A DNA stretch of 64,000 nt from Neocallimastix sp. 'constans' (taxonomy: Eukaryota). The position numbers and the translations under genes were made by a program. The stretch covers positions 186,001 through 250,000 of the forward strand of contig JBODTK010000153.1 in the NCBI GenBank assembly GCA_050613775.1, in the 5' to 3' direction. Under the pieces are notes generated by a model that was given only the letters and a program-made list of their open reading frames with translations, was not told where the DNA came from and did no database searches. Positions 1-64,000 of the stretch are shown one piece after another (the first letter of the stretch is position 1; each line of letters starts with the position of its first letter).

Positions 1-850
1 TTATTTCCGATAGTGATTCACAATTCACTTCCAAATTTTGGAAAGCTGTTTGCCAAACTTTATTTGTTGATCTTAAATTTTCTTCTCCCTTTCACCATCA
101 AACGAACGGCCAAACAGAGAGATTGAACTCCGTTATTGAACAATATTTAAGATGTTTCTTTAACTATAAAGGAACCAATTGGAGTAAATTTATAAAGTTA
201 GCTGAATTTAGTTACAACAATGTAATCCAAGAATCTGCAAAACAGTCACCCTTTTTCTTGAATTATGGTTATCATCCCAAATATTCACCTGTTATTCGAA
301 ATCAAGTTAATGTTCCAAGAGCTGAAGAATTTACCAGAAATCTAAACTAGTTAATAGAAGAATTAAAAGTAAATCTAAAACAAGCAAACGAAACACAGAA
401 GAAATTTGCAGACAAATACAGAAGCAAACCACCCGATTTCAAAGTTAATGACAAGGTTTGGTTAGATAGTTCTCTAATACTTCACTCTGGTAATAAGAAA
501 TTTAATCCTCGCAAATTAGGACCTTTTAAGATAATGAAGAAAGTTTCTGAAGTTTCGTTTAAATTGAAACTACCTAAAAACATTAAAATTCATCCTGTTG
601 TGCACGTATCTAGTTTAGAACCCTATTACAAAGATAATAAATTTAAAAGAAAGCAATCTCCTCCACCTCCAATTATTGTAAATAATAATGAAGAATACGA
701 AGTCGAAGAAATCTTGGATCAACGAAAACATTACGGAAAGATTCAGTACCTGATAAAGTAGAAAGGATATCCTCTAAGTGAATCGTCATGGGAGCCCGAA
801 GAAAACTTGAATTGTCCTGAACTTTTAAAGGAGTTTAAAAACTCTCATAA
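1..850 (+). pseudogene. 3' end of degenerate Ty3/Gypsy chromovirus pol (integrase core end, GPF/Y region, chromodomain)
   Basis: SPFHHQTNGQTER and AEFSYNN integrase motifs; LGPFKI..KIHPVVHVSSLEPY; chromodomain EYEVEEILDQR..QYLIK*KGY..SSWEPEENL; in-frame stops at 348-350 and 759-761. Confidence 0.9.
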
Positions 851-1082
851 ATATTAACTCATTTATTTATAAATTAAATGTAATAAAATTGTCTTGTATA
901 TAGTTTAATTTTATTTAATAATTTAAATTAATATGAAAATAGTTTTAGTCTAGTTTAATATATTAAATTAGTTTGTAAATAGTTTTATATAATCTAATAG
1001 CTTTAGATTAATTTATAGATATTTAAAACAAATATAATTAAAATTTTGATTCGTCTGGTATCCGAATCCTCAAGCGGGACCA

Positions 1083-1495
1083 TGTAACGGATCACAGAAA
1101 TAAATAATATATTTTAGTGTTTAATACTTATAATTTATAGCTAAGTTCGCGAGTTCGAATCCGAACATTTACCTTAAAAATTTTTATTATTTTTATTTAT
1201 TTATTATTATTAAAATATTTTAGTTTATAATTATTTGATTGGTTTAAATTATAAAAATTTAATTTATAAAAATTTAATTAATTTATTTAATTGAAAAAAA
1301 ATATTAATATCTCAAAAAATTTCATGTAAATTGAAAAATCGTGTTTTTATTAAAAAATTAATAATTAATAAATTATTATTTAACACCAACCTTTTGATTC
1401 AAGATTTGTGCTTAATAATAAGTTTTATTTTATTAGGTTATTAATTTAAATTCTTATTTCTTATTGTTAAGCACAGCTTTATAAATAGTGAAATT
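1083..1495 (+). repeat. Probable truncated 3' LTR of the upstream chromovirus
   Basis: Purine-rich AAGCGGGA then TGTAACGG at 1083; TATAAATAG near 1480; right end not seen (runs into Copia internal sequence), so the end coordinate is approximate. Confidence 0.5.
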
Positions 1496-1914
1496 ATTCT
1501 AAATAGAAATGTTAACGAAGATATTTATTTTAATAAAAGTAAGAGGGAAGGTATTAACGACGAAAAAGTATCTATTTTAAATAAAAACAAAGATAAAGAT
1601 AAAGAGATATTAGAATTAGATGACCATGATAAAGAAGAAATTACCATTAAAAACAAAAACAATGAAAATGACGCTTTTAATTTAAAAGAAAACATTATAA
1701 TTGAAGATAATTCTAATAAAGATATTTTAATTGAAAATAATTTAAATAAAAATTTAGTTGAAAATACTTTGGGTGAAAACACTTTTAGTGAAAATAATTT
1801 GAGTGATAATAATTTGAGTGAAAATAATCCCAATGAAGAGTGTTCTTATTTAAATGTAAACAAAGAAATTTTTGAAAATAACAATAAACAAATCGTTAAA
1901 AATATTATTCCAAA

Positions 1915-1921
1915 TAATAAT

Positions 1922-1996
<75 letters not shown>
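1915..1996 (+). repeat. (AAT)n microsatellite, left half of the tract split by Copia B
   Basis: Direct reading; encodes poly-Asn in the Copia A linker. Confidence 0.95.
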
Positions 1997-2273
1997 TGTT
2001 AATTACACTTTAGTTTTTATTTAAAAATATAGTTTTATTTATTTATTTGTTTACTTTATTTATTTATTTTAAAGACCATTTTTTTCTAATTCATAAATGG
2101 TTAGTACATTTTATATACTCAATCATGTGATTATTCATTTGTTACACAATAGAATTACATTACATATATTTATGTAGTCTACATTAATTTATAATAATTA
2201 ATTACATATAGTTATATTTATTTAATTCATTTACTTATATAATAACACTCCCCCCTCAAATTAGTTTGTTTTT

Positions 2274-4994
2274 TTATTTAAAAGAAAACTCGATTTGCGA
2301 ATTCTTTAATTTTGGTCTATTAACAGATTTAGTTAAAATGTCAGCTAGCATATTCTTTGGTTCAATATATTTTAGTTTAATAATGTTTTTAGATATATAG
2401 TCGTAGTTGAAATGATATTTGATTGAGATATGTTTTAATTTTGGATTTAGATTACCATTTTCCATAGATTTAATACTTGCAGTGTTATCTGAATAAATTG
2501 TAATTGGTCTTGAATATCTGAATAGTTCATATAAAATATTTTTAATCCATAAAATCTTTTTAATACAAATTGAAGTACTAATGTATTCGGCTTCAGCAGT
2601 AGAAGTAGCAACTATTGATTGCTTCTTAGACATCCAGCATATTGGGTTATTTCCCATGAGAATAATATATCCTGAAGTAGATTTCTTGTCCTTAATGTCA
2701 CCGGCAAAATCAGAATCTGAGTATCCTAAAATTTCTCCTGTTCCATTATAACTTAATTTATAATTTTTAGTACTATTTAAATATTTCATAATGTTTTTAA
2801 CTTTTACCCAATCAGAGACTGTCGGACTTTCTGAATTCCTTGCTGCTTTGTTAACTGCAAAGGCTATATCCGGTCTTGTACACTTAGATAGGAATATGAG
2901 CATTCCTATAGCACTTTTGTAAGTGGTTTCATCAAAGGCTTGTTTATTTTCAGAAATTTTATTATCTCCCACACATGGAGTACTGACTTTCTTTAAATTA
3001 TTTATATTAAATTTGTGTAAGATATTGTTTATAAAATGAATTTGAGATATTTTATAATTGAAATTATTGTTTTCAACTTTTATACCTAAAATGAAGTCTA
3101 TTGGTCCTGATTTTGATATTTTGAAATTGTTTTTAATTTTATTAATAATGCATTTAATTTCTTTTATTTCTCCCGTAATTACCATATCGTCAACATAAAG
3201 TCCAATTAAGCATACCAGTTTATTGTTGACGATTCTTTTAAATAAACATTTTTCTGAGGTTAATTGTTTGAAACCTTGATTAATTAAGAAACTAGAAATG
3301 GTGATATACCATTGTCTTCCGGATTGTTTCAAACCATATAATGCTTTGTTGAGCTTCCAGTATCCCCTCCCAAAGTTAGTATCTCCGGGTGGAATTGTAG
3401 TATAAATATCCTTATCAAGGTCAGCATTTAGATAAGCGGCTTTAATGTCTAATTGATGAATGGGCCAATGAAATTTTGCAGAAAGAGAGAAGATCAATTT
3501 TAAACAATCGATGTTGAGTGTAGGAGAGAAAGTAAGTTCAAAGTCTATGCCATATTTTTGATTGAAACCTCTGGCAACTAGTCTTGCTTTCCATTTAGTA
3601 ATGTTACCTTCACTATCAGACTTGCATGCAAAAACCCATCTGGTAGTAATGATGGTTTTACCTTTTGGAACAAATGGGACAAAAGTCATGATTTTATTGT
3701 TGTATAGATTGTCTAGTTCTTCAGCAATAGCATTTTCCCAGCGAGAGTGGTCCTTACAGGTAACAGCCTGGTGGAAACTAGAAGGGACTTTAAAATTAAT
3801 GTTACAAATGGTTTTAGTGTTAAAATTAATTTTTCTAAATTTATTAAATACTTTTTGAGAGGTTGGACTAAGTGGTCTTTTAGATCTGAAGGGGTGTTGA
3901 GCATTATAGTTATTATAATAAACATTATTAATATCACTGTTAAAAGGTTTAAAAATAATTTTATTATTTGAATCAGAAGAATTATTATTATGTAAATTTT
4001 TGTATAAATTTAATCTACTAAAAGTAAAATTTTTAATATTGAAATTTGGTAAATTATTGGAGACGTTTTGATTATTATCAATAATTAAATTTTTAACACT
4101 TCTTCTTTTATTAAAAATGGACTTTTTGTTTACATTTTGTTTATTTGAATTGTCTTTAATGTTTATTGTACTATTTTCATAAATATTATTATTATTATTA
4201 TTATTTAAATTATTGTCCGAATTATTATTTTGATTATTATTTATTTGTATATTATCATTTGTATTTTGTAATATATTATTAGAATTATAATCACTTATAT
4301 CAAATAATTTATTAATTTTAACATCTAAATTAGGTAAAAAATTATTGTTATTTGCATTATTGTTTATATTGAAATTTTTATTAGTATTGTCTTTATTTTC
4401 ATTATTTAATTTATTATTAATTAAAAGATTTTCATTATTTGATTTTTCATAGTTAATTATTGAGTTTTTATCATTTAATATATTATTTCGTGAAAAATTA
4501 TTATTATTTAATATATTGTTTGAAAAATTTTTGTTATTATTAAATGGGTTATTATTATTTAAGGTTTGATTAGAGTTCTGATTTATTAAATTTTTATCAA
4601 TTAAGGTTTGATTAGAATTTTGATTTATTGGATTATTATTAATTAAGGTTTGTTCAATTTTTGAATCAAAATTTGAAAAATTTTTATTAATAAAATTTTT
4701 TTCACGAAAATTTTCATTTTTATTTTCATAGTTATTTGATTTTTCTTTGAGTGTAGTGTTTTGTGTGTTAATATTGGTATTATTTTTATTAGAATTAGAC
4801 TCGTTTAAACTCTTCTTATTATCTATTTTCAAAGAGGTTTCAGAATTTATATTTATTTCTTCATCTTTATTATTAACATTGTCTTTAATATTAACGTCAG
4901 GATTATCACTTGATTTATCAGAAATTAAAATAATTTTTTCATTATTTAATTTCATTTTCATAATTTTCATAATTATTCTGAGTAAAATTATCAT
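2274..4994 (-). CDS. pol: Copia B Asn-rich linker, reverse transcriptase and RNase H (frameshifted from upstream ORF)
   Basis: WKARLVARGF, QLDIKAAYL, LYVDDMV, YSDSDFAG, STAEAEY, MLADILTK. Confidence 0.93.
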   Translation of the reverse strand: MIILLRIIMKIMKMKLNNEKIILISDKSSDNPDVNIKDNVNNKDEEININSETSLKIDNKKSLNESNSNKNNTNINTQNTTLKEKSNNYENKNENFREKNFINKNFSNFDSKIEQTLINNNPINQNSNQTLIDKNLINQNSNQTLNNNNPFNNNKNFSNNILNNNNFSRNNILNDKNSIINYEKSNNENLLINNKLNNENKDNTNKNFNINNNANNNNFLPNLDVKINKLFDISDYNSNNILQNTNDNIQINNNQNNNSDNNLNNNNNNNIYENSTINIKDNSNKQNVNKKSIFNKRRSVKNLIIDNNQNVSNNLPNFNIKNFTFSRLNLYKNLHNNNSSDSNNKIIFKPFNSDINNVYYNNYNAQHPFRSKRPLSPTSQKVFNKFRKINFNTKTICNINFKVPSSFHQAVTCKDHSRWENAIAEELDNLYNNKIMTFVPFVPKGKTIITTRWVFACKSDSEGNITKWKARLVARGFNQKYGIDFELTFSPTLNIDCLKLIFSLSAKFHWPIHQLDIKAAYLNADLDKDIYTTIPPGDTNFGRGYWKLNKALYGLKQSGRQWYITISSFLINQGFKQLTSEKCLFKRIVNNKLVCLIGLYVDDMVITGEIKEIKCIINKIKNNFKISKSGPIDFILGIKVENNNFNYKISQIHFINNILHKFNINNLKKVSTPCVGDNKISENKQAFDETTYKSAIGMLIFLSKCTRPDIAFAVNKAARNSESPTVSDWVKVKNIMKYLNSTKNYKLSYNGTGEILGYSDSDFAGDIKDKKSTSGYIILMGNNPICWMSKKQSIVATSTAEAEYISTSICIKKILWIKNILYELFRYSRPITIYSDNTASIKSMENGNLNPKLKHISIKYHFNYDYISKNIIKLKYIEPKNMLADILTKSVNRPKLKNSQIEFSFK

Positions 4995-7611
4995 TTAATT
5001 CTTGTTCATTACTATTCTTGTTTGTGAAATGAAAATCGAAATTAAGAAAATTTGGGTCATTAAATTCATTTTGGTGAGTATTGGGGAGTCTTAAACTTGA
5101 AGGAGTATCTTCTAGACAATATATTTCTCTCACATGGTGTATTTTATGATCTTCATAATCCATGATTATATAGCAATGTGAGTTTTGATTGAAACCAAGA
5201 AATATACCTTTTTTAGCGTTAGGAGAAAATTTTCCCTTATTTTGTGAAAAATCTTTATAGTAAGTAATGCATCCCCAAACTCTCAGATACTTGATATCTA
5301 CCTTTCTTTTATAATATATTTCGTCAGGAATCTTATTACCTATTCCACTATGAGGCATTTTGTTGTAAATGAGATTAGCATATGTAATTGCATAATCCCA
5401 TAAATTATCACTTGTTTTACTCCAAAAGATTAAAGTTTTAGTACTTGAAATAATAGTTTGATTAAAACGTTCTACTAGTCCATTATTTTCAGGATTATAG
5501 GGAGGTGAATATTCTTTACTAATACCATTTTCGCTGCAGAATTTTTTAATTCGAATATTGTCAAATTCTTTTCCATGATCTGATTTGAAAATTTTAATGT
5601 TATTCTTGTTTTGATTATTTAGAAATTTTAACGTATTTATAACGATGTCTATTGCCTCAGATTTTCTTTTTAAAAGAAATATCCAACTCTTTCTGCTATA
5701 TTCGTCTATAATAACTAGGATAAATCTATAACCATTTACAGATTTGTTTACAGGACCCATAATGTCTGAGTGGATTATTTCTATGGTATCGGAGGCTTTT
5801 GGTGTTTCTTTATTGTGTGGATTTCTTCTCATTTTTGCAATTTTACAATCATTACAAAAATTTTCATCCACATTATGTAACTTTAAGTATTTATTCAGGT
5901 CTTTTGTGTAGTAATGACCTAGCCGTCGATGCCAAATTATTTCTTTGGCACTTCGAAAATTTTGCATGGCCATTATATTATTGCTGTTTTCTATAGGTTC
6001 GTTATTTTTATGATTATAATGATTAGGTGGTATAGCTGTGATATTTATTTCATTTCTTTTGTTTGCCTGAAAAGTTGCAACGGTTTTGTAGTTTTCATCC
6101 AAAAGGCTCATGATTACTTCATTGTTTATTTCTTCAATGAGCACTTTTGTTCCTGTTCTGGCGAATTCAATACCACTAATCATATTTTTCGCAACGTCTT
6201 TTGAATACAGAACCCTTTTTAATTTAATATAGTGATTGTTGACCTTAAAATCATACTCGCCATATCCTTCGAAGTCGCAATATGTATTATTGGCACATTT
6301 TAAAGTAACTGGATCATTAATGAAATTCTTTAAAATGTTTTTATTATTAGTTATATGTTCTCCGGCTCCAGAATCATATAACCATTGTGTTTTTTCATCT
6401 TCGTTTATATGAAAAATATTATTTAATGAATTTAAATATTCTGTAACTCTAGGAACCTTAATTTCTGATTGTTTTGAATTAATACAACTATTATTGTTTA
6501 CTTTTTCTTCATTATTATTACTTAATTCATAAATTTTGTCACAGAAGTTTATTAAACAAGTTGATTTCATATTTTCACTAGTATTTTGATCATTAGATGT
6601 GGATGGTCTATCAAGATATGGTCTAATTTGGTCATAGTTTACTTCATAATTATATTCATTATTTAAATTAGCATCATTTACGTAACCAATATATCTCTTG
6701 CTGTTATATTTTTTATTTCTATTGTAATTTTCATTATTACCCTTTTTATTTTCATTATAGTATTTATTAAATTTGCTATTCGGGTTTTTCGGGTTAAAAT
6801 AGCATTCTTTTGTGTCATGATTATTCATGTCACAAATATAGCAATATTTATCTTTTTCTTCTTTACCCTTTTTGGTATTTCTCTCATGTTCTTTGTTATT
6901 GCTATCATATTTTTGTGTTTTATTAATTCTTCTATTTTGTTTTCCTTTACCTTTAAATTTTCCAGCGTAGTCGATATCCATTGGGTCATCATGAGTTTCT
7001 TCCTTAGTAGTGTTTCCCCAATTATTAAAGTAATTCCATAATTTCAAATCTTCTTTTATTTTATTATATAGACTATCAACTGTTATATCACTATCTAAGA
7101 TAAATTTTGATTTGTAGCTTGTTGGTAAAGCACGTAAGAAATATTTTACCTTTTCCTTTTCTTCCATGGGTGCTTTTGCCTCTTTCATATTACTGAAAAT
7201 TTTAATCATTTTCTTACAGGCAGTTGGTATTTCATTTTCGGTTCTTGCTTTTATTGTTGTGAGTTTATTAATTCATTGAGTAAGGTCATTGGCTTCACTG
7301 TTATATTCAGTTTTTAAAGATTCTATAATAGCTGAGGCTGCTTCAATGCCTATGATATCCTCATGGATTTTTGGAGTAATTGAATTTATTATAATTAAAC
7401 GTACTCTTTTGTTTTCTCGTTTAGCTTTCTTAATGGCCTCAATATTAGTTGGGTCATTATCATATAATTCTTGAACAACATCCTTTTCGAGATATTCTTC
7501 TAGCTCTAGTTGTTCAACAACAGTATTGATGGAATCATACCAGATTCGATAATTTGATCCATTTAAGAATTTATTACTGCTTATGATATTTTCATTATTA
7601 TTTATCGACAT
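4942..7611 (-). CDS. gag-pol: Copia B gag-protease-integrase with one in-frame TGA at 7273-7275
   Basis: CYICDMNNHDTKEC knuckle, WLYDSGA protease, WHRRLGH..CNDC, IIHSDIMGP, KSDHGKEF, NGLVERFN; ORFs 7273-7635 and 4942-7209 share a frame and the stop aligns with a Trp in Copia C; start approximate. Confidence 0.9.
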
Positions 7612-7634
7612 TTTTATATATATGTTGTGAGCCA

Positions 7635-7649
7635 CTGAGACTCTTAATC
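7635..7649 (-). promoter_or_regulatory. Primer binding site GATTAAGAGTCTCAG, complementary to the tRNA-Lys(CTT) anticodon arm
   Basis: Directly abuts the 5' LTR; plus strand TGAGACTCTTAATC matches the remembered eukaryotic tRNA-Lys(CTT) anticodon stem-loop; identical in Copia C. Confidence 0.8.
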
Positions 7650-7904
7650 TGTTAATTACACTTTAGTTTTTATTTAAAAATATAGTTTTATTTATTTATT
7701 TGTTTACTTTATTTATTTATTTTAAAGACCATTTTTTTCTAATTCATAAATGGTTAGTACATTTTATATACTCAATCATGTGATTATTCATTTGTTACAC
7801 AATAGAATTACATTACATATATTTATGTAGTTTACATTAATTTATAATAATTAATTACATATAGTTATAATATATTTATTTAATTCATTTACTTATATAA
7901 TAAC

Positions 7905-8012
<108 letters not shown>

Positions 8013-9583
8013 GAAATTAGTAAAAAAATTAATTCAGAAATTAATTCAAATAAAATTAATGTCGAAAATCACTCAAGCAATTCAAAATTAAAAAATAAGA
8101 ATTCAAAGGAAATAAAAATAAAAATAAATAATACGAAAAATAACACAAACCTAATGAATCAAATTTATCCTGAAAACAAAATTATTGAAAACAAAAATCC
8201 TGTAAAATTCGATAAAAATCCTAAAAAAAATCATGTAGAAGTTAAAAGTAAATATAAAATTAATATAAAAAATAATTATTCAGAAAATAATCAAAAATCC
8301 AATTTACATTTAACTTTTAAAAATAAAGACAATAAAAAATTTTCAAAAGATAAAAATTTATTAAAATCGTATAAATTAAAAAATAATTTAATTAATTCAA
8401 AAAATAAAATTAATGAATCAAAAATGGACAATAATAAAAATTTTGAAAAGTTTAAAATAATTAATAATGATTCGCTAAATTTTAACAAAAATAAAAGTAG
8501 AGAATATGAAACAATAATACATATAGGAAAAAAAAAAGTTAAAAGTTTAAATAAAAATGCTAATGTAAATACAAATGTAGAGGAAAATGTAGAAGGAATT
8601 AACGTAAATGACTATAGAGGAGAAATACAAGAGAACATTAATAAAAGAAAAAGGGAATGTTTAACAAAAATTTACCAAATCATAGAACCAAATTCATATA
8701 TGGAAATTTTAAAAGAAAAGATAAAGATAAATGGATAAGTGCTATAGAAAACGAATTAAATAATATGAAAGAAAGGAAAGTATTCAAAAAGATTGAAAAG
8801 GTTCCTGAAGGAGCTAATATAATCGATTCCAGGTGGGTTTTCAAAATTAAAAGAGATAGTGAAGGAAAAATCAATAAATATAAAGCAAGGCTAGTAGCAA
8901 GAGGCTATACCCAGGAATATGGAGAAGATTATAAAGAAACTTTTTCACCAACACTAAAACAGGATTCATTAAGAATAATAATATCTATTGCTGCAGAAAA
9001 TGATTTTAGCATTCACCAAATGGATATAAAGGCAGCTTATCTATATGCCGATTCGAAGGAAGACATTTTTATGAAGATACCTGCAGGAGATCCAAATTTT
9101 GGAAAAGGATATTTTAAGTTACAAAAAGCTTTATATGGATTAAAACAGGCTGAAAGAGAATGGAATAATAATATTAGTACTACTTTAAAACATTTGGGAT
9201 TTTATGAATTAGTCAGTGAACCCTGTATTTTTATTAAGAAAAAGGATAATAAACTTGTGTGTGTTATAGGAGTATACGTAGATGATTTATTAATTACAGG
9301 TAAAGATGATGAAATTAATAAAACAGTAAGACTAATTAAAGAAAAATACTCTGTAACTGATATTGGTAAAGCAAATTTTATTATAGGTATAAAAATAGAA
9401 AGGATTCCTAATGGTTACCTTTTACATCAAGAAAGATATTTGGAAGACATACTTGAAAAATTTGGACTAAAAGATTGTAAAGAAATAGGAACTACCGAAC
9501 CAAGTTTATCTGATAAAGAAGATGATGAAGAATTATTTGATCCAACAACGTATAGATCCGCCGTAGGAAGTTTAATATATCTG

Positions 9584-10328
9584 TGTAAAGAGTTTGGAAG
9601 AAACAGATTACAAATAACAAAATACACAAAATATTTAGAAACACGTAATAAAAAAAATTCCTTTTTTTAATAAATAATCTTTTATTAAATTTAAAAGTAA
9701 ATCTCTTCTCGTTATTAACTATTTGATAGTCAATAACTAATACATCGATTTAATAATGAATTTTACATGTATTTATATTTTTTCATGATTATATTATAAT
9801 ATATTATTTCTATCTAATTTACATATATTACTATTTATTTATAAACAAAATATTTATTAATAATTTTATTAAATAATAATTAACTAAAACTAAACAATAA
9901 TTAATTCAATAAACTTTCAACTTATTTACAATAATAATTAAATTCAATAAAAACACATTTATTAGATATTTATAAATATTATTAATACTAATGTTTATAT
10001 ATTTACAATTCAAAACTATTTTTATAAACTATTTAAACTAATTTTAACTATTTAAAACTATTCCGAAATTAATTTTAAAGTATTTTAAACTAACTAAACT
10101 AAGTTAAATAGAATAACTATTTTAAATAAACTAAATTAACTAACTTAAATAAATTATTTAAATTAAATTTATTATCCAAAATTATTTAAATAATAATTTA
10201 TCCTTTATGAAAAGTTTACATAAATTTATAATTAATTTTCATACACGTAAATCATAAATTTATGTAATTTTATTACATTAATTAATTATTATATAATTAA
10301 TTATTAAAGATTTTATTAAATCTTTACA
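9584..10328. mobile_element. Solo LTR (745 bp) inserted in Copia A RT
   Basis: Ends TGTAAAGA...TCTTTACA; TSD ATCTG at 9579-9583 and 10329-10333; removal restores GSLIYL-AICTRPDI. Confidence 0.93.
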
Positions 10329-13300
10329 ATCTGGCTATCTGTACAAGACCGGATATTATGTTTTCTGTGAACAAAGTAGCTCAACATTGCAAAGAACCAA
10401 AGGTAAAAGATTGGGAAAACGTAATACAAATATTCAGATACTTAATAGGAGCAAAATATTACGGTATTTTATTTAATGGAGAAAAATGTCTAAAAACGTA
10501 TGTCGATTCAGATTATGCTAATGATAAAGAAACGAGAAGGTCTACGACAGGTTTTATCTATTTTATGGGTTCAGGTCCAACTAGTTGGTACTCAAAGCTC
10601 CAAAAGTGTGTAGCTACCTCCATCGCAGAAGCCGAATATTATGGACTATGTGAATGTGCGAAACAAGCTTTATGGTATAGAAACATTTTAGGAGAAATAA
10701 AGGATCAAAGAGAATGTATAAAAATTTACATTGACAATCAAGCAGCAGTATTTCCAATAATAATCTCTTTTTAGTCTGTTGTATGTTTTATATACTCCTT
10801 CATGGCCAATTTGATGAGCTTGATCAATTAATGTTAATTTTTCTTCTATGCTTTTCACTATGTACCTTAATTTATCACCTTGTTTATAATATTCCTTGTC
10901 ATCAATAATTATTATTCTTTTTTTGATATAATCTTCTATAAATTTATTAATACTATTACTATTATTATTATTATTATCACTTATACCATTATCACTATTA
11001 TCAACTTCATTATTATTGTTATATATAATATTTATTGTTTCTTTAAGTTTATCAGAAGTTTCCAATCTAGAAAGGACATCAGCTATGACATTCTTCCTCC
11101 CCTCTTGATATTCGATCTTAACATTCAAGATGGATAATTCTGTAACCCATTTGAGATGTCTACTGTTGGTAGGTTCACGATTATTAAATATACTAACAAG
11201 CGATTTATGGTCAGTATAAACTATAGTTATAAAAGAATTACCAGTAATAAATTGTTTAAATTTCTGAACTCAGTTGAAGACAGCTTTACCTTTCAGGTCA
11301 GTAATACTACAATTTTCCTCAGATTTACATAATGATCTACTTTCATAAAAAATAGGAACCTCAAGATTATTTTTATCTCGTTGTAGAAGAACACCTCCTA
11401 GTCCATCTCTAGAAGCATCGGTACGTATAATAAATGATTTAGAAAAATCTGGGGGAGTTAATATAGGTACTTGTATTAATTTATTTTTTAATTCTTCAAA
11501 TGCTTTAATACACTCTTCGGAAAAGTTAAATATCAAATTCTTCTTTAAAAGGTAAAATAATGGTTTTGCTATTTGAGCAAAATTTTTAATAAATTTTACG
11601 ATAATATCCTATAGCACCAAGAAAAGATTTAAGTTGTGTAGTATTTTTAGGTGGTAACCAATTAACAATTGTTTTTACTTTTTCAGGAATAGGAGAAATA
11701 CCATCTGTCGAGAGCTTGTGACCAAGTAGTGAAACTTCTTTTTTAAAGAATGAACATTTTTCCAAATTAATTTTTAATCCATTGCCTTTTAGTATCTTAA
11801 AAACACGACGTAAGTGTAAAATATGTTCATTTATATCTTTAGAAAATATTACTATATCATTAATATAAATAAATACACATTCACCGATTAAATCAAAAAA
11901 ATATTTTGTTCATTTCTCTTTGAAAGATTGCTGGGGCGTTACATAAACCAAATGGCATTACTCTAAAGTTGTAATTACCATACATTGTGGTAAATGCAGT
12001 CTTTTCTTTATCTTCGGGAGCCATTGGAATTTGGTGGTATCCTGAAAAAAGGTCAATGGTAGAAAGGATTTGTGAATTATTTCCGATTTGCAAAAGAATT
12101 TCATCGATTAAAGGTAATGAATATTAATTTTTAATTGTTATATTGTTTAATTTACGGTAATCAACGCACATTCTCCAATCTTTATTATTCTTTTTAGGTA
12201 CTAAGACAACAGGAAGGGACCAGGCAGAGAAAGACGGTTCAATCAACCGATTATTGATTAAAAATGTAAGTATTTCTTTGAGAGCCATAGATTGAGCTTT
12301 AGAAAGTTTATATGCTTTCAGTTTTATTAGTTTAGAATTAGGAATTAAATTAATTCTATGTGGTAATAATTTAGAAGTTTCAATGTCATCAGTCTTCACA
12401 GCTAATATGTCTTTAAAAATTTCGAATAACTCTTTTATAGAGTTCTTATGTTCACTAGGTACGGCATTAATAATATCATTTATTAGATTTTCTTTAACAT
12501 TAATAGTTTGTTCTAATTGTTTATCTTTATTCTGAATAACTATAGTAAGTAGTAAGGGTGTAGATGCATTTGCATTTTCTTTATTAATTTTTTCTCCCTA
12601 GTCAATTTGATTTTTCAGATTAATATCGTAGTAAAGGTCAGCTAATTTCTTATAAGTATTATCTTCATTAATATAATATAATGAGTCATTAACTAGGTTA
12701 ATGTAACGGAAACCTGGGTGTTCCAATACTAAAAGGACACTTAGAATAAGTAAACTAAACACAAGAATTAGTAAACACAAAATATTAATATTGGAGCACT
12801 TGATTCCTTTGTTGATTAGGAAGGTCGGTGCTGAAATATTAGTAATATTGGTTTTATTTATTATTTTATTTATTTAATTATTTATTTAAAAATTGTTTTA
12901 TTAGAAAGATGTTTTATTACTAATAATAATAATCTACGTTAAAATACGATAAAAGCACTAAGAGAAATATTTTCAAGTGAAAATTCATACCTATTTATAC
13001 TTTTTTCGGAAAAACAGTTTTCATGATTTTGAAAAATTATAGAATTATGGAAAATTCGTTTAAAACCGATTTTAGCCACAAAAACAGAAACTAATAAAAA
13101 GAAAGAATAAAATAGAATAAAATATAATTTTAACTATTAAGAATTTCTATAAAATTCTTAAAGAAATTACAGAAAGAAATATCTAAAAAATGAAAATAAA
13201 AATTATTAAAATTTGCTTTGAGTGTGAATCTAACCCGAGTAATTCGATTCATGGTCATAGCTTTAGCCATTATGCCAAAATTTCTTTTTCTGAAATTTTA

Positions 13301-14640
13301 ATACAGAATGAACAAATAATACTAATTGTGCTAGAATAATATAAATTATTCTAACCTTATAGATTATTCTATTCTATATAATTGGAACTTTCCAATATTC
13401 TTCAAATATTACTAAATAGAAATCTTAAGTTAATAAATCACCAATTAAAATATAATTCCTTTTTGAATTATTGATCCGATTCCATTATAAAGTATTAAAA
13501 ATCTTTAGCCAAGAATATTGTCCTTGCCCACTTAATATATTAATATTATATTTCTTTTGTAATATGTTATATTGAAAATAATCAAATCTATTTAATTAGT
13601 TATTAAAATTTTCGTTATCAATTTAAATTTATTTTTAATTACTAAATTTAACTAAACCACAATTAAAATATTCTGTATAATTTCTTTATTTTTATTTTAT
13701 ATATATTAATATTAAACTATTATTAAATAATTAATAATTCAATAATATAATACTAATATTTATAACAATAATATTATTAACTAAAATAATAATTCAATTT
13801 CAATTTAAATGTTTTATTTATTAAAATAATTAGTAATTAGTTTATTAAGAAATAGTTAGGCTTTACAAATTTTAAATTGATAAAAAAATATAAATACATG
13901 TAATTTTTAGTGAAATAAAATATAATCAATAACTTACTTTTATTAAATAAATAATTATATCATTATTTTTCTTTTATAAATTTAAATAAATAAATAATGA
14001 TTTTAAAACAAATTATTTTTTTTTTATTGTAATTTAATTATTTGTGTTAATTATTATTATATTCCTAAAACTATATGAACCATACCAATTTGATAAATAA
14101 CAAAATTATTAAATTAAAATAAATAATAAAGAACAAATTCTTGTCTAACTTAACCCAAAAATTAATCCATTCTAAAAAAAATTAAATCCATATTAAAGAA
14201 AATTTAATTAAATAAAATAATTAAAATAAAATAATAATAAATTAATTAATCATTAATAATTTTAATTGAAAACTAAAATAAATTAATAAATAATATTTTT
14301 CTAAAACTACAAATAAACAAAATAATAAACAAATTTAATAAATTATAAATAACAAATAAACAAACTTATAAACATCTCAAAATTAAAATTAAATAATTAA
14401 ATAATTTTTAAGTTACTTTTATTTAAAATAATGATTATTTTATTTATTTTATAACTCAACTTTTATAAACAAATTGTAATTAAAATAACATTTTAAAACT
14501 CATCTTTATTAATATTTTAATTGTAAATATTGTTTAATTTAATAATAAATTATTCTTTATATCTCTTTTATTAATTTTATTATTTTTAATGTAAATAGTT
14601 TAAAATCAAAGAAAAATATAAAAACATGTAAATATTTCTT

Positions 14641-14878
14641 ATTAATTATTTAATAAATTATTATAGATATTTTATTATTTTTAATAATCAAAAAGTATGA
14701 TTATTAATTATTTAATAAATTATTATAGATATTTTATTAGTTTTAATAATCAAAAAGTATGATTATTAATTATTTAATAAATTATTATAGATATTTTATT
14801 AGTTTTAATAATCAAAAAGTATGATTATTAATTATTTAATAAATTATTATATATATTTTATTAGTTATTAATAATCAA
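14641..14878 (+). repeat. 62-bp tandem repeat, ~3.8 copies
   Basis: Units start at 14641, 14703, 14765 and 14827 (ATTAATTATTTAATAAATTATTATAGATAT...CAAAAAGTATGATT). Confidence 0.9.
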
Positions 14879-15911
14879 TTTTATTATTAAAATTTAAAAT
14901 AAATTTGTATAAATAATAAATATTTCATTTTATTATTTGTAAAATAAAATAATAGCTTAAGTCGGCGAGGACAGACTATAATTTATTTTACACTATTTTA
15001 TTTTATCAACACTATAATTAATTATTAAATAAAACACTAAAACTAAAAAACTAATTTAATTTTTTGTTTTATAAAAAAAATCCTTTTATTAATATTTCTT
15101 ATTTGTTGAATTTAACTATTCTAAAATCAACAATCACTTAACTGGGTACCGTAGGGTCCTTTACCGGAAAGCCTACTAGCAGTTAAGATTTTAAAATAAA
15201 ATTTAAAATAAAATTTGTTTTATAAAAGATAACTATTCTAATAATAGTTATAATACTAATTAATAAAATATAAAATTTGTACTATCTATCTTATCTATAA
15301 TATTTCCTATACTATTCTATTTTCTAACTAAACTATACTATTTTCTATACTATTTTCCAACTATCGTTCAATAGTTGAAAATTAACTCTTTTTATACTTT
15401 TTGAAAATTAAAATTTAAATTGAATAGATTGTAATAAACTAACTAAAATATTATTATATATTTGTAATTACATTTAATAATAAATTACATGAAATGTTAT
15501 GAATTATTTTAATATAAAAACTATTTAAAACTATCTAATATTTCTAAAAATAAATAAACAAAACGGCAAGTTTTTGTAAACAAACGGAAAAGGCAATTTT
15601 TCTTTGATTATTTTAATTTAACTAATTTATGACTAATTATTTTTAATTTACAAGTTTCATGACTAATTATTTTTAATTTACAAGTTTCATGATTCAAAGT
15701 GAGTAATAATGATGTAAATTCTCCAAATAATTTAGTCATACATTTTTGAGAAAATTAATTAAATTAATAATTTGGAATACATTTAAATTTATATTAAAAA
15801 TTTGGAAAACATTTTTATCCACAATAATTTACATTACATTACATTTAAATACGTATTCAAATTATTAAATATTTTACATGCCCCTCTGTTTAAGTCGAGC
15901 CCCTGAGCGAC

Positions 15912-18900
15912 TTATAATCTAGAAGGAACTCTATTTGTTTTATTGAACTCTTGAACTAATTGAGGATCAGTGATTTCATCTTCAGACAACCAAGTACATT
16001 CAGTAGCTGGAAGTCCTTTCCATAACATAAAGTAAAAAGGTTTATTGTTAACAACTTTAGCGGCAACAATCTTCAAAGGTTCCTTTCCTTCAGTATCAGT
16101 AGCGATCGAAGTAATTCGAGTATTAGTACTTGCACTTGATTCATTAAATTCTCTTTCATTGTAAGGTTCTAGATTTGAAATATGGAAAACATTATGGCAT
16201 TTAATAGTATCAGGTAATTCTAATTTATAAGAAACAGGGCCTGTTTTTTCAATAATTTTAAAAGGACCGAGTTTTCTGTTAGTCAATTTAGAAGGACCTT
16301 TTGGAAGTAAGTCTGGACGCTTTAACCAAACTTTATCACCTACTTTTAATTTTGGTCCTACAATTCTTAAGTGATCTGCATATCTCTTATATCTTTCCTT
16401 AGCTTTATCTAAATTTTTCTTGAGGAATTGCATGTTTTTCCTTATTTGTTCAACATGGTCAATGGTACTTGTTCTTCTGCTATCAGCAGGTATAACTGGA
16501 TTGAATTTTGGATAAAAACCATAATTTGAGAAGAATGGTGTCTGATTAGTCGATTGTTGTAATGTGTTATTATATGCGAATTCAGCATAAGGAAGAATGT
16601 CCATCCAGTTATTTTTTCTTTTGTTAATATAGCACCTTAAAAATTGTTCTAATATACCATTAACTCGTTCAGTTTGACCATCTGTTTGAGGGTGATGTGC
16701 TGTTGACAAATTTTGACGAATATCTAATAAACTACAAAGTCTTTGCCAGAATTCGGAGGTGAATTGAGATCCTCTATCGGAAGTAATATCTTCTGGTAAT
16801 CCGTGTAAACGAAAAACTTCTCTAAAAAATACATCAGCAGCGATTTGAGTGGTAGGTATACTCCTAAATGGAATAAAGTGAGCCATCTTTGTTAATCTAT
16901 CAACTACGACCATTATAACTGTTTTGTCTCTTGACTTAGGTAAATCAGTTATAAAATCCATTGAGACTGAGGACCATGGTCTTTTTGGAGTAGGAAGAGG
17001 TTGAAGTAATCCATAAGGACGGTGGCGATCATCTTTTACTTGAGCACATGTTTTGCATGATGCGATATACTTAACAATATCGGAAGTCATCTTAAACCAA
17101 ACAAAATTTCTACTTATAATTTCTTTGGTTTTGAGAATACCAAAATGACCTTGAACTGGATTATCATGATGAATAGCAATGATAATATTTCTCATCTTCT
17201 TTGGAACGAAAATTAAACCCTTATATAATAATAAACCTTCTTCGTCAATAGTAAAGTCTTTCATTTTATTTTTATATTTATTATTAGAAGTAGATTCTCC
17301 TTTTTTGATCTTGATTAATTCTTGTATGACTTCATCATCTTTAATTTCTTTTATCAATTCATCTTTTAAGTTCCCTTGAATTGCAACTAAACATAAATCT
17401 TCTGTAGCTTCTTGTATTGTAAGACAAGCTGAAGTTTCTTTTTCATCATCTATTTCTTGATTTTCATAATCTGGTCTTCTCGAAAAAGCATCTGGTTTTC
17501 CACCTTCTTTTCCTGGTCTATATTGTATTTTGTAATCAAATCGAGATAAGAATAAGTTCCATCTTATTTGACGTTGAGATAACAACTCAGGTTTACGTGG
17601 AAAAGTTAAATTTTTATGATCGGTATAAATTGTAAATTGATGCTTAGCCCCTTCTAAGTAATGTCTCCATTCTTGTAACGCACACTTGACAGCTAATAAT
17701 TCCTTGTCATATATTGGATAATTCTTTTCAGATTTTGTTAAACCTCTTGAATAATAACAAATTGGATGTAATGCGTTTGTATATTTTTGTCTTTGAGATA
17801 ACACAGCACCGATTGCAAAATTACTTGCATCTGTCTCTACTATAAACGGTAAATCCGGATCTGCATGAACAAGTATTGGCTCTTTTGTAAAGAGTTTCTT
17901 TAAAGTTTCGAATGCGGCAGAACATTCCTCAGTCCATTCATATTTAACATCTTTTCTTGTTAAGTTGTGTAACGGCTTAGCAATTTTAGCAAAGTTTGGG
18001 ATGAATCTTCGGTAGTAGTTGCATAAACCTATAAATGATTGTACTTCTTTGACTGTAGTTGGTATTGGCCATTCTAAGATAGACTTAACTTTATCCGGAT
18101 CCATGGAAATTCCTTGATTGGATATTACGTGCCCCAAGAATGTTGTTTTCTGGACTTCAAATTCACACTTACTTAATTTTGCATAAAGACCACTTTCTTG
18201 TAATTTCTTAAGTATTTTCTTAACATGTGTACGGTGTTCTTCTAATGTCTCAGAATAAATAAGTATATCATCGATATAGGCAAAAGCAAATTCATCTAAG
18301 TATTCTCCTAAAACGTCATTAATAAAGTGTTGGAAAGTTGCTGGAGCATTCTTCAAACCAAATGGCATAACAAGATATTCGAAATGACCATATCTTGTTC
18401 GAAATGCTGTTTTATATTCATCACCTTCACGTATTCTTACCAGGTTATAAGCTGATTTTAAATCTAACTTAGTAAAATACTTAGCTTCTCTCAATCTGTC
18501 AAAAAGCTCGGTGATTAAAGGGAGTGGATAGGAGTCCCTTATAGTATTTTCATTAAGTCTTCGATAATCGACACAGAGTCTTAAACTTCCATCCTTTTTT
18601 CTAACGAATAAAATTGGAGCACCAGCAGGAGATGTTGAAGGTCTAATGAAGCCTTTTTCTAAATTTTCTTTGATATATTCTTTTAAAGCTTCACGTTCTT
18701 CTTCCGTTAATGGATATAATGGTCCATAAAATAAGTCTACATCATCCTTTAATCTAATTTTACAGTCGTATGGACGGTGTGGTGGTAATTCGTTACACTC
18801 TTGTTCATCAAACACATTTTTGAATTTCTCATATTGTTTTGGTATTCTTTCCAAACTTTTATTTTCTTTAACACTTTCATTATTATAATCACATTTAATA

Positions 18901-20480
18901 ACACTTTTATCTTTATTTTCATTTTTTAAAACATAACAGAAAGCATAATTTTCAAATTTTCCTTTATTTAATTCTTTTCTTTTAATACATTTTTCTTTTT
19001 TAACTAAGGCTTTTTTCATAATAGCCTTTATATTACGTGATTTTTTACTACATAATTTATTTTTATTATCGACTAATTTTTTAACATCATTATTATCTAA
19101 ACTATCTAATACATTATTATAATTATTAATAATTTCTCTAGCTAATTGTATCTTACTTCGGCGGATTTCATCTTTTTTCTTCTTTTCTTCAGTTGTTCTT
19201 CTCATAATATCTTCAGCGGTGGCACAACAATTTCTCTTGCAGTATTGGGAACTGAATCTGATATTACCTTTATCAAATTCAATTGTTGGGCAATGCTTCT
19301 TCAACCATGGATTTCCTAAAATAACCGAAATTCCTTTTGGTAAACTATAAATGTAAAATTGAATGGTTTCGATATGTTGACCCATGACCATAGTTAATGG
19401 AATGGTTTCATAACGAATTGTTCCATTTCCGTTAAATCCGATAACGTTTTTCTCATGGCGGATTCGTTGTACTGGGATCTGGTATTTATCGGCGGTAGCT
19501 CTATCCATAATATTAAGATCTGAGCCAGTATCTAGAATTGCGGACATAATAAAACCATTTTTGTACTTAAAAACAACATTGTAAGTGTGAGCTAAACTTT
19601 TCTCGCTCAATTTAATCTGTAAGATCTTTTCTCTTCTTCTAATTTTGTCCTGTTGCTTGGGACAGTTTTCCTTTAAGTGACTTGTGCTCTTACATATAAA
19701 ACACTTCTTCGGTTTGTTTGACCTCTTTGGTGAAGAATCCCTGTAATTTTGGCTACTTCGGTAATTATTTTGGTAACGACTTGATCCTAAGTCCCTACGA
19801 AAAGGTCTAATTCTTCTTTGATCTATATCCATTGGGTCATTTCCATTAACACGACGATCTTCTTCAGCATTAGCAGCTACAACATTAATTAGTTCATTAA
19901 TTCTTCTAATTCTAGGATAAATTAGTTTGGTTCTTTCTTTTTCTCTTGTTGGTAAACCCTCAATGAAAAAATGGATTTTAGCTTCGTCATTAAATGATGA
20001 ATCTCTGGCTATTTTCTCGAACTGATTGCAGTATTCGGCTATTGTTCTAAATTGTTGGCTACGTATCTTGGTAAGTCGACTGTTCGCGACATCTGAACTC
20101 GCACAGGATTTGTAACGTTGTTGCAAAGCGTCAATAAAATTCTCGTAATTTTCCAATAGTGGACTTTCTTCTTTAACTAGATCAGCAAACCATTCAGCAG
20201 CGTTTCCCTCCAAATAACTACTTATGATATCAATCTTGAATTCGTCATCAGCAGCAGCTTCTTCGTCTAAATTGTACTTAAAATATCGGTTGATTTGACC
20301 AAGGAAGGCTGGTAGTTCGTTTCTTCTTCCGGAGAATGCTTTTGGTTTCGGAATGAGGCGTGCCCTGGTATTGACGTTATTACCAACCTCATTTTCTATT
20401 TCCATGGAGCTGGCTTCAGAGGCTGCGTCAAAGTCTCCCCTAGCTCCTGGATGTTGATTGTTGATATTTATGTAATTCAT
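15912..20480 (-). CDS. gag-pol: Gag-Pol polyprotein (gag, CCHC, protease, RT, RNase H, integrase, chromodomain-like C-terminus)
   Basis: PKPKAFSG, CFICKSTSHLKENC, ILDTGS, LRLCVDYR, AYIDDILIY, VETDAS, SMDFITDLP, QTDGQTER, YFMLWKGLPATECTWL; first ATG taken as the start (MNYIN). Confidence 0.95.
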   Translation of the reverse strand: MNYININNQHPGARGDFDAASEASSMEIENEVGNNVNTRARLIPKPKAFSGRRNELPAFLGQINRYFKYNLDEEAAADDEFKIDIISSYLEGNAAEWFADLVKEESPLLENYENFIDALQQRYKSCASSDVANSRLTKIRSQQFRTIAEYCNQFEKIARDSSFNDEAKIHFFIEGLPTREKERTKLIYPRIRRINELINVVAANAEEDRRVNGNDPMDIDQRRIRPFRRDLGSSRYQNNYRSSQNYRDSSPKRSNKPKKCFICKSTSHLKENCPKQQDKIRRREKILQIKLSEKSLAHTYNVVFKYKNGFIMSAILDTGSDLNIMDRATADKYQIPVQRIRHEKNVIGFNGNGTIRYETIPLTMVMGQHIETIQFYIYSLPKGISVILGNPWLKKHCPTIEFDKGNIRFSSQYCKRNCCATAEDIMRRTTEEKKKKDEIRRSKIQLAREIINNYNNVLDSLDNNDVKKLVDNKNKLCSKKSRNIKAIMKKALVKKEKCIKRKELNKGKFENYAFCYVLKNENKDKSVIKCDYNNESVKENKSLERIPKQYEKFKNVFDEQECNELPPHRPYDCKIRLKDDVDLFYGPLYPLTEEEREALKEYIKENLEKGFIRPSTSPAGAPILFVRKKDGSLRLCVDYRRLNENTIRDSYPLPLITELFDRLREAKYFTKLDLKSAYNLVRIREGDEYKTAFRTRYGHFEYLVMPFGLKNAPATFQHFINDVLGEYLDEFAFAYIDDILIYSETLEEHRTHVKKILKKLQESGLYAKLSKCEFEVQKTTFLGHVISNQGISMDPDKVKSILEWPIPTTVKEVQSFIGLCNYYRRFIPNFAKIAKPLHNLTRKDVKYEWTEECSAAFETLKKLFTKEPILVHADPDLPFIVETDASNFAIGAVLSQRQKYTNALHPICYYSRGLTKSEKNYPIYDKELLAVKCALQEWRHYLEGAKHQFTIYTDHKNLTFPRKPELLSQRQIRWNLFLSRFDYKIQYRPGKEGGKPDAFSRRPDYENQEIDDEKETSACLTIQEATEDLCLVAIQGNLKDELIKEIKDDEVIQELIKIKKGESTSNNKYKNKMKDFTIDEEGLLLYKGLIFVPKKMRNIIIAIHHDNPVQGHFGILKTKEIISRNFVWFKMTSDIVKYIASCKTCAQVKDDRHRPYGLLQPLPTPKRPWSSVSMDFITDLPKSRDKTVIMVVVDRLTKMAHFIPFRSIPTTQIAADVFFREVFRLHGLPEDITSDRGSQFTSEFWQRLCSLLDIRQNLSTAHHPQTDGQTERVNGILEQFLRCYINKRKNNWMDILPYAEFAYNNTLQQSTNQTPFFSNYGFYPKFNPVIPADSRRTSTIDHVEQIRKNMQFLKKNLDKAKERYKRYADHLRIVGPKLKVGDKVWLKRPDLLPKGPSKLTNRKLGPFKIIEKTGPVSYKLELPDTIKCHNVFHISNLEPYNEREFNESSASTNTRITSIATDTEGKEPLKIVAAKVVNNKPFYFMLWKGLPATECTWLSEDEITDPQLVQEFNKTNRVPSRL

Positions 20481-20625
20481 CTTATTATTATTATTTATTA
20501 AACTATAAATTAAACTATAAAGTATTACTAAATCCACTTTTTAATTATTATTTCAAAAAAAAAAAAAAAATTTTTATACTATTACTAGTCTATCCTACAC
20601 AAAGGTAAACTATACTAATCTAAGG

Positions 20626-20636
20626 AGTTGGAAAAT
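20626..20636 (-). promoter_or_regulatory. Self-priming-type PBS ATTTTCCAACT
   Basis: Abuts the 5' LTR; 11-nt perfect complement at 21051-21061 inside the LTR, ~30 nt downstream of a minus-strand TATAAAA (21089-21095). Confidence 0.8.
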
Positions 20637-21607
20637 TGTAAAATAAAATAATAGCTTAAGTCGGCGAGGACAGACTATAATTTATTTTACACTATTTTAT
20701 TTTATCAACACTATAATTAATTATTAAATAAAACACTAAAACTAAAAAACTAATTTAATTTTTTGTTTTATAAAAAAAATCCTTTTATTAATATTTCTTA
20801 TTTGTTGAATTTAACTATTCTAAAATCAACAATCACTTAACTGGGTACCGTAGGGTCCTTTACCGGAAAGCCTACTAGCAGTTAAGATTTTAAAATAAAA
20901 TTTAAAATAAAATTTGTTTTATAAAAGATAACTATTCTAATAATAGTTATAATACTAATTAATAAAATATAAAATTTGTACTATCTATCTTATCTATAAT
21001 ATTTCCTATACTATTCTATTTTCTAACTAAACTATACTATTTTCTATACTATTTTCCAACTATCGTTCAATAGTTGAAAATTAACTCTTTTTATACTTTT
21101 TGAAAATTAAAATTTAAATTGAATAGATTGTAATAAACTAACTAAAATATTATTAAATATTTGTAATTACATTTAATAATAAATTACATGAAATGTTATG
21201 AATTATTTTAATATAAAAACTATTTAAAACTATCTAATATTTCTAAAAATAAATAAACAAAACGGCAAGTTTTTGTAAACAAACGGAAAAGGCAATTTTT
21301 CTTTGATTATTTTAATTTAACTAATTTATGACTAATTATTTTTAATTTACAAGTTTCATGACTAATTATTTTTAATTTACAAGTTTCATGATTCAAAGTG
21401 AGTAATAATGATGTAAATTCTCCAAATAATTTAGTCATACATTTTTGAGAAAATTAATTAAATTAATAATTTGGAATACATTTAAATTTATATTAAAAAT
21501 TTGGAAAACATTTTTATCCACAATAATTTACATTACATTACATTTAAATACGTATTCAAATTATTAAATATTTTACATTATTTTATTAGTTTTAACAATT
21601 ATTTTAT

Positions 21608-21682
21608 GCCATGTTGGTCCAGTCGGTTAGGACGATACAGGTCACTGTAGAGGGCGGGGTTCGAATCCTCGGCATGGCACCA
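21608..21682 (+). pseudogene. tRNA(Asp/Glu)-like SINE head with A and B boxes, defective anticodon arm and encoded CCA
   Basis: Acceptor GCCATGT/GCATGGC, D arm GTCC-AGTCGGTTA-GGAC, T loop GGTTCGAATCC; the loop around GTC is too short for a canonical tRNA. Confidence 0.75.
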
Positions 21683-22055
21683 AATAATCGGATGAGGTTT
21701 CTATCCTGGGATATCATGAGACCACACGTGATGTCCATAAGGCTTTCCCTCAGATGATTATTTCACCCAACCCTGATACTACGCTTTGAATTGAAGCATA
21801 GACCTTGATGATTGTAAAATTTCCAATCGCCAATGATTACACCCACTAGGGAGGAGTTAATGGTTCCATTCTGATGCTCGTGGTCATTAGAGATATATGT
21901 AGGAACGTTAGGAATGCATCTCCGGGCAGTGTGTAACGACGATTGAGAGCGGCGAAGCTGATACAGTATGCCAATAACTCATCACCTTACAGTTAATTAA
22001 TAACTGTATGGCCATATGGGAGATGGGTACCCATATGTGCAAGTCTATGTTTTTT
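21608..22055 (+). mobile_element. tRNA-derived SINE, full-length copy
   Basis: tRNA-like head 21608-21682, ~370-bp GC-richer body, short T tail; TSD TAACAATTATTTTAT at 21593-21607 and 22056-22070; second copy at 27701-28107. Confidence 0.9.
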
Positions 22056-24085
22056 TAACAATTATTTTATTAATTTAAACAAAATTAATTATTAAATAAA
22101 TAAAGATTAATATTAAAATAAAAATAAATTTTTTTTAATAAAACATTTTTGTGTTTAATAATAAAACATATTTATTTTTTTTAAATTTCTTAAATCTATT
22201 TTATTCAGTATTTATCCTTTTATTCACTTCTACAAAATTTAATTTTTGTAGATTAAGAATATCAGGTATAAATCAAATTTTGATCCGGAATTAGCTTATT
22301 TACTTCAAATAAGCATATATAAAATGATAAAAAGAAAAAAAATATAAAATGGTTATAATAATGAAATTATTTAAAATTAAAATAGTTATAATAAAAAAAA
22401 AATTATTTATAATAAAATTATTTATAATAAAAATAATTATCTATAAATTGCTTTTAATAAATAAATACAGAAATATTTAATTCTGTATAAAATTAAATCG
22501 ATTGGCAATACTAACTATTATTTTTATTGTTTTCTCTAAAATAGATTATTATTTTCTGTATTCTTTTTACAATAATAAACTTTATGAGAATATGATATTA
22601 ATAATTTACAAGAATATTAAATTATATATTAATTGATAAATTAAAATATTATTAGAATAGATAGTTATTTTAAATATAAATAAATCATTAATAATTATAC
22701 AACTATATTTTAAAATAGATACTTTAGAATAGGTTAATTTTAAAATATATTAATATTAAAATAACATTCATAATAGAATAATATAAATAAATTTATAATT
22801 TATATTTTAATGATCAATTCAAGATTCATGTAAAAAATAACTATAAAAGGAAGAAATTTTCTTTCTTTTGAAAAAGGGATGACAATAAAATAAAATAAAA
22901 ATTTATAAAATACTTTTAAACTAATAAAAATTTATTTATTTAATATTGTGTTTTTAAAATATTGTGTGTGATCTGTGCCCATATCAATTTTAGGATTCGT
23001 TACAGTTAATATCAAACCTATTTTTCTTTAACGAATCAACTCCAATTAGAATGTCGAAAAGGTCATCTTTTTCAATTACTCTAAAATGATCTTGGAAAGT
23101 CTTGTCTCCTATAGTTACTTCTAGATCATATATTTCGGATTCAATCGTCGGGTTTGAACAAGCTTGAAAAATAGTTTCTGAGATTCTTCCCATGGCAGGT
23201 TTGTTTATATTATATTTTTCTAAAGCAAATCTTGTAATAGCATTAACACTAGCGCAAGTATCTAAAAATATCTCACAATTGGTATTTTCAACTTTTCCTT
23301 TTACTTTAATTATTTTAAATTTATTAACTATTGTCATTACATTATTAATAGCATTACTTTTAGGAGTAAGCTTCAAAGCTTTACTAAATGCTATTCTGAA
23401 TTTTGGGAATAGATCAAGTAAGTATCCTAATTTAGTAATAACTTCATTAGATGCAACTTCTTTTAATAGATCTTGTATTAAATAATCATCAAATTGTTCT
23501 ATTAATTTAATATGTTTTTTTTTAGATTCTTTGTTGTTACTTTACGAAGGTGGAGATTTCTTTGTATTTTCAATAATATCTTTAATTCTTTCTTCATGGT
23601 TGTTTCTTTTACTCGATCTAATATTCTTCTCAGCTATAATTGAAGGATCTAAGTACTCCAATTTTTCGGTTTGATTACTATTAAAGGTAGTTTTATTATT
23701 TTTATCTAAAGAAGTATTCTTATCTATGGTATTTGTAAACTTATTTTATTAATTTCATTATTTGGTATACCATTTTCAATATCATCTTTAATCATAATTA
23801 CATCTTCAATTGGTAAAGTATAAGTTTCCACATTTTGATTCTTTTGGTTATGCTCCTTTTTTCCTTAATCAAGACAAGCATCATATTTGTTGTTATGACT
23901 CATAACTACTGTTTGAATCGGCGTCGGATTATTCTTTAATGTATCATTGGATTTCTCTTAATTATAAGGAATGGATCTTACGTTTTTTTCTTTTTTTTTC
24001 TGACAGCTGGTGCAAGAACTTCAATTAGTTTATTAATACGTAAAGGTTGATAATTTGATATTGATTTATTATGGTTATTCATATT

Positions 24086-24118
<33 letters not shown>

Positions 24119-27100
24119 ATTGTTACTATTATTATTACTATTTCTATTATTATGATAACAATTATTATCATTGTCTTCCATGGGGTTGGTTTGTTTACTA
24201 GAAGTTATCCTTCTCCCATTTAGTGGTTTAAAGATTTGTTGATCATTCCCCTTTCTTCCATTTCCGCTAATTTTTTGAACGAATAGGGGCAGTTTGAAGC
24301 CTTGTGCCCATATTGGAAACAACGGAAACAAGTAGTTTTCCTATTTTGGTAGTCTTTATTAAAATTTTTATTATATTCCTATTTGGAATAACCTCTGGAT
24401 TTCTACTTATGGTGGTTGTAAGTATATTAGCATCAATACCGTATTTATTGTCATATACGTTACTATTTTGAGAAACTGCAGTAGATATATTGTTGGTATT
24501 GTTATCGTTATTGATATTATTGTTTTTATAATTGTAATTAGAGTTATTACTATTTTGCATTCTATTAGGTAAATAATTATAATTATAGTTGTTATCCATG
24601 ATATTATTCATATTTTGATTGACGTTAGTATTATAATTACTATTGAGATTCATAAATCTCGAACTATTACTAAAGTTTCTGTTGTTCCTTCTAAAAGGTA
24701 GACGAAAATTATTATTGTAAATATTTCTATTGGTACTTTGATTTATATTATGTTGATAAGAAGGTTCTTCATAAAAATTCTGATAGAATGGATGGTTCAT
24801 TATAGGGCTATCCAAATTTTGCACAAACATTAAATTAGATCTATTCTTATTATTATCTTGCCCAATATTAATGATTATTTCTTTTTCAGCTTCTTCGGAT
24901 ATTTCAGCTACCTTAAAAGCTTCAGATAAAGTTTCACATTCGGTTGTAATAACTCTTTAACAAGGAAAGACCCGTGTACTTATAGCAGTAGTATAGTCCT
25001 TTATTGAAATTAGTTTTTGATATTCTCTTGGTAGGCCTTTGTATAATATTTTGTATCTATAATTAAATATTTTTATAGTTTCTTTATTATTAATTTTTAA
25101 TAATTTTAATACTGCACATTTATCATTAGGTGTGATGTGCAAGTACTCCTCAACGGCAGCTTGGATTTCTTTAAAGTTGGGATATCTAACTTCGTTTCCA
25201 TTCTTACTTTTTAAAGAGTTTTAGCCCCCATGCATGTCTTCTTCGACTGCTTCTTTGGCCCAAACAAAAATTCTTCTTGGTTCCACAACATCGTAGAGCT
25301 CCATCACTCTGACGAATTCATGCATCCATCCATCAACATCTTTTCCATAGTCGATGAGATTTGGTAATGCTTTCTGTAATTTGGCAGCGTTAATCATAAT
25401 AAATAGAATTTATAAAAGAAGTAATATAAAATAGTTATTTATTTATAATATAATAATTGTTTTGTAAAAAAAATGAAGAAATAAAAAAGAATTGTTTTAT
25501 AATAATATAATAAATGCTTTTGTACTATAAATATATAAAATAAAAAAAATGAATGAATTAAAGTATAGTAATTTCTCTTATTATTTTCATATTATTTTAT
25601 CTTGCTTCCGCCCGGATTCTCCACCAATTTTGATACGATATTTTTATATATTGTACCTTTTATATGATTTGGGAAAGCAAGTTGTAAAATTATAAAATAA
25701 TATATTCTAATAAAAGAAATAAATAAAAAAAATTATAACACAAAATTAATAATAAAGTTTTAATGAATAATTGTTAAGAAGTAGACAGATTGAATTTAAT
25801 GACGGAATCAGGTTGATATATCTATATAATATAACTATATAGATATAAATAAATTACTAAAATAAAAGAGTTATAAAGTTAAATTTGTTAATTTAACACT
25901 TAATTAAAACTAATAATTGGTTTGGTATGATAAAAAAATTTTATTTATTAATAAGAAAAATATAGTTATATTATAATAGGTTAACTATAACCTTACAAAG
26001 AACAAAAAGATAAATTTGAATTTTCTTTTTATACTTTGTAAGTTTGAGAATATTGATAATAATAATATAAAGTTGATAATAATAATATATAGTATAAGAA
26101 TATGTTTAATATAAATAAATTATATTTTTTAATCTAATATATTAGCTAATATATATAATATAATATTAAATTTAAATATTTAATATAGTAATTGATAATT
26201 AATAATTAATTAAATCAATATAACATAAATTAATACATAAACATTAATTTATGAATCAAGGATGACATGACCAAATGATTCATGTTGAATAAATATTTTA
26301 TTTATTAATAATATTTAAGTTTAATATGATATCATTAGAATCAGTAGGCCTAAGCTGGTCCTAAGATGATCAAATAACTTATAATATTATAAAATAAATA
26401 AAATTTAAAGAATAATTAATGAATTATAAATTTTTATTAATTATTTTGTTATTAATAATTTAATTGAAATTAATTGAAATTGAAATTTAATTCAGTTGTA
26501 ATTTCAACAATATGTTAAAGCTTTTAGATAATTTGGTCTTAACGATTAGGTCAAGTGCCAAATTATAGTAATTTATTAATTTATAACTTAAATTTACTCT
26601 TATTTAAAACATTATTGTTATTAGTAAATTTTAAATTTACTCTTATTTAAACATATTGTTATTAGTAAATTTTATAATTAAGTTTTTATTTAAAATATAA
26701 ATTTTATTTAATCTTAATAATATTTTATTACATTATTATTTTATATAATTATTTACTATAATTTAAATTACAATAATCCTACAAAGGATTAATCAAAAGA
26801 TTTAAACATGTATTTATATAAAATAATTAATTATTAAAATATTAATTTTTAATATGAATATGTAATAGTATTAATATAAGTTTGATATTGATAATATAAA
26901 CTAAGATAATAATATAAATATTTAATATAAATAAAATATTAGAATATAATATTTGCTAAATATTATATTTTATAATTAAAATATAATATGTAGAAATTAA
27001 TTTAATGACAATCACGTGTTTACATTATTGATATGCGGGACTTTTATGTGCTACTAATTTTTAATAGTATCGTTATATTTAATTAACCTTTATTAATATA

Positions 27101-27700
27101 TTTTAATTTAAAAACCCAATTAACCAAGGGTCTTCTCTAAACTACAATCAAGAAGAGTAGTTATTAGGAATCTTTATAATAATTTAATTATTAATAATAA
27201 TAAATATACATTTAAAATATATTATATCGGAGTATAGTATAATATAATAAATATACATTAAAATAATAAATATAATAAATATAACTATATAATTCTTAAA
27301 ATGAAAATAAGAATAATAAAGTTAAATATATAAGAATATAATTATATAATAAATATGAATATAATAAATAATATCAACTATATATATTTAATTATAATTA
27401 AAATAACTAAAACCATTTCATTATATATATATTATAATATATAGAAGTATTATGTATTTTTAATATAAATTTTAAAATAAACATGAATAGTTAAGTTATA
27501 TATATAATATTCTTATTATATATATTTAGAAGAAATTAACTATTTAATTTAATATATTTAATATATTTCATATTATAATGAATAATATATATATGAATAT
27601 TGAATAATATATGAATTAGAAATTATTTCAAATATTATTATTGACAAAATAGATATAAATTTAATATTTAATAATTATTATTAAATATACAAATATGTTA

Positions 27701-28107
27701 AAACATAGACTTGCACATATGGGTACCCATCTCCCATATGGCCATACAGTTATTAATTAACTGTAAGGTGATGAGTTATTGGCATACTGTATCAGCTTCG
27801 CCGCTCTCAATCGTCATTACACACTGCCCGGAGATGCATTCCTAACGTTCCTACATATATCTCTAATGACCACGAGCATCAGAATGGAACCATTAACTCC
27901 TCCCTAGTGGGTGTAATCATTGGCGATTGGAAATTTTACAATCATCAAGGTCTATGCTTCAATTCAAAGCGTAGTATCAGGGTTGGGTGAAATAATCATC
28001 TGAGGGAAAGCCTTATGGACATCACGTGTGGTCTCATGATATCCCAGGATAGAAACCTCATCCGATTATTTGGTGCCATGCCGAGGATTCGAATCCCGCC
28101 CTCTACA
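27701..28107 (-). mobile_element. 5'-truncated second SINE copy inserted in the Gypsy F 3' LTR
   Basis: Reverse complement of ~21646-22052 with two substitutions seen; TSD TATACAAATATGTTA at 27686-27700 and 28108-28122; empty site visible in the other LTR at ~34890-34910. Confidence 0.93.
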
Positions 28108-28730
28108 TATACAAATATGTTACTACACATATTTGTTTTATACTTTTATATCAGAAATGCCCTCGCTAAAATAGCTGATTACTGGTGAAATTGAAATTTA
28201 TCTCTATACGAGAACAATTCTCAATTGAATCTGTAAATTAGCTACAAATTCAATAATAAGTTGAAATGATCATAGTTCAAATAAGGAAAAATATAAAATT
28301 AAAAGAAATTTTATATTTTTGTGAATAATTATTAAAATATGTATTAATAAAAATTAATTGTATTATTTGAAAATTTTATAAAATTTTTAACTCAATTTTT
28401 GAAAATTTTTCATTAATAAAAAAAATTTTTTTTTTTTAAAATAATTATATATAATTTTGATATTATAATAATTAATATATATAATTATTAATAATTAATT
28501 TTGAATTTTAATTTGGAAATTTATTTTGAAATTTTGAAATTTCAATTTCGAAAATTTAAAAATAAAATTAATTATGAAATATATATAAGTTAAATGTCCT
28601 ATTAGCATAAATATGAATAATATTTTGCTATTTTAACAGTAAATATTAAAATGAATTGCTGAAATTTAAATTCAAAATTTTGAAATTTATTATTATTTAT
28701 TATATTTTTTTATTTATAATTGATTTTTAC

Positions 28731-31700
28731 TTATTCTCTATAAGGTAGGATATTTTTAATATGGATATTTCTTTTTAATATTACTCCTGACCTATCTTCT
28801 TGTAGTTTCACCGTATTCCAAGTTATTTCCTTTATCGTATAAGGGCCAATGTAGTATGGGTCTAATTTTTGTCTTTGAAATAATTTAATCTTTACCTTAT
28901 CACCAACTTTATACTCAGGAAGTTTTTCCATACTTCTTTTCGCTTTTCTTCTAGTCTTCCAATAATTAATTGTACCTAATTTTTTGTTTGCAGCATCCTT
29001 TACCCATTTAGTATGTTCCAAAATTCTTTCAATTAATACTTCGTCAATTGAGCATTCAACAGGTTCCTCCAAAGAATTCAATAAGGTAATTTCAGTAGGA
29101 AGTAAATCTTCTCTTCCATATAACAGTTCAAAACTAGAGTATCCACTAACAGAGGATTTTGCCGTCCTTATAGCCCATAAAGCCAACGGTAACAGAGTAT
29201 CCCATTCGTCGTTCTTACCAGCAAAATTCCTTAATTGTTTTCCTATTTCTCGGTTTCTATTTTCCACTAAACCATTAGAAGGTGGATGATAATTGGCAAC
29301 AAAATGAATGTAAACTCCATATAAATCTAAGAAAATTTTTGTATAATCACAGTTCAATTGTGGTCCATTATCCATATTAATTATTTGGGGTAGTCCATGC
29401 CTACTAAACACATTCACTAAGAAATCAACCACATCTTGCGAAGTAACAGAAGGATAAGCTTCTGCTTCAGTCCATAAAGTGAAATAATATACACAAACAA
29501 TTATATATTTATTACCTTTAGTAGTAGTTTTTAAAGGTCCAATAATATCTAGGCCCATTCTAACAAAAGGAGCTTCTACAGGAGTTCGAAATATTTCAAC
29601 CAAATTAGAAAGGGGTTCAGATCTATTAAGTTGACATATTTTACAAATAGATATATATTTTTTTATATCTAAAATCATATTTTTCCAATAATAATTTTTC
29701 TTAATTCTATCATACGTCTTTTGTAACCCTCATGGCCGATTCTATGAGCCATTCCGATAATTTTTATCTTTTCTAGATAATCATCTTTCACTAGTCTTAG
29801 TTTATCTTTATCTCTAATATATGTTTTATCATCTATAGTAACAATTCTATCTTTTAAAAACTTTTTCATGAATTCAGAGATATATTTTTCATTTTCGGCT
29901 TCATCCAAAAAGTTTGATTGGTCATTTTCATTATTGTTATTACCAATAATTTCTACGTTATTTTCATCAACAATATTATTATTATTTTCAATATTGTTTC
30001 CTAAATTATTATTATTTTCTTCAACAATAACATTTACTACAATATTTTCTTTTTTTCTAATGCGAGATAATGCATCAGCAATAATATTCCTTTTCCCTGG
30101 TTGGTAGACAACTTTTACTTGTAGTTGACTGAATAAATCACACCAACGAGCGTGTTTACTAGTATTAGGTTCGCATTTCATAATGATAGGGACTAAAGGT
30201 TGATGATCTGTATACAGTATTGTCTGGAACGGATTACCTAATATATATTGTTTAAATTTATTTACACAAAAATATGCCGCAGTACCTTCTAACTCTGTTA
30301 TTGGGTAATTAAGTTCTGACTTATGCAGGGAACGACTAATATAAAATACTGGGTGTTCTACTTCATCATTATATAGTTGCAATAAAACACCACCAATTCC
30401 TTGATAACTAGCATCAGTGCGTATAATAAATGGTTTATCATAACGTGGATAACACAAAATAGGTGCTTGACAAAGAGCTCCTTTAATTTTTCTATACTAG
30501 TAGTATGCTCATTAGTCCATTCAAAAGTAGAATTTTTCCTTAGTAATTTGCATAACGGGGAAGTTAATGTAGCATAATTTTCAATAAAATTCCTATAGTA
30601 ACCCACCATTCCAAGAAAAGAACGTAATTCTGTAACATTAGAAGGATTATCCAATTTCTTTATTGCATCAATCTTCTTCTCTAGTGGTAATAATCCTTTG
30701 TTTGAAATCGTATGTCCTAAAGCCTCCACTTCAAAAACACAAAAATGACATTTCTCAATGTTCATTTTTAATTTAAATTTTCTGAGAATTTTAAATACAT
30801 TTGTTAGGTCGATTAAATGTTGTTCAATGGATGGTGAACAATAATATCGTCAAGATAAATTTGAACACATTTATTAATTAAGTCAAAGAAAATCCTATTC
30901 ATTTTGCATTACCTTAAAGTAATAATTTCCAAATTTAGTTGTAAAAGAAGTAATTTCTTGGTCGCTTTCATACATGGGTATCTGGTGATACCCACTAAAA
31001 AGATCAATAGTAGAAAATATTACTGCATCTTTTAATGCATCAAAAATTTCTTGAATTATAGGGATGGCATAAGCATCTTTTTTTGCTATTTTATTTAATA
31101 ACCTATAATCTATGCACAGTCTCCATCTACCATTTTTCTTTGGTACTAAAACAATAGGTGAAGACCAAGGTGAATGAGAAGGTGAAATTAATCCTTTATC
31201 TATTAATTTTTTTAATTCTTCTTTTAGTGCTGAAAGTTGTACCAGGGAGATCCTATATGCCTTTTGTTTTATTGGCTTGCTACCTTCTAGTAATTCAATA
31301 TGGTGAGGTAGCAATTTGGATGGTTCTAAATCATCACTAGATATAGCTATTACATCTGAATATGAAGTTAATATGGATTTAATTTCATTTTTAAAGTTTC
31401 TATCTTTGATATCCATATTGCTAATTAATTCTTCCAAAATTTTATTTTTATTAGTTGTATTAATTTTATTGGTACTAATTACTTTATTAATACTAGTATT
31501 TATTCTCTAATATATAACAAAACATACACTGTGTATGAAGTTCATGCACATCTTCTAAAGGAACCAATGGGACCGCACTAAAGGTAAACACACCATTAAC
31601 ATTATTAATACCACTTTTTACGTATAAATATTTACTATCTGCATCTACTAATAATTTATAATCTGCTTGAGTTTTTAAATTAATTATTATATCAAATATT

Positions 31701-32427
31701 GAGTCATCATTATCAAATACTCTAAAGACTGCATTAATTTTTAGAGTACCAATTTGTACTTCTAATTTTACTATTTCATAAACACGTTCTTCCGTATTAG
31801 ATAATGCCTGATGCACTCTACCAGAAGTAGAACCAACTATGGTATAATTTTTAATATTTTTATTTAGAAAATTTCTGGTTACCAAATTTGTATTACTACC
31901 ACCATCAATTAATACAGCAGCAGAATGACCATTAACCGTACCATTGACAATAGCAATATCGTGTTCTTGAATTTCTCTTGTAGCGTAGCAATGGGTAGGA
32001 TTATTTACTATTTCAAATTCTTCTATATCATTATGATATTCTGCACATCCTACCACTGCATCATCATCCTCAGTTCTTACTTTTTTAAAACTTTTAGTGA
32101 TATCCGAACGTAGGGCACTACTTATACCTATTAATTGGGCCAAAGTAATATTTACTGGGGTATTTTGTAATTCTTCTATAATATCATAAGGTTCAATACC
32201 CTCTAATAATTTAATGATTTGGCCTACCCTAGTAGTTTTTTTTTTCTTATTATTTTGTTCCAATATTTTTGTACTATTATTTTTATCGTTAAATTTATTA
32301 CCAATATTAGATGCAGGTATATTTAATTCCACTGAATCTATGTCAATTTTGTTTTCCAATGTGCCATTTTTATTATTATTTTTATTATTTTTATTATTAT
32401 TATTATTATTATTATTTATATTATTAC

Positions 32428-32458
<31 letters not shown>

Positions 32459-32908
32459 TGTAGTCAAGTTGGATGTATCATTATTGATATTATAATTACT
32501 TGAATTATTATTAATTAAATTTTCATTAATATTATTATTACTATTATTTTCATTATTATTATTGCTTCCTTTATTATTAATATTATTCTTAATATTATTA
32601 TTTAAATTTGGTTTTAGAATTTTACGATTTCGTAAATTGTATAAGATATTATTGTTAACATTATCACTTATATTTAAATCGTTATTGTTATTTTCATTTA
32701 TATTGTTATTGTAATAGTTATTATTTATTTTAATATTATTATTGTTGTTATAATTTCTTTTTGCCTTAGGTAGAGATGCATATTTTTCATCTCTACTACG
32801 TTTTGCTGCAGCAATAATTGCATCATAATTATTGTTCCATGTTGCTGCAGTTATTACTGGAGAAGTGGCAATTTGATTATGGGAAGTTTGCCTTCTTCCA
32901 TCATTCAT
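28731..32908 (-). pseudogene. pol: Gypsy F pol (protease, RT, RNase H, integrase), frameshifted with a deletion in RT
   Basis: VLIDGGS, WRLCIDYR, IRTDAS, GLDIIGPL, SNGLVE; the PFGLxNAP motif is missing after YFKVM (~30908); split over several ORFs. Confidence 0.9.
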
Positions 32909-33894
32909 TTTTTTTGTAAATTAAAATAATTTATAAAATTTGGATCTTGTTTAATTTTGGCTAATTCAGTACAATCCTTAACAAGATGACCAGGTTGGTT
33001 ACAGAAATAGCATGTTTTAATCTGTAAACTCTGCATTCTATTTACCAAGTCATCCATTCCATCATTATTAGGTATTTGATTGTTGTTAATTTTATAATTA
33101 TTATTGTTTCTATTATTTAAATAATTATTATTTATATTATATGGATTATTAATTCCATTATTATTAAAATTATTTAGCATATTATGATTATTTCTATGAA
33201 TGGGATTGGGAGGTATATTCGTGGGAGTATTCCTAGGGTTTCTAGAGTTTCTACCACTAGTTCTATTCCAAGAATTGTTATAATTATAACCATTATTATT
33301 AGAGAATGAGTTATTATGATAATTATTTCTGTTATAATTATTGGAATACATTCTTTCCTTTTTACTACTTTTATTATTATAAAAATTAGATTCTTGTAGA
33401 ATGCTTTCATATTTTTCAGCTTGACTACATGCATCCTCTAATGATTTGTATTCTTCCATTGCTATTTTCTCATATATTTGTTGTCTTGGTCTAAGAGCAT
33501 TCTCATAGTCAATGACTGAAATTGAAGCTCTGTCTTCATTATCTAATAAATCATATAAATTCAAATATCTAGTGTTAAAATCGTAGACAGTTTCTCTTGG
33601 CTCTATAGTCATACGTTTGAACTGTCTAAGTTTATCTTCCTTTTTATTCTCTCGCCAATATTTCTTTTTGATGACTTCAACACATTCATCTAATGTGTGA
33701 GTTTTACCTAATTCATTTTCTTTCATTTTCAATACTCTTACTAAATCATCTTCTGCGGAAGAGATAATATAACTAAACTTATCTTTGTTGGTAGTTATCC
33801 CTTCTCTTTTAAACCATTGTTCGATTCGGAACTGCCAGATCTCCGCGTCTCTTTGAGGACCACCTATCCTTGGAAGAGTCTTTGTATCCGACAT
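32905..33894 (-). CDS. gag: Gypsy F gag with C-terminal zinc knuckle
   Basis: CYFCNQPGHLVKDC; start may be 33963 or ~33894 (MSDTK). Confidence 0.85.
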   Translation of the reverse strand: MSDTKTLPRIGGPQRDAEIWQFRIEQWFKREGITTNKDKFSYIISSAEDDLVRVLKMKENELGKTHTLDECVEVIKKKYWRENKKEDKLRQFKRMTIEPRETVYDFNTRYLNLYDLLDNEDRASISVIDYENALRPRQQIYEKIAMEEYKSLEDACSQAEKYESILQESNFYNNKSSKKERMYSNNYNRNNYHNNSFSNNNGYNYNNSWNRTSGRNSRNPRNTPTNIPPNPIHRNNHNMLNNFNNNGINNPYNINNNYLNNRNNNNYKINNNQIPNNDGMDDLVNRMQSLQIKTCYFCNQPGHLVKDCTELAKIKQDPNFINYFNLQKK

Positions 33895-33977
33895 GGTTTT
33901 GTTAGTACTACTATTATTATGTTCACTACTGCTACTACTACTACTACTACTACTACTTCTCATAAAAGAAAATTAAT

Positions 33978-34023
<46 letters not shown>

Positions 34024-35665
34024 TACTAATCTCTTATTTTATTTTAAATTTTTTTTTCTATTATGAAATAATTTATTATTCTACTCTTTTATTTTGTTAT
34101 TGCTAACTCTACTTTATTAATATTATATACAAATAATTATTATCCTATATTTGGAATAATTATATTATTATTTTTTTTTTTTTTATCAAATATTTTTTTG
34201 TATAATTATTATTATTATTCAACTAAAATATTATTACTAAACAATTATAACTAATCCTATTTTAATAATTTTAATATAAAGGAAAATTAAAGACTTGTTC
34301 GTTTTTATTCTGGTCCGAATTCCCAGTTGTTTCTAATTATATATCCTTTTAATAATTTAAATTAGTTTTGTGTTATTTAATGATTTATTATTATTAATTA
34401 TAACCAATCTCAGCTCAATAACCAATTATAAAAAAAAACAAAATATAATATTTAATATGTATAATTAATCCTCAAATTTATTTTTTTTTAAAACAATATA
34501 ACAACACTATTGCACATCCCCGATATCTCCACCAATTTTTGATATGCGGGACTTTTATGTGCAATAATTTATAAGCAGTGGGTTTTAAATAATGGTAGTT
34601 TAGTAAATTTTATTAATAAAATTATAATATTCGTACAATTAAAAATAATAATTCTAATTCCTAAAATTTTACAAGAGAGTTCTCTATTTCTAGTATAAAT
34701 AATTTAATCTATTCATAAGAAATAGGTAATATATTAATTATATATTCTAATATATAGAAATATATAAATTTTATATGAAATAAAGTATTATAATTATTAT
34801 AATTATAATAATATATATTGAAAAAAAATAAAATAAAATAATTATTATCAAAAAAATTTAAATTTAATATTTAATAATTAATATTAAATATACAAATATG
34901 TTACTACACATATTTGTTTTATATCATTATTTAATATATATTAATTTCAATATGTTAATAATATTTAGTAATTAGTTGGCCTAGACTAATTCCTAAATAT
35001 TTTAATAAAGTTAATTTAATAATAATTATTATATTATTATTTTTTAATATTGAAATTCAAATAACTGAATTATTGAAATTGAAATTGAAATTGAATTGAA
35101 ATTCAGTTATTATCTTAACACAATAGTTGTAAAGGTTTTTGAGGTAGTAGGTAAGATTCTTGCTATATCTTTCCTAGTTTGGATTAAATTAGTCAGGTCA
35201 AGATGTTTTTTATTAATTATAACAATTAATTAAATTTAAATAATAAATAACACACACAGAGTTTTACAATTAAGATTTCAATATTTAAGATTTATGTTTT
35301 ATTAGAACTTTATTTAATATATATTTTAATAGTAAATTTTAACTAATATTAATACAAAAAATTATTTATTGTTATAATTGATTCATTAACTTTAAGTTAA
35401 CACATTAAATTAATAATCTTACAAAGAATTCAAAATATAGAATTTCAAATCCTTTTTATACTAAACTAAAATAATAATTAACAATATAATTAATTAATAC
35501 ATTTTAATCTTAATATATTCATACATGTATATAAACTATATAAAATATAATAATAAAATAATATTGATAAGAATCTTTTAATAAAATAACTATATAACTT
35601 ATTCATAAAACAATTTAATAATAAAACTAATTTAATAATAAAATATAAAATAAAATAAAATAAAA

Positions 35666-38600
35666 ATGGGGTCTCTCCCTAAAAACTGATAATATTTTAG
35701 AAAGTTTAAGTTATAAAAAATTTAAACATCTACTTATAAAAATTTTTGGAGATACGAAAGAGCAGAAATACGCTCTTATCGATCAATTATTGGAGTTAAA
35801 ACAAAAACATTTAGGTAAAGCTACCTTTTATACCATTGAATTTAGAAGGTTGTCAAGGAGGATCGGATGGCAAGATAATGTCCTTATAGACTTAATAAGA
35901 CGTGGATTAATTGATGAAGTTAAAGAAGAATTTGACAAGGTAAAAAATAAACCTCAGACTTTATTTGAAGCTACCAACAGGATAATTGAAATTGATAAAA
36001 GATGTCTTTTGAACTTTTGAATAATAAAATAACCAACAGTCATATTAACAAATTTAACAAAAAATCAACGTTCAGAATGAAAAGACATGAGCTGAACAAG
36101 AACGATAAAAAAGCATATAATCATTTCAAACATAACTAATTAAGAACTAAAAAGAAAAATTTATTATCAGCAAATTTCACACCCAGTTTTACAGGAAAAA
36201 TGACTAATACTTTTACTATATCCTTCAACAATAAGCCTTTAAAAATAAAACTCATGATAGACTTCGGATCTGCTAGAAGCTTTATATGTAAAGACTTTGT
36301 AACCGCTAACAAAATACCAGTTTCTGGCCTCCCTTCACCAATAAATATCCAGCTACCGAATAATAAAAATATGAATATTAAACAAACAACTAAAAGTCTT
36401 CAACTTCAATTTATGGATCATAAAGAAAATTTTGAATTCTGTGTAGCAAATCTTCAACTCCATGGAATCTCAGGAATTCTCGGAAGAGATTGGCTTAATA
36501 TCCATAAGCCATATATTAACTTTGAAAATAATTATATTTACTTTTTGGAAAAATTCTGTTCTGATCATTGCCCTTCCTCCAAAGGAAACAAATTCATGTT
36601 ACACTCTAAAGAAATAACTGCATCTATGGTACCCGAGGCTATCCTTACTAACGATTCGATCTTTTCTGAAAGCAACGTTGAGGAAGATATCTCTGACGGT
36701 GATTTGTATGCTGTTATGGTAGATAATATCAAGCAACAAACAATGGAAGAAAAAGAAGAGATAATCAATAAATATTACTTAGAATTTAAGATAGTTTTTG
36801 AGACACAACAAGCTGACAAATTACCAAAGCACAGAAAGTATGACATGTCGATAGAACTCATTCCCGGAAGTCAATTATATTATGGTTCAATATACTCACT
36901 AACTGCAAAGGAATTAAAAGCACTTAAAGAATACATAAAAGAAAATCTGAAAAAAGGCTTTATTCGGAAATCAAAATCTCCCGCAGGCGCACTTGTTCTT
37001 TTTGTTATGAAACGTGACGGAACACTACGTCTTTGCGTAGATTATTGAAAATTGAATGCGATAACTATTCGCAATAGTTATCCAATTCCAAGAATAAGTG
37101 ATCTAATTGAATGTTTCAAGGGTGCAATTATATTTACGAGACTTGACTTAAGGTCTGCGTATAATCTTATACGCATCAAAGAAGGACAAGAATATCTTAC
37201 AGCATTCCGCACACCATTGGGTCATTACGAATATTTAGTTATGCCCTTTGGATTACGCAATGCTCCTTCTGTGTTCCAGAGATTCGTTCAAGATATATTT
37301 TCTGAAGTTATTGGGAAGTTCGTACAGGTTTACTTAGACGATATAATTATCTACTCAAGTAACAATACCAGTCATATTGATCATGTTAAGACAGTTTTGA
37401 ATCTCTTAATTAGTAATGGACTCTATGCAAAGTTAGAAAAGTGCGATTTCCATGTGAAATCCACAACATTCCTAGGATTCACTGTCTCATCTACAGGATT
37501 AATAATGGATGCAAGTAAATTAAACTCAATATTAGAATGGCCAACCCCAACAAATATCAAAGATTTGCAAAGCTTTCTCGGTCTTTGTAATTATTATAGA
37601 AAATTTATAAAAAATTTTGCCAAGATAATGGAACCTCTAAGAAATTTATTATAGAAAAATGTAACTTTTATTTGGGATGAATCTAAAGATGAAGCTTTCA
37701 ACAAATTAAAGTCTGCTTTTAAAGATAATGAATTTTTAATTTTTCCTGACCCAGAGAAGGAATTTATACTGGAAACAGATGCTAGTGATTATGCTGTCGG
37801 TTGCGTATTATCACAAATTTATGACAAAGATAAATTACTCCATCCAATTGCATTTCACTCAAGAGCACTAAATAAAAATGAAATAAATTATACTATATAC
37901 GATAAGGAACTCTTAGCCATCATCGTTGCATTCGAAACGTGGAGACATCACTTGGAAGGTGCCAAATATCCCGTTCGAATTATAACTGACCATAAAAACC
38001 TACTGTATTTTAGGAAACCTCAAAATCTTAATCAACGCCAGGTTAGGTGGAGTCTATACTTGTCAAAATTTGATTTTAGAATATCTCATAGACCAGGAGA
38101 AAATAGTGTAAAACCAGATTCATTATCCAGACGCCCCGATTATAGAAATAAAGTTCCCAAAAACGATTTCAATCCAGCTGTTCTTGATGATAATATTTTC
38201 TGTTGCGCTTCTGTTGAAAATATAAGCTTACTTATCGACGCCCAGAAGAAGGATAAATTTTGTAAAAATACTATGGAAAAGATTTATGATAAATCTTCAA
38301 ATAAAGTTAATTCATCATTATTCACCCTTGTTGATGGAGTTTTACACTTCCAAAAAAGGATTATTGTCTAATCCTCTCTTAAACATAAGGTGCTCAAATC
38401 TTTTCACGATACTCCTACAAACGGACACCAAGGTATTGATAAAACTCTCGAAAAACTTCGGAGATATTATTGGTGGCCGAACATGAAAATTACATTAAGT
38501 CATGTATCACTTGTGGAAAAAGCAAAGTACGTAAGCATAAACCTTACGGAAAAATACAACCTCTTCCGGTGCCCAGTAAACCTTGGGAAATCATTGGAGT

Positions 38601-39438
38601 AGATTTCATAGTATCACTCCCTAATTCTCAAAACTGCACCTGCATTTTGGTTGTTTCAGATCATTTGACAAAAATGATACACCTTACACCTTGTTCTGAC
38701 GTTCCATCCGCTGATTTAACTGCCAGACTCCTCTTAAACAATGTTTTCCGATACCACGGATTCCCGAAGATTATAGTTTCTGACCATGGTTCCCAATTTT
38801 CCTCCGAATTTTAGACTTCACTTTGTAGTGCCCTTAGTATAAAACCAAGTCTAGCTACTGCATTCCACCAACAATCAAATGGCCAAGTAGAAAGGGCTAA
38901 CGCTGTAATATAGCAATATTTAAGATGCTATTGTTCTTCTGCCCAGACAGATTGGTGTTTTTATTTACCATTATGTGAACTCGCATATAACAATTCATTG
39001 CATAAATCAATAGGATGTTCTCCCTTTTATGCCAATTACGGATTCAACCCCAGTTGTAATAATGATTCTCCTCCAATTCTTCTTACTGACAATGTTTCTG
39101 TCAGCACAAGAGATTGGGCTTCTCATTTCAATGGCCTTAAGAAACATCTTATTAAGGCTAAGGAAGACTACAAGAAATTCGGAAATAATAGAAAATCTTT
39201 CGGTCCAAAATTAAAGGTAAACGATAAAGTATGGTTAAAAAGACATTACTTTTCTAATGAACCTTCACTCAAATTATCTTCTCAATATTTAGGACCCTTT
39301 AGAATAATTGAAGAAAGAGAAAGATTAAATTATCGGTTAGAGCTACCAGAAAATCTGCATCTGCATCCGATTTTCCATATTTCACAATTGGAACCATACT
39401 CTGAAAGGAATCCTGAATTAAAGGAAAACAATGTGTAA
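35666..39438 (+). pseudogene. gag-pol: Gypsy G: degenerate Tf1/sushi-like gag-pol with many stops and frameshifts
   Basis: MIDFGS, LRLCVDY*, VYLDDIIIY, LETDAS, IGVDFIVSLP, LGPFRI..LHPIFHISQLEPY; probable 5' LTR end TCTTACA at 35423; PPT AAGAAAAAAAGGG and 3' LTR start TGTAAGA at 39475. Confidence 0.9.
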
Positions 39439-42175
39439 GTATTTTCCCATTTCAAATTAAGAAAAAAAGGGCAATGTAAGAATATAGATTTATTTCTTAT
39501 AAAATAATCTATCTTCTTATTTAATTAATTTATATTTCATTTATATTTCAATATTTATTAACATGTAAAAAATATATTAATTTATCCAAATTAATATATT
39601 GAAAAATAATGTATACAAATTTGTTGTAATGTATTAATTACTTAAAAATATTATTTATATTTTATTATTTCAATTAGTTGATAATTTATAAGATTTTAGT
39701 AATCGGTTAATTAATTTTTTCCCCAATATTATTATGATTGGGTTTTTATTAATTAATACGATGATTAATATATTAGAATATTAATCGAAGTTATTCAGGT
39801 TTTTCTACTAATCTTTTCCTGAATATCAATTTGTTAAGATTAGATACCTTTATTTGATTTGTTAACTTTATCTTATCTATTTTATTTATTTAATAATTTC
39901 ATCTATTAAAATAATTATAAATAAAAAAGTATAAAAGAACTCAAATTTCTTTGATTAAAGAAATTAGAGTTATTATTATATAATGCTATATAATAAATTA
40001 AAAGAAATAAAGTCTTTTGTTTATATCTATATTTAGTGTTTATAATAAACTCTATATAAAGTTAAGTATAAATTTTTATATCTTAAAATATTAATAATCT
40101 AGTTATAGTTAGTATATTATAAATAGATTATTACACATAACTAGCAAATTAGTAATCATGGTTCAATGGTAAGTTACCACAACCATCGGGCTGAACCCTT
40201 AGGATTTGACACCCGCTCTTTCCAAATTTTAATAACTTTTTATTTATTATAACTAGAATATTAAAGAAATTGAACCGATAAAACTAGAAAAATCTATTTT
40301 ATTAATATTTTTTATCATTTTTTATCTAAGATTCATTTTCTAGAAAGAAAACTTGTTTTCTTTAATTTTCTTTAATTTTCTTTTATTTCTAATAATTACT
40401 AATAACAACTGATAACTTAAAATAATTAATTTTCCTGAAAAACTATAAATAGGTGTAAAATTTCATAATAAAATGTTTTTACTTGTGCTTTTATTAATTA
40501 ATTTTAAAGTAATTTAAAATATTACAATAATTAATTAATAAAATAATAATTTACATTTTTACTAATAAAAAAACTTATTTTAATAAAACATATTTTGAAT
40601 TATTTTAGTGTAGAGAACCTTTTGTGTAAAAAACCTTTAAACAATCTTAAGTAACATAAAGATTTGTTATAATTTATAAGTTTCTTTCTTTATATAAGTA
40701 CATATAATTTTATTATAATTTAATTATATCCTTAAATTTATATTTTATTAATAATATTAACCAAATATCTTAAATATTTATTCACCCGAATAATATTTTA
40801 TAATCTTTATTTCCTAAATATTACTTAAATTCCTATTTTAACTATTATATTCTTTAAAGATATTAGCTTATTAAGTTCCTCCTTTTTTTAATATTTTATC
40901 TTTTACTTATTTTTATACTGTAATTTATTTTAATTCTTATTGGTTATCTATTAATTAAAATTATTATATTTTAACCAATTAAACCTTATACCTATTATAA
41001 TAAAATAAATAAAGAATTATTTATTTTCTTATATTTTTAATAATTTATTCTATTTTAGTGAGTAACGTACCATAAATGATATGATATATTTTATTTATGT
41101 ATCTAAATTAATATTTATTTATGGGCAATGACAATAAGGAATTATGACAAAATAATATATTCTAATATTAAATAGAAATAACACATACAATAATACAAAA
41201 TAAAGTAATAAATATATCTTTTTAATATTCTCTCTTATTTATTATTAATTATTAATTATTACATTAATTATTATTACTCTCTTATATAAATATTATAATT
41301 AATTATCTCAAATATATATAATATCTCTTTTTAACTATACTAAAATAAAATATAAAAATAGCTATTTATGTGAATTAGTTTATCATAAGTATAAACTTTT
41401 AAATAAAATAATTCTCCGTTTAATAATTATTATTCTAAAATTATATATATTATTATAAAATTATTATTGACCAATAATATTTAAGTATTTCTTTAACCTA
41501 AAGAATCTACTGTGAAGATATCTTTATATCGGGGGAGGAGCATTTCGCAAAATTTCATTTCGGAAAAGTTTCATTTCGCATAATTTTTAATAAATAAATA
41601 AATTAATAATAAAATAAATAAATAATATATATAATTTAAATAAAAAACTAAATAAATAAAAATAAATATATAAAACTATAATAAATAAATAAATTTTAAA
41701 ATTAAATTTTTAAAAAAAAAATATACATATATGGACATATATATATTAAATATACATTATATAATAATAAATATTCATTAGAATTAACGCTTTAAAATAA
41801 AGTATTTTATCATATGTTTTAAACGTTTTATAATTTTTTAAAATATATATAAGAATTTTATATATATAAAAAAAATAAGTATTAATAATTTAAAAGATGT
41901 AAAGGATAATAATTTAAAATATAATTGTTAAATTTAAAATATATTTATTAAAAAAAATATTAAAAAATAATATTTAAATAATTAATTGATCATTTTACAC
42001 CTTTTAAGTCCTTGCGCAGTATTTTAAAAATCTTAAATTGCTAATAAATTTTTTTATTAAAAGAAATATTTATAAATAATTCAGTAAAAAAAAAAAAAAA
42101 AAAAAAAAAGATGAGGACATCATAAAAAAGGGAGTTAAAAGTAGCACAAAATTAGGATGATTTTAGGTGGTATCT

Positions 42176-42341
42176 ATTTTTTTATTTTATATTTTATATT
42201 TTATATTTTATATTTTATATTTTATATTTTATATTTTATATTTTATATTTTTTATATTATATTTTTATTTTATATTTTATATTTTTTTTTTTTTATTTTA
42301 TATTTTATATTTTATATTTTTATTTTTTATTTTTTATTTTA

Positions 42342-42372
<31 letters not shown>

Positions 42373-42945
42373 TATTTTTTATTTTTATTTTATATTTTAT
42401 ATTTTATATTTTATATTTTTTATTTTATATTTTTTATTTTTATTTTATATTTTATATTTTATATTTGTTATTTTATATTTTTTATTTTTATTTTATATTT
42501 TATATTTTTTTTTTATTTTATATTTTATATTTTATATTTTTATTTTATATTTTTTATATTTTTTTTATTTTTTTTTATTTTTTATTTTATATTTTTTATT
42601 TTTATTTTTTATTTTTTATTTTATATTTTTTATTTTTATTTTATATTTTATATTTTTTTTTTATTTTATATTTTATATTTTATATTTTTATTTTATATTT
42701 TTTATATTTTTTTTATTTTTTTTTATTTTTTATTTTATATTTTTTATTTTTATTTTTTATTTTTTATTTTATATTTTTTATTTTTATTTTATATTTTATA
42801 TTTTTTTTTATTTTATATTTTATATTTTATATTTTTATTTTATATTTTTTATATTTTTTTTATTTTTTTTTATTTTTTATTTTATATTTTTTATTTTTAT
42901 TTTTTATTTTTTATTTTATATTAATTATTTTTTATTTTATATTAA
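42176..42945 (+). repeat. T-rich low-complexity satellite built from TTTTATA and TTTTTA units with longer-period duplications
   Basis: Direct reading; ~770 bp almost without G or C. Confidence 0.9.
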
Positions 42946-43419
42946 TTAACTTATTACTTATCTATTTAACTTAAAGTAATTTGAAATATTATATCAGTTA
43001 ATTAATTAAATATTATTTTAAATTTTTAAATATTAATAAAACTTATTTTTATAAAGCATATTTCAAATAACTTTCCATTTTTAAATTGCACTGACCTGTA
43101 GTGTTTAATACCTTTCGTAACAAACATAATAAAATATAAGATTTTAATATAACTAAAGATATAATTTAATTTGCTAAACTTTATTTCTAACATTATCAAT
43201 ACTGTTATTAAGATTATTAGAATTAAAATTTTTTTAAATCTAAATTATTATTATTAATTTTATTTTGATTTAAAAATTTAATTCTTCTGAACTAAAATTA
43301 TTATTATTCAGATTGCTTTGATTTTTGTTTGTGTTTAAATTATGATTATTTTAATGGAATAAATTACTTTAAAGATGACAGTCATTATCGAGATTAGTCT
43401 CAGGAGTAGATATAAAGAT

Positions 43420-44050
43420 AAAGCTAATCTAAATGCTCATAATATCGGCCATATAGGGGTTTTCATTCAATGTCCATCAACTAATCAACATGCTAGAATT
43501 CATTGTAGAGATTACTTAATAACTTTATATAGTGAAAAAATTATTACATATGAGCTATTTCATAATGATACATCAGATATGAATTTTCGAATTAAAAAAC
43601 AACAATAAAAAAATTATATTGAAATTTATTGATTATAACTTCAGAACATATAGTATTACATTTAGAAAGAAGCTACAAATATACAATTTCTCAGGAGGAA
43701 AAGAAAAAGAGTGGAATTTAGAAATAAATAAATATATTAAAAGTTTTTGGTTACCTGTATTAGTTGGATTAAAATATGGTCAAATTTTAAAAATATTCTT
43801 AAATAATGTTTTCACTTTGAAATTATAAAGTTAAATTCAACAATCCATTGTTGTGATATTAGTTTGTCTCGAAATAAATTAGCAGTAATTGATAAATAAT
43901 ATATTTAGTATATTTACTCTTTTTATTATTTATAATCTAAATTTTATTATACTAAAAAACTAATGCAAGTAATTTATCATAGAATATAGAAAATAAGGAT
44001 ATGCTTTGCTATTCTGACAAAAATATATTATATGTTAAATTAAAAACTTT
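43420..44050 (+). pseudogene. IFT122: Degraded fragment of intraflagellar transport protein 122
   Basis: Colinear remembered IFT122 motifs across frames: EKIITYELF..DTSDMNFRIK, KKLQIYNFSGGKEKEWNLE, LVGLKYGQILKIFLNNVF, CCDISLSRNKLAVID, NASNLS*NIENKDMLCYS; stops and frameshifts. Confidence 0.75.
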
Positions 44051-44700
44051 CTCCGATGCATGTGATCTGAAGACATGAAGATCGATAACAAGATTTATAG
44101 TAACAATTGGAAATTTACCAACGAGTTGGTGCTCCAAGCTCCAACAATGCATTTCAACTTCTACGGCTGAGTCCGAGTACTACAGCCTTAGCGGATGCGG
44201 TAAACATTGAATATGATATTTAAATCTACATAACGAGCAAAATTTCAAAATAAACAACATCGGAATTAATATTGATAATAAGGCTACCATCCATAATGTT
44301 GAGAACCAAACTATCAATCCAAAAACAAAACATGTAGACATCAGGGTACACTATATTAGAGAATTAATAAGAAGTAAGAATATAAAACTAAAGTACAACA
44401 TAATCCTGCGGACGGATTTACTAAGTACCTTAACAATACAACTATGGATAAGTTCAGAAATTTTATATTAATGAAAGCTAGTGAAACCTTCTGATAATAC
44501 TATAAAGTTAATATTATAGTCAATAATAACTTTAGAATAATTAAGTCAAAAGTTATAATTGAGGGGAAATGTTAGAAACAAAATATTACTCAATCAAAAT
44601 TATTAATCTTATATTTCATCCAATTATAAATCTAGAATATAATATAATTTAAATTTAATGTATAAATTTAAAAAGAACTTAGATGCAGAAAAAAAATTTT
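44051..44700 (+). mobile_element. Copia relic: RNase H, PPT and start of 3' LTR
   Basis: SWCSKLQQCISTSTAESEYYSL, NPKTKHVDIRVHYIRE, NPADGFTK; GAGGGGAAA at 44561 then TGTTAG at 44570; LTR end not located. Confidence 0.8.
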
Positions 44701-45190
44701 TAATTGATAAAACAAAACAAATAAATTATTATAATTATAAAACATTTTTCACAAAACATTAATTCGTGTATGTTATCCCTTTTAGTGTATTTTTTAATTT
44801 CAAAAGATAATTCAATTTATTTTTAAAAGACATTTATTACTGATTAAGACAAAAGTATAAATTTAAAAAAAAAATAAATAAAAACAAAAATATTTTGATT
44901 AAAATAATTACAGTAGTTATTTATGCAATATTTTTATTTTATAATATTACATTTTTTTTTGATGATTTACTTTATTTAATTGTGATTTCTTTTAATAAAT
45001 ATTTTATTTTATGCTAAAATGTTACTTATTGGTAATTCATTTTTAATAATGTTTTAATTTAATACATATATACTAAGTTATTAATTAAAAAATTATAAAA
45101 AGAATTGTTTAAAGCTAGTAGATTTCATTTTTAATATTCTATAGATTTTTTATTTATATTTAATAAATAATAAATATTATAAATAAAATT

Positions 45191-48100
45191 TTATTTTTTG
45201 TCTTCCATTTTTTGACTTCTTAAGCTATTTATTTTTTCTACATCAATATTTAAGTCAGGATTTATTATAGATAGTGATTGGTTTTCTACTTTTGTACATT
45301 CATTAATTGAGTTTATTATACTCATAGATACATCAGGTTTACTAATCAATTCTTCAATATTTAAATTTTCATTCTTTTTTATTTCATTAAGTCTGTCTTG
45401 TTCTTCTTTTTCATGCTTTAATAATTTTTTAGCATTTTTTTCCCAATTTTCAGATATATTTCTGTATTATAAATATATTTTCAAAATTATTATAATAATT
45501 AATATTTTTAGAAAAATAATTTTATAATATTTAACAAAACATTAATAATATATTATATTATTGAGATTTTCATTATAAAAATATAAAGATTTATAATACT
45601 TAATAACATCGATTAATTTTGTGATTTTGTCATTAGTTTCTCCTGCTTCAATATAATTTTCACAATCTTTTAATGTTGTATTAAAAAGATATATTTCTTG
45701 CAAAAGTTGTGATAATTCTTTTTCATTTTCATCTAATGCTGTGGTTGAATCTCTTGAAATTTGGGCTAGTACATTGGCCATCCATGATAACATATTTTGA
45801 TTAATTTTTTCATTTTCTTCTTTTTGAAATTCATAGTCAGAATTTAATAATTCTCGGATATTTGAAATCCATGTTGATATATTTTTTGGAACTTTAATCA
45901 TATCTGATTTTGATGATACTCTTAGGTTTGCTATTGTTTTTAAAAATATTATTAATTAAAAAAACCTAAAAATAATATTAAAATATACTATTAATTTCTA
46001 CATACAAAGTAAAGTATCTATTTGTGTTTTCCACTGATTAAAATATCCATTTAACATATATTTATCTTTATTTGAAAGTTTTGATGTTGGTCCTTTTGAT
46101 TTCATAGAGTTATACCTATATATATATATATATAATTATATGAAATTAATGATCCAAGCGCTTTGATTATATAAATTTTTTTTAAATTTATTTTTTTTAT
46201 TATTAAAAAATTTTATAAAATAAATTACCTGTCTTCAACTTGATTTTGTAAACTTATTACTTGACTTGCAACACCATCCTCACCTGTTACTCTTACTTCT
46301 AATTTTAAATACCATTCCTTTATTAATTTAATAATAATATTTAGTTTATCAGTAACAGCAATAAATCTTTTTCCATTTGGTGATTTTTTTAATTTTCTCA
46401 AATAGTTATATGCATATTCACACCATTCTTGACTAATCGATTTTGATAGTTTAATTTTTTCTAAAACAATAATATCTCTATCACTTGTAAATCGTATAGA
46501 AACTTTAGAGGTCATATTAATCCAATCGTTTAAACTTTTAATTAATACAGAAATATCAAATATATTTACATTTTTTGTGAATTCTGTTTCATTATCTGTA
46601 TCACTATAAAAATCAAGATTGTTTTGTAATAAGACTATTTCATGAGATAACTTAGTAAGAACTTCAATATTATTTTCATCTTCTTCTATAATAGAATGTG
46701 AAAGATTTATTAATTCATGACTCCATTCATCAATTTTTTTATCTAATTCATTTAATGATTTATTCTTTTCTTCATTAATAAATGATATAATTTGAATTGA
46801 TGAATATAAACGTGTATTACAATAACTTTGCAATTGTAAAATCTCTGTAAAGCCATGCTCTCTACCAATACGTAATGCCAATGTGATCGCTAGATTTGTC
46901 CATGTTCTTTTTTCATTTTCAGTTAATTTATTATTTTCTTCTAATCTATTTCTTTGCATACGATATAATTTTTGATACTCTTCTAAAATCAAATCATTAC
47001 CATCCGATTCTGTAAGAATATTTAATAATTTATTCTGAGTTCTTTCTGCTTGTTCAGTAAATTCTTGATCATGAATTTTTATTTCATCAATTTCTTTAAT
47101 TAATTTTAAAATAACTTCTTTTGATCTCATTAATTCAGTCGCTAACCTTTCACTTATTTTATTTTGGGCAATTAATTCTGTGTGAATATTTAATATATGT
47201 TCCGGAATTTTTGAAAACATATTTGAATATCTTTTTCTTAAATAGGAAAGTAATTCCCCTCTTTCATTCATTTGAATTGAGACTTGTCGTATTAATTCTT
47301 TAAGCACTATATCATATAATTGTTGTTCTTCTTTAACTACTTTTAAAAATGAATTCATGTCAGTTGGATAATTAATATCATTTCCTTTATTATCAATTAA
47401 TCCTTTTTTCTCAAGTGATTTTATCATTTCATTTTTTAATAATACTACTTCTCTTCTTGATATAGGGGTTAATACATGATGCAAATTGTTGTTCTTTAAT
47501 TAGAAATTGTATTAGAACGAATAATTAAATATTTAGATTAAATTTTTAAAAATTAATAAGTGCTTTTAAAGTTATTTTTTTATCATTGTTATTATAATTT
47601 CATTTATTATTATTTTTATTACTATTAATTATTAACCATTAATTATTATTATTTATTAATTATTACTAGTTATTAATTATTATCATTATTATTAATTAAT
47701 TAAGTATTATATATTATTATATATTATTATTATTATTATTATTAATTAAATATTATTATAATTATTAATTATTATCTATATTAAATAATATATATTATTA
47801 TGTTATTAATATTATTAAAAGTACTATTATTATTATTATTTAAATGAAAGTATACTTCGTTGTCATCATTTTCATTGTTAATAAGGTTCAATTCTTTTGG
47901 ATTTAAGCCTTTTGGAATTACAATCTTTGTTAAAAGATCAACTTCATTTTTTGAGTATTTCTGATTATCTGACTTATTTAATAATTTATTTGGTCCATCA
48001 ATTAACGTATTTTTAACATTGATGTTAGAAGTTTCACTAATTTTTGGAATAATTTCATTAACTATGGTTTTAATATGATTTTCTTGTTTTATTTCATTAT

Positions 48101-48728
48101 TTTCTTTTTCCATTAACACATTACTATTATTGTCTTCTAAATTATTTGAAATATCATAGAGAAATGCTAATTCCTTCTTTAATTTAATTTTTTCTGAATT
48201 AGTTTTTTTTTCTTTTGTTAATAAGTATTGAAAAGTAGGCTCTTCAATAGGAGATATTGTATTGTTTCTTTTAATATTTATAATTTCTTCTTTATTTGAT
48301 GAATTTGGATTTTTTATTGATTCATTAAAATAATTCTGATTGTTTTTCAAATTTTCATTTAAATGATCAATATTTTTATTATTTGATTTTATTAAATTGT
48401 TTTTAGTACTTATTTTATTATTTTGTATTGATGATGTACTTATATTATTATTATTTACATTTACAATTTCACTATTTAATGATATTCTATCTATTATATT
48501 TGATTTATCATTTTTCAAGACTATTTTTTCATTTAATAATGGAAGTTGACTTCCTTTTGTCTCAATTTTATTCAGTTCAATGTTTGAATTTCTTTTCTTT
48601 CTATTATGATTTCGGATTCTCTTTTTTTTTGTGTTGTTAATAGTGGGATATGCTATTACTTCACCCTCTTTTTCAATATTTGCTAATTTTTTAATATCAT
48701 TTAGTAATCCCGTAGGTATAAATGACAT
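45191..48728 (-). CDS. AXDND1: Axonemal dynein light chain domain-containing protein (AXDND1-like), 5 exons
   Basis: TPISRREVVLL..EQQLYDIVLKELIRQVSIQMNERGELLSYLRKRY motif; phase-consistent GT-AG exons 48728-47856, 47493-46229, 46115-46006, 45930-45600, 45461-45191. Confidence 0.8.
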
Positions 48729-49100
48729 ATTTATATATTTAAATTTGGTTTTAATTAAATAAATAATGAATTGAATTAAATTTTTGAAAATTTGTAAAAT
48801 AAATAGTTAATTAAAAAAAAATTTAAGTTTAAATTTTTTTATTTATTTTGTATTTAAGATTTTTAAACAAAAAAATTTTAAAAAAAATTTTTCGATCAAA
48901 GTAAATGAATAGATATTTATTAAATTATTGAACAATATAATTAATAATATGAATGTTTTTTATTTTTAATTACGTAATGTATTCATTAAATTAATTACAT
49001 TTTTTAATAAATAAGATAGAAATAATTTACAAATTATATTTATTAACATATTTTAAATTTATTTATAATGATAAAAAATTAAGATTTGAAATTGGTTATG

Positions 49101-51918
49101 TTAATTAAAATTTATTTCTGATTTATTTCTGTACGTTATGGGAGCAAGCTGTTTTAGAACTGATTTTGCATAATTACTATTTAATAATCCTTCTTTTTGA
49201 AGTTCCTCAGTAATCCTTACTCTATAGAATTTAATAAAACAAAATGTGGTTAGTACTTTATTAAATTATATATATAATTATATGTTCAAGATTATTTTTA
49301 CCTTTTATCTTTCATAAATTGCTTATCTGAATATCCAATTATGTCAAATATATTATCCTTTTCATATATATTATTATACATTAATTTAGGAATTAATATT
49401 AATTTAAATAATTCATAGTTCATAAATGATAGTAATTATAGAAATAAAAACTGATATTTCTTACTTTATCATATGTAGATTTTGGTTTCATCGACGATAA
49501 TGTTGGTTTTTTCACTCTTTCTGGGTCACTAAATAAATAAATAAATAAATTTATTAATATACTTATATTAATTAATCAAATTTTATTTAAAGTATATAAA
49601 ATAATTTTAAAATCTATTATTTACCATTCTGCTGTAATACCAACGGATAATCTTATCTTTTCTAAATATAATTCATGTAATTTTTTTTGTTTTAATTCTT
49701 CTTCCTTTTTCATACGTTTTTCTAATAAATGATTTTGATATTCTTGTTTTCTGAAATCAATTCTTTCTTGATTATACTAGTATTAAATATGTTATTATTT
49801 TGTTTTTATTTAATAACTTCATGTAATAAAGATAAAATAAATGGTTATATAAATATTAATTACTTTTGATATTTCTATTTGTTTTATTTCTTCAAGTCTT
49901 TTAAATTCTTCTTCTTCTTTCTTTTTTTGTTTTTCTTTATTTTCTTTTATCTCATAATATTTATTTAACTTTTCTTTATTTTTCATTTCTCTTAATTCTT
50001 TTTTTTTTTTTATAATTTTCTATAATATTGTGTATAATAGTTATATTTAGCATTTATTATTTTTAAAATATATGTTAAATATCATGTAAAAGATATAATA
50101 TTATTAATAATATTATCTTTTTTGTTAATTTTTTATTAAAACAATTCTGTTATTATTATAAAAACCTTTATTTTTATATTTTCCAATTTTTTTAAATTTT
50201 CGATTTTTTCTTCTTCTTTTAATTTTAAAATTTTTTTCTCCCTCCATTTTTTTAATTTTTCATGGAGTTTTTCTATTAATTTTAATTGTTTCTCTTTATC
50301 TTTTTCTGTAATATTTTTTCTCTTAATATCTTCATTTAAATTCTAGAATTATAATTTAAATTAATATTAGTTTTTTCAAAATTGATATTAAATATTTTAA
50401 TTATTTAAATTTGTTTTCTACCTTAATAGAATTAATTATTTCATTTATCATTTCATTTTTTTGATTAACAAACGTTTTTATACTATATTTATAATTATTT
50501 TTTTCTCTTAAATAATTTTGATATAAATCTATTAAATTCTTTTTAAATATAAATTAATCTAATGATTTTTTTATATATATTAAAATAAAAATAAAAATTT
50601 CATACTTTGGCTTCATTTATATGAATATTTAATTCATTTGATATTCGTTCTTGTAATAATATAAATCTATTATTTGAAGCTTTCATATATTCTTCATAAA
50701 GTTTTTCAATTAATAAAAAATTACTAAATACTATTTTATTTGGCTTGCTTATAAATATTTCATTCCTATTTGTTTCAATAAATCTTTAAAATAAAATTAT
50801 TAATATTATACCTATATATATATACTATATACTTTTTAAAGATAAATATTTTATATAATTATATTTATATTACTTTATGTAATTTTCAAAGCAAATTTTC
50901 CTAAATTCTTCATTAAGGCATGTTAATTCTAAAAATAAACATGGCTTTTTTGTCTCAGAATCAATTATCCATGGATTAATAACTCCAAATTGTAATTCAT
51001 CTTCATATTTACTGTAAGCATTTGAAATCTCTTTATATAATTTTTTTTCTTCTTCTTTTAACTATTTTATTAATAAGATTATATAGAAAATTCAAATTTA
51101 TTAAATTTTTATTTCATAATATTATTTTAAATTTATCAAACTCAAAGTTATATTTTTACCATTTTAAATTTTTCATTAAGTTTTTCATTTAAATTTGTCA
51201 TATTTGTTTTAATTGATTTTTTATTATTTTTCAAATCATTTAAGTTTTGAGATGTTAATGACTTTGAAAAGGATAATACGTCGGAAATTGTATCTTTATA
51301 ATATATTTATTTATATATAAGATAAATTATTTTGTTATTTAAGATAATAAATTATTTATTATTTTTATGATACCATTTTTGTACTTGATATATTCGTTTT
51401 TATTCTTATTAATTTCATTAATATAATTTTCAATAATATTAATTGTTTCTCTATTGGTAGAACATAATATTTGTTTACTTAAAATATTGAGTACATCACT
51501 TTCAAGCTTTTTACTATTTTAAATAAATATTTGTTAATAAATTAGAATTACAAATTTACTTATTTATTAATATAAATTAATACCATATATTTAAATTATA
51601 ATTTAAATAATTTATCCATATTTTTTTATGAGCATTGAGTTCTTCATTATTTCTATTAACATTCGTTAATTTTTCATATTTATTAATCTATTACCAATAT
51701 AAAATATTAATTCGTATTTAAAAAGAATATTTAAAAGAAAGATATAGTTTTTTATTAATATGAACCTTTTGAAGAATTAATTTATTATTTTCTTTTTGAT
51801 TATTTAAAAATGTTTTATAGCAATCATAGTAATTATCGTTATTATAAGATGAATCTTTTATATCTTTAAATAATTTTGAAAATGGTTTATTATATATTAT
51901 ATTTTTATTTTTATTCAT
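49101..51918 (-). CDS. CCDC148: Multi-exon coiled-coil protein, CCDC148-like
   Basis: Many short GT-AG exons; C-terminal pieces NQERIDFRKQ, LEKIRLSVGITAE-DPERVKKPT, GYSDKQFMKDKR-VRITEELQKEGLLNSNYAKSVL resemble CCDC148; internal exon boundaries not all resolved. Confidence 0.7.
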
Positions 51919-52111
51919 TTTTTAGTAACGAAATTCATCACTTTTTTTACTTCATCAATAAATCTTTAAATATGTTTAATAAAAAAAAAATATTATATCA
52001 AATCATTTTTCGGAGTTAATAATTTTAATATTATTTATTAATTATATATATTTTATAAACAAATAATTGATATTTGTGTTACAAAATAGAAAATATATTT
52101 TTTAGTTTAAA

Positions 52112-52572
<461 letters not shown>

Positions 52573-52891
52573 GTTGACTGCACTCATAATTTAACTATAT
52601 ATTTAATTTATTTATTTATAGTATTTATTTATATTTATGTGTATTTATTTATTTATATTTAATGATTACTTAAATGTATTATGATCTATCGTCTTGTATA
52701 AATCTATGTTAATTATCTTTTAATATTTATTTAATTAATTTTTAATTTATTTTATGTTATGGAAAACGCATGTTGTAACATGTGACTTTATTACTTATTT
52801 AAAGCTGAAAGATAGATCATACACTTATTTCCCTTGTATACCATATTCCATAAGGAATATTATTATAGATCTAAATTTAATAAAGCTAACA

Positions 52892-52906
52892 GATTAAGAG
52901 TCTCAG
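52892..52906 (+). promoter_or_regulatory. Primer binding site GATTAAGAGTCTCAG (half-tRNA-Lys type)
   Basis: Directly after the LTR terminal CA; identical to the Copia B PBS. Confidence 0.8.
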
Positions 52907-52966
52907 TTGACTCATATCATTTATTATTAAAAGTACTTAATTAATTCGCTTCACCGCTCCGAAATC

Positions 52967-55900
52967 ATGCAAGACTTTAACTTAGCTAAGGACCAACGCC
53001 TCCATGGAAAATCCAACTTTAATGAGTGGAAATTCCTTATTGACAATGCCGCTAAACGTCAAGGTATTAAGGAATTCATGGAAGTCGACGTCGTTGGAAA
53101 ACTTAATGATGTAGGTTTTGATTACAACCCCAATGTCAACGATGTTATCAACAAGGTAATTACTAAATTAATTACCAAAATGTTACCGCAAGCTCCTGCC
53201 GAACCTATTCGAAACAATAATGCTGAGGTTAATCGAAACAATAATGTTGATATCAATACTCAGCTAACTAACTTTTTTGGTAATCCTCTTAATCATATCA
53301 GATTAGTTGAGGAAGCAGAAAGGATCGATGCTGACATGATACTCATGATCAGTAAGAATGTCGATGATTCTGTTTTAAGAGAAATCAGCAGACTTAATAA
53401 TGGTTTCCGTATAATGGAAAGACTCAAATCAAAATATGGAAATTCAAATGCTGATATGGAATACTGGCTTAAAAGATTAAGAAGTATTAAAGCCAGAGAT
53501 AGAAATCAAATCATCGAAAAGCTAGAACTTATGAAAGAAACTTTCGATGATATGGAAGAACAACATGTGGAGATCACTGATAAGGAAAAATTAAAATATC
53601 TCTATAACGTACTACCGGATGATTATAAAAATATCATTCAAATTAATTTGAATAGTGACCCTAATGTATATATTAATAATCTCAAAAGTTTTATTTATGC
53701 AAAATCTTACCTAGAAAATTGGGAAGATAACAAAACCATTGAAAAAGATGATCCAATGGATCTAGATTTTATCAGTAGAGGAAGAAGAACTAGTAATTCC
53801 TCAAAGAAAAATGAACACAACAACCATAATAACAAAAGCTCTAACTCTAAGAAAAGAGGAAAGCAAAATGGTAACCAATATAACAATAATAATAAAGATA
53901 ATAGTAACAAAGACAATAATAATAAATCATATTGTCACATTTGTGAAGTTAAAGGACACTCTACCAGAAACTGCATATATAATATGAAGACGAAGTCAAA
54001 TCATAATAAAGGGAGGCAAGAAAAGCTTCAAGTAAAGACCACATTAAATGATCATCCAAAGAAGTCTTTACATTTAATAAGTAAAATTTCTGATCCAGAC
54101 AGTGCCAGTAGTTATGACGATAATTTTGATTTTGAAGACGCAAGGGCACTGATAGAAAAACAAGAAGAAATAAACATTGACAATAAGGTTAAATTTTCTG
54201 GATTAATTGAATACGTGAATGATAGTTTTATTATTCCAAAGGAGATAACAATTCCTAATAAAAAAGAGGAATTATATGTAAACAACATCAATTATTATGA
54301 AGAAAATGATAAGACTAGTGAATGGTTATATGATACTGGTGCTGGAGAACATATAACTAATGATTTTAATTTGCTAAATAATTTTATTCACTGCAAAATA
54401 AAGTTAAGATGTGCCAATGGGACAATGTGTAGCTTCGAAGGATATGGTACTTACGAATGTTACATTAATGGAATATATTTACGACTAGACAAGGTATTAT
54501 ATTCAAAATCTGCAACTAAAAATCTTATTAGTGGAATAGAACTGGCCAAAATAGGATATAGAGTCATTATTGACACTGATGATTATACACGTGGTAGATT
54601 TAACTTATGGGGTCCAAATAATGTATATATAGGAACTTATTATTCTACAAATGATAATCAATTCTTAGTAAATACTTACAAGATTAATAAAAACTTTGAA
54701 GAAAAGGATAAAAATATTATGGCTTTAAACGAAGTTGATGAAAAAAGCCTTGAAATTTGGCATAGAAGACTAGGTCATTATTACCTAGAAAACATAAACA
54801 AATATCTAAGTTTACACCAAATAAAAACTCCTAAATGCATAGAATGTAAAGTAGCTAAAATGTCAAGGAAATCACACGGAGGAAAAACACCGAAAGCTAC
54901 GAAAATATTAGAAATAATACATTCAGACATTTCAGGTCCATACAATTCATCTATCAATAATAAAAAATACTTTATTACATTCATGGATGAATTCTCAAGA
55001 AAAGTATGGATATATACTTTAAAATCTAAAGCCGAAGCCCCCGAATTAATTGTGGAATTCTTCAAGTACTTAAATAACCAATTTGAAGAATATAATATTA
55101 AAATATTTAAATCAGATGGAGGAAAGGAATTTAAAAATAAAACAGTTAATAAATACTGTAAAGAAAATGGAATAGAAAAAACCTATTCTCCTCCAGGTTG
55201 TCCTGAAGTTAATGGAAAAGCTGAAAGAATAAACAGAACTCTTAGAAATTCAGCTAAAACTCTTCTATATTGGGCAGAATTATCAGAAAACTTTTGGAAT
55301 TTCGCCATAAAACAGGCATGCTACATATATAACTTAATTCCCCATTCAGGAAATAAATTTTTAATACCCAATGAAGTATTTTACAACAAAAAGGTAGAGT
55401 TAAAACATTTAAAAACCTTTGGTTGTGTGTGTTATTACAGGGATGATACACAACACAAATCAAAATTTTTACCAAATGCTAAGAAGGGCGTATTCTTGGG
55501 ATTTGATGATAAAAAATATTCATATATTATCATGGATATTGAAAATAATAAAATACATTATACTAACGATGTAGAATTCGTTGAAGAAGAGCCTAGTAAA
55601 CACAAATACGAAACAAGCAATTATAAAGACTCTTACTTCTCATTTATGAAAGACAACAATAGAAAAGATATGAATCCAGAAGATAATATTATAAATGAAG
55701 ATAATAATATAAATGAAGATAATAATATGAACAATGAAAATAATTTTAATGGAAGAAACATCTTAAATGAAGAAAACAGTTTAAATGAAAATATTAATAA
55801 TGAAAGGACTACTAATACAGAACATAAAAGTAATTACATTAAAAATAAGCATGTCAATAATATATCGTTAAATGAAGAAAATCAAGAATTTGATAATAAA

Positions 55901-56815
55901 GATATAAACCAGAAAAATAACCATAATTTAAATAAAGATGTTGAAATTAATTCTAAAATTAATCCTGAAATTAAAAATAAAAATAATTGTGAATTTAAAT
56001 TGAAATTCAATTTCAACAATGTTGACAAAAATAATTCTGAAAATAATTATTTGAATGAGATAAATAGAAATTTAGAAATAATAAATAAAAATTATAATAA
56101 AAAGTTTAGAAATAATACTAAGAATACCAATTTTAATTCTAACATTATTGAAAAATATAAACCAGAAGATCCTGCTTACACCGCCTCAACTTCCAGCAGG
56201 AACAAAGGAAAAGAAAAAATAACCGAATTTGAAAATTTTGATAAAAATAAAATATTTTTAAATAATGAAAAATCAAGCCAAAATTTACAGAATTTTACAA
56301 TAAATAATAATAATATGAAAAAAAATTTTAATAATAAAAATTTTTCAAAAAATGATGAAAAAATTCAAGAAAATCTATTGGCTGAAGCAAAATCACATTC
56401 ATATCATATCAAAAAATTTTCAAATAATTCAATAATTTCAAATAACACTAATGAATCACATATTACATATGACAACAATAATGATTCACATAAATCTATT
56501 AATAATTCAAATAAATCAATGAATATCAAAAATTTTCCAAAAAATGATCAAAATTTTATTAATAAAAATTTTTTATCGAAAAATAATAAATTAATTCAAC
56601 AAAATTCAAAATCCAGCGACTCTATGAAGAAAAACTATAATTTCTCCACTCCTACAATAGATATCAATAATATTCCTTCAGATAATAAAAATACGGTAAT
56701 GGAAAATCTTAAAAATATAACTCTTCCATATAATATTAATCAGAATTTACCTTTAATAACCGATTCTTCAACCAACCAAATTTCTCAAAAAAACAGACGA
56801 AATTTCACTTACTAA
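52967..56815 (+). CDS. gag-pol: Copia C gag-protease-integrase with Asn-rich tail
   Basis: CHICEVKGHSTRNC, WLYDTGA, WHRRLGH..CIEC, IIHSDISGP, KSDGGKEF, NGKAERIN. Confidence 0.95.
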   Translation: MQDFNLAKDQRLHGKSNFNEWKFLIDNAAKRQGIKEFMEVDVVGKLNDVGFDYNPNVNDVINKVITKLITKMLPQAPAEPIRNNNAEVNRNNNVDINTQLTNFFGNPLNHIRLVEEAERIDADMILMISKNVDDSVLREISRLNNGFRIMERLKSKYGNSNADMEYWLKRLRSIKARDRNQIIEKLELMKETFDDMEEQHVEITDKEKLKYLYNVLPDDYKNIIQINLNSDPNVYINNLKSFIYAKSYLENWEDNKTIEKDDPMDLDFISRGRRTSNSSKKNEHNNHNNKSSNSKKRGKQNGNQYNNNNKDNSNKDNNNKSYCHICEVKGHSTRNCIYNMKTKSNHNKGRQEKLQVKTTLNDHPKKSLHLISKISDPDSASSYDDNFDFEDARALIEKQEEINIDNKVKFSGLIEYVNDSFIIPKEITIPNKKEELYVNNINYYEENDKTSEWLYDTGAGEHITNDFNLLNNFIHCKIKLRCANGTMCSFEGYGTYECYINGIYLRLDKVLYSKSATKNLISGIELAKIGYRVIIDTDDYTRGRFNLWGPNNVYIGTYYSTNDNQFLVNTYKINKNFEEKDKNIMALNEVDEKSLEIWHRRLGHYYLENINKYLSLHQIKTPKCIECKVAKMSRKSHGGKTPKATKILEIIHSDISGPYNSSINNKKYFITFMDEFSRKVWIYTLKSKAEAPELIVEFFKYLNNQFEEYNIKIFKSDGGKEFKNKTVNKYCKENGIEKTYSPPGCPEVNGKAERINRTLRNSAKTLLYWAELSENFWNFAIKQACYIYNLIPHSGNKFLIPNEVFYNKKVELKHLKTFGCVCYYRDDTQHKSKFLPNAKKGVFLGFDDKKYSYIIMDIENNKIHYTNDVEFVEEEPSKHKYETSNYKDSYFSFMKDNNRKDMNPEDNIINEDNNINEDNNMNNENNFNGRNILNEENSLNENINNERTTNTEHKSNYIKNKHVNNISLNEENQEFDNKDINQKNNHNLNKDVEINSKINPEIKNKNNCEFKLKFNFNNVDKNNSENNYLNEINRNLEIINKNYNKKFRNNTKNTNFNSNIIEKYKPEDPAYTASTSSRNKGKEKITEFENFDKNKIFLNNEKSSQNLQNFTINNNNMKKNFNNKNFSKNDEKIQENLLAEAKSHSYHIKKFSNNSIISNNTNESHITYDNNNDSHKSINNSNKSMNIKNFPKNDQNFINKNFLSKNNKLIQQNSKSSDSMKKNYNFSTPTIDINNIPSDNKNTVMENLKNITLPYNINQNLPLITDSSTNQISQKNRRNFTY

Positions 56816-58592
56816 TAATAACGAAATAAATAATAAATTTAACAACAATAATATAGTAAATAAAGAAAATTATGCCCACAAATCTCTTATAGATGCATCA
56901 AGTGTTATTGATTTTAATAATGATGAAATTATGGATGACATTGTAGCCAATACAGAATATGGCAATATCCATAAAAGACCACTTAGTCCAAAATATAAAG
57001 AGACTGCACCTACTAATATTAGTTCTCGTAGAAAACTAGACCAAATCAACGACATTATTATTGCTTCTATATTTTGTCACATTCCTAATACATATGAAGA
57101 AGCAATAAACAGTGAAGACAAAAATAACTGGATTGAGGCTATTAATGATGAACTTAATAACCTTTATTCTAATAATATTATGACTTTTGTTAAAAATGTA
57201 CCTAAAAACAAGAACATCATTACCACAAAATGGGTTTTCAACACTAAACGTGATTCAAATAATAATATTTATAAATATAAAGCTCGTTTAGTTGCTCGTG
57301 GATTTAAACAAAAATGGGGAATCGATTATGAATTAACTTATTTTCCTACTCTAAACATTGATGGTCTTAAATTAATATTCGCTATTTCTGCTGCTCTTAA
57401 GTGGAATATTTTCCAGCTAGATATAAAGGCCGCTTACCTTAATGCTCCGCTTGATAAAGATATTTATACTACTATTCCTAAAGGCGATACGCGCTTTGGG
57501 CGGGGATATTGGAAGCTCAACAAAGCTTTGTATGGCCTTAAGCAATCTGGTAGACAATGGTATAATACCATTAGAAAATTCCTAATAAAAAATGAGTTCA
57601 TTCAAATTAAATCCGAACAATGTATTTTCAAATTTACAAAAAATAATATAACAAAATGCATTATCGGCTTATACGTGGACGACATGGTCATCGCTGGAGA
57701 AAACGAATACATTAAACAAATAATAAATAAAATAAAATCAAAATTTAAAATATCTAAATGTGATCCAATTGAATACATATTAGGAATTGAAGTAAAGAAA
57801 GAAAATAATTCATATATTATTTCACAAAAAAATTTTATAAATAATATGTTATATAAATTTAATATTGATAATACAAAGAAAAGAAAAACACCATGTACTG
57901 GTGATAATAAAATATCAGAAAACAATAAACCTTTCGATAAAACAATCTACAAAAGCGCAATAGGTTCCTTAATATACCTTTCGAAATGTACTAGACCTGA
58001 CATAGCTTTCGCTGTAAATAAAGCTTCAAGAAAATGTGAAAATCCAACTATATCGGATTGGAACAAAATAATAAATATTCTAAAATATATTAATAGTACC
58101 AAAGAATTTAAGATAGAATATAATGGAAAGGGGGAGCTTGTTGCATATACCGACTCTGACTTTGCCGGCTGTTTGGAAGATAGAAAATCTACCTCAGGAG
58201 GAATAATACTTATGGGAACAAGTCCGATATGCTGGTTGTCCAAGAAACAAACAAGTGTTGCTACGTCTACTGCTGAAGCAGAGTACATAAGCACTTCCGA
58301 AAATATAAAGAAAATATTATGGATTAGAAATATAATAAAAGAAATTTTAAACAAATGGATAACTGTTAAAATCTATACAGATAATCAAGCAAGTAAGAAA
58401 ATAATGGAGAACGGAGAAATAAATACAAAATTAAAGCATATAAGTGTAAGATATCATTTCAACAGGGACAATATTGCAAAGAAGAAAGTAAAATTAGAAT
58501 ATATTGATACTGAAAACATGCTAGCGGACATATTAACCAAGGACTCAAATGGACCAAAGATACAAAAATTTACAAACAACATTTTTATCTAA
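56790..58592 (+). CDS. pol: Copia C RT-RNase H (+1 frame; open back to the A7 run near 56787-56793)
   Basis: YKARLVARGF, QLDIKAAYL, LYVDDMV, YTDSDFAG, STAEAEY, MLADILTK. Confidence 0.93.
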   Translation, partial: KTDEISLTNNNEINNKFNNNNIVNKENYAHKSLIDASSVIDFNNDEIMDDIVANTEYGNIHKRPLSPKYKETAPTNISSRRKLDQINDIIIASIFCHIPNTYEEAINSEDKNNWIEAINDELNNLYSNNIMTFVKNVPKNKNIITTKWVFNTKRDSNNNIYKYKARLVARGFKQKWGIDYELTYFPTLNIDGLKLIFAISAALKWNIFQLDIKAAYLNAPLDKDIYTTIPKGDTRFGRGYWKLNKALYGLKQSGRQWYNTIRKFLIKNEFIQIKSEQCIFKFTKNNITKCIIGLYVDDMVIAGENEYIKQIINKIKSKFKISKCDPIEYILGIEVKKENNSYIISQKNFINNMLYKFNIDNTKKRKTPCTGDNKISENNKPFDKTIYKSAIGSLIYLSKCTRPDIAFAVNKASRKCENPTISDWNKIINILKYINSTKEFKIEYNGKGELVAYTDSDFAGCLEDRKSTSGGIILMGTSPICWLSKKQTSVATSTAEAEYISTSENIKKILWIRNIIKEILNKWITVKIYTDNQASKKIMENGEINTKLKHISVRYHFNRDNIAKKKVKLEYIDTENMLADILTKDSNGPKIQKFTNNIFI

Positions 58593-58932
58593 AAATATTA
58601 TTTGAGAGGGAGTGTTGACTGCACTCATAATTTAACTATATATTTAATTTATTTATTTATAGTATTTATTTATATTTATGTGTATTTATTTATTTATATT
58701 TAATGATTACTTAAATGTATTATGATCTATCGTCTTGTATAAATCTATGTTAATTATCTTTTAATATTTATTTAATTAATTTTTAATTTATTTTATGTTA
58801 TGGAAAACGCATGTTGTAACATGTGACTTTATTACTTATTTAAAGCTGAAAGATAGATCATACACTTATTTCCCTTGTATACCATATTCCATAAGGAATA
58901 TTATTATAGATCTAAATTTAATAAAGCTAACA

Positions 58933-59480
<548 letters not shown>

Positions 59481-60137
59481 GTTTATATAAAATAAAATTA
59501 AAAGAGAGTTAAAATACTATATTTATTTTCATTTTTTATTTTAAATAGTTATATAAAAAATTTCAGTTTAATAAAGAATGATTTTAAATTCTTTATAAAT
59601 TAAAATAGTTCTATTAAATGTTATTGCTTCAATATTTTCATCATTAATTCTCTCGAAAACTTGATATTTATAGTAAATAATAGATATTAAAAAAAAATAC
59701 AGTAACAAAGTAAAAAAAATAATTTTAACTATATCGAAATATACCTAGAATTTATTAGAGTATAAATTTTTATAATTAAATAATATCATGTTCTACTTCA
59801 AATTCAGTTTATATGTCATTTAGGGAGTTTTAGTCTTTGAATGAATAAAGTATAAATAAAAAGGCATATATCATTTTTCCTCATTTTCAAACCTAATTTC
59901 ATCTTCTATGTCATCGTCTTTAATTTGATTTTCTATATAATTTGAATCAAATAATATAACATGTTAGATTTTTGGCAAAATAAAATAATTACTTTAACCA
60001 ATTATTTTTATAATGTATTGAATCATAAAAATTTTTGTAGTAAATTTATTTAGAATTAATATGATTTTTAGAATTATTTTTAAACGGCTGCGGCCATTAA
60101 TACTGGTAAATAAAGTTTATAAAAACAAGAAATTTTG

Positions 60138-60191
60138 TAAATTTATTTATTGTGTATTACTAAATATAGTAATACACAATAAATAAATTTA
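60138..60191. repeat. Perfect 25-bp inverted repeat with 4-nt loop
   Basis: TAAATTTATTTATTGTGTATTACTA-AATA-TAGTAATACACAATAAATAAATTTA. Confidence 0.9.
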
Positions 60192-62204
60192 AAAGTGTTG
60201 TACGATTTGAGCATTAATTAGCCAGGGATTCTTTCTAAAATAACATATTATAATTGTCTGGGATGACTAGAAAACCATGTTTTTACATATATATTTCAAC
60301 TTTCAATTTATTATTAAATACTCAGAAAAAAATTTTTTATAGTTATTTTTATAATATGTACGTATTAATAATAATTAAAAAATTTATTAAATAATTTTAT
60401 TATTTAAATATTATAAATTTTATTATACGAATTTATTTGTTTTTTTGAATTCAATAAAAAAAAATAAGGAAAAAAAATATCAATGTTTCGTATAAAGTTA
60501 TAGTATTCATTAATTTGATTATTCAATGTTTTTTTTTGAAATTTCAATTAATTTAAAAACAAAAGTCTCCTATTATTGATAATTGATTTTTATGTTATTT
60601 ACATAATTATATTATTAGTATTAAAATATATTCCATAATAATAGATATAGAAATAGAAATAGTTTATCATTAACTAATATGATACTTTTTAATAATCAAT
60701 AAATATAATTTTATTAGAAATTCTAATAATATTTCATGATCATTTTTCTATTGTTTTTTTTTTTTTTTTTTTGATATTATTTTAATTTTACAGTTTTTAT
60801 GATAAAAGTGTATTAATAAATTTGACAAAATCGTTTAATTTATACAATTTTTACGATCTAATATTTAATCATACCTTTTTCAATTATAATATTAATTTAT
60901 CCAATTTGCTTTCTATAAACAAAATATCTCTATTTAATATTTAATAATAATATAAGACTTGTATAATGTTACACAATTTAAAACTTTATAAACAAAAACT
61001 TTAAAATCAAACTAGTTTTTTTAATAAAAATTTTTGTTATTATTTTTTTTTTATTTCATTTTATTACTTTTTTTATTTCATTTTATTACTCTTTAAGATT
61101 ATTTTTACTCTATATTTTTTTTTTGAATTTTATTTATATCCACACTTGATTTACATGAGAATGAAACGATTCATAAAATATACAATAATATAAAAAATTT
61201 AAATTTTATTTTTAATAAAGAATAATATATAATTCCTATTGAATTATATTATCTACCATTTATTTTAATAATAAAATATCTAGCTATTACTAAATAATGA
61301 TTATCTAAATCAATAATTAAAAAAATATAATATTGAAATTTATAAAATGCATTTATCTTCTTATTATAAAAATATTCATTATAATTACTAAAATAAAACT
61401 ATTATCATTATTTTAAAAATTAATTAGTAATTAACTAATAATACAATTATTCATTTATTTAAATTAATTAGAAATACCAACAAAATCAATTCCCATTTTT
61501 ATTATAAACCAGAAAATAATTTAAATATATTTACTTTACTTTCATTTATAATAAATATTTAATATATCATTAAATATAAATTTAACATAATATTTATATT
61601 ATTAACTCAAGAATTCTTTTTAAATATTATATTATTATAAGTTATAATATTACTAATAAAATTTTAATAACAATATAAATTCAATTTAAATTTTTAATTG
61701 ATTCTGAAAAAATTCTTGAAGGTAATTACATCTTAAATTTTAAAATCAAATATAAATATATAAAAATTTTATAAATTCAAACTACAAGTTTTAGGTTATT
61801 TTCAATATTTTTATATAAAATTAATGTAATATTATAATAAAATATATATAATTTTTTAATAATTATTTAAATAATATTTTAGTTATATTAGTTTATAATA
61901 GTTAAATAAAAAGTAAATTAGTTATAAAAATAGTTTAGTTGATTATTAAAAGTAAATAATCCAGATAGATAAATAATAAATATAAGTAAATAATCCAGAT
62001 AGATAAATAATAAATAACAATAAATAACATAAATAAAAATAACTAAAATAAGTGTAAAATAAAATTTAGTGTTTTATCTATTGTTAATATTCCTTCAAAA
62101 AAAAAAAAAAGATAAACAGAAAAATTATAATAATTTTTTATTTAGTTTCGTCGATAACGTTCACCCTTTTTAGATATATATTATTATCCCATCCAATCTC
62201 AGAA

Positions 62205-62958
62205 CTAAGCTAATCTTTCCATATTGTACCCACAAGTGGACATTAATAGGTATATATTTTTTTCTTTATCTTTTTTCTTACTAATTAAGGGTTGAATCAT
62301 TATCGAGGGATGTATTTTACTTGTCACAGTCACTTGCATAAGAATTGAATTTGTTCCCAATTCTTTTTCTTTCTTCTTTCGAAGAGCTAGTGTAAGTATA
62401 GGACAAGAATTATCTTTAAGACTATTATGAATTCTCTTTACTTGGTTAGCTTCGTGATCTTTACTAATATTAGCACATTTTCTTTTGATTGTAGCAACCA
62501 AATAGTCATTTTCATCTAGAAGTAATTCATTATCCTTTATATCATTGATATTTTTTTCTTCAATATCATCCTCAAATAATTCTTTAATTACTTCTTCGTT
62601 TTCTGTTTCTTCTTATTCGTTATCATTAATCGAGGATTGTTGATATTCAACGGAAGCTATTTTATTGACAATGGGAGTGCTTCTTCTCCCTCTTAATGAT
62701 TTAAACCGTTTATTATCAAAGTATTCATTAATATTCTTTATAATAATAGCATTTAATTCTGAACATTCGGATTGGTAATGACCTTCTTCTCTACAGAAGA
62801 AACAGGTATTAATGTCAAGTCTCTCCTTACTCAGTTTTTCTATGTCCTTTAATTCTTTCTTTAGTTACCTAAAACTAATTGTACGACTACTATTTATAAC
62901 AATTAGACTTGGAATAGAAGAATTTAAAGAACTTGAAGGAGAGGATTCTAAATTCATA
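62205..62958 (-). pseudogene. Degenerate gag-like ORF with CCHC zinc knuckle
   Basis: INTCFFCREEGHYQSEC at ~62765-62815, upstream of ORF 62205-62501 and separated from it by in-frame stops. Confidence 0.6.
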
Positions 62959-64000
62959 TTAACAAATATTAAAGTAATATTATAAAATTGAGAACAATTT
63001 TATTTTAACGTTATGAAAATATAAACAAAGGAATTTATATTAATTAATTTTTAGTAATCATTAAAATATAATAATGTTTGTAGTATAAACTAGCGTCTTC
63101 AATGATCACCGAATATACATTAATGATATAAACCAGTGATGCACAGGCCCCTAAATATATCTAAGAATAGAATATAGATACAAACTAGTTTCTTAACCAA
63201 CCCTTAACTATATCTAAGAATAGTAGAATATAGATTTTCTTTCTTTCTTGTAATTATGATATATTGTATCAAAATTATTATGGTTCGGGGTAATATTATA
63301 TTTTTATTTATTTATTTATTTAATTTATTAAGTCTATATTTTAATTATTGAAAAACTTCATCTATTTATTCATTTTGAAAGAAAATAAATAAGTAAAGCC
63401 TTTCTACATTTACTATCATATCTTTTAGAAAAAATTATCAACTATTATTAATTGTTAAAAATCTATAATAAAACATAATGTGCTTAATTTTATTTACTAT
63501 AATTTTAACATTAATTATTCCAAATTTTATATTGAATTAAATTAACTAAATCATAATTATTTAACTTTAATAAATATTTGTTATATAATTTTATATTATT
63601 TTTTATATACTAAAACTAAATTATTTAATATATATGAAAAGAAATAAACAAAATATAAAAAGATTTTACAGAAAAATTAAGTTATTTTAATCTTGAAAAT
63701 TAATATATTCTTAGATTGTATATAAAATAAATTTAATGAATATATTTAATAATTATTATTAATTCTGCTTTGATTTTGTTTATAGAGAATTGAATAAAAA
63801 TTTTTATAAAAAATAATCAATTAAAAATAAAATACTATATTAAAACGAATAGAATTTTAATATTGATTAATATAATAATATAGTAATAATATATTTAAAA
63901 ATAAAAATAAAATAAAATATTAATATTGATAATAAACATTTTAATAAAATAAAATAAAAAGTTATATTATAAATAAATTAATTATAAAAATACAGAATTA

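Follow-up and report, generated by a model that had tools for sequence, protein, structure and literature searches.

Copia elements whose primer site lies against the interior of a tRNA have been described before. The primer site of the fungal FunCo1 elements, ATTAAGAGTCT, is the complement of a stretch inside tRNA-Lys (Donnart et al. 2017, PMC5445492), and the FunCo1 clade extends over 270 fungal species, almost all of which are Pezizomycotina (filamentous ascomycetes). In the hemivirus group, which comprises Drosophila copia, yeast Ty5, Osser and 1731 and has been described as non-monophyletic, initiation takes place from nucleotide 40 (PMC1181622). Internal sites for other tRNAs are known as well: the Candida Tca elements carry one for tRNA-Arg (UCU) (PMC4139406), Copia/Helenus elements of rust fungi have anticodon-loop sites for Tyr, Ile, Asp/Asn and iMet (PMC10886601), and among plants, where internal or half-tRNA sites for Met and Ile occur, Bianca uses a half tRNA-Ile (PMC6317226). 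Primer switches are described as recurrent in these sources (PMC4139406, PMC10886601, PMC6317226).

The stretch of DNA analysed here, called the window throughout, is 64,000 nucleotides long and holds two Copia elements, B and C (Table 1). Given its GC content of 22% and the origin of the nearest named proteins to B and C, which are those of Orpinomyces and Piromyces, the host appears to be an anaerobic gut fungus. In both elements the Pfam domains run in the order Retrotran_gag_2, Pol_BBD, gag_pre-integrs, rve and then RVT_2, and this domain order, together with the copia-type reverse transcriptase (RT), the TG...CA LTRs and the polypurine tract, places them in Ty1/Copia (Pseudoviridae). Both are young elements, with LTR pairs that are identical in 250 of 256 alignment columns (B) and in 320 of 320 (C). 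The two RT ORFs share 63% identity across 539 aa; B and C thus represent two families of one lineage, and their primer sites are therefore not independent origins. The first ATG of Copia B lies 38 nt past the LTR end, and its gag-protease-integrase region shows frame breaks near 7272 and at 4942-4994. In both elements the frame changes in an Asn-rich linker between integrase and RT (B, 4942-4994; C, 56760-56815), which may reflect mutation, sequencing error or a programmed shift. These young elements are also represented in RNA-library contigs.

Table 1. Features of Copia B and Copia C in the window.
Feature	Positions	Strand	Detail
Copia B whole element	1997-7905	minus	
Copia B 5' LTR	7650-7905	minus	256 nt, TG...CA
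Copia B candidate primer-binding site	7636-7649	minus	14 nt complementary to tRNA-Lys(CTT) 27-40, adjoins LTR
Copia B bases past site	7628-7635	minus	2 more bases common to C, then 5-nt inverted partner
Copia B gag, protease, integrase region	4942-7611	minus	
Copia B reverse transcriptase-RNase H ORF	2274-4994	minus	RVT_2, E 1.5e-63
Copia B polypurine tract	2248-2257	minus	
Copia B 3' LTR	1997-2247	minus	251 nt
Copia C whole element	52572-58932	plus	
Copia C 5' LTR	52572-52891	plus	320 nt, TG...CA
Copia C candidate primer-binding site	52892-52905	plus	14-mer identical to that of B
Copia C bases past site	52906-52919	plus	predicted 5+3 bp hairpin with site
Copia C gag-protease-integrase ORF	52967-56815	plus	
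Copia C reverse transcriptase-RNase H ORF	56760-58592	plus	RVT_2, E 3.2e-59; frame differs from gag-protease-integrase ORF
Copia C polypurine tract	58604-58612	plus	
Copia C 3' LTR	58613-58932	plus	same sequence as 5' LTR

Most of the window consists of nested LTR elements. Copia B has inserted into an (AAT)n tract that belongs to an Asn-rich frame of an older third Copia (1445-2002 and 7884-9670, plus strand), the RT of which (8645-9670) is 43-48% identical to those of B and C, and Copia C sits inside a very long (ATT)n tract (52100-52571 and 58933-59510). A contig from run X6 carries the same C LTR end with an (ATA)n tract after it, and this, together with the setting of C, hints at targeted insertion into AAT microsatellites. 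Five bases match on either side of each element, a match that is uninformative as a 5-bp target-site duplication inside (AAT)n tracts. Elsewhere, an intact-looking chromovirus-type Gypsy element (15082-21578) has a 1542-aa ORF with a chromodomain (15912-20540, minus strand) and long LTR-like repeats in which some blocks are 100% identical. Broken Gypsy-type fragments with pieces of protease, RT, RNase H and integrase lie at 1-900, 22990-33972 and 36140-38371, and a tandem repeat with a 62-nt unit in about five copies at 14577-14948. A tRNA-derived, SINE-like element (21608-22049, plus strand) consists of a tRNA-like head, with no readable anticodon, and a GC-richer body; its second copy (27704-28107, minus strand) is 5'-truncated and 99.5% identical over 404 nt.

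A sequence-only reading of this DNA had claimed that B and C, both inserted in microsatellites, share an identical 15-mer directly against their 5' LTRs although these LTRs differ, and that neither has a TGG-type primer site. All of this is borne out, and the identity in fact covers 16 bases. The 15-mer has two exact matches in the window, at 7635-7649 (minus strand) and 52892-52906 (plus strand), each starting at the first base past the terminal CA of the LTR; the block common to the two elements comprises 21 bases, of which 5 belong to the LTR end and 16 lie past it. Allowing up to 3 mismatches, the window holds 5 matches as against 1.19 expected from shuffles; the three weaker ones (7193, 22251 and 38019), with 2-3 mismatches each, were set aside, and inspection of that at 22251 found no LTR end upstream of it. 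For a given 14-mer to occur at one fixed place has a chance of 3.4e-9 under the composition of the window. A self-BLAST of the window gave no match between the LTRs of B and C, and no TGG lies within the first 13 bases past either LTR, Copia B having one at +16. The lack of a TGG-type site is a trait of self-primed elements too, and would suit an element that uses the 5' end of its own RNA as primer, in the style of Tf1, or the 3' end of another RNA. However, in B as in C the first 20 bases past the LTR are complementary to the LTR of the same element over a run of 5 nt at most, which sets them apart from the Tf1 type, with its site complementary to the 5' end of its own LTR transcript, and the LTRs differ while the site stays identical. 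For another RNA, an Rfam search of the window found nothing, the full host small-RNA set lying outside this comparison. We give these two forms of priming hardly any credence.

Over its first 14 bases the site is perfectly complementary to positions 27-40 of tRNA-Lys(CTT), such that C40 of the tRNA pairs with the first base past the LTR. This holds for tRNA-Lys(CTT) from animal-like, giant-virus-like and phage loci and for the spliced form from an ascomycete-like locus. Among 187 distinct tRNAs, drawn from loci gathered in scans of sequence collections, a complementary run of at least 14 was found in 9 of 14 Lys(CTT) genes, the best other isotype reaching 8 and the Met tRNAs falling outside the top isotypes. 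The anticodon-arm match that had been proposed for this tRNA therefore stands, but its length of 15 nt does not: a run of 15 is reached by only one of the 14 Lys(CTT) genes, base 15 varies among elements, and base 26 of the host tRNA is probably G (see below), with which site base 15 cannot pair. The proposed resemblance to the layout of copia and Ty5 is likewise upheld, as an LTR-adjacent complement of the anticodon stem-loop that ends at tRNA position 40 and has no TGG. No tRNA-Lys was found in the window itself; scans of viral contigs supplied reference tRNA-Lys genes, and in these contigs neither a relative of the B/C RT nor an element recognised by its site was detected.

By analogy with copia and Ty5, it is very probable that a cut 5' half of tRNA-Lys(CTT) binds to the site and serves as the primer. 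On that analogy, a host nuclease would cut tRNA-Lys(CTT) after position 40, the 5' half would anneal to the element RNA over 14 bases, and the reverse transcriptase would extend the new 3'-OH into the LTR to give minus-strand strong-stop DNA. If G26 of the primer is dimethylated, plus-strand copying would be expected to end at position 27, and we propose, from this general tRNA chemistry, that such a stop may be the reason why 14 bases are kept fixed while base 15 drifts. The place and time of the cut are not readable from sequence, and full-length tRNA-Lys might instead be packaged and annealed first and be cut only in the particle, where the RNase H of the element or a nuclease packaged alongside would act, and possibly not at 40. 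The LTR-end base before the site is an A, which could pair with tRNA position 41 (T in the reference gene used as bait below), giving a primer 3' end at 40 or 41. However, an end at 41 would cut into the terminal CA of the LTR, nucleotide 40 is given as the start point in hemiviruses (PMC1181622), and a review attributes the end of the Ty5 primer to cleavage by host RNase P (PMC5371799). We regard a cut within the particle as improbable, and infer by analogy that these elements work like hemivirus-type and FunCo1 elements.

On the host side, contigs from four runs of two labelled organisms were compared with the L167 tRNA-Lys gene, whose anticodon arm fits the site, as bait (160, 90, 9 and 3 contigs), all runs compared being assembled contigs. 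Family C is present in 20 of the 24 listed runs. Organism B (runs X6 and X9, from one sample), which contains 91-92% of the words of family C and need not be the species of the window, aligns to the bait without gaps and with 4 mismatches across tRNA 3-47, 3 across 3-42 and 1 across 17-47. These counts come from separate, short contigs of similar depth, and the arm is deduced from them on the assumption of one gene family, in which case they imply 0 mismatches over tRNA 17-42. The tRNA-Lys of organism B thus appears to possess the anticodon arm needed by the site, G at position 26 and no intron. The sequence-only reading had named a host tRNA-Lys(CTT) lacking this arm as the finding that would speak against it; the inferred identity of organism B to the bait over 17-42 points the other way. 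Among 49 metagenome loci from a scan designed to catch one, no anaerobic-fungal tRNA-Lys gene was found.

The search for relatives used the site as its pattern, to which relatives without the site are invisible. The 49 metagenome loci comprised 4 elements, 7 tRNA-Lys genes of other organisms, 1 tRNA-like relic and 37 loci dropped as chance. In the four elements (L171 and L198, L173 and L192), the 14-mer follows an LTR-like end. L171 and L198 are one family, called an element from layout only, as is the degenerate L192, with no protein match at E 1e-5 for L198 or L192; L173 has gag, protease and integrase matches. A scan of genome contigs gave one element among 33 loci, the other 32 being dropped as they had no Copia protein match. 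This element, L234, lies on a contig of 2400 nt and 25% GC that encodes a Copia RT and has an LTR followed by the same 16 bases; it was found in a Methanobrevibacter (methanogen) metagenome bin and is likely a misbinned contaminant. Its LTR lies downstream of the RT and is yet followed by a primer site, which suggests a tandem array with one common LTR. Site base 15 is G, A, A and G in the four further elements (L171/L198, L173, L192 and L234), all of which are AT-rich, and in three of the four runs compared with C a contig carries the 21-base block and then diverges, with no variant base listed inside the site. A tree was built for 154 RT-RNase H sequences, chosen among the 337 of 383 that cover at least 400 aa; in it, B, C and L234 fall together with Orpinomyces-labelled proteins in one clade of 19 (support 0.996). 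Since L234 has the same site although its RT is only 46% identical to that of B, the site spans this clade. It looks clade-wide among Neocallimastigomycota Copia, and has likely been passed down within one Copia clade of these anaerobic gut fungi.

The bases after the site raise a further question, namely whether the site acts as part of a hairpin past the LTR, like the conserved, tRNA-independent hairpin site proposed for fungal GalEa, with the tRNA match as a relic. In both B and C a 5-bp stem is predicted to fold over the site, and when the 14-mer was fixed and the tail shuffled, 12 (B) and 4 (C) of 1000 controls folded as well; in L198 and L173 the stems reach 10-11 bp, past what the search pattern required, four of the partner bases being selected by it. 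Under whole-region dinucleotide shuffles, however, 46 (B) and 16 (C) of 200 folded as well, which is unremarkable, the choice of three of the five hairpins was partly due to the search pattern, and L234, found without a hairpin constraint, has no inverted partner. A universal hairpin is not established by these results. Moreover, the 14-mer is invariant while its partner varies, and fungal GalEa differs in having a palindromic CTGATCAGT hairpin site and the motifs KSRLVI, QTDD and CQPEA, none of which was found in B or C, where KARLVA, YVDD and TRPDI accompany another site. We consider a hairpin role in place of tRNA priming very improbable. The bases past the site may also have another partner: the inverted partner in Copia B, which would form the predicted weak hairpin, could also pair with tRNA 22-25, and an unbroken run of eight bases in L234 is the complement of positions 10-17 of the ascomycete-like tRNA-Lys, with the register kept exactly. 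The three mismatches of organism B within tRNA 3-16, whose positions in that interval are not located, are compatible with that D arm. Both the hairpin over the site and the D-arm pairing of L234 are for now only leads, drawn from predicted pairing; if true, the dual pairing of L234 would show the whole 5' half as the primer.

Set beside the described systems, the site of B and C comes closest to that of FunCo1: ATTAAGAGTCT is identical to bases 2-12 of the B/C site, and both are Copia elements of fungi (PMC5445492). They differ in that FunCo1 is almost entirely a Pezizomycotina clade, whose primer is not called a half tRNA in the accessible text of that paper, whereas B and C occur in Neocallimastigomycota and belong to their own supported RT clade; its readable supplements contain no mention of anaerobic fungi or chytrids. 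With hemivirus-type elements B and C share a site complementary to the anticodon stem-loop and a predicted initiation at nucleotide 40, but those use initiator tRNA-Met, with biochemical or genetic proof for copia and Ty5, while Lys(CTT) is read here from sequence (PMC1181622, PMC8515867, PMC5371799); the initiator tRNA-Met half that marks the genus Hemivirus is therefore not the primer that the site of B and C matches. Like the Tca, rust Copia/Helenus and Bianca elements, they belong to the Copia superfamily and have an anticodon-arm site of an elongator tRNA, although the tRNA and the hosts are others (PMC4139406, PMC10886601, PMC6317226), and the extensive pairing seen at some Tca sites (PMC4139406) is hinted at here only in L234.

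B and C may or may not be FunCo1 elements themselves: their site agrees with that clade, and their host lies outside its usual range. No identifiable FunCo1 RT was found in protein, representative and cluster searches; in the 154-sequence tree, which includes no identified FunCo1 RT, the outside neighbours of the B/C clade are weakly supported (0.53-0.70), and of 20 representatives that were looked up, 4 are labelled pseudoscorpion and 0 ascomycete. Named ascomycete matches to B and C are few and 29-32% identical in integrase. One may tentatively suppose, though we think it rather unlikely, that the gut-fungal Copia clade acquired half-tRNA-Lys(CTT) priming independently of FunCo1, and with an extended or regulated (hairpin-gated or bipartite) site. 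On this joint supposition, the site of most families would be masked by an inverted partner in a hairpin, which the tRNA half would have to open, and L234 would pair with the anticodon arm (27-40) and the D arm (10-17) at once, each in exact register.

The primer type had been put forward as one not described in these fungi. For fungi at large this does not hold, the internal tRNA-Lys site of FunCo1 having been published (PMC5445492), and the primer type is already known. In the literature searched, outside which Repbase, GyDB and subscription papers lie, there is no report of the site in anaerobic gut fungi, and it is only the host lineage, Neocallimastigomycota, that is new.

No new mechanism is revealed by these elements. 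Rather, they carry a published but little-studied primer type, the internal tRNA-Lys site, beyond the filamentous ascomycetes into a fungal phylum that diverged early, and LTR annotators that seek only the 3' ends of tRNAs will miss the primer site of this clade. If half-tRNA priming is confirmed, one versus two origins of the primer in fungi becomes a testable question, and these fungi must make extendable 5' halves of tRNA-Lys.

Follow-up and report, generated by a model that had tools for sequence, protein, structure and literature searches.

Locus and features

The window, by which we mean the whole 64-kb stretch of DNA that was analysed, has a GC content of 22%, and Ty3/gypsy and copia LTR retrotransposons are clustered across it. 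Within it lies an element of 442 nt (21608-22049, 45% GC) followed by a T run, which is probably a young T-tailed tRNA-SINE of a host that probably belongs to Neocallimastigomycota. A second, inverted copy lies at 27700-28107 and was recovered even though the window-wide repeat search was dominated by (AAT)n arrays. The features are as follows (X1 to X19 denote public sequencing runs).

14938-21577, minus strand: young intact Ty3/gypsy chromovirus with a 1542-aa frame, LTRs with 1 mismatch in 943 and the TSD TTATT
21590-21607, plus strand: 5' TSD of copy 1, TTTTAACAATTATTTTAT, with TAG directly before it
21608-21682, plus strand: tRNA-like head (ARAGORN, Rfam)
21682-21763, plus strand: long interrupted hairpin 3' of the head, helix pair probability 0.95-1.00
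21793-21803, plus strand: predicted long-range stem, 5' arm, pairing with 22043-22053
21831-21912, plus strand: central core common to relatives, about 90% identity in contigs of X6, X12 and X18
21988-22008, plus strand: 3' hairpin 1, TACAGTTA/TAACTGTA, pair probability 0.98
22013-22037, plus strand: 3' hairpin 2, CATATGGG/CCCATATG, pair probability 0.98
22050-22056, plus strand: T7 run, 3 T non-target and 4 T common with the TSD
22053-22070, plus strand: 3' TSD of copy 1
27685-27700, minus strand: 3' TSD of copy 2
27700-28107, minus strand: copy 2, with 38 nt missing at its 5' end, a T4 tail and 1 nt of microhomology where the 5' end joins the target
28107-28122, minus strand: 5' TSD of copy 2, TAACATATTTGTATAT, with TAG directly before it
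34888-34903, minus strand: empty paralogous site for copy 2; the 16-mer occurs once, within an old Ty3 element, in its probable 5' LTR

SINEBase describes SINEs as interspersed, non-tandem and non-coding elements shorter than 1 kb. The present element has 442 nt plus the tail, its longest stop-free frame is 71 codons, the two window copies have different flanks, and two further copies lie in the metagenome loci L003 and L004. The body past the tRNA part comprises 367 nt, so that, by the SINEBase distinction, the element is more than a plain tRNA pseudogene. We regard it as an addition to an established kind of element, not as a new kind.

Insertion marks of the two copies

Direct repeats bracket both copies, an 18-mer in the case of copy 1 and a 16-mer in that of copy 2; the leading T of each TSD overlaps the tail, which places the TSD length at 14-18 for copy 1 and 14-16 for copy 2. 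None of 49,500 random AT-rich flank pairs gave a repeat of at least 15. In each window copy, three T of the tail are not target-derived and the remainder overlap the TSD. Copy 2 lacks the first 38 nt and hence the A box, and of its two differences from copy 1, G21659A and C21937T, the former falls in the B box.

Copy 2 was inserted into an old, broken Ty3 element, 31 bp from the edge of what is probably its 3' LTR (27029-28153); the LTR that is probably its 5' one (34540-34926) holds the empty site, with 35 identical bp around it. The target duplication at copy 2 is therefore proven by an empty paralogous site within the window itself. Elsewhere the LTR pair has diverged to 76% over 176 bp and is unequal in length, so the insertion of copy 2 is much younger than its host Ty3. 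For copy 1, six joints in the DNA run X1 skip 461-471 bases (each joint seen in a single contig, with 20-28 nt on either side), and these joints fit empty copies of the repeat that hosts copy 1. Both window copies thus bear signs of retroposition, among TSD, simple tail and 5' truncation, and one of them has an empty site.

These results bear out the first-pass annotation, which had described a tRNA-headed retroposon that was recently mobile, generates TSDs and can be 5'-truncated; its truncated second copy with about two differing sites and a TSD of its own proved to have exactly 2 differences in 408 positions and a 16-bp TSD. The element it delimited is real, although the start given at 21593 cuts the TSD of copy 1, which begins at 21590.

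In both targets, TAG is followed by one to four T and then AACA, the form predicted for a U tail that primes on A residues of the target, as in plant Au SINEs. The pattern TAG-T(n)-AACA occurs seven times on the two strands of the window, three of these at the sites described here, and we take a target preference as a lead only, drawn post hoc from two events. The repeat into which both SINE copy 1 and the young Ty3 are inserted includes a 62-bp tandem repeat (14639-14878, 3.9 copies, 98%), whose unit nearly matches the target of copy 1.

The tRNA-like head

ARAGORN called the first 75 nt as a tRNA of undefined type (tRNA-???), and the Rfam tRNA model RF00005 matched with 38 bits (E 2.8e-6, gathering 29), covering all 71 model positions. 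The SINEBase measure of a tRNA relation is 60% identity over 60 nt; the head was compared here with the tRNA model as a family rather than with a particular host tRNA. Both promoter boxes are intact (A box 21615-21625, B box 21658-21668). The anticodon loop has 6 nt (GGTCAC) and is one base short; its GTC would correspond to Asp. The CCA encoded at 21680-21682 after the discriminator is present in all four copies seen, and descent from a mature tRNA is a reasonable reading of it.

A bacterial or phage source of the CCA-bearing head was also considered and gained no support in a weak test, in which phages gave one 20-nt match and five bacterial genomes no long match. The head pattern had no match in prokaryote genomes, all 15 matches of the core pattern in those genomes were unrelated to the SINE, and the SINE had no match in viral contigs. 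Among the LTR elements of the window, none has a primer-binding site complementary to the 3' end of the head.

Predicted fold and the shared core

The SINE body gave four chance-level matches against Rfam 15 (best 15.2 bits against a gathering cut-off of 47) and no match to the SRP, RNase P/MRP, snoRNA and telomerase models at E 10, and crude motif scans of the SINE for known structured ncRNA families were negative. A whole-window Rfam scan at gathering cut-offs yielded nothing, its fast filters overlooking the tRNA-like head too. In line with the unique body described in the first-pass annotation, it matches no Rfam family and no LTR-element part of the window.

The two terminal hairpins reported earlier were recovered by folding, and the 3' 77-nt piece that was folded has a z of -2.34 (2 of 200 shuffles equally stable). 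The hairpin after the head (21682-21763) reached a z of -2.93 (0 of 200 shuffles); of three common variants within it, two preserve the pair and the third is unpaired. A predicted long-range stem of 11 pairs (21793-21803/22043-22053, P 0.95; 13 of 1000 shuffles equally stable) would take in four U of the SINE tail, enclose a 3' domain of 260 nt and bury the 3' end of the RNA. The entire SINE has an unremarkable fold (z -1.39; 8 of 100 shuffles equally stable), and its middle pieces are not unusually stable (z 0.0 and +1.86). Of 10 variant positions compared with the predicted fold, four are unpaired, four preserve and two break a pair. T7 is the only run of at least four T on the sense strand of the SINE, the absence of an internal T4 being a weak signal, as 1,600 of 10,000 shuffles likewise have none.

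Contigs of X6, X12 and X18 show the core identity of about 90% over 21831-21912 and then continue differently; some of them additionally match near 21697-21717. Related families thus have a common core and exchange their 3' part, in the modular organisation that is a SINE pattern (PMC3531059, available text), with the core seen in relatives as contig pieces of 34-82 nt. Some core-sharing contigs are 590-720 nt long, and sister families may therefore be longer.

Copies and variants in public data

A metagenome scan with the 3' 19-mer gave seven loci, namely L003, L004 and five unrelated short matches. L003 holds a full-length copy (815-1264, minus strand) with three differences and TAGT at the 5' junction; no TSD was found around it, and L003 may be either a candidate source locus or a mis-join of short reads. 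A TATA-like stretch is seen in L003 about 45 bp upstream of the SINE copy. The copy in L004, with one difference, is cut by the contig end. A T run opens that contig, which is connected to the SINE via an A run behind a gene; it is probably a transcript mis-join, and was set aside as evidence on the tail and flank. The four SINE copies seen are 99% identical. Position 21868 is A in both window copies and G in L003, L004 and about 99% of the run depth, so the strain or sub-lineage of the window differs from the sources of the runs.

Of 24 listed public runs, 20 (17 studies; 6 recorded as RNA) contain 0.90-0.95 of 39 sampled SINE words, and the holders include animal faeces metatranscriptomes. 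Of the 24 runs, 7 were used for contig comparison, X1 in two rounds. On a stretch of 112 bp, a pair of DNA runs from the same sample gave 1,245 (X1) and 433 different contigs. X1 shows seven variants of at least 5% within the SINE, and variants lie at 5-33% of the depth. The summed depth in DNA is of the same order on the SINE (3-7e4) and on the adjacent LTR (1-2e4), contig depth from runs not being equal to copy number. The simple reading of the contig counts, the variants and a summed depth like that of neighbouring repeats suggests many genomic copies with a subfamily structure. Longer T runs occur in DNA contigs (27 in X1, median 12; 2 in X13, median 21) and may reflect T-rich targets or slippage.

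RNA signal

In the faecal RNA run X6, the summed depth is 6e4 to 8e5 over 21624-22055 against 0-55 on the adjacent LTR, and single contigs have a depth of 25,000 on the SINE against 7 on the adjacent LTR, where the contig has no difference from the window. The variants C21643T and G21753A are at about one third of the depth in X6. The faecal RNA run X12 has one contig over 21606-22056 at a depth of 1,236 against 0-11 on the adjacent LTR, and this contig extends about 970 nt upstream into other sequence. Depth in contigs reflects expression poorly, and contigs carry no strand, start or polymerase. An AT-rich flank bin (22092-22127) is also high in the RNA runs (5,906 in X6 and 3,070 in X12). 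In X19, one RNA contig of 462 nt spans about the entire SINE by its coordinates and is SINE-sized, close to the transcript of about 450 nt for which the earlier annotation proposed a test. X18 has diverged pieces only, although the index counts it as a holder, and X17 gave no contigs; as records may be dropped in the comparison, neither result counts as absence.

The contrast in depth between SINE and LTR in the RNA runs, set against their similar depth in DNA, speaks for RNA rather than carried-over DNA. The SINE is likely to be strongly transcribed, as a putative Pol III product on the basis of its sequence.

Putative partner LINE and the tail

The first-pass annotation had regarded the hairpins as the probable signal for a partner LINE absent from the window. 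The latter point agrees with our scan, as no LINE endonuclease or ORF was found in the 25 scanned of the 56 window ORFs of at least 100 aa. The former found no backing in a limited search: with 21945-22056 at an identity of at least 80% against contigs of X1 and X13 (DNA) and X19 (RNA), no LINE-like contig sharing this region appeared among the 12 of 40 loose ends listed, all 12 being indel variants of the SINE itself or its T tails; the share that continues into unlike sequence was 0. None of the seven loci of the 19-mer scan is a LINE. According to the available text of PMC6007223, the tails of Au-like SINEs differ from those of RTEs by 0.135-0.362, and since the difference can reach 0.36, a cut-off of 80% can miss a partner LINE.

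At both window sites the 3' end is a T run and the TSD begins with T. Of these two sites only, an RTE-type T-stretch near -10 is present at site 1 (T4 at -6 to -9) and absent at site 2. The SINE TSD lengths, 14-18 and 14-16, overlap both the RTE (7-15 bp) and the L1 (7-18) ranges given in the same source. By its tail and first TSD base the helper LINE may be RTE-like, an L1-like alternative being also compatible, and we leave the SINE outside an assignment to the Au-like, RTE-related family. An enzyme that reads poly(A) would not readily account for a passenger with a T tail.

Proposed mechanism and alternatives

We consider it probable that we are dealing with a young retroposon that has a tRNA-like head and is transcribed, and that it is likely a SINE made by Pol III and copied by a borrowed LINE enzyme, its short U tail being predicted to prime on target A residues. 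CCA acts as an anti-determinant of tRNase Z. Pol III would start from the internal A and B boxes and give a single RNA of about 450 nt that stops at the terminal T run; the encoded CCA and the short anticodon loop would shield the head from tRNA processing and use, leaving a stable RNA, and the long-range terminal stem would protect its 3' end. ORF2 of an APE-type LINE would nick the bottom strand beside an A run, with which the U tail would pair for target-primed reverse transcription to begin. We propose this route because of the TSDs of about 15-18 bp, the 5' truncation, the empty site and the form TAG-T(n)-AACA of both targets. An early stop of reverse transcription would leave truncated copies like copy 2. 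Three tail T together with the target T would recreate a stop of at least T4 at the new site, so that full-length copies could be used again as sources.

A narrower form of this reading, to which we give somewhat less than even chances and which is contained in the preferred one, holds that a LINE with the same hairpin-bearing 3' end exists and that its tail is too diverged, short or rare to see. The two strong 3' hairpins speak for it, as does the end of the core at 21912, which leaves a family-specific 3' part of 140 nt like a LINE-derived module; the Au SINE/RTE tail differences cited above can exceed what the 80% cut-off admits. The loose ends listed for X1, X13 and X19 and the 19-mer scan, with its two SINE copies and five unrelated matches, weigh on the other side. 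A further alternative is that the sequence is an abundant structured ncRNA which the host maintains and makes from a single source gene or a few of them, the dispersed copies being retro-pseudogenes, analogous to rodent BC1 RNA and ID elements. It would account for the very high RNA-run depth restricted to the SINE extent, the single dominant contig in X12 and X19, the full-length L003 without TSD, the predicted closed 260-nt 3' domain and the core conserved among related sequences. It sits less well with the several variants in the RNA run X6, though X6 may mix strains, with two of six paired variant positions disrupting the predicted pair, with the replaced 3' part in related sequences and with the lack of a match to the Rfam models named above, and L003 may be a short-read mis-join; on balance we regard it as unlikely.

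Carriage of both copies by LTR elements or by duplication at the DNA level might be considered, as both lie in or beside LTR-element sequence. The separate TSDs, the different flanks, the 5' truncation and a body that matches no LTR element within the window point elsewhere, and the empty site in the partner LTR largely refutes this reading, which we hold to be extremely improbable. The preferred reading of a Pol III-made, LINE-copied SINE can also be extended: the SINE gene might be at once a host RNP component, among the most abundant RNAs of gut fungi, and an active SINE source, with U-tail priming at TAG-T(n)-AACA that needs no common LINE tail and with a Pol III promoter that draws the chromovirus to 30 bp upstream. 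This extension is unlikely.

Relation to known elements

The T-rich tail is present as first annotated, but its unusualness was overstated, since 26 of 61 grass SINE families end in poly-T (PMC5585668, available text). As described in the accessible part of PMC6007223, plant Au-like SINEs are mobilised by RTE-clade LINEs, end in T and have TSDs that start with T. The present element resembles them in its tRNA head, 3' hairpin, short T-run end, T-first TSD and tail/target overlap. It differs in being three times longer, in its two 3' hairpins and predicted long-range terminal stem, in having the -10 T-stretch at one of two sites, in TSDs at or above the usual RTE 7-15 bp, in its fungal host and in that no RTE partner was found at an identity of at least 80% in contigs of X1, X13 and X19.

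From the available text of PMC5063351, the ascomycete tRNA-SINEs include MgSINE (472 bp, about 100 copies), Foxy, SINE2-1_BG and AfuSINE2. Compared by description, they share with the window element the fungal host, the tRNA-derived head and the TSDs; its length is near that of MgSINE, and a CCA closes the tRNA region as in AfuSINE2. They all belong to Dikarya, however, and AfuSINE2 is described there as low-copy and without a cloverleaf fold, whereas the window head is mostly cloverleaf. As in the CORE-type SINE superfamilies of SINEBase (PMC3531059, available text), a middle block is common to sequences with different 3' ends, although the block is known here from contig pieces of 34-82 nt alone.

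We found no description of a SINE in anaerobic gut fungi in the literature, Repbase, Dfam and most subscription journals lying outside the search. What is unusual here, within a known kind of SINE, is the strength of the RNA signal and the question of the partner. A young family in an early-diverging phylum could serve for strain-level insertion markers and for a strong native Pol III cassette in fungi lacking genetic tools (PMC8561657, available text), and it offers a test case for the priming of a U-ended RNA by a LINE enzyme.

Neighbouring elements

A gap of 30 bp separates the end of the chromovirus 5' LTR from the head of copy 1 downstream of it, a position like that of the Ty3/gypsy elements that target tRNA genes, such as yeast Ty3 and Dictyostelium DGLT-A, which inserts 13-33 bp upstream of tRNA genes (PMC5006619, available text). 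Unlike DGLT-A as described there, the window Ty3 has a chromodomain, and it represents a single event. The chance of such a spacing is about 0.4% with at least eight LTR ends in 64 kb, for one event noticed post hoc in a nest of elements, and targeting of Pol III genes by the chromovirus is possible. The relatives of its protein are mostly unnamed metagenome proteins (best 75%); one named gut-fungus protein, from Pecoramyces, has 53%, and other named eukaryote matches have 39-47%, except one with 59% over 58% of the query. Together with the AT richness of the window and the animal faeces metatranscriptomes among the runs that contain the SINE, these relatives point to an anaerobic gut fungus (Neocallimastigomycota) as the probable host. 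No relatives were found among viral contigs. Two close relatives, P0026 and P0121, are assigned to metagenome bins of bacteria and archaea and probably come from fungal contigs within prokaryote bins.

Both copia elements with LTR pairs (1993-7905 and 52572-58936) are embedded in long (AAT)n/(TAT)n arrays that border them on either side, which suggests a copia lineage that targets microsatellites. Finally, frames of 424 and 341 aa lie between LTR elements at 45216-48806 (minus strand), with one weak YfbR-like match (E 7.5e-4) and no Pfam family that convinces, and are possibly an unclassified element.
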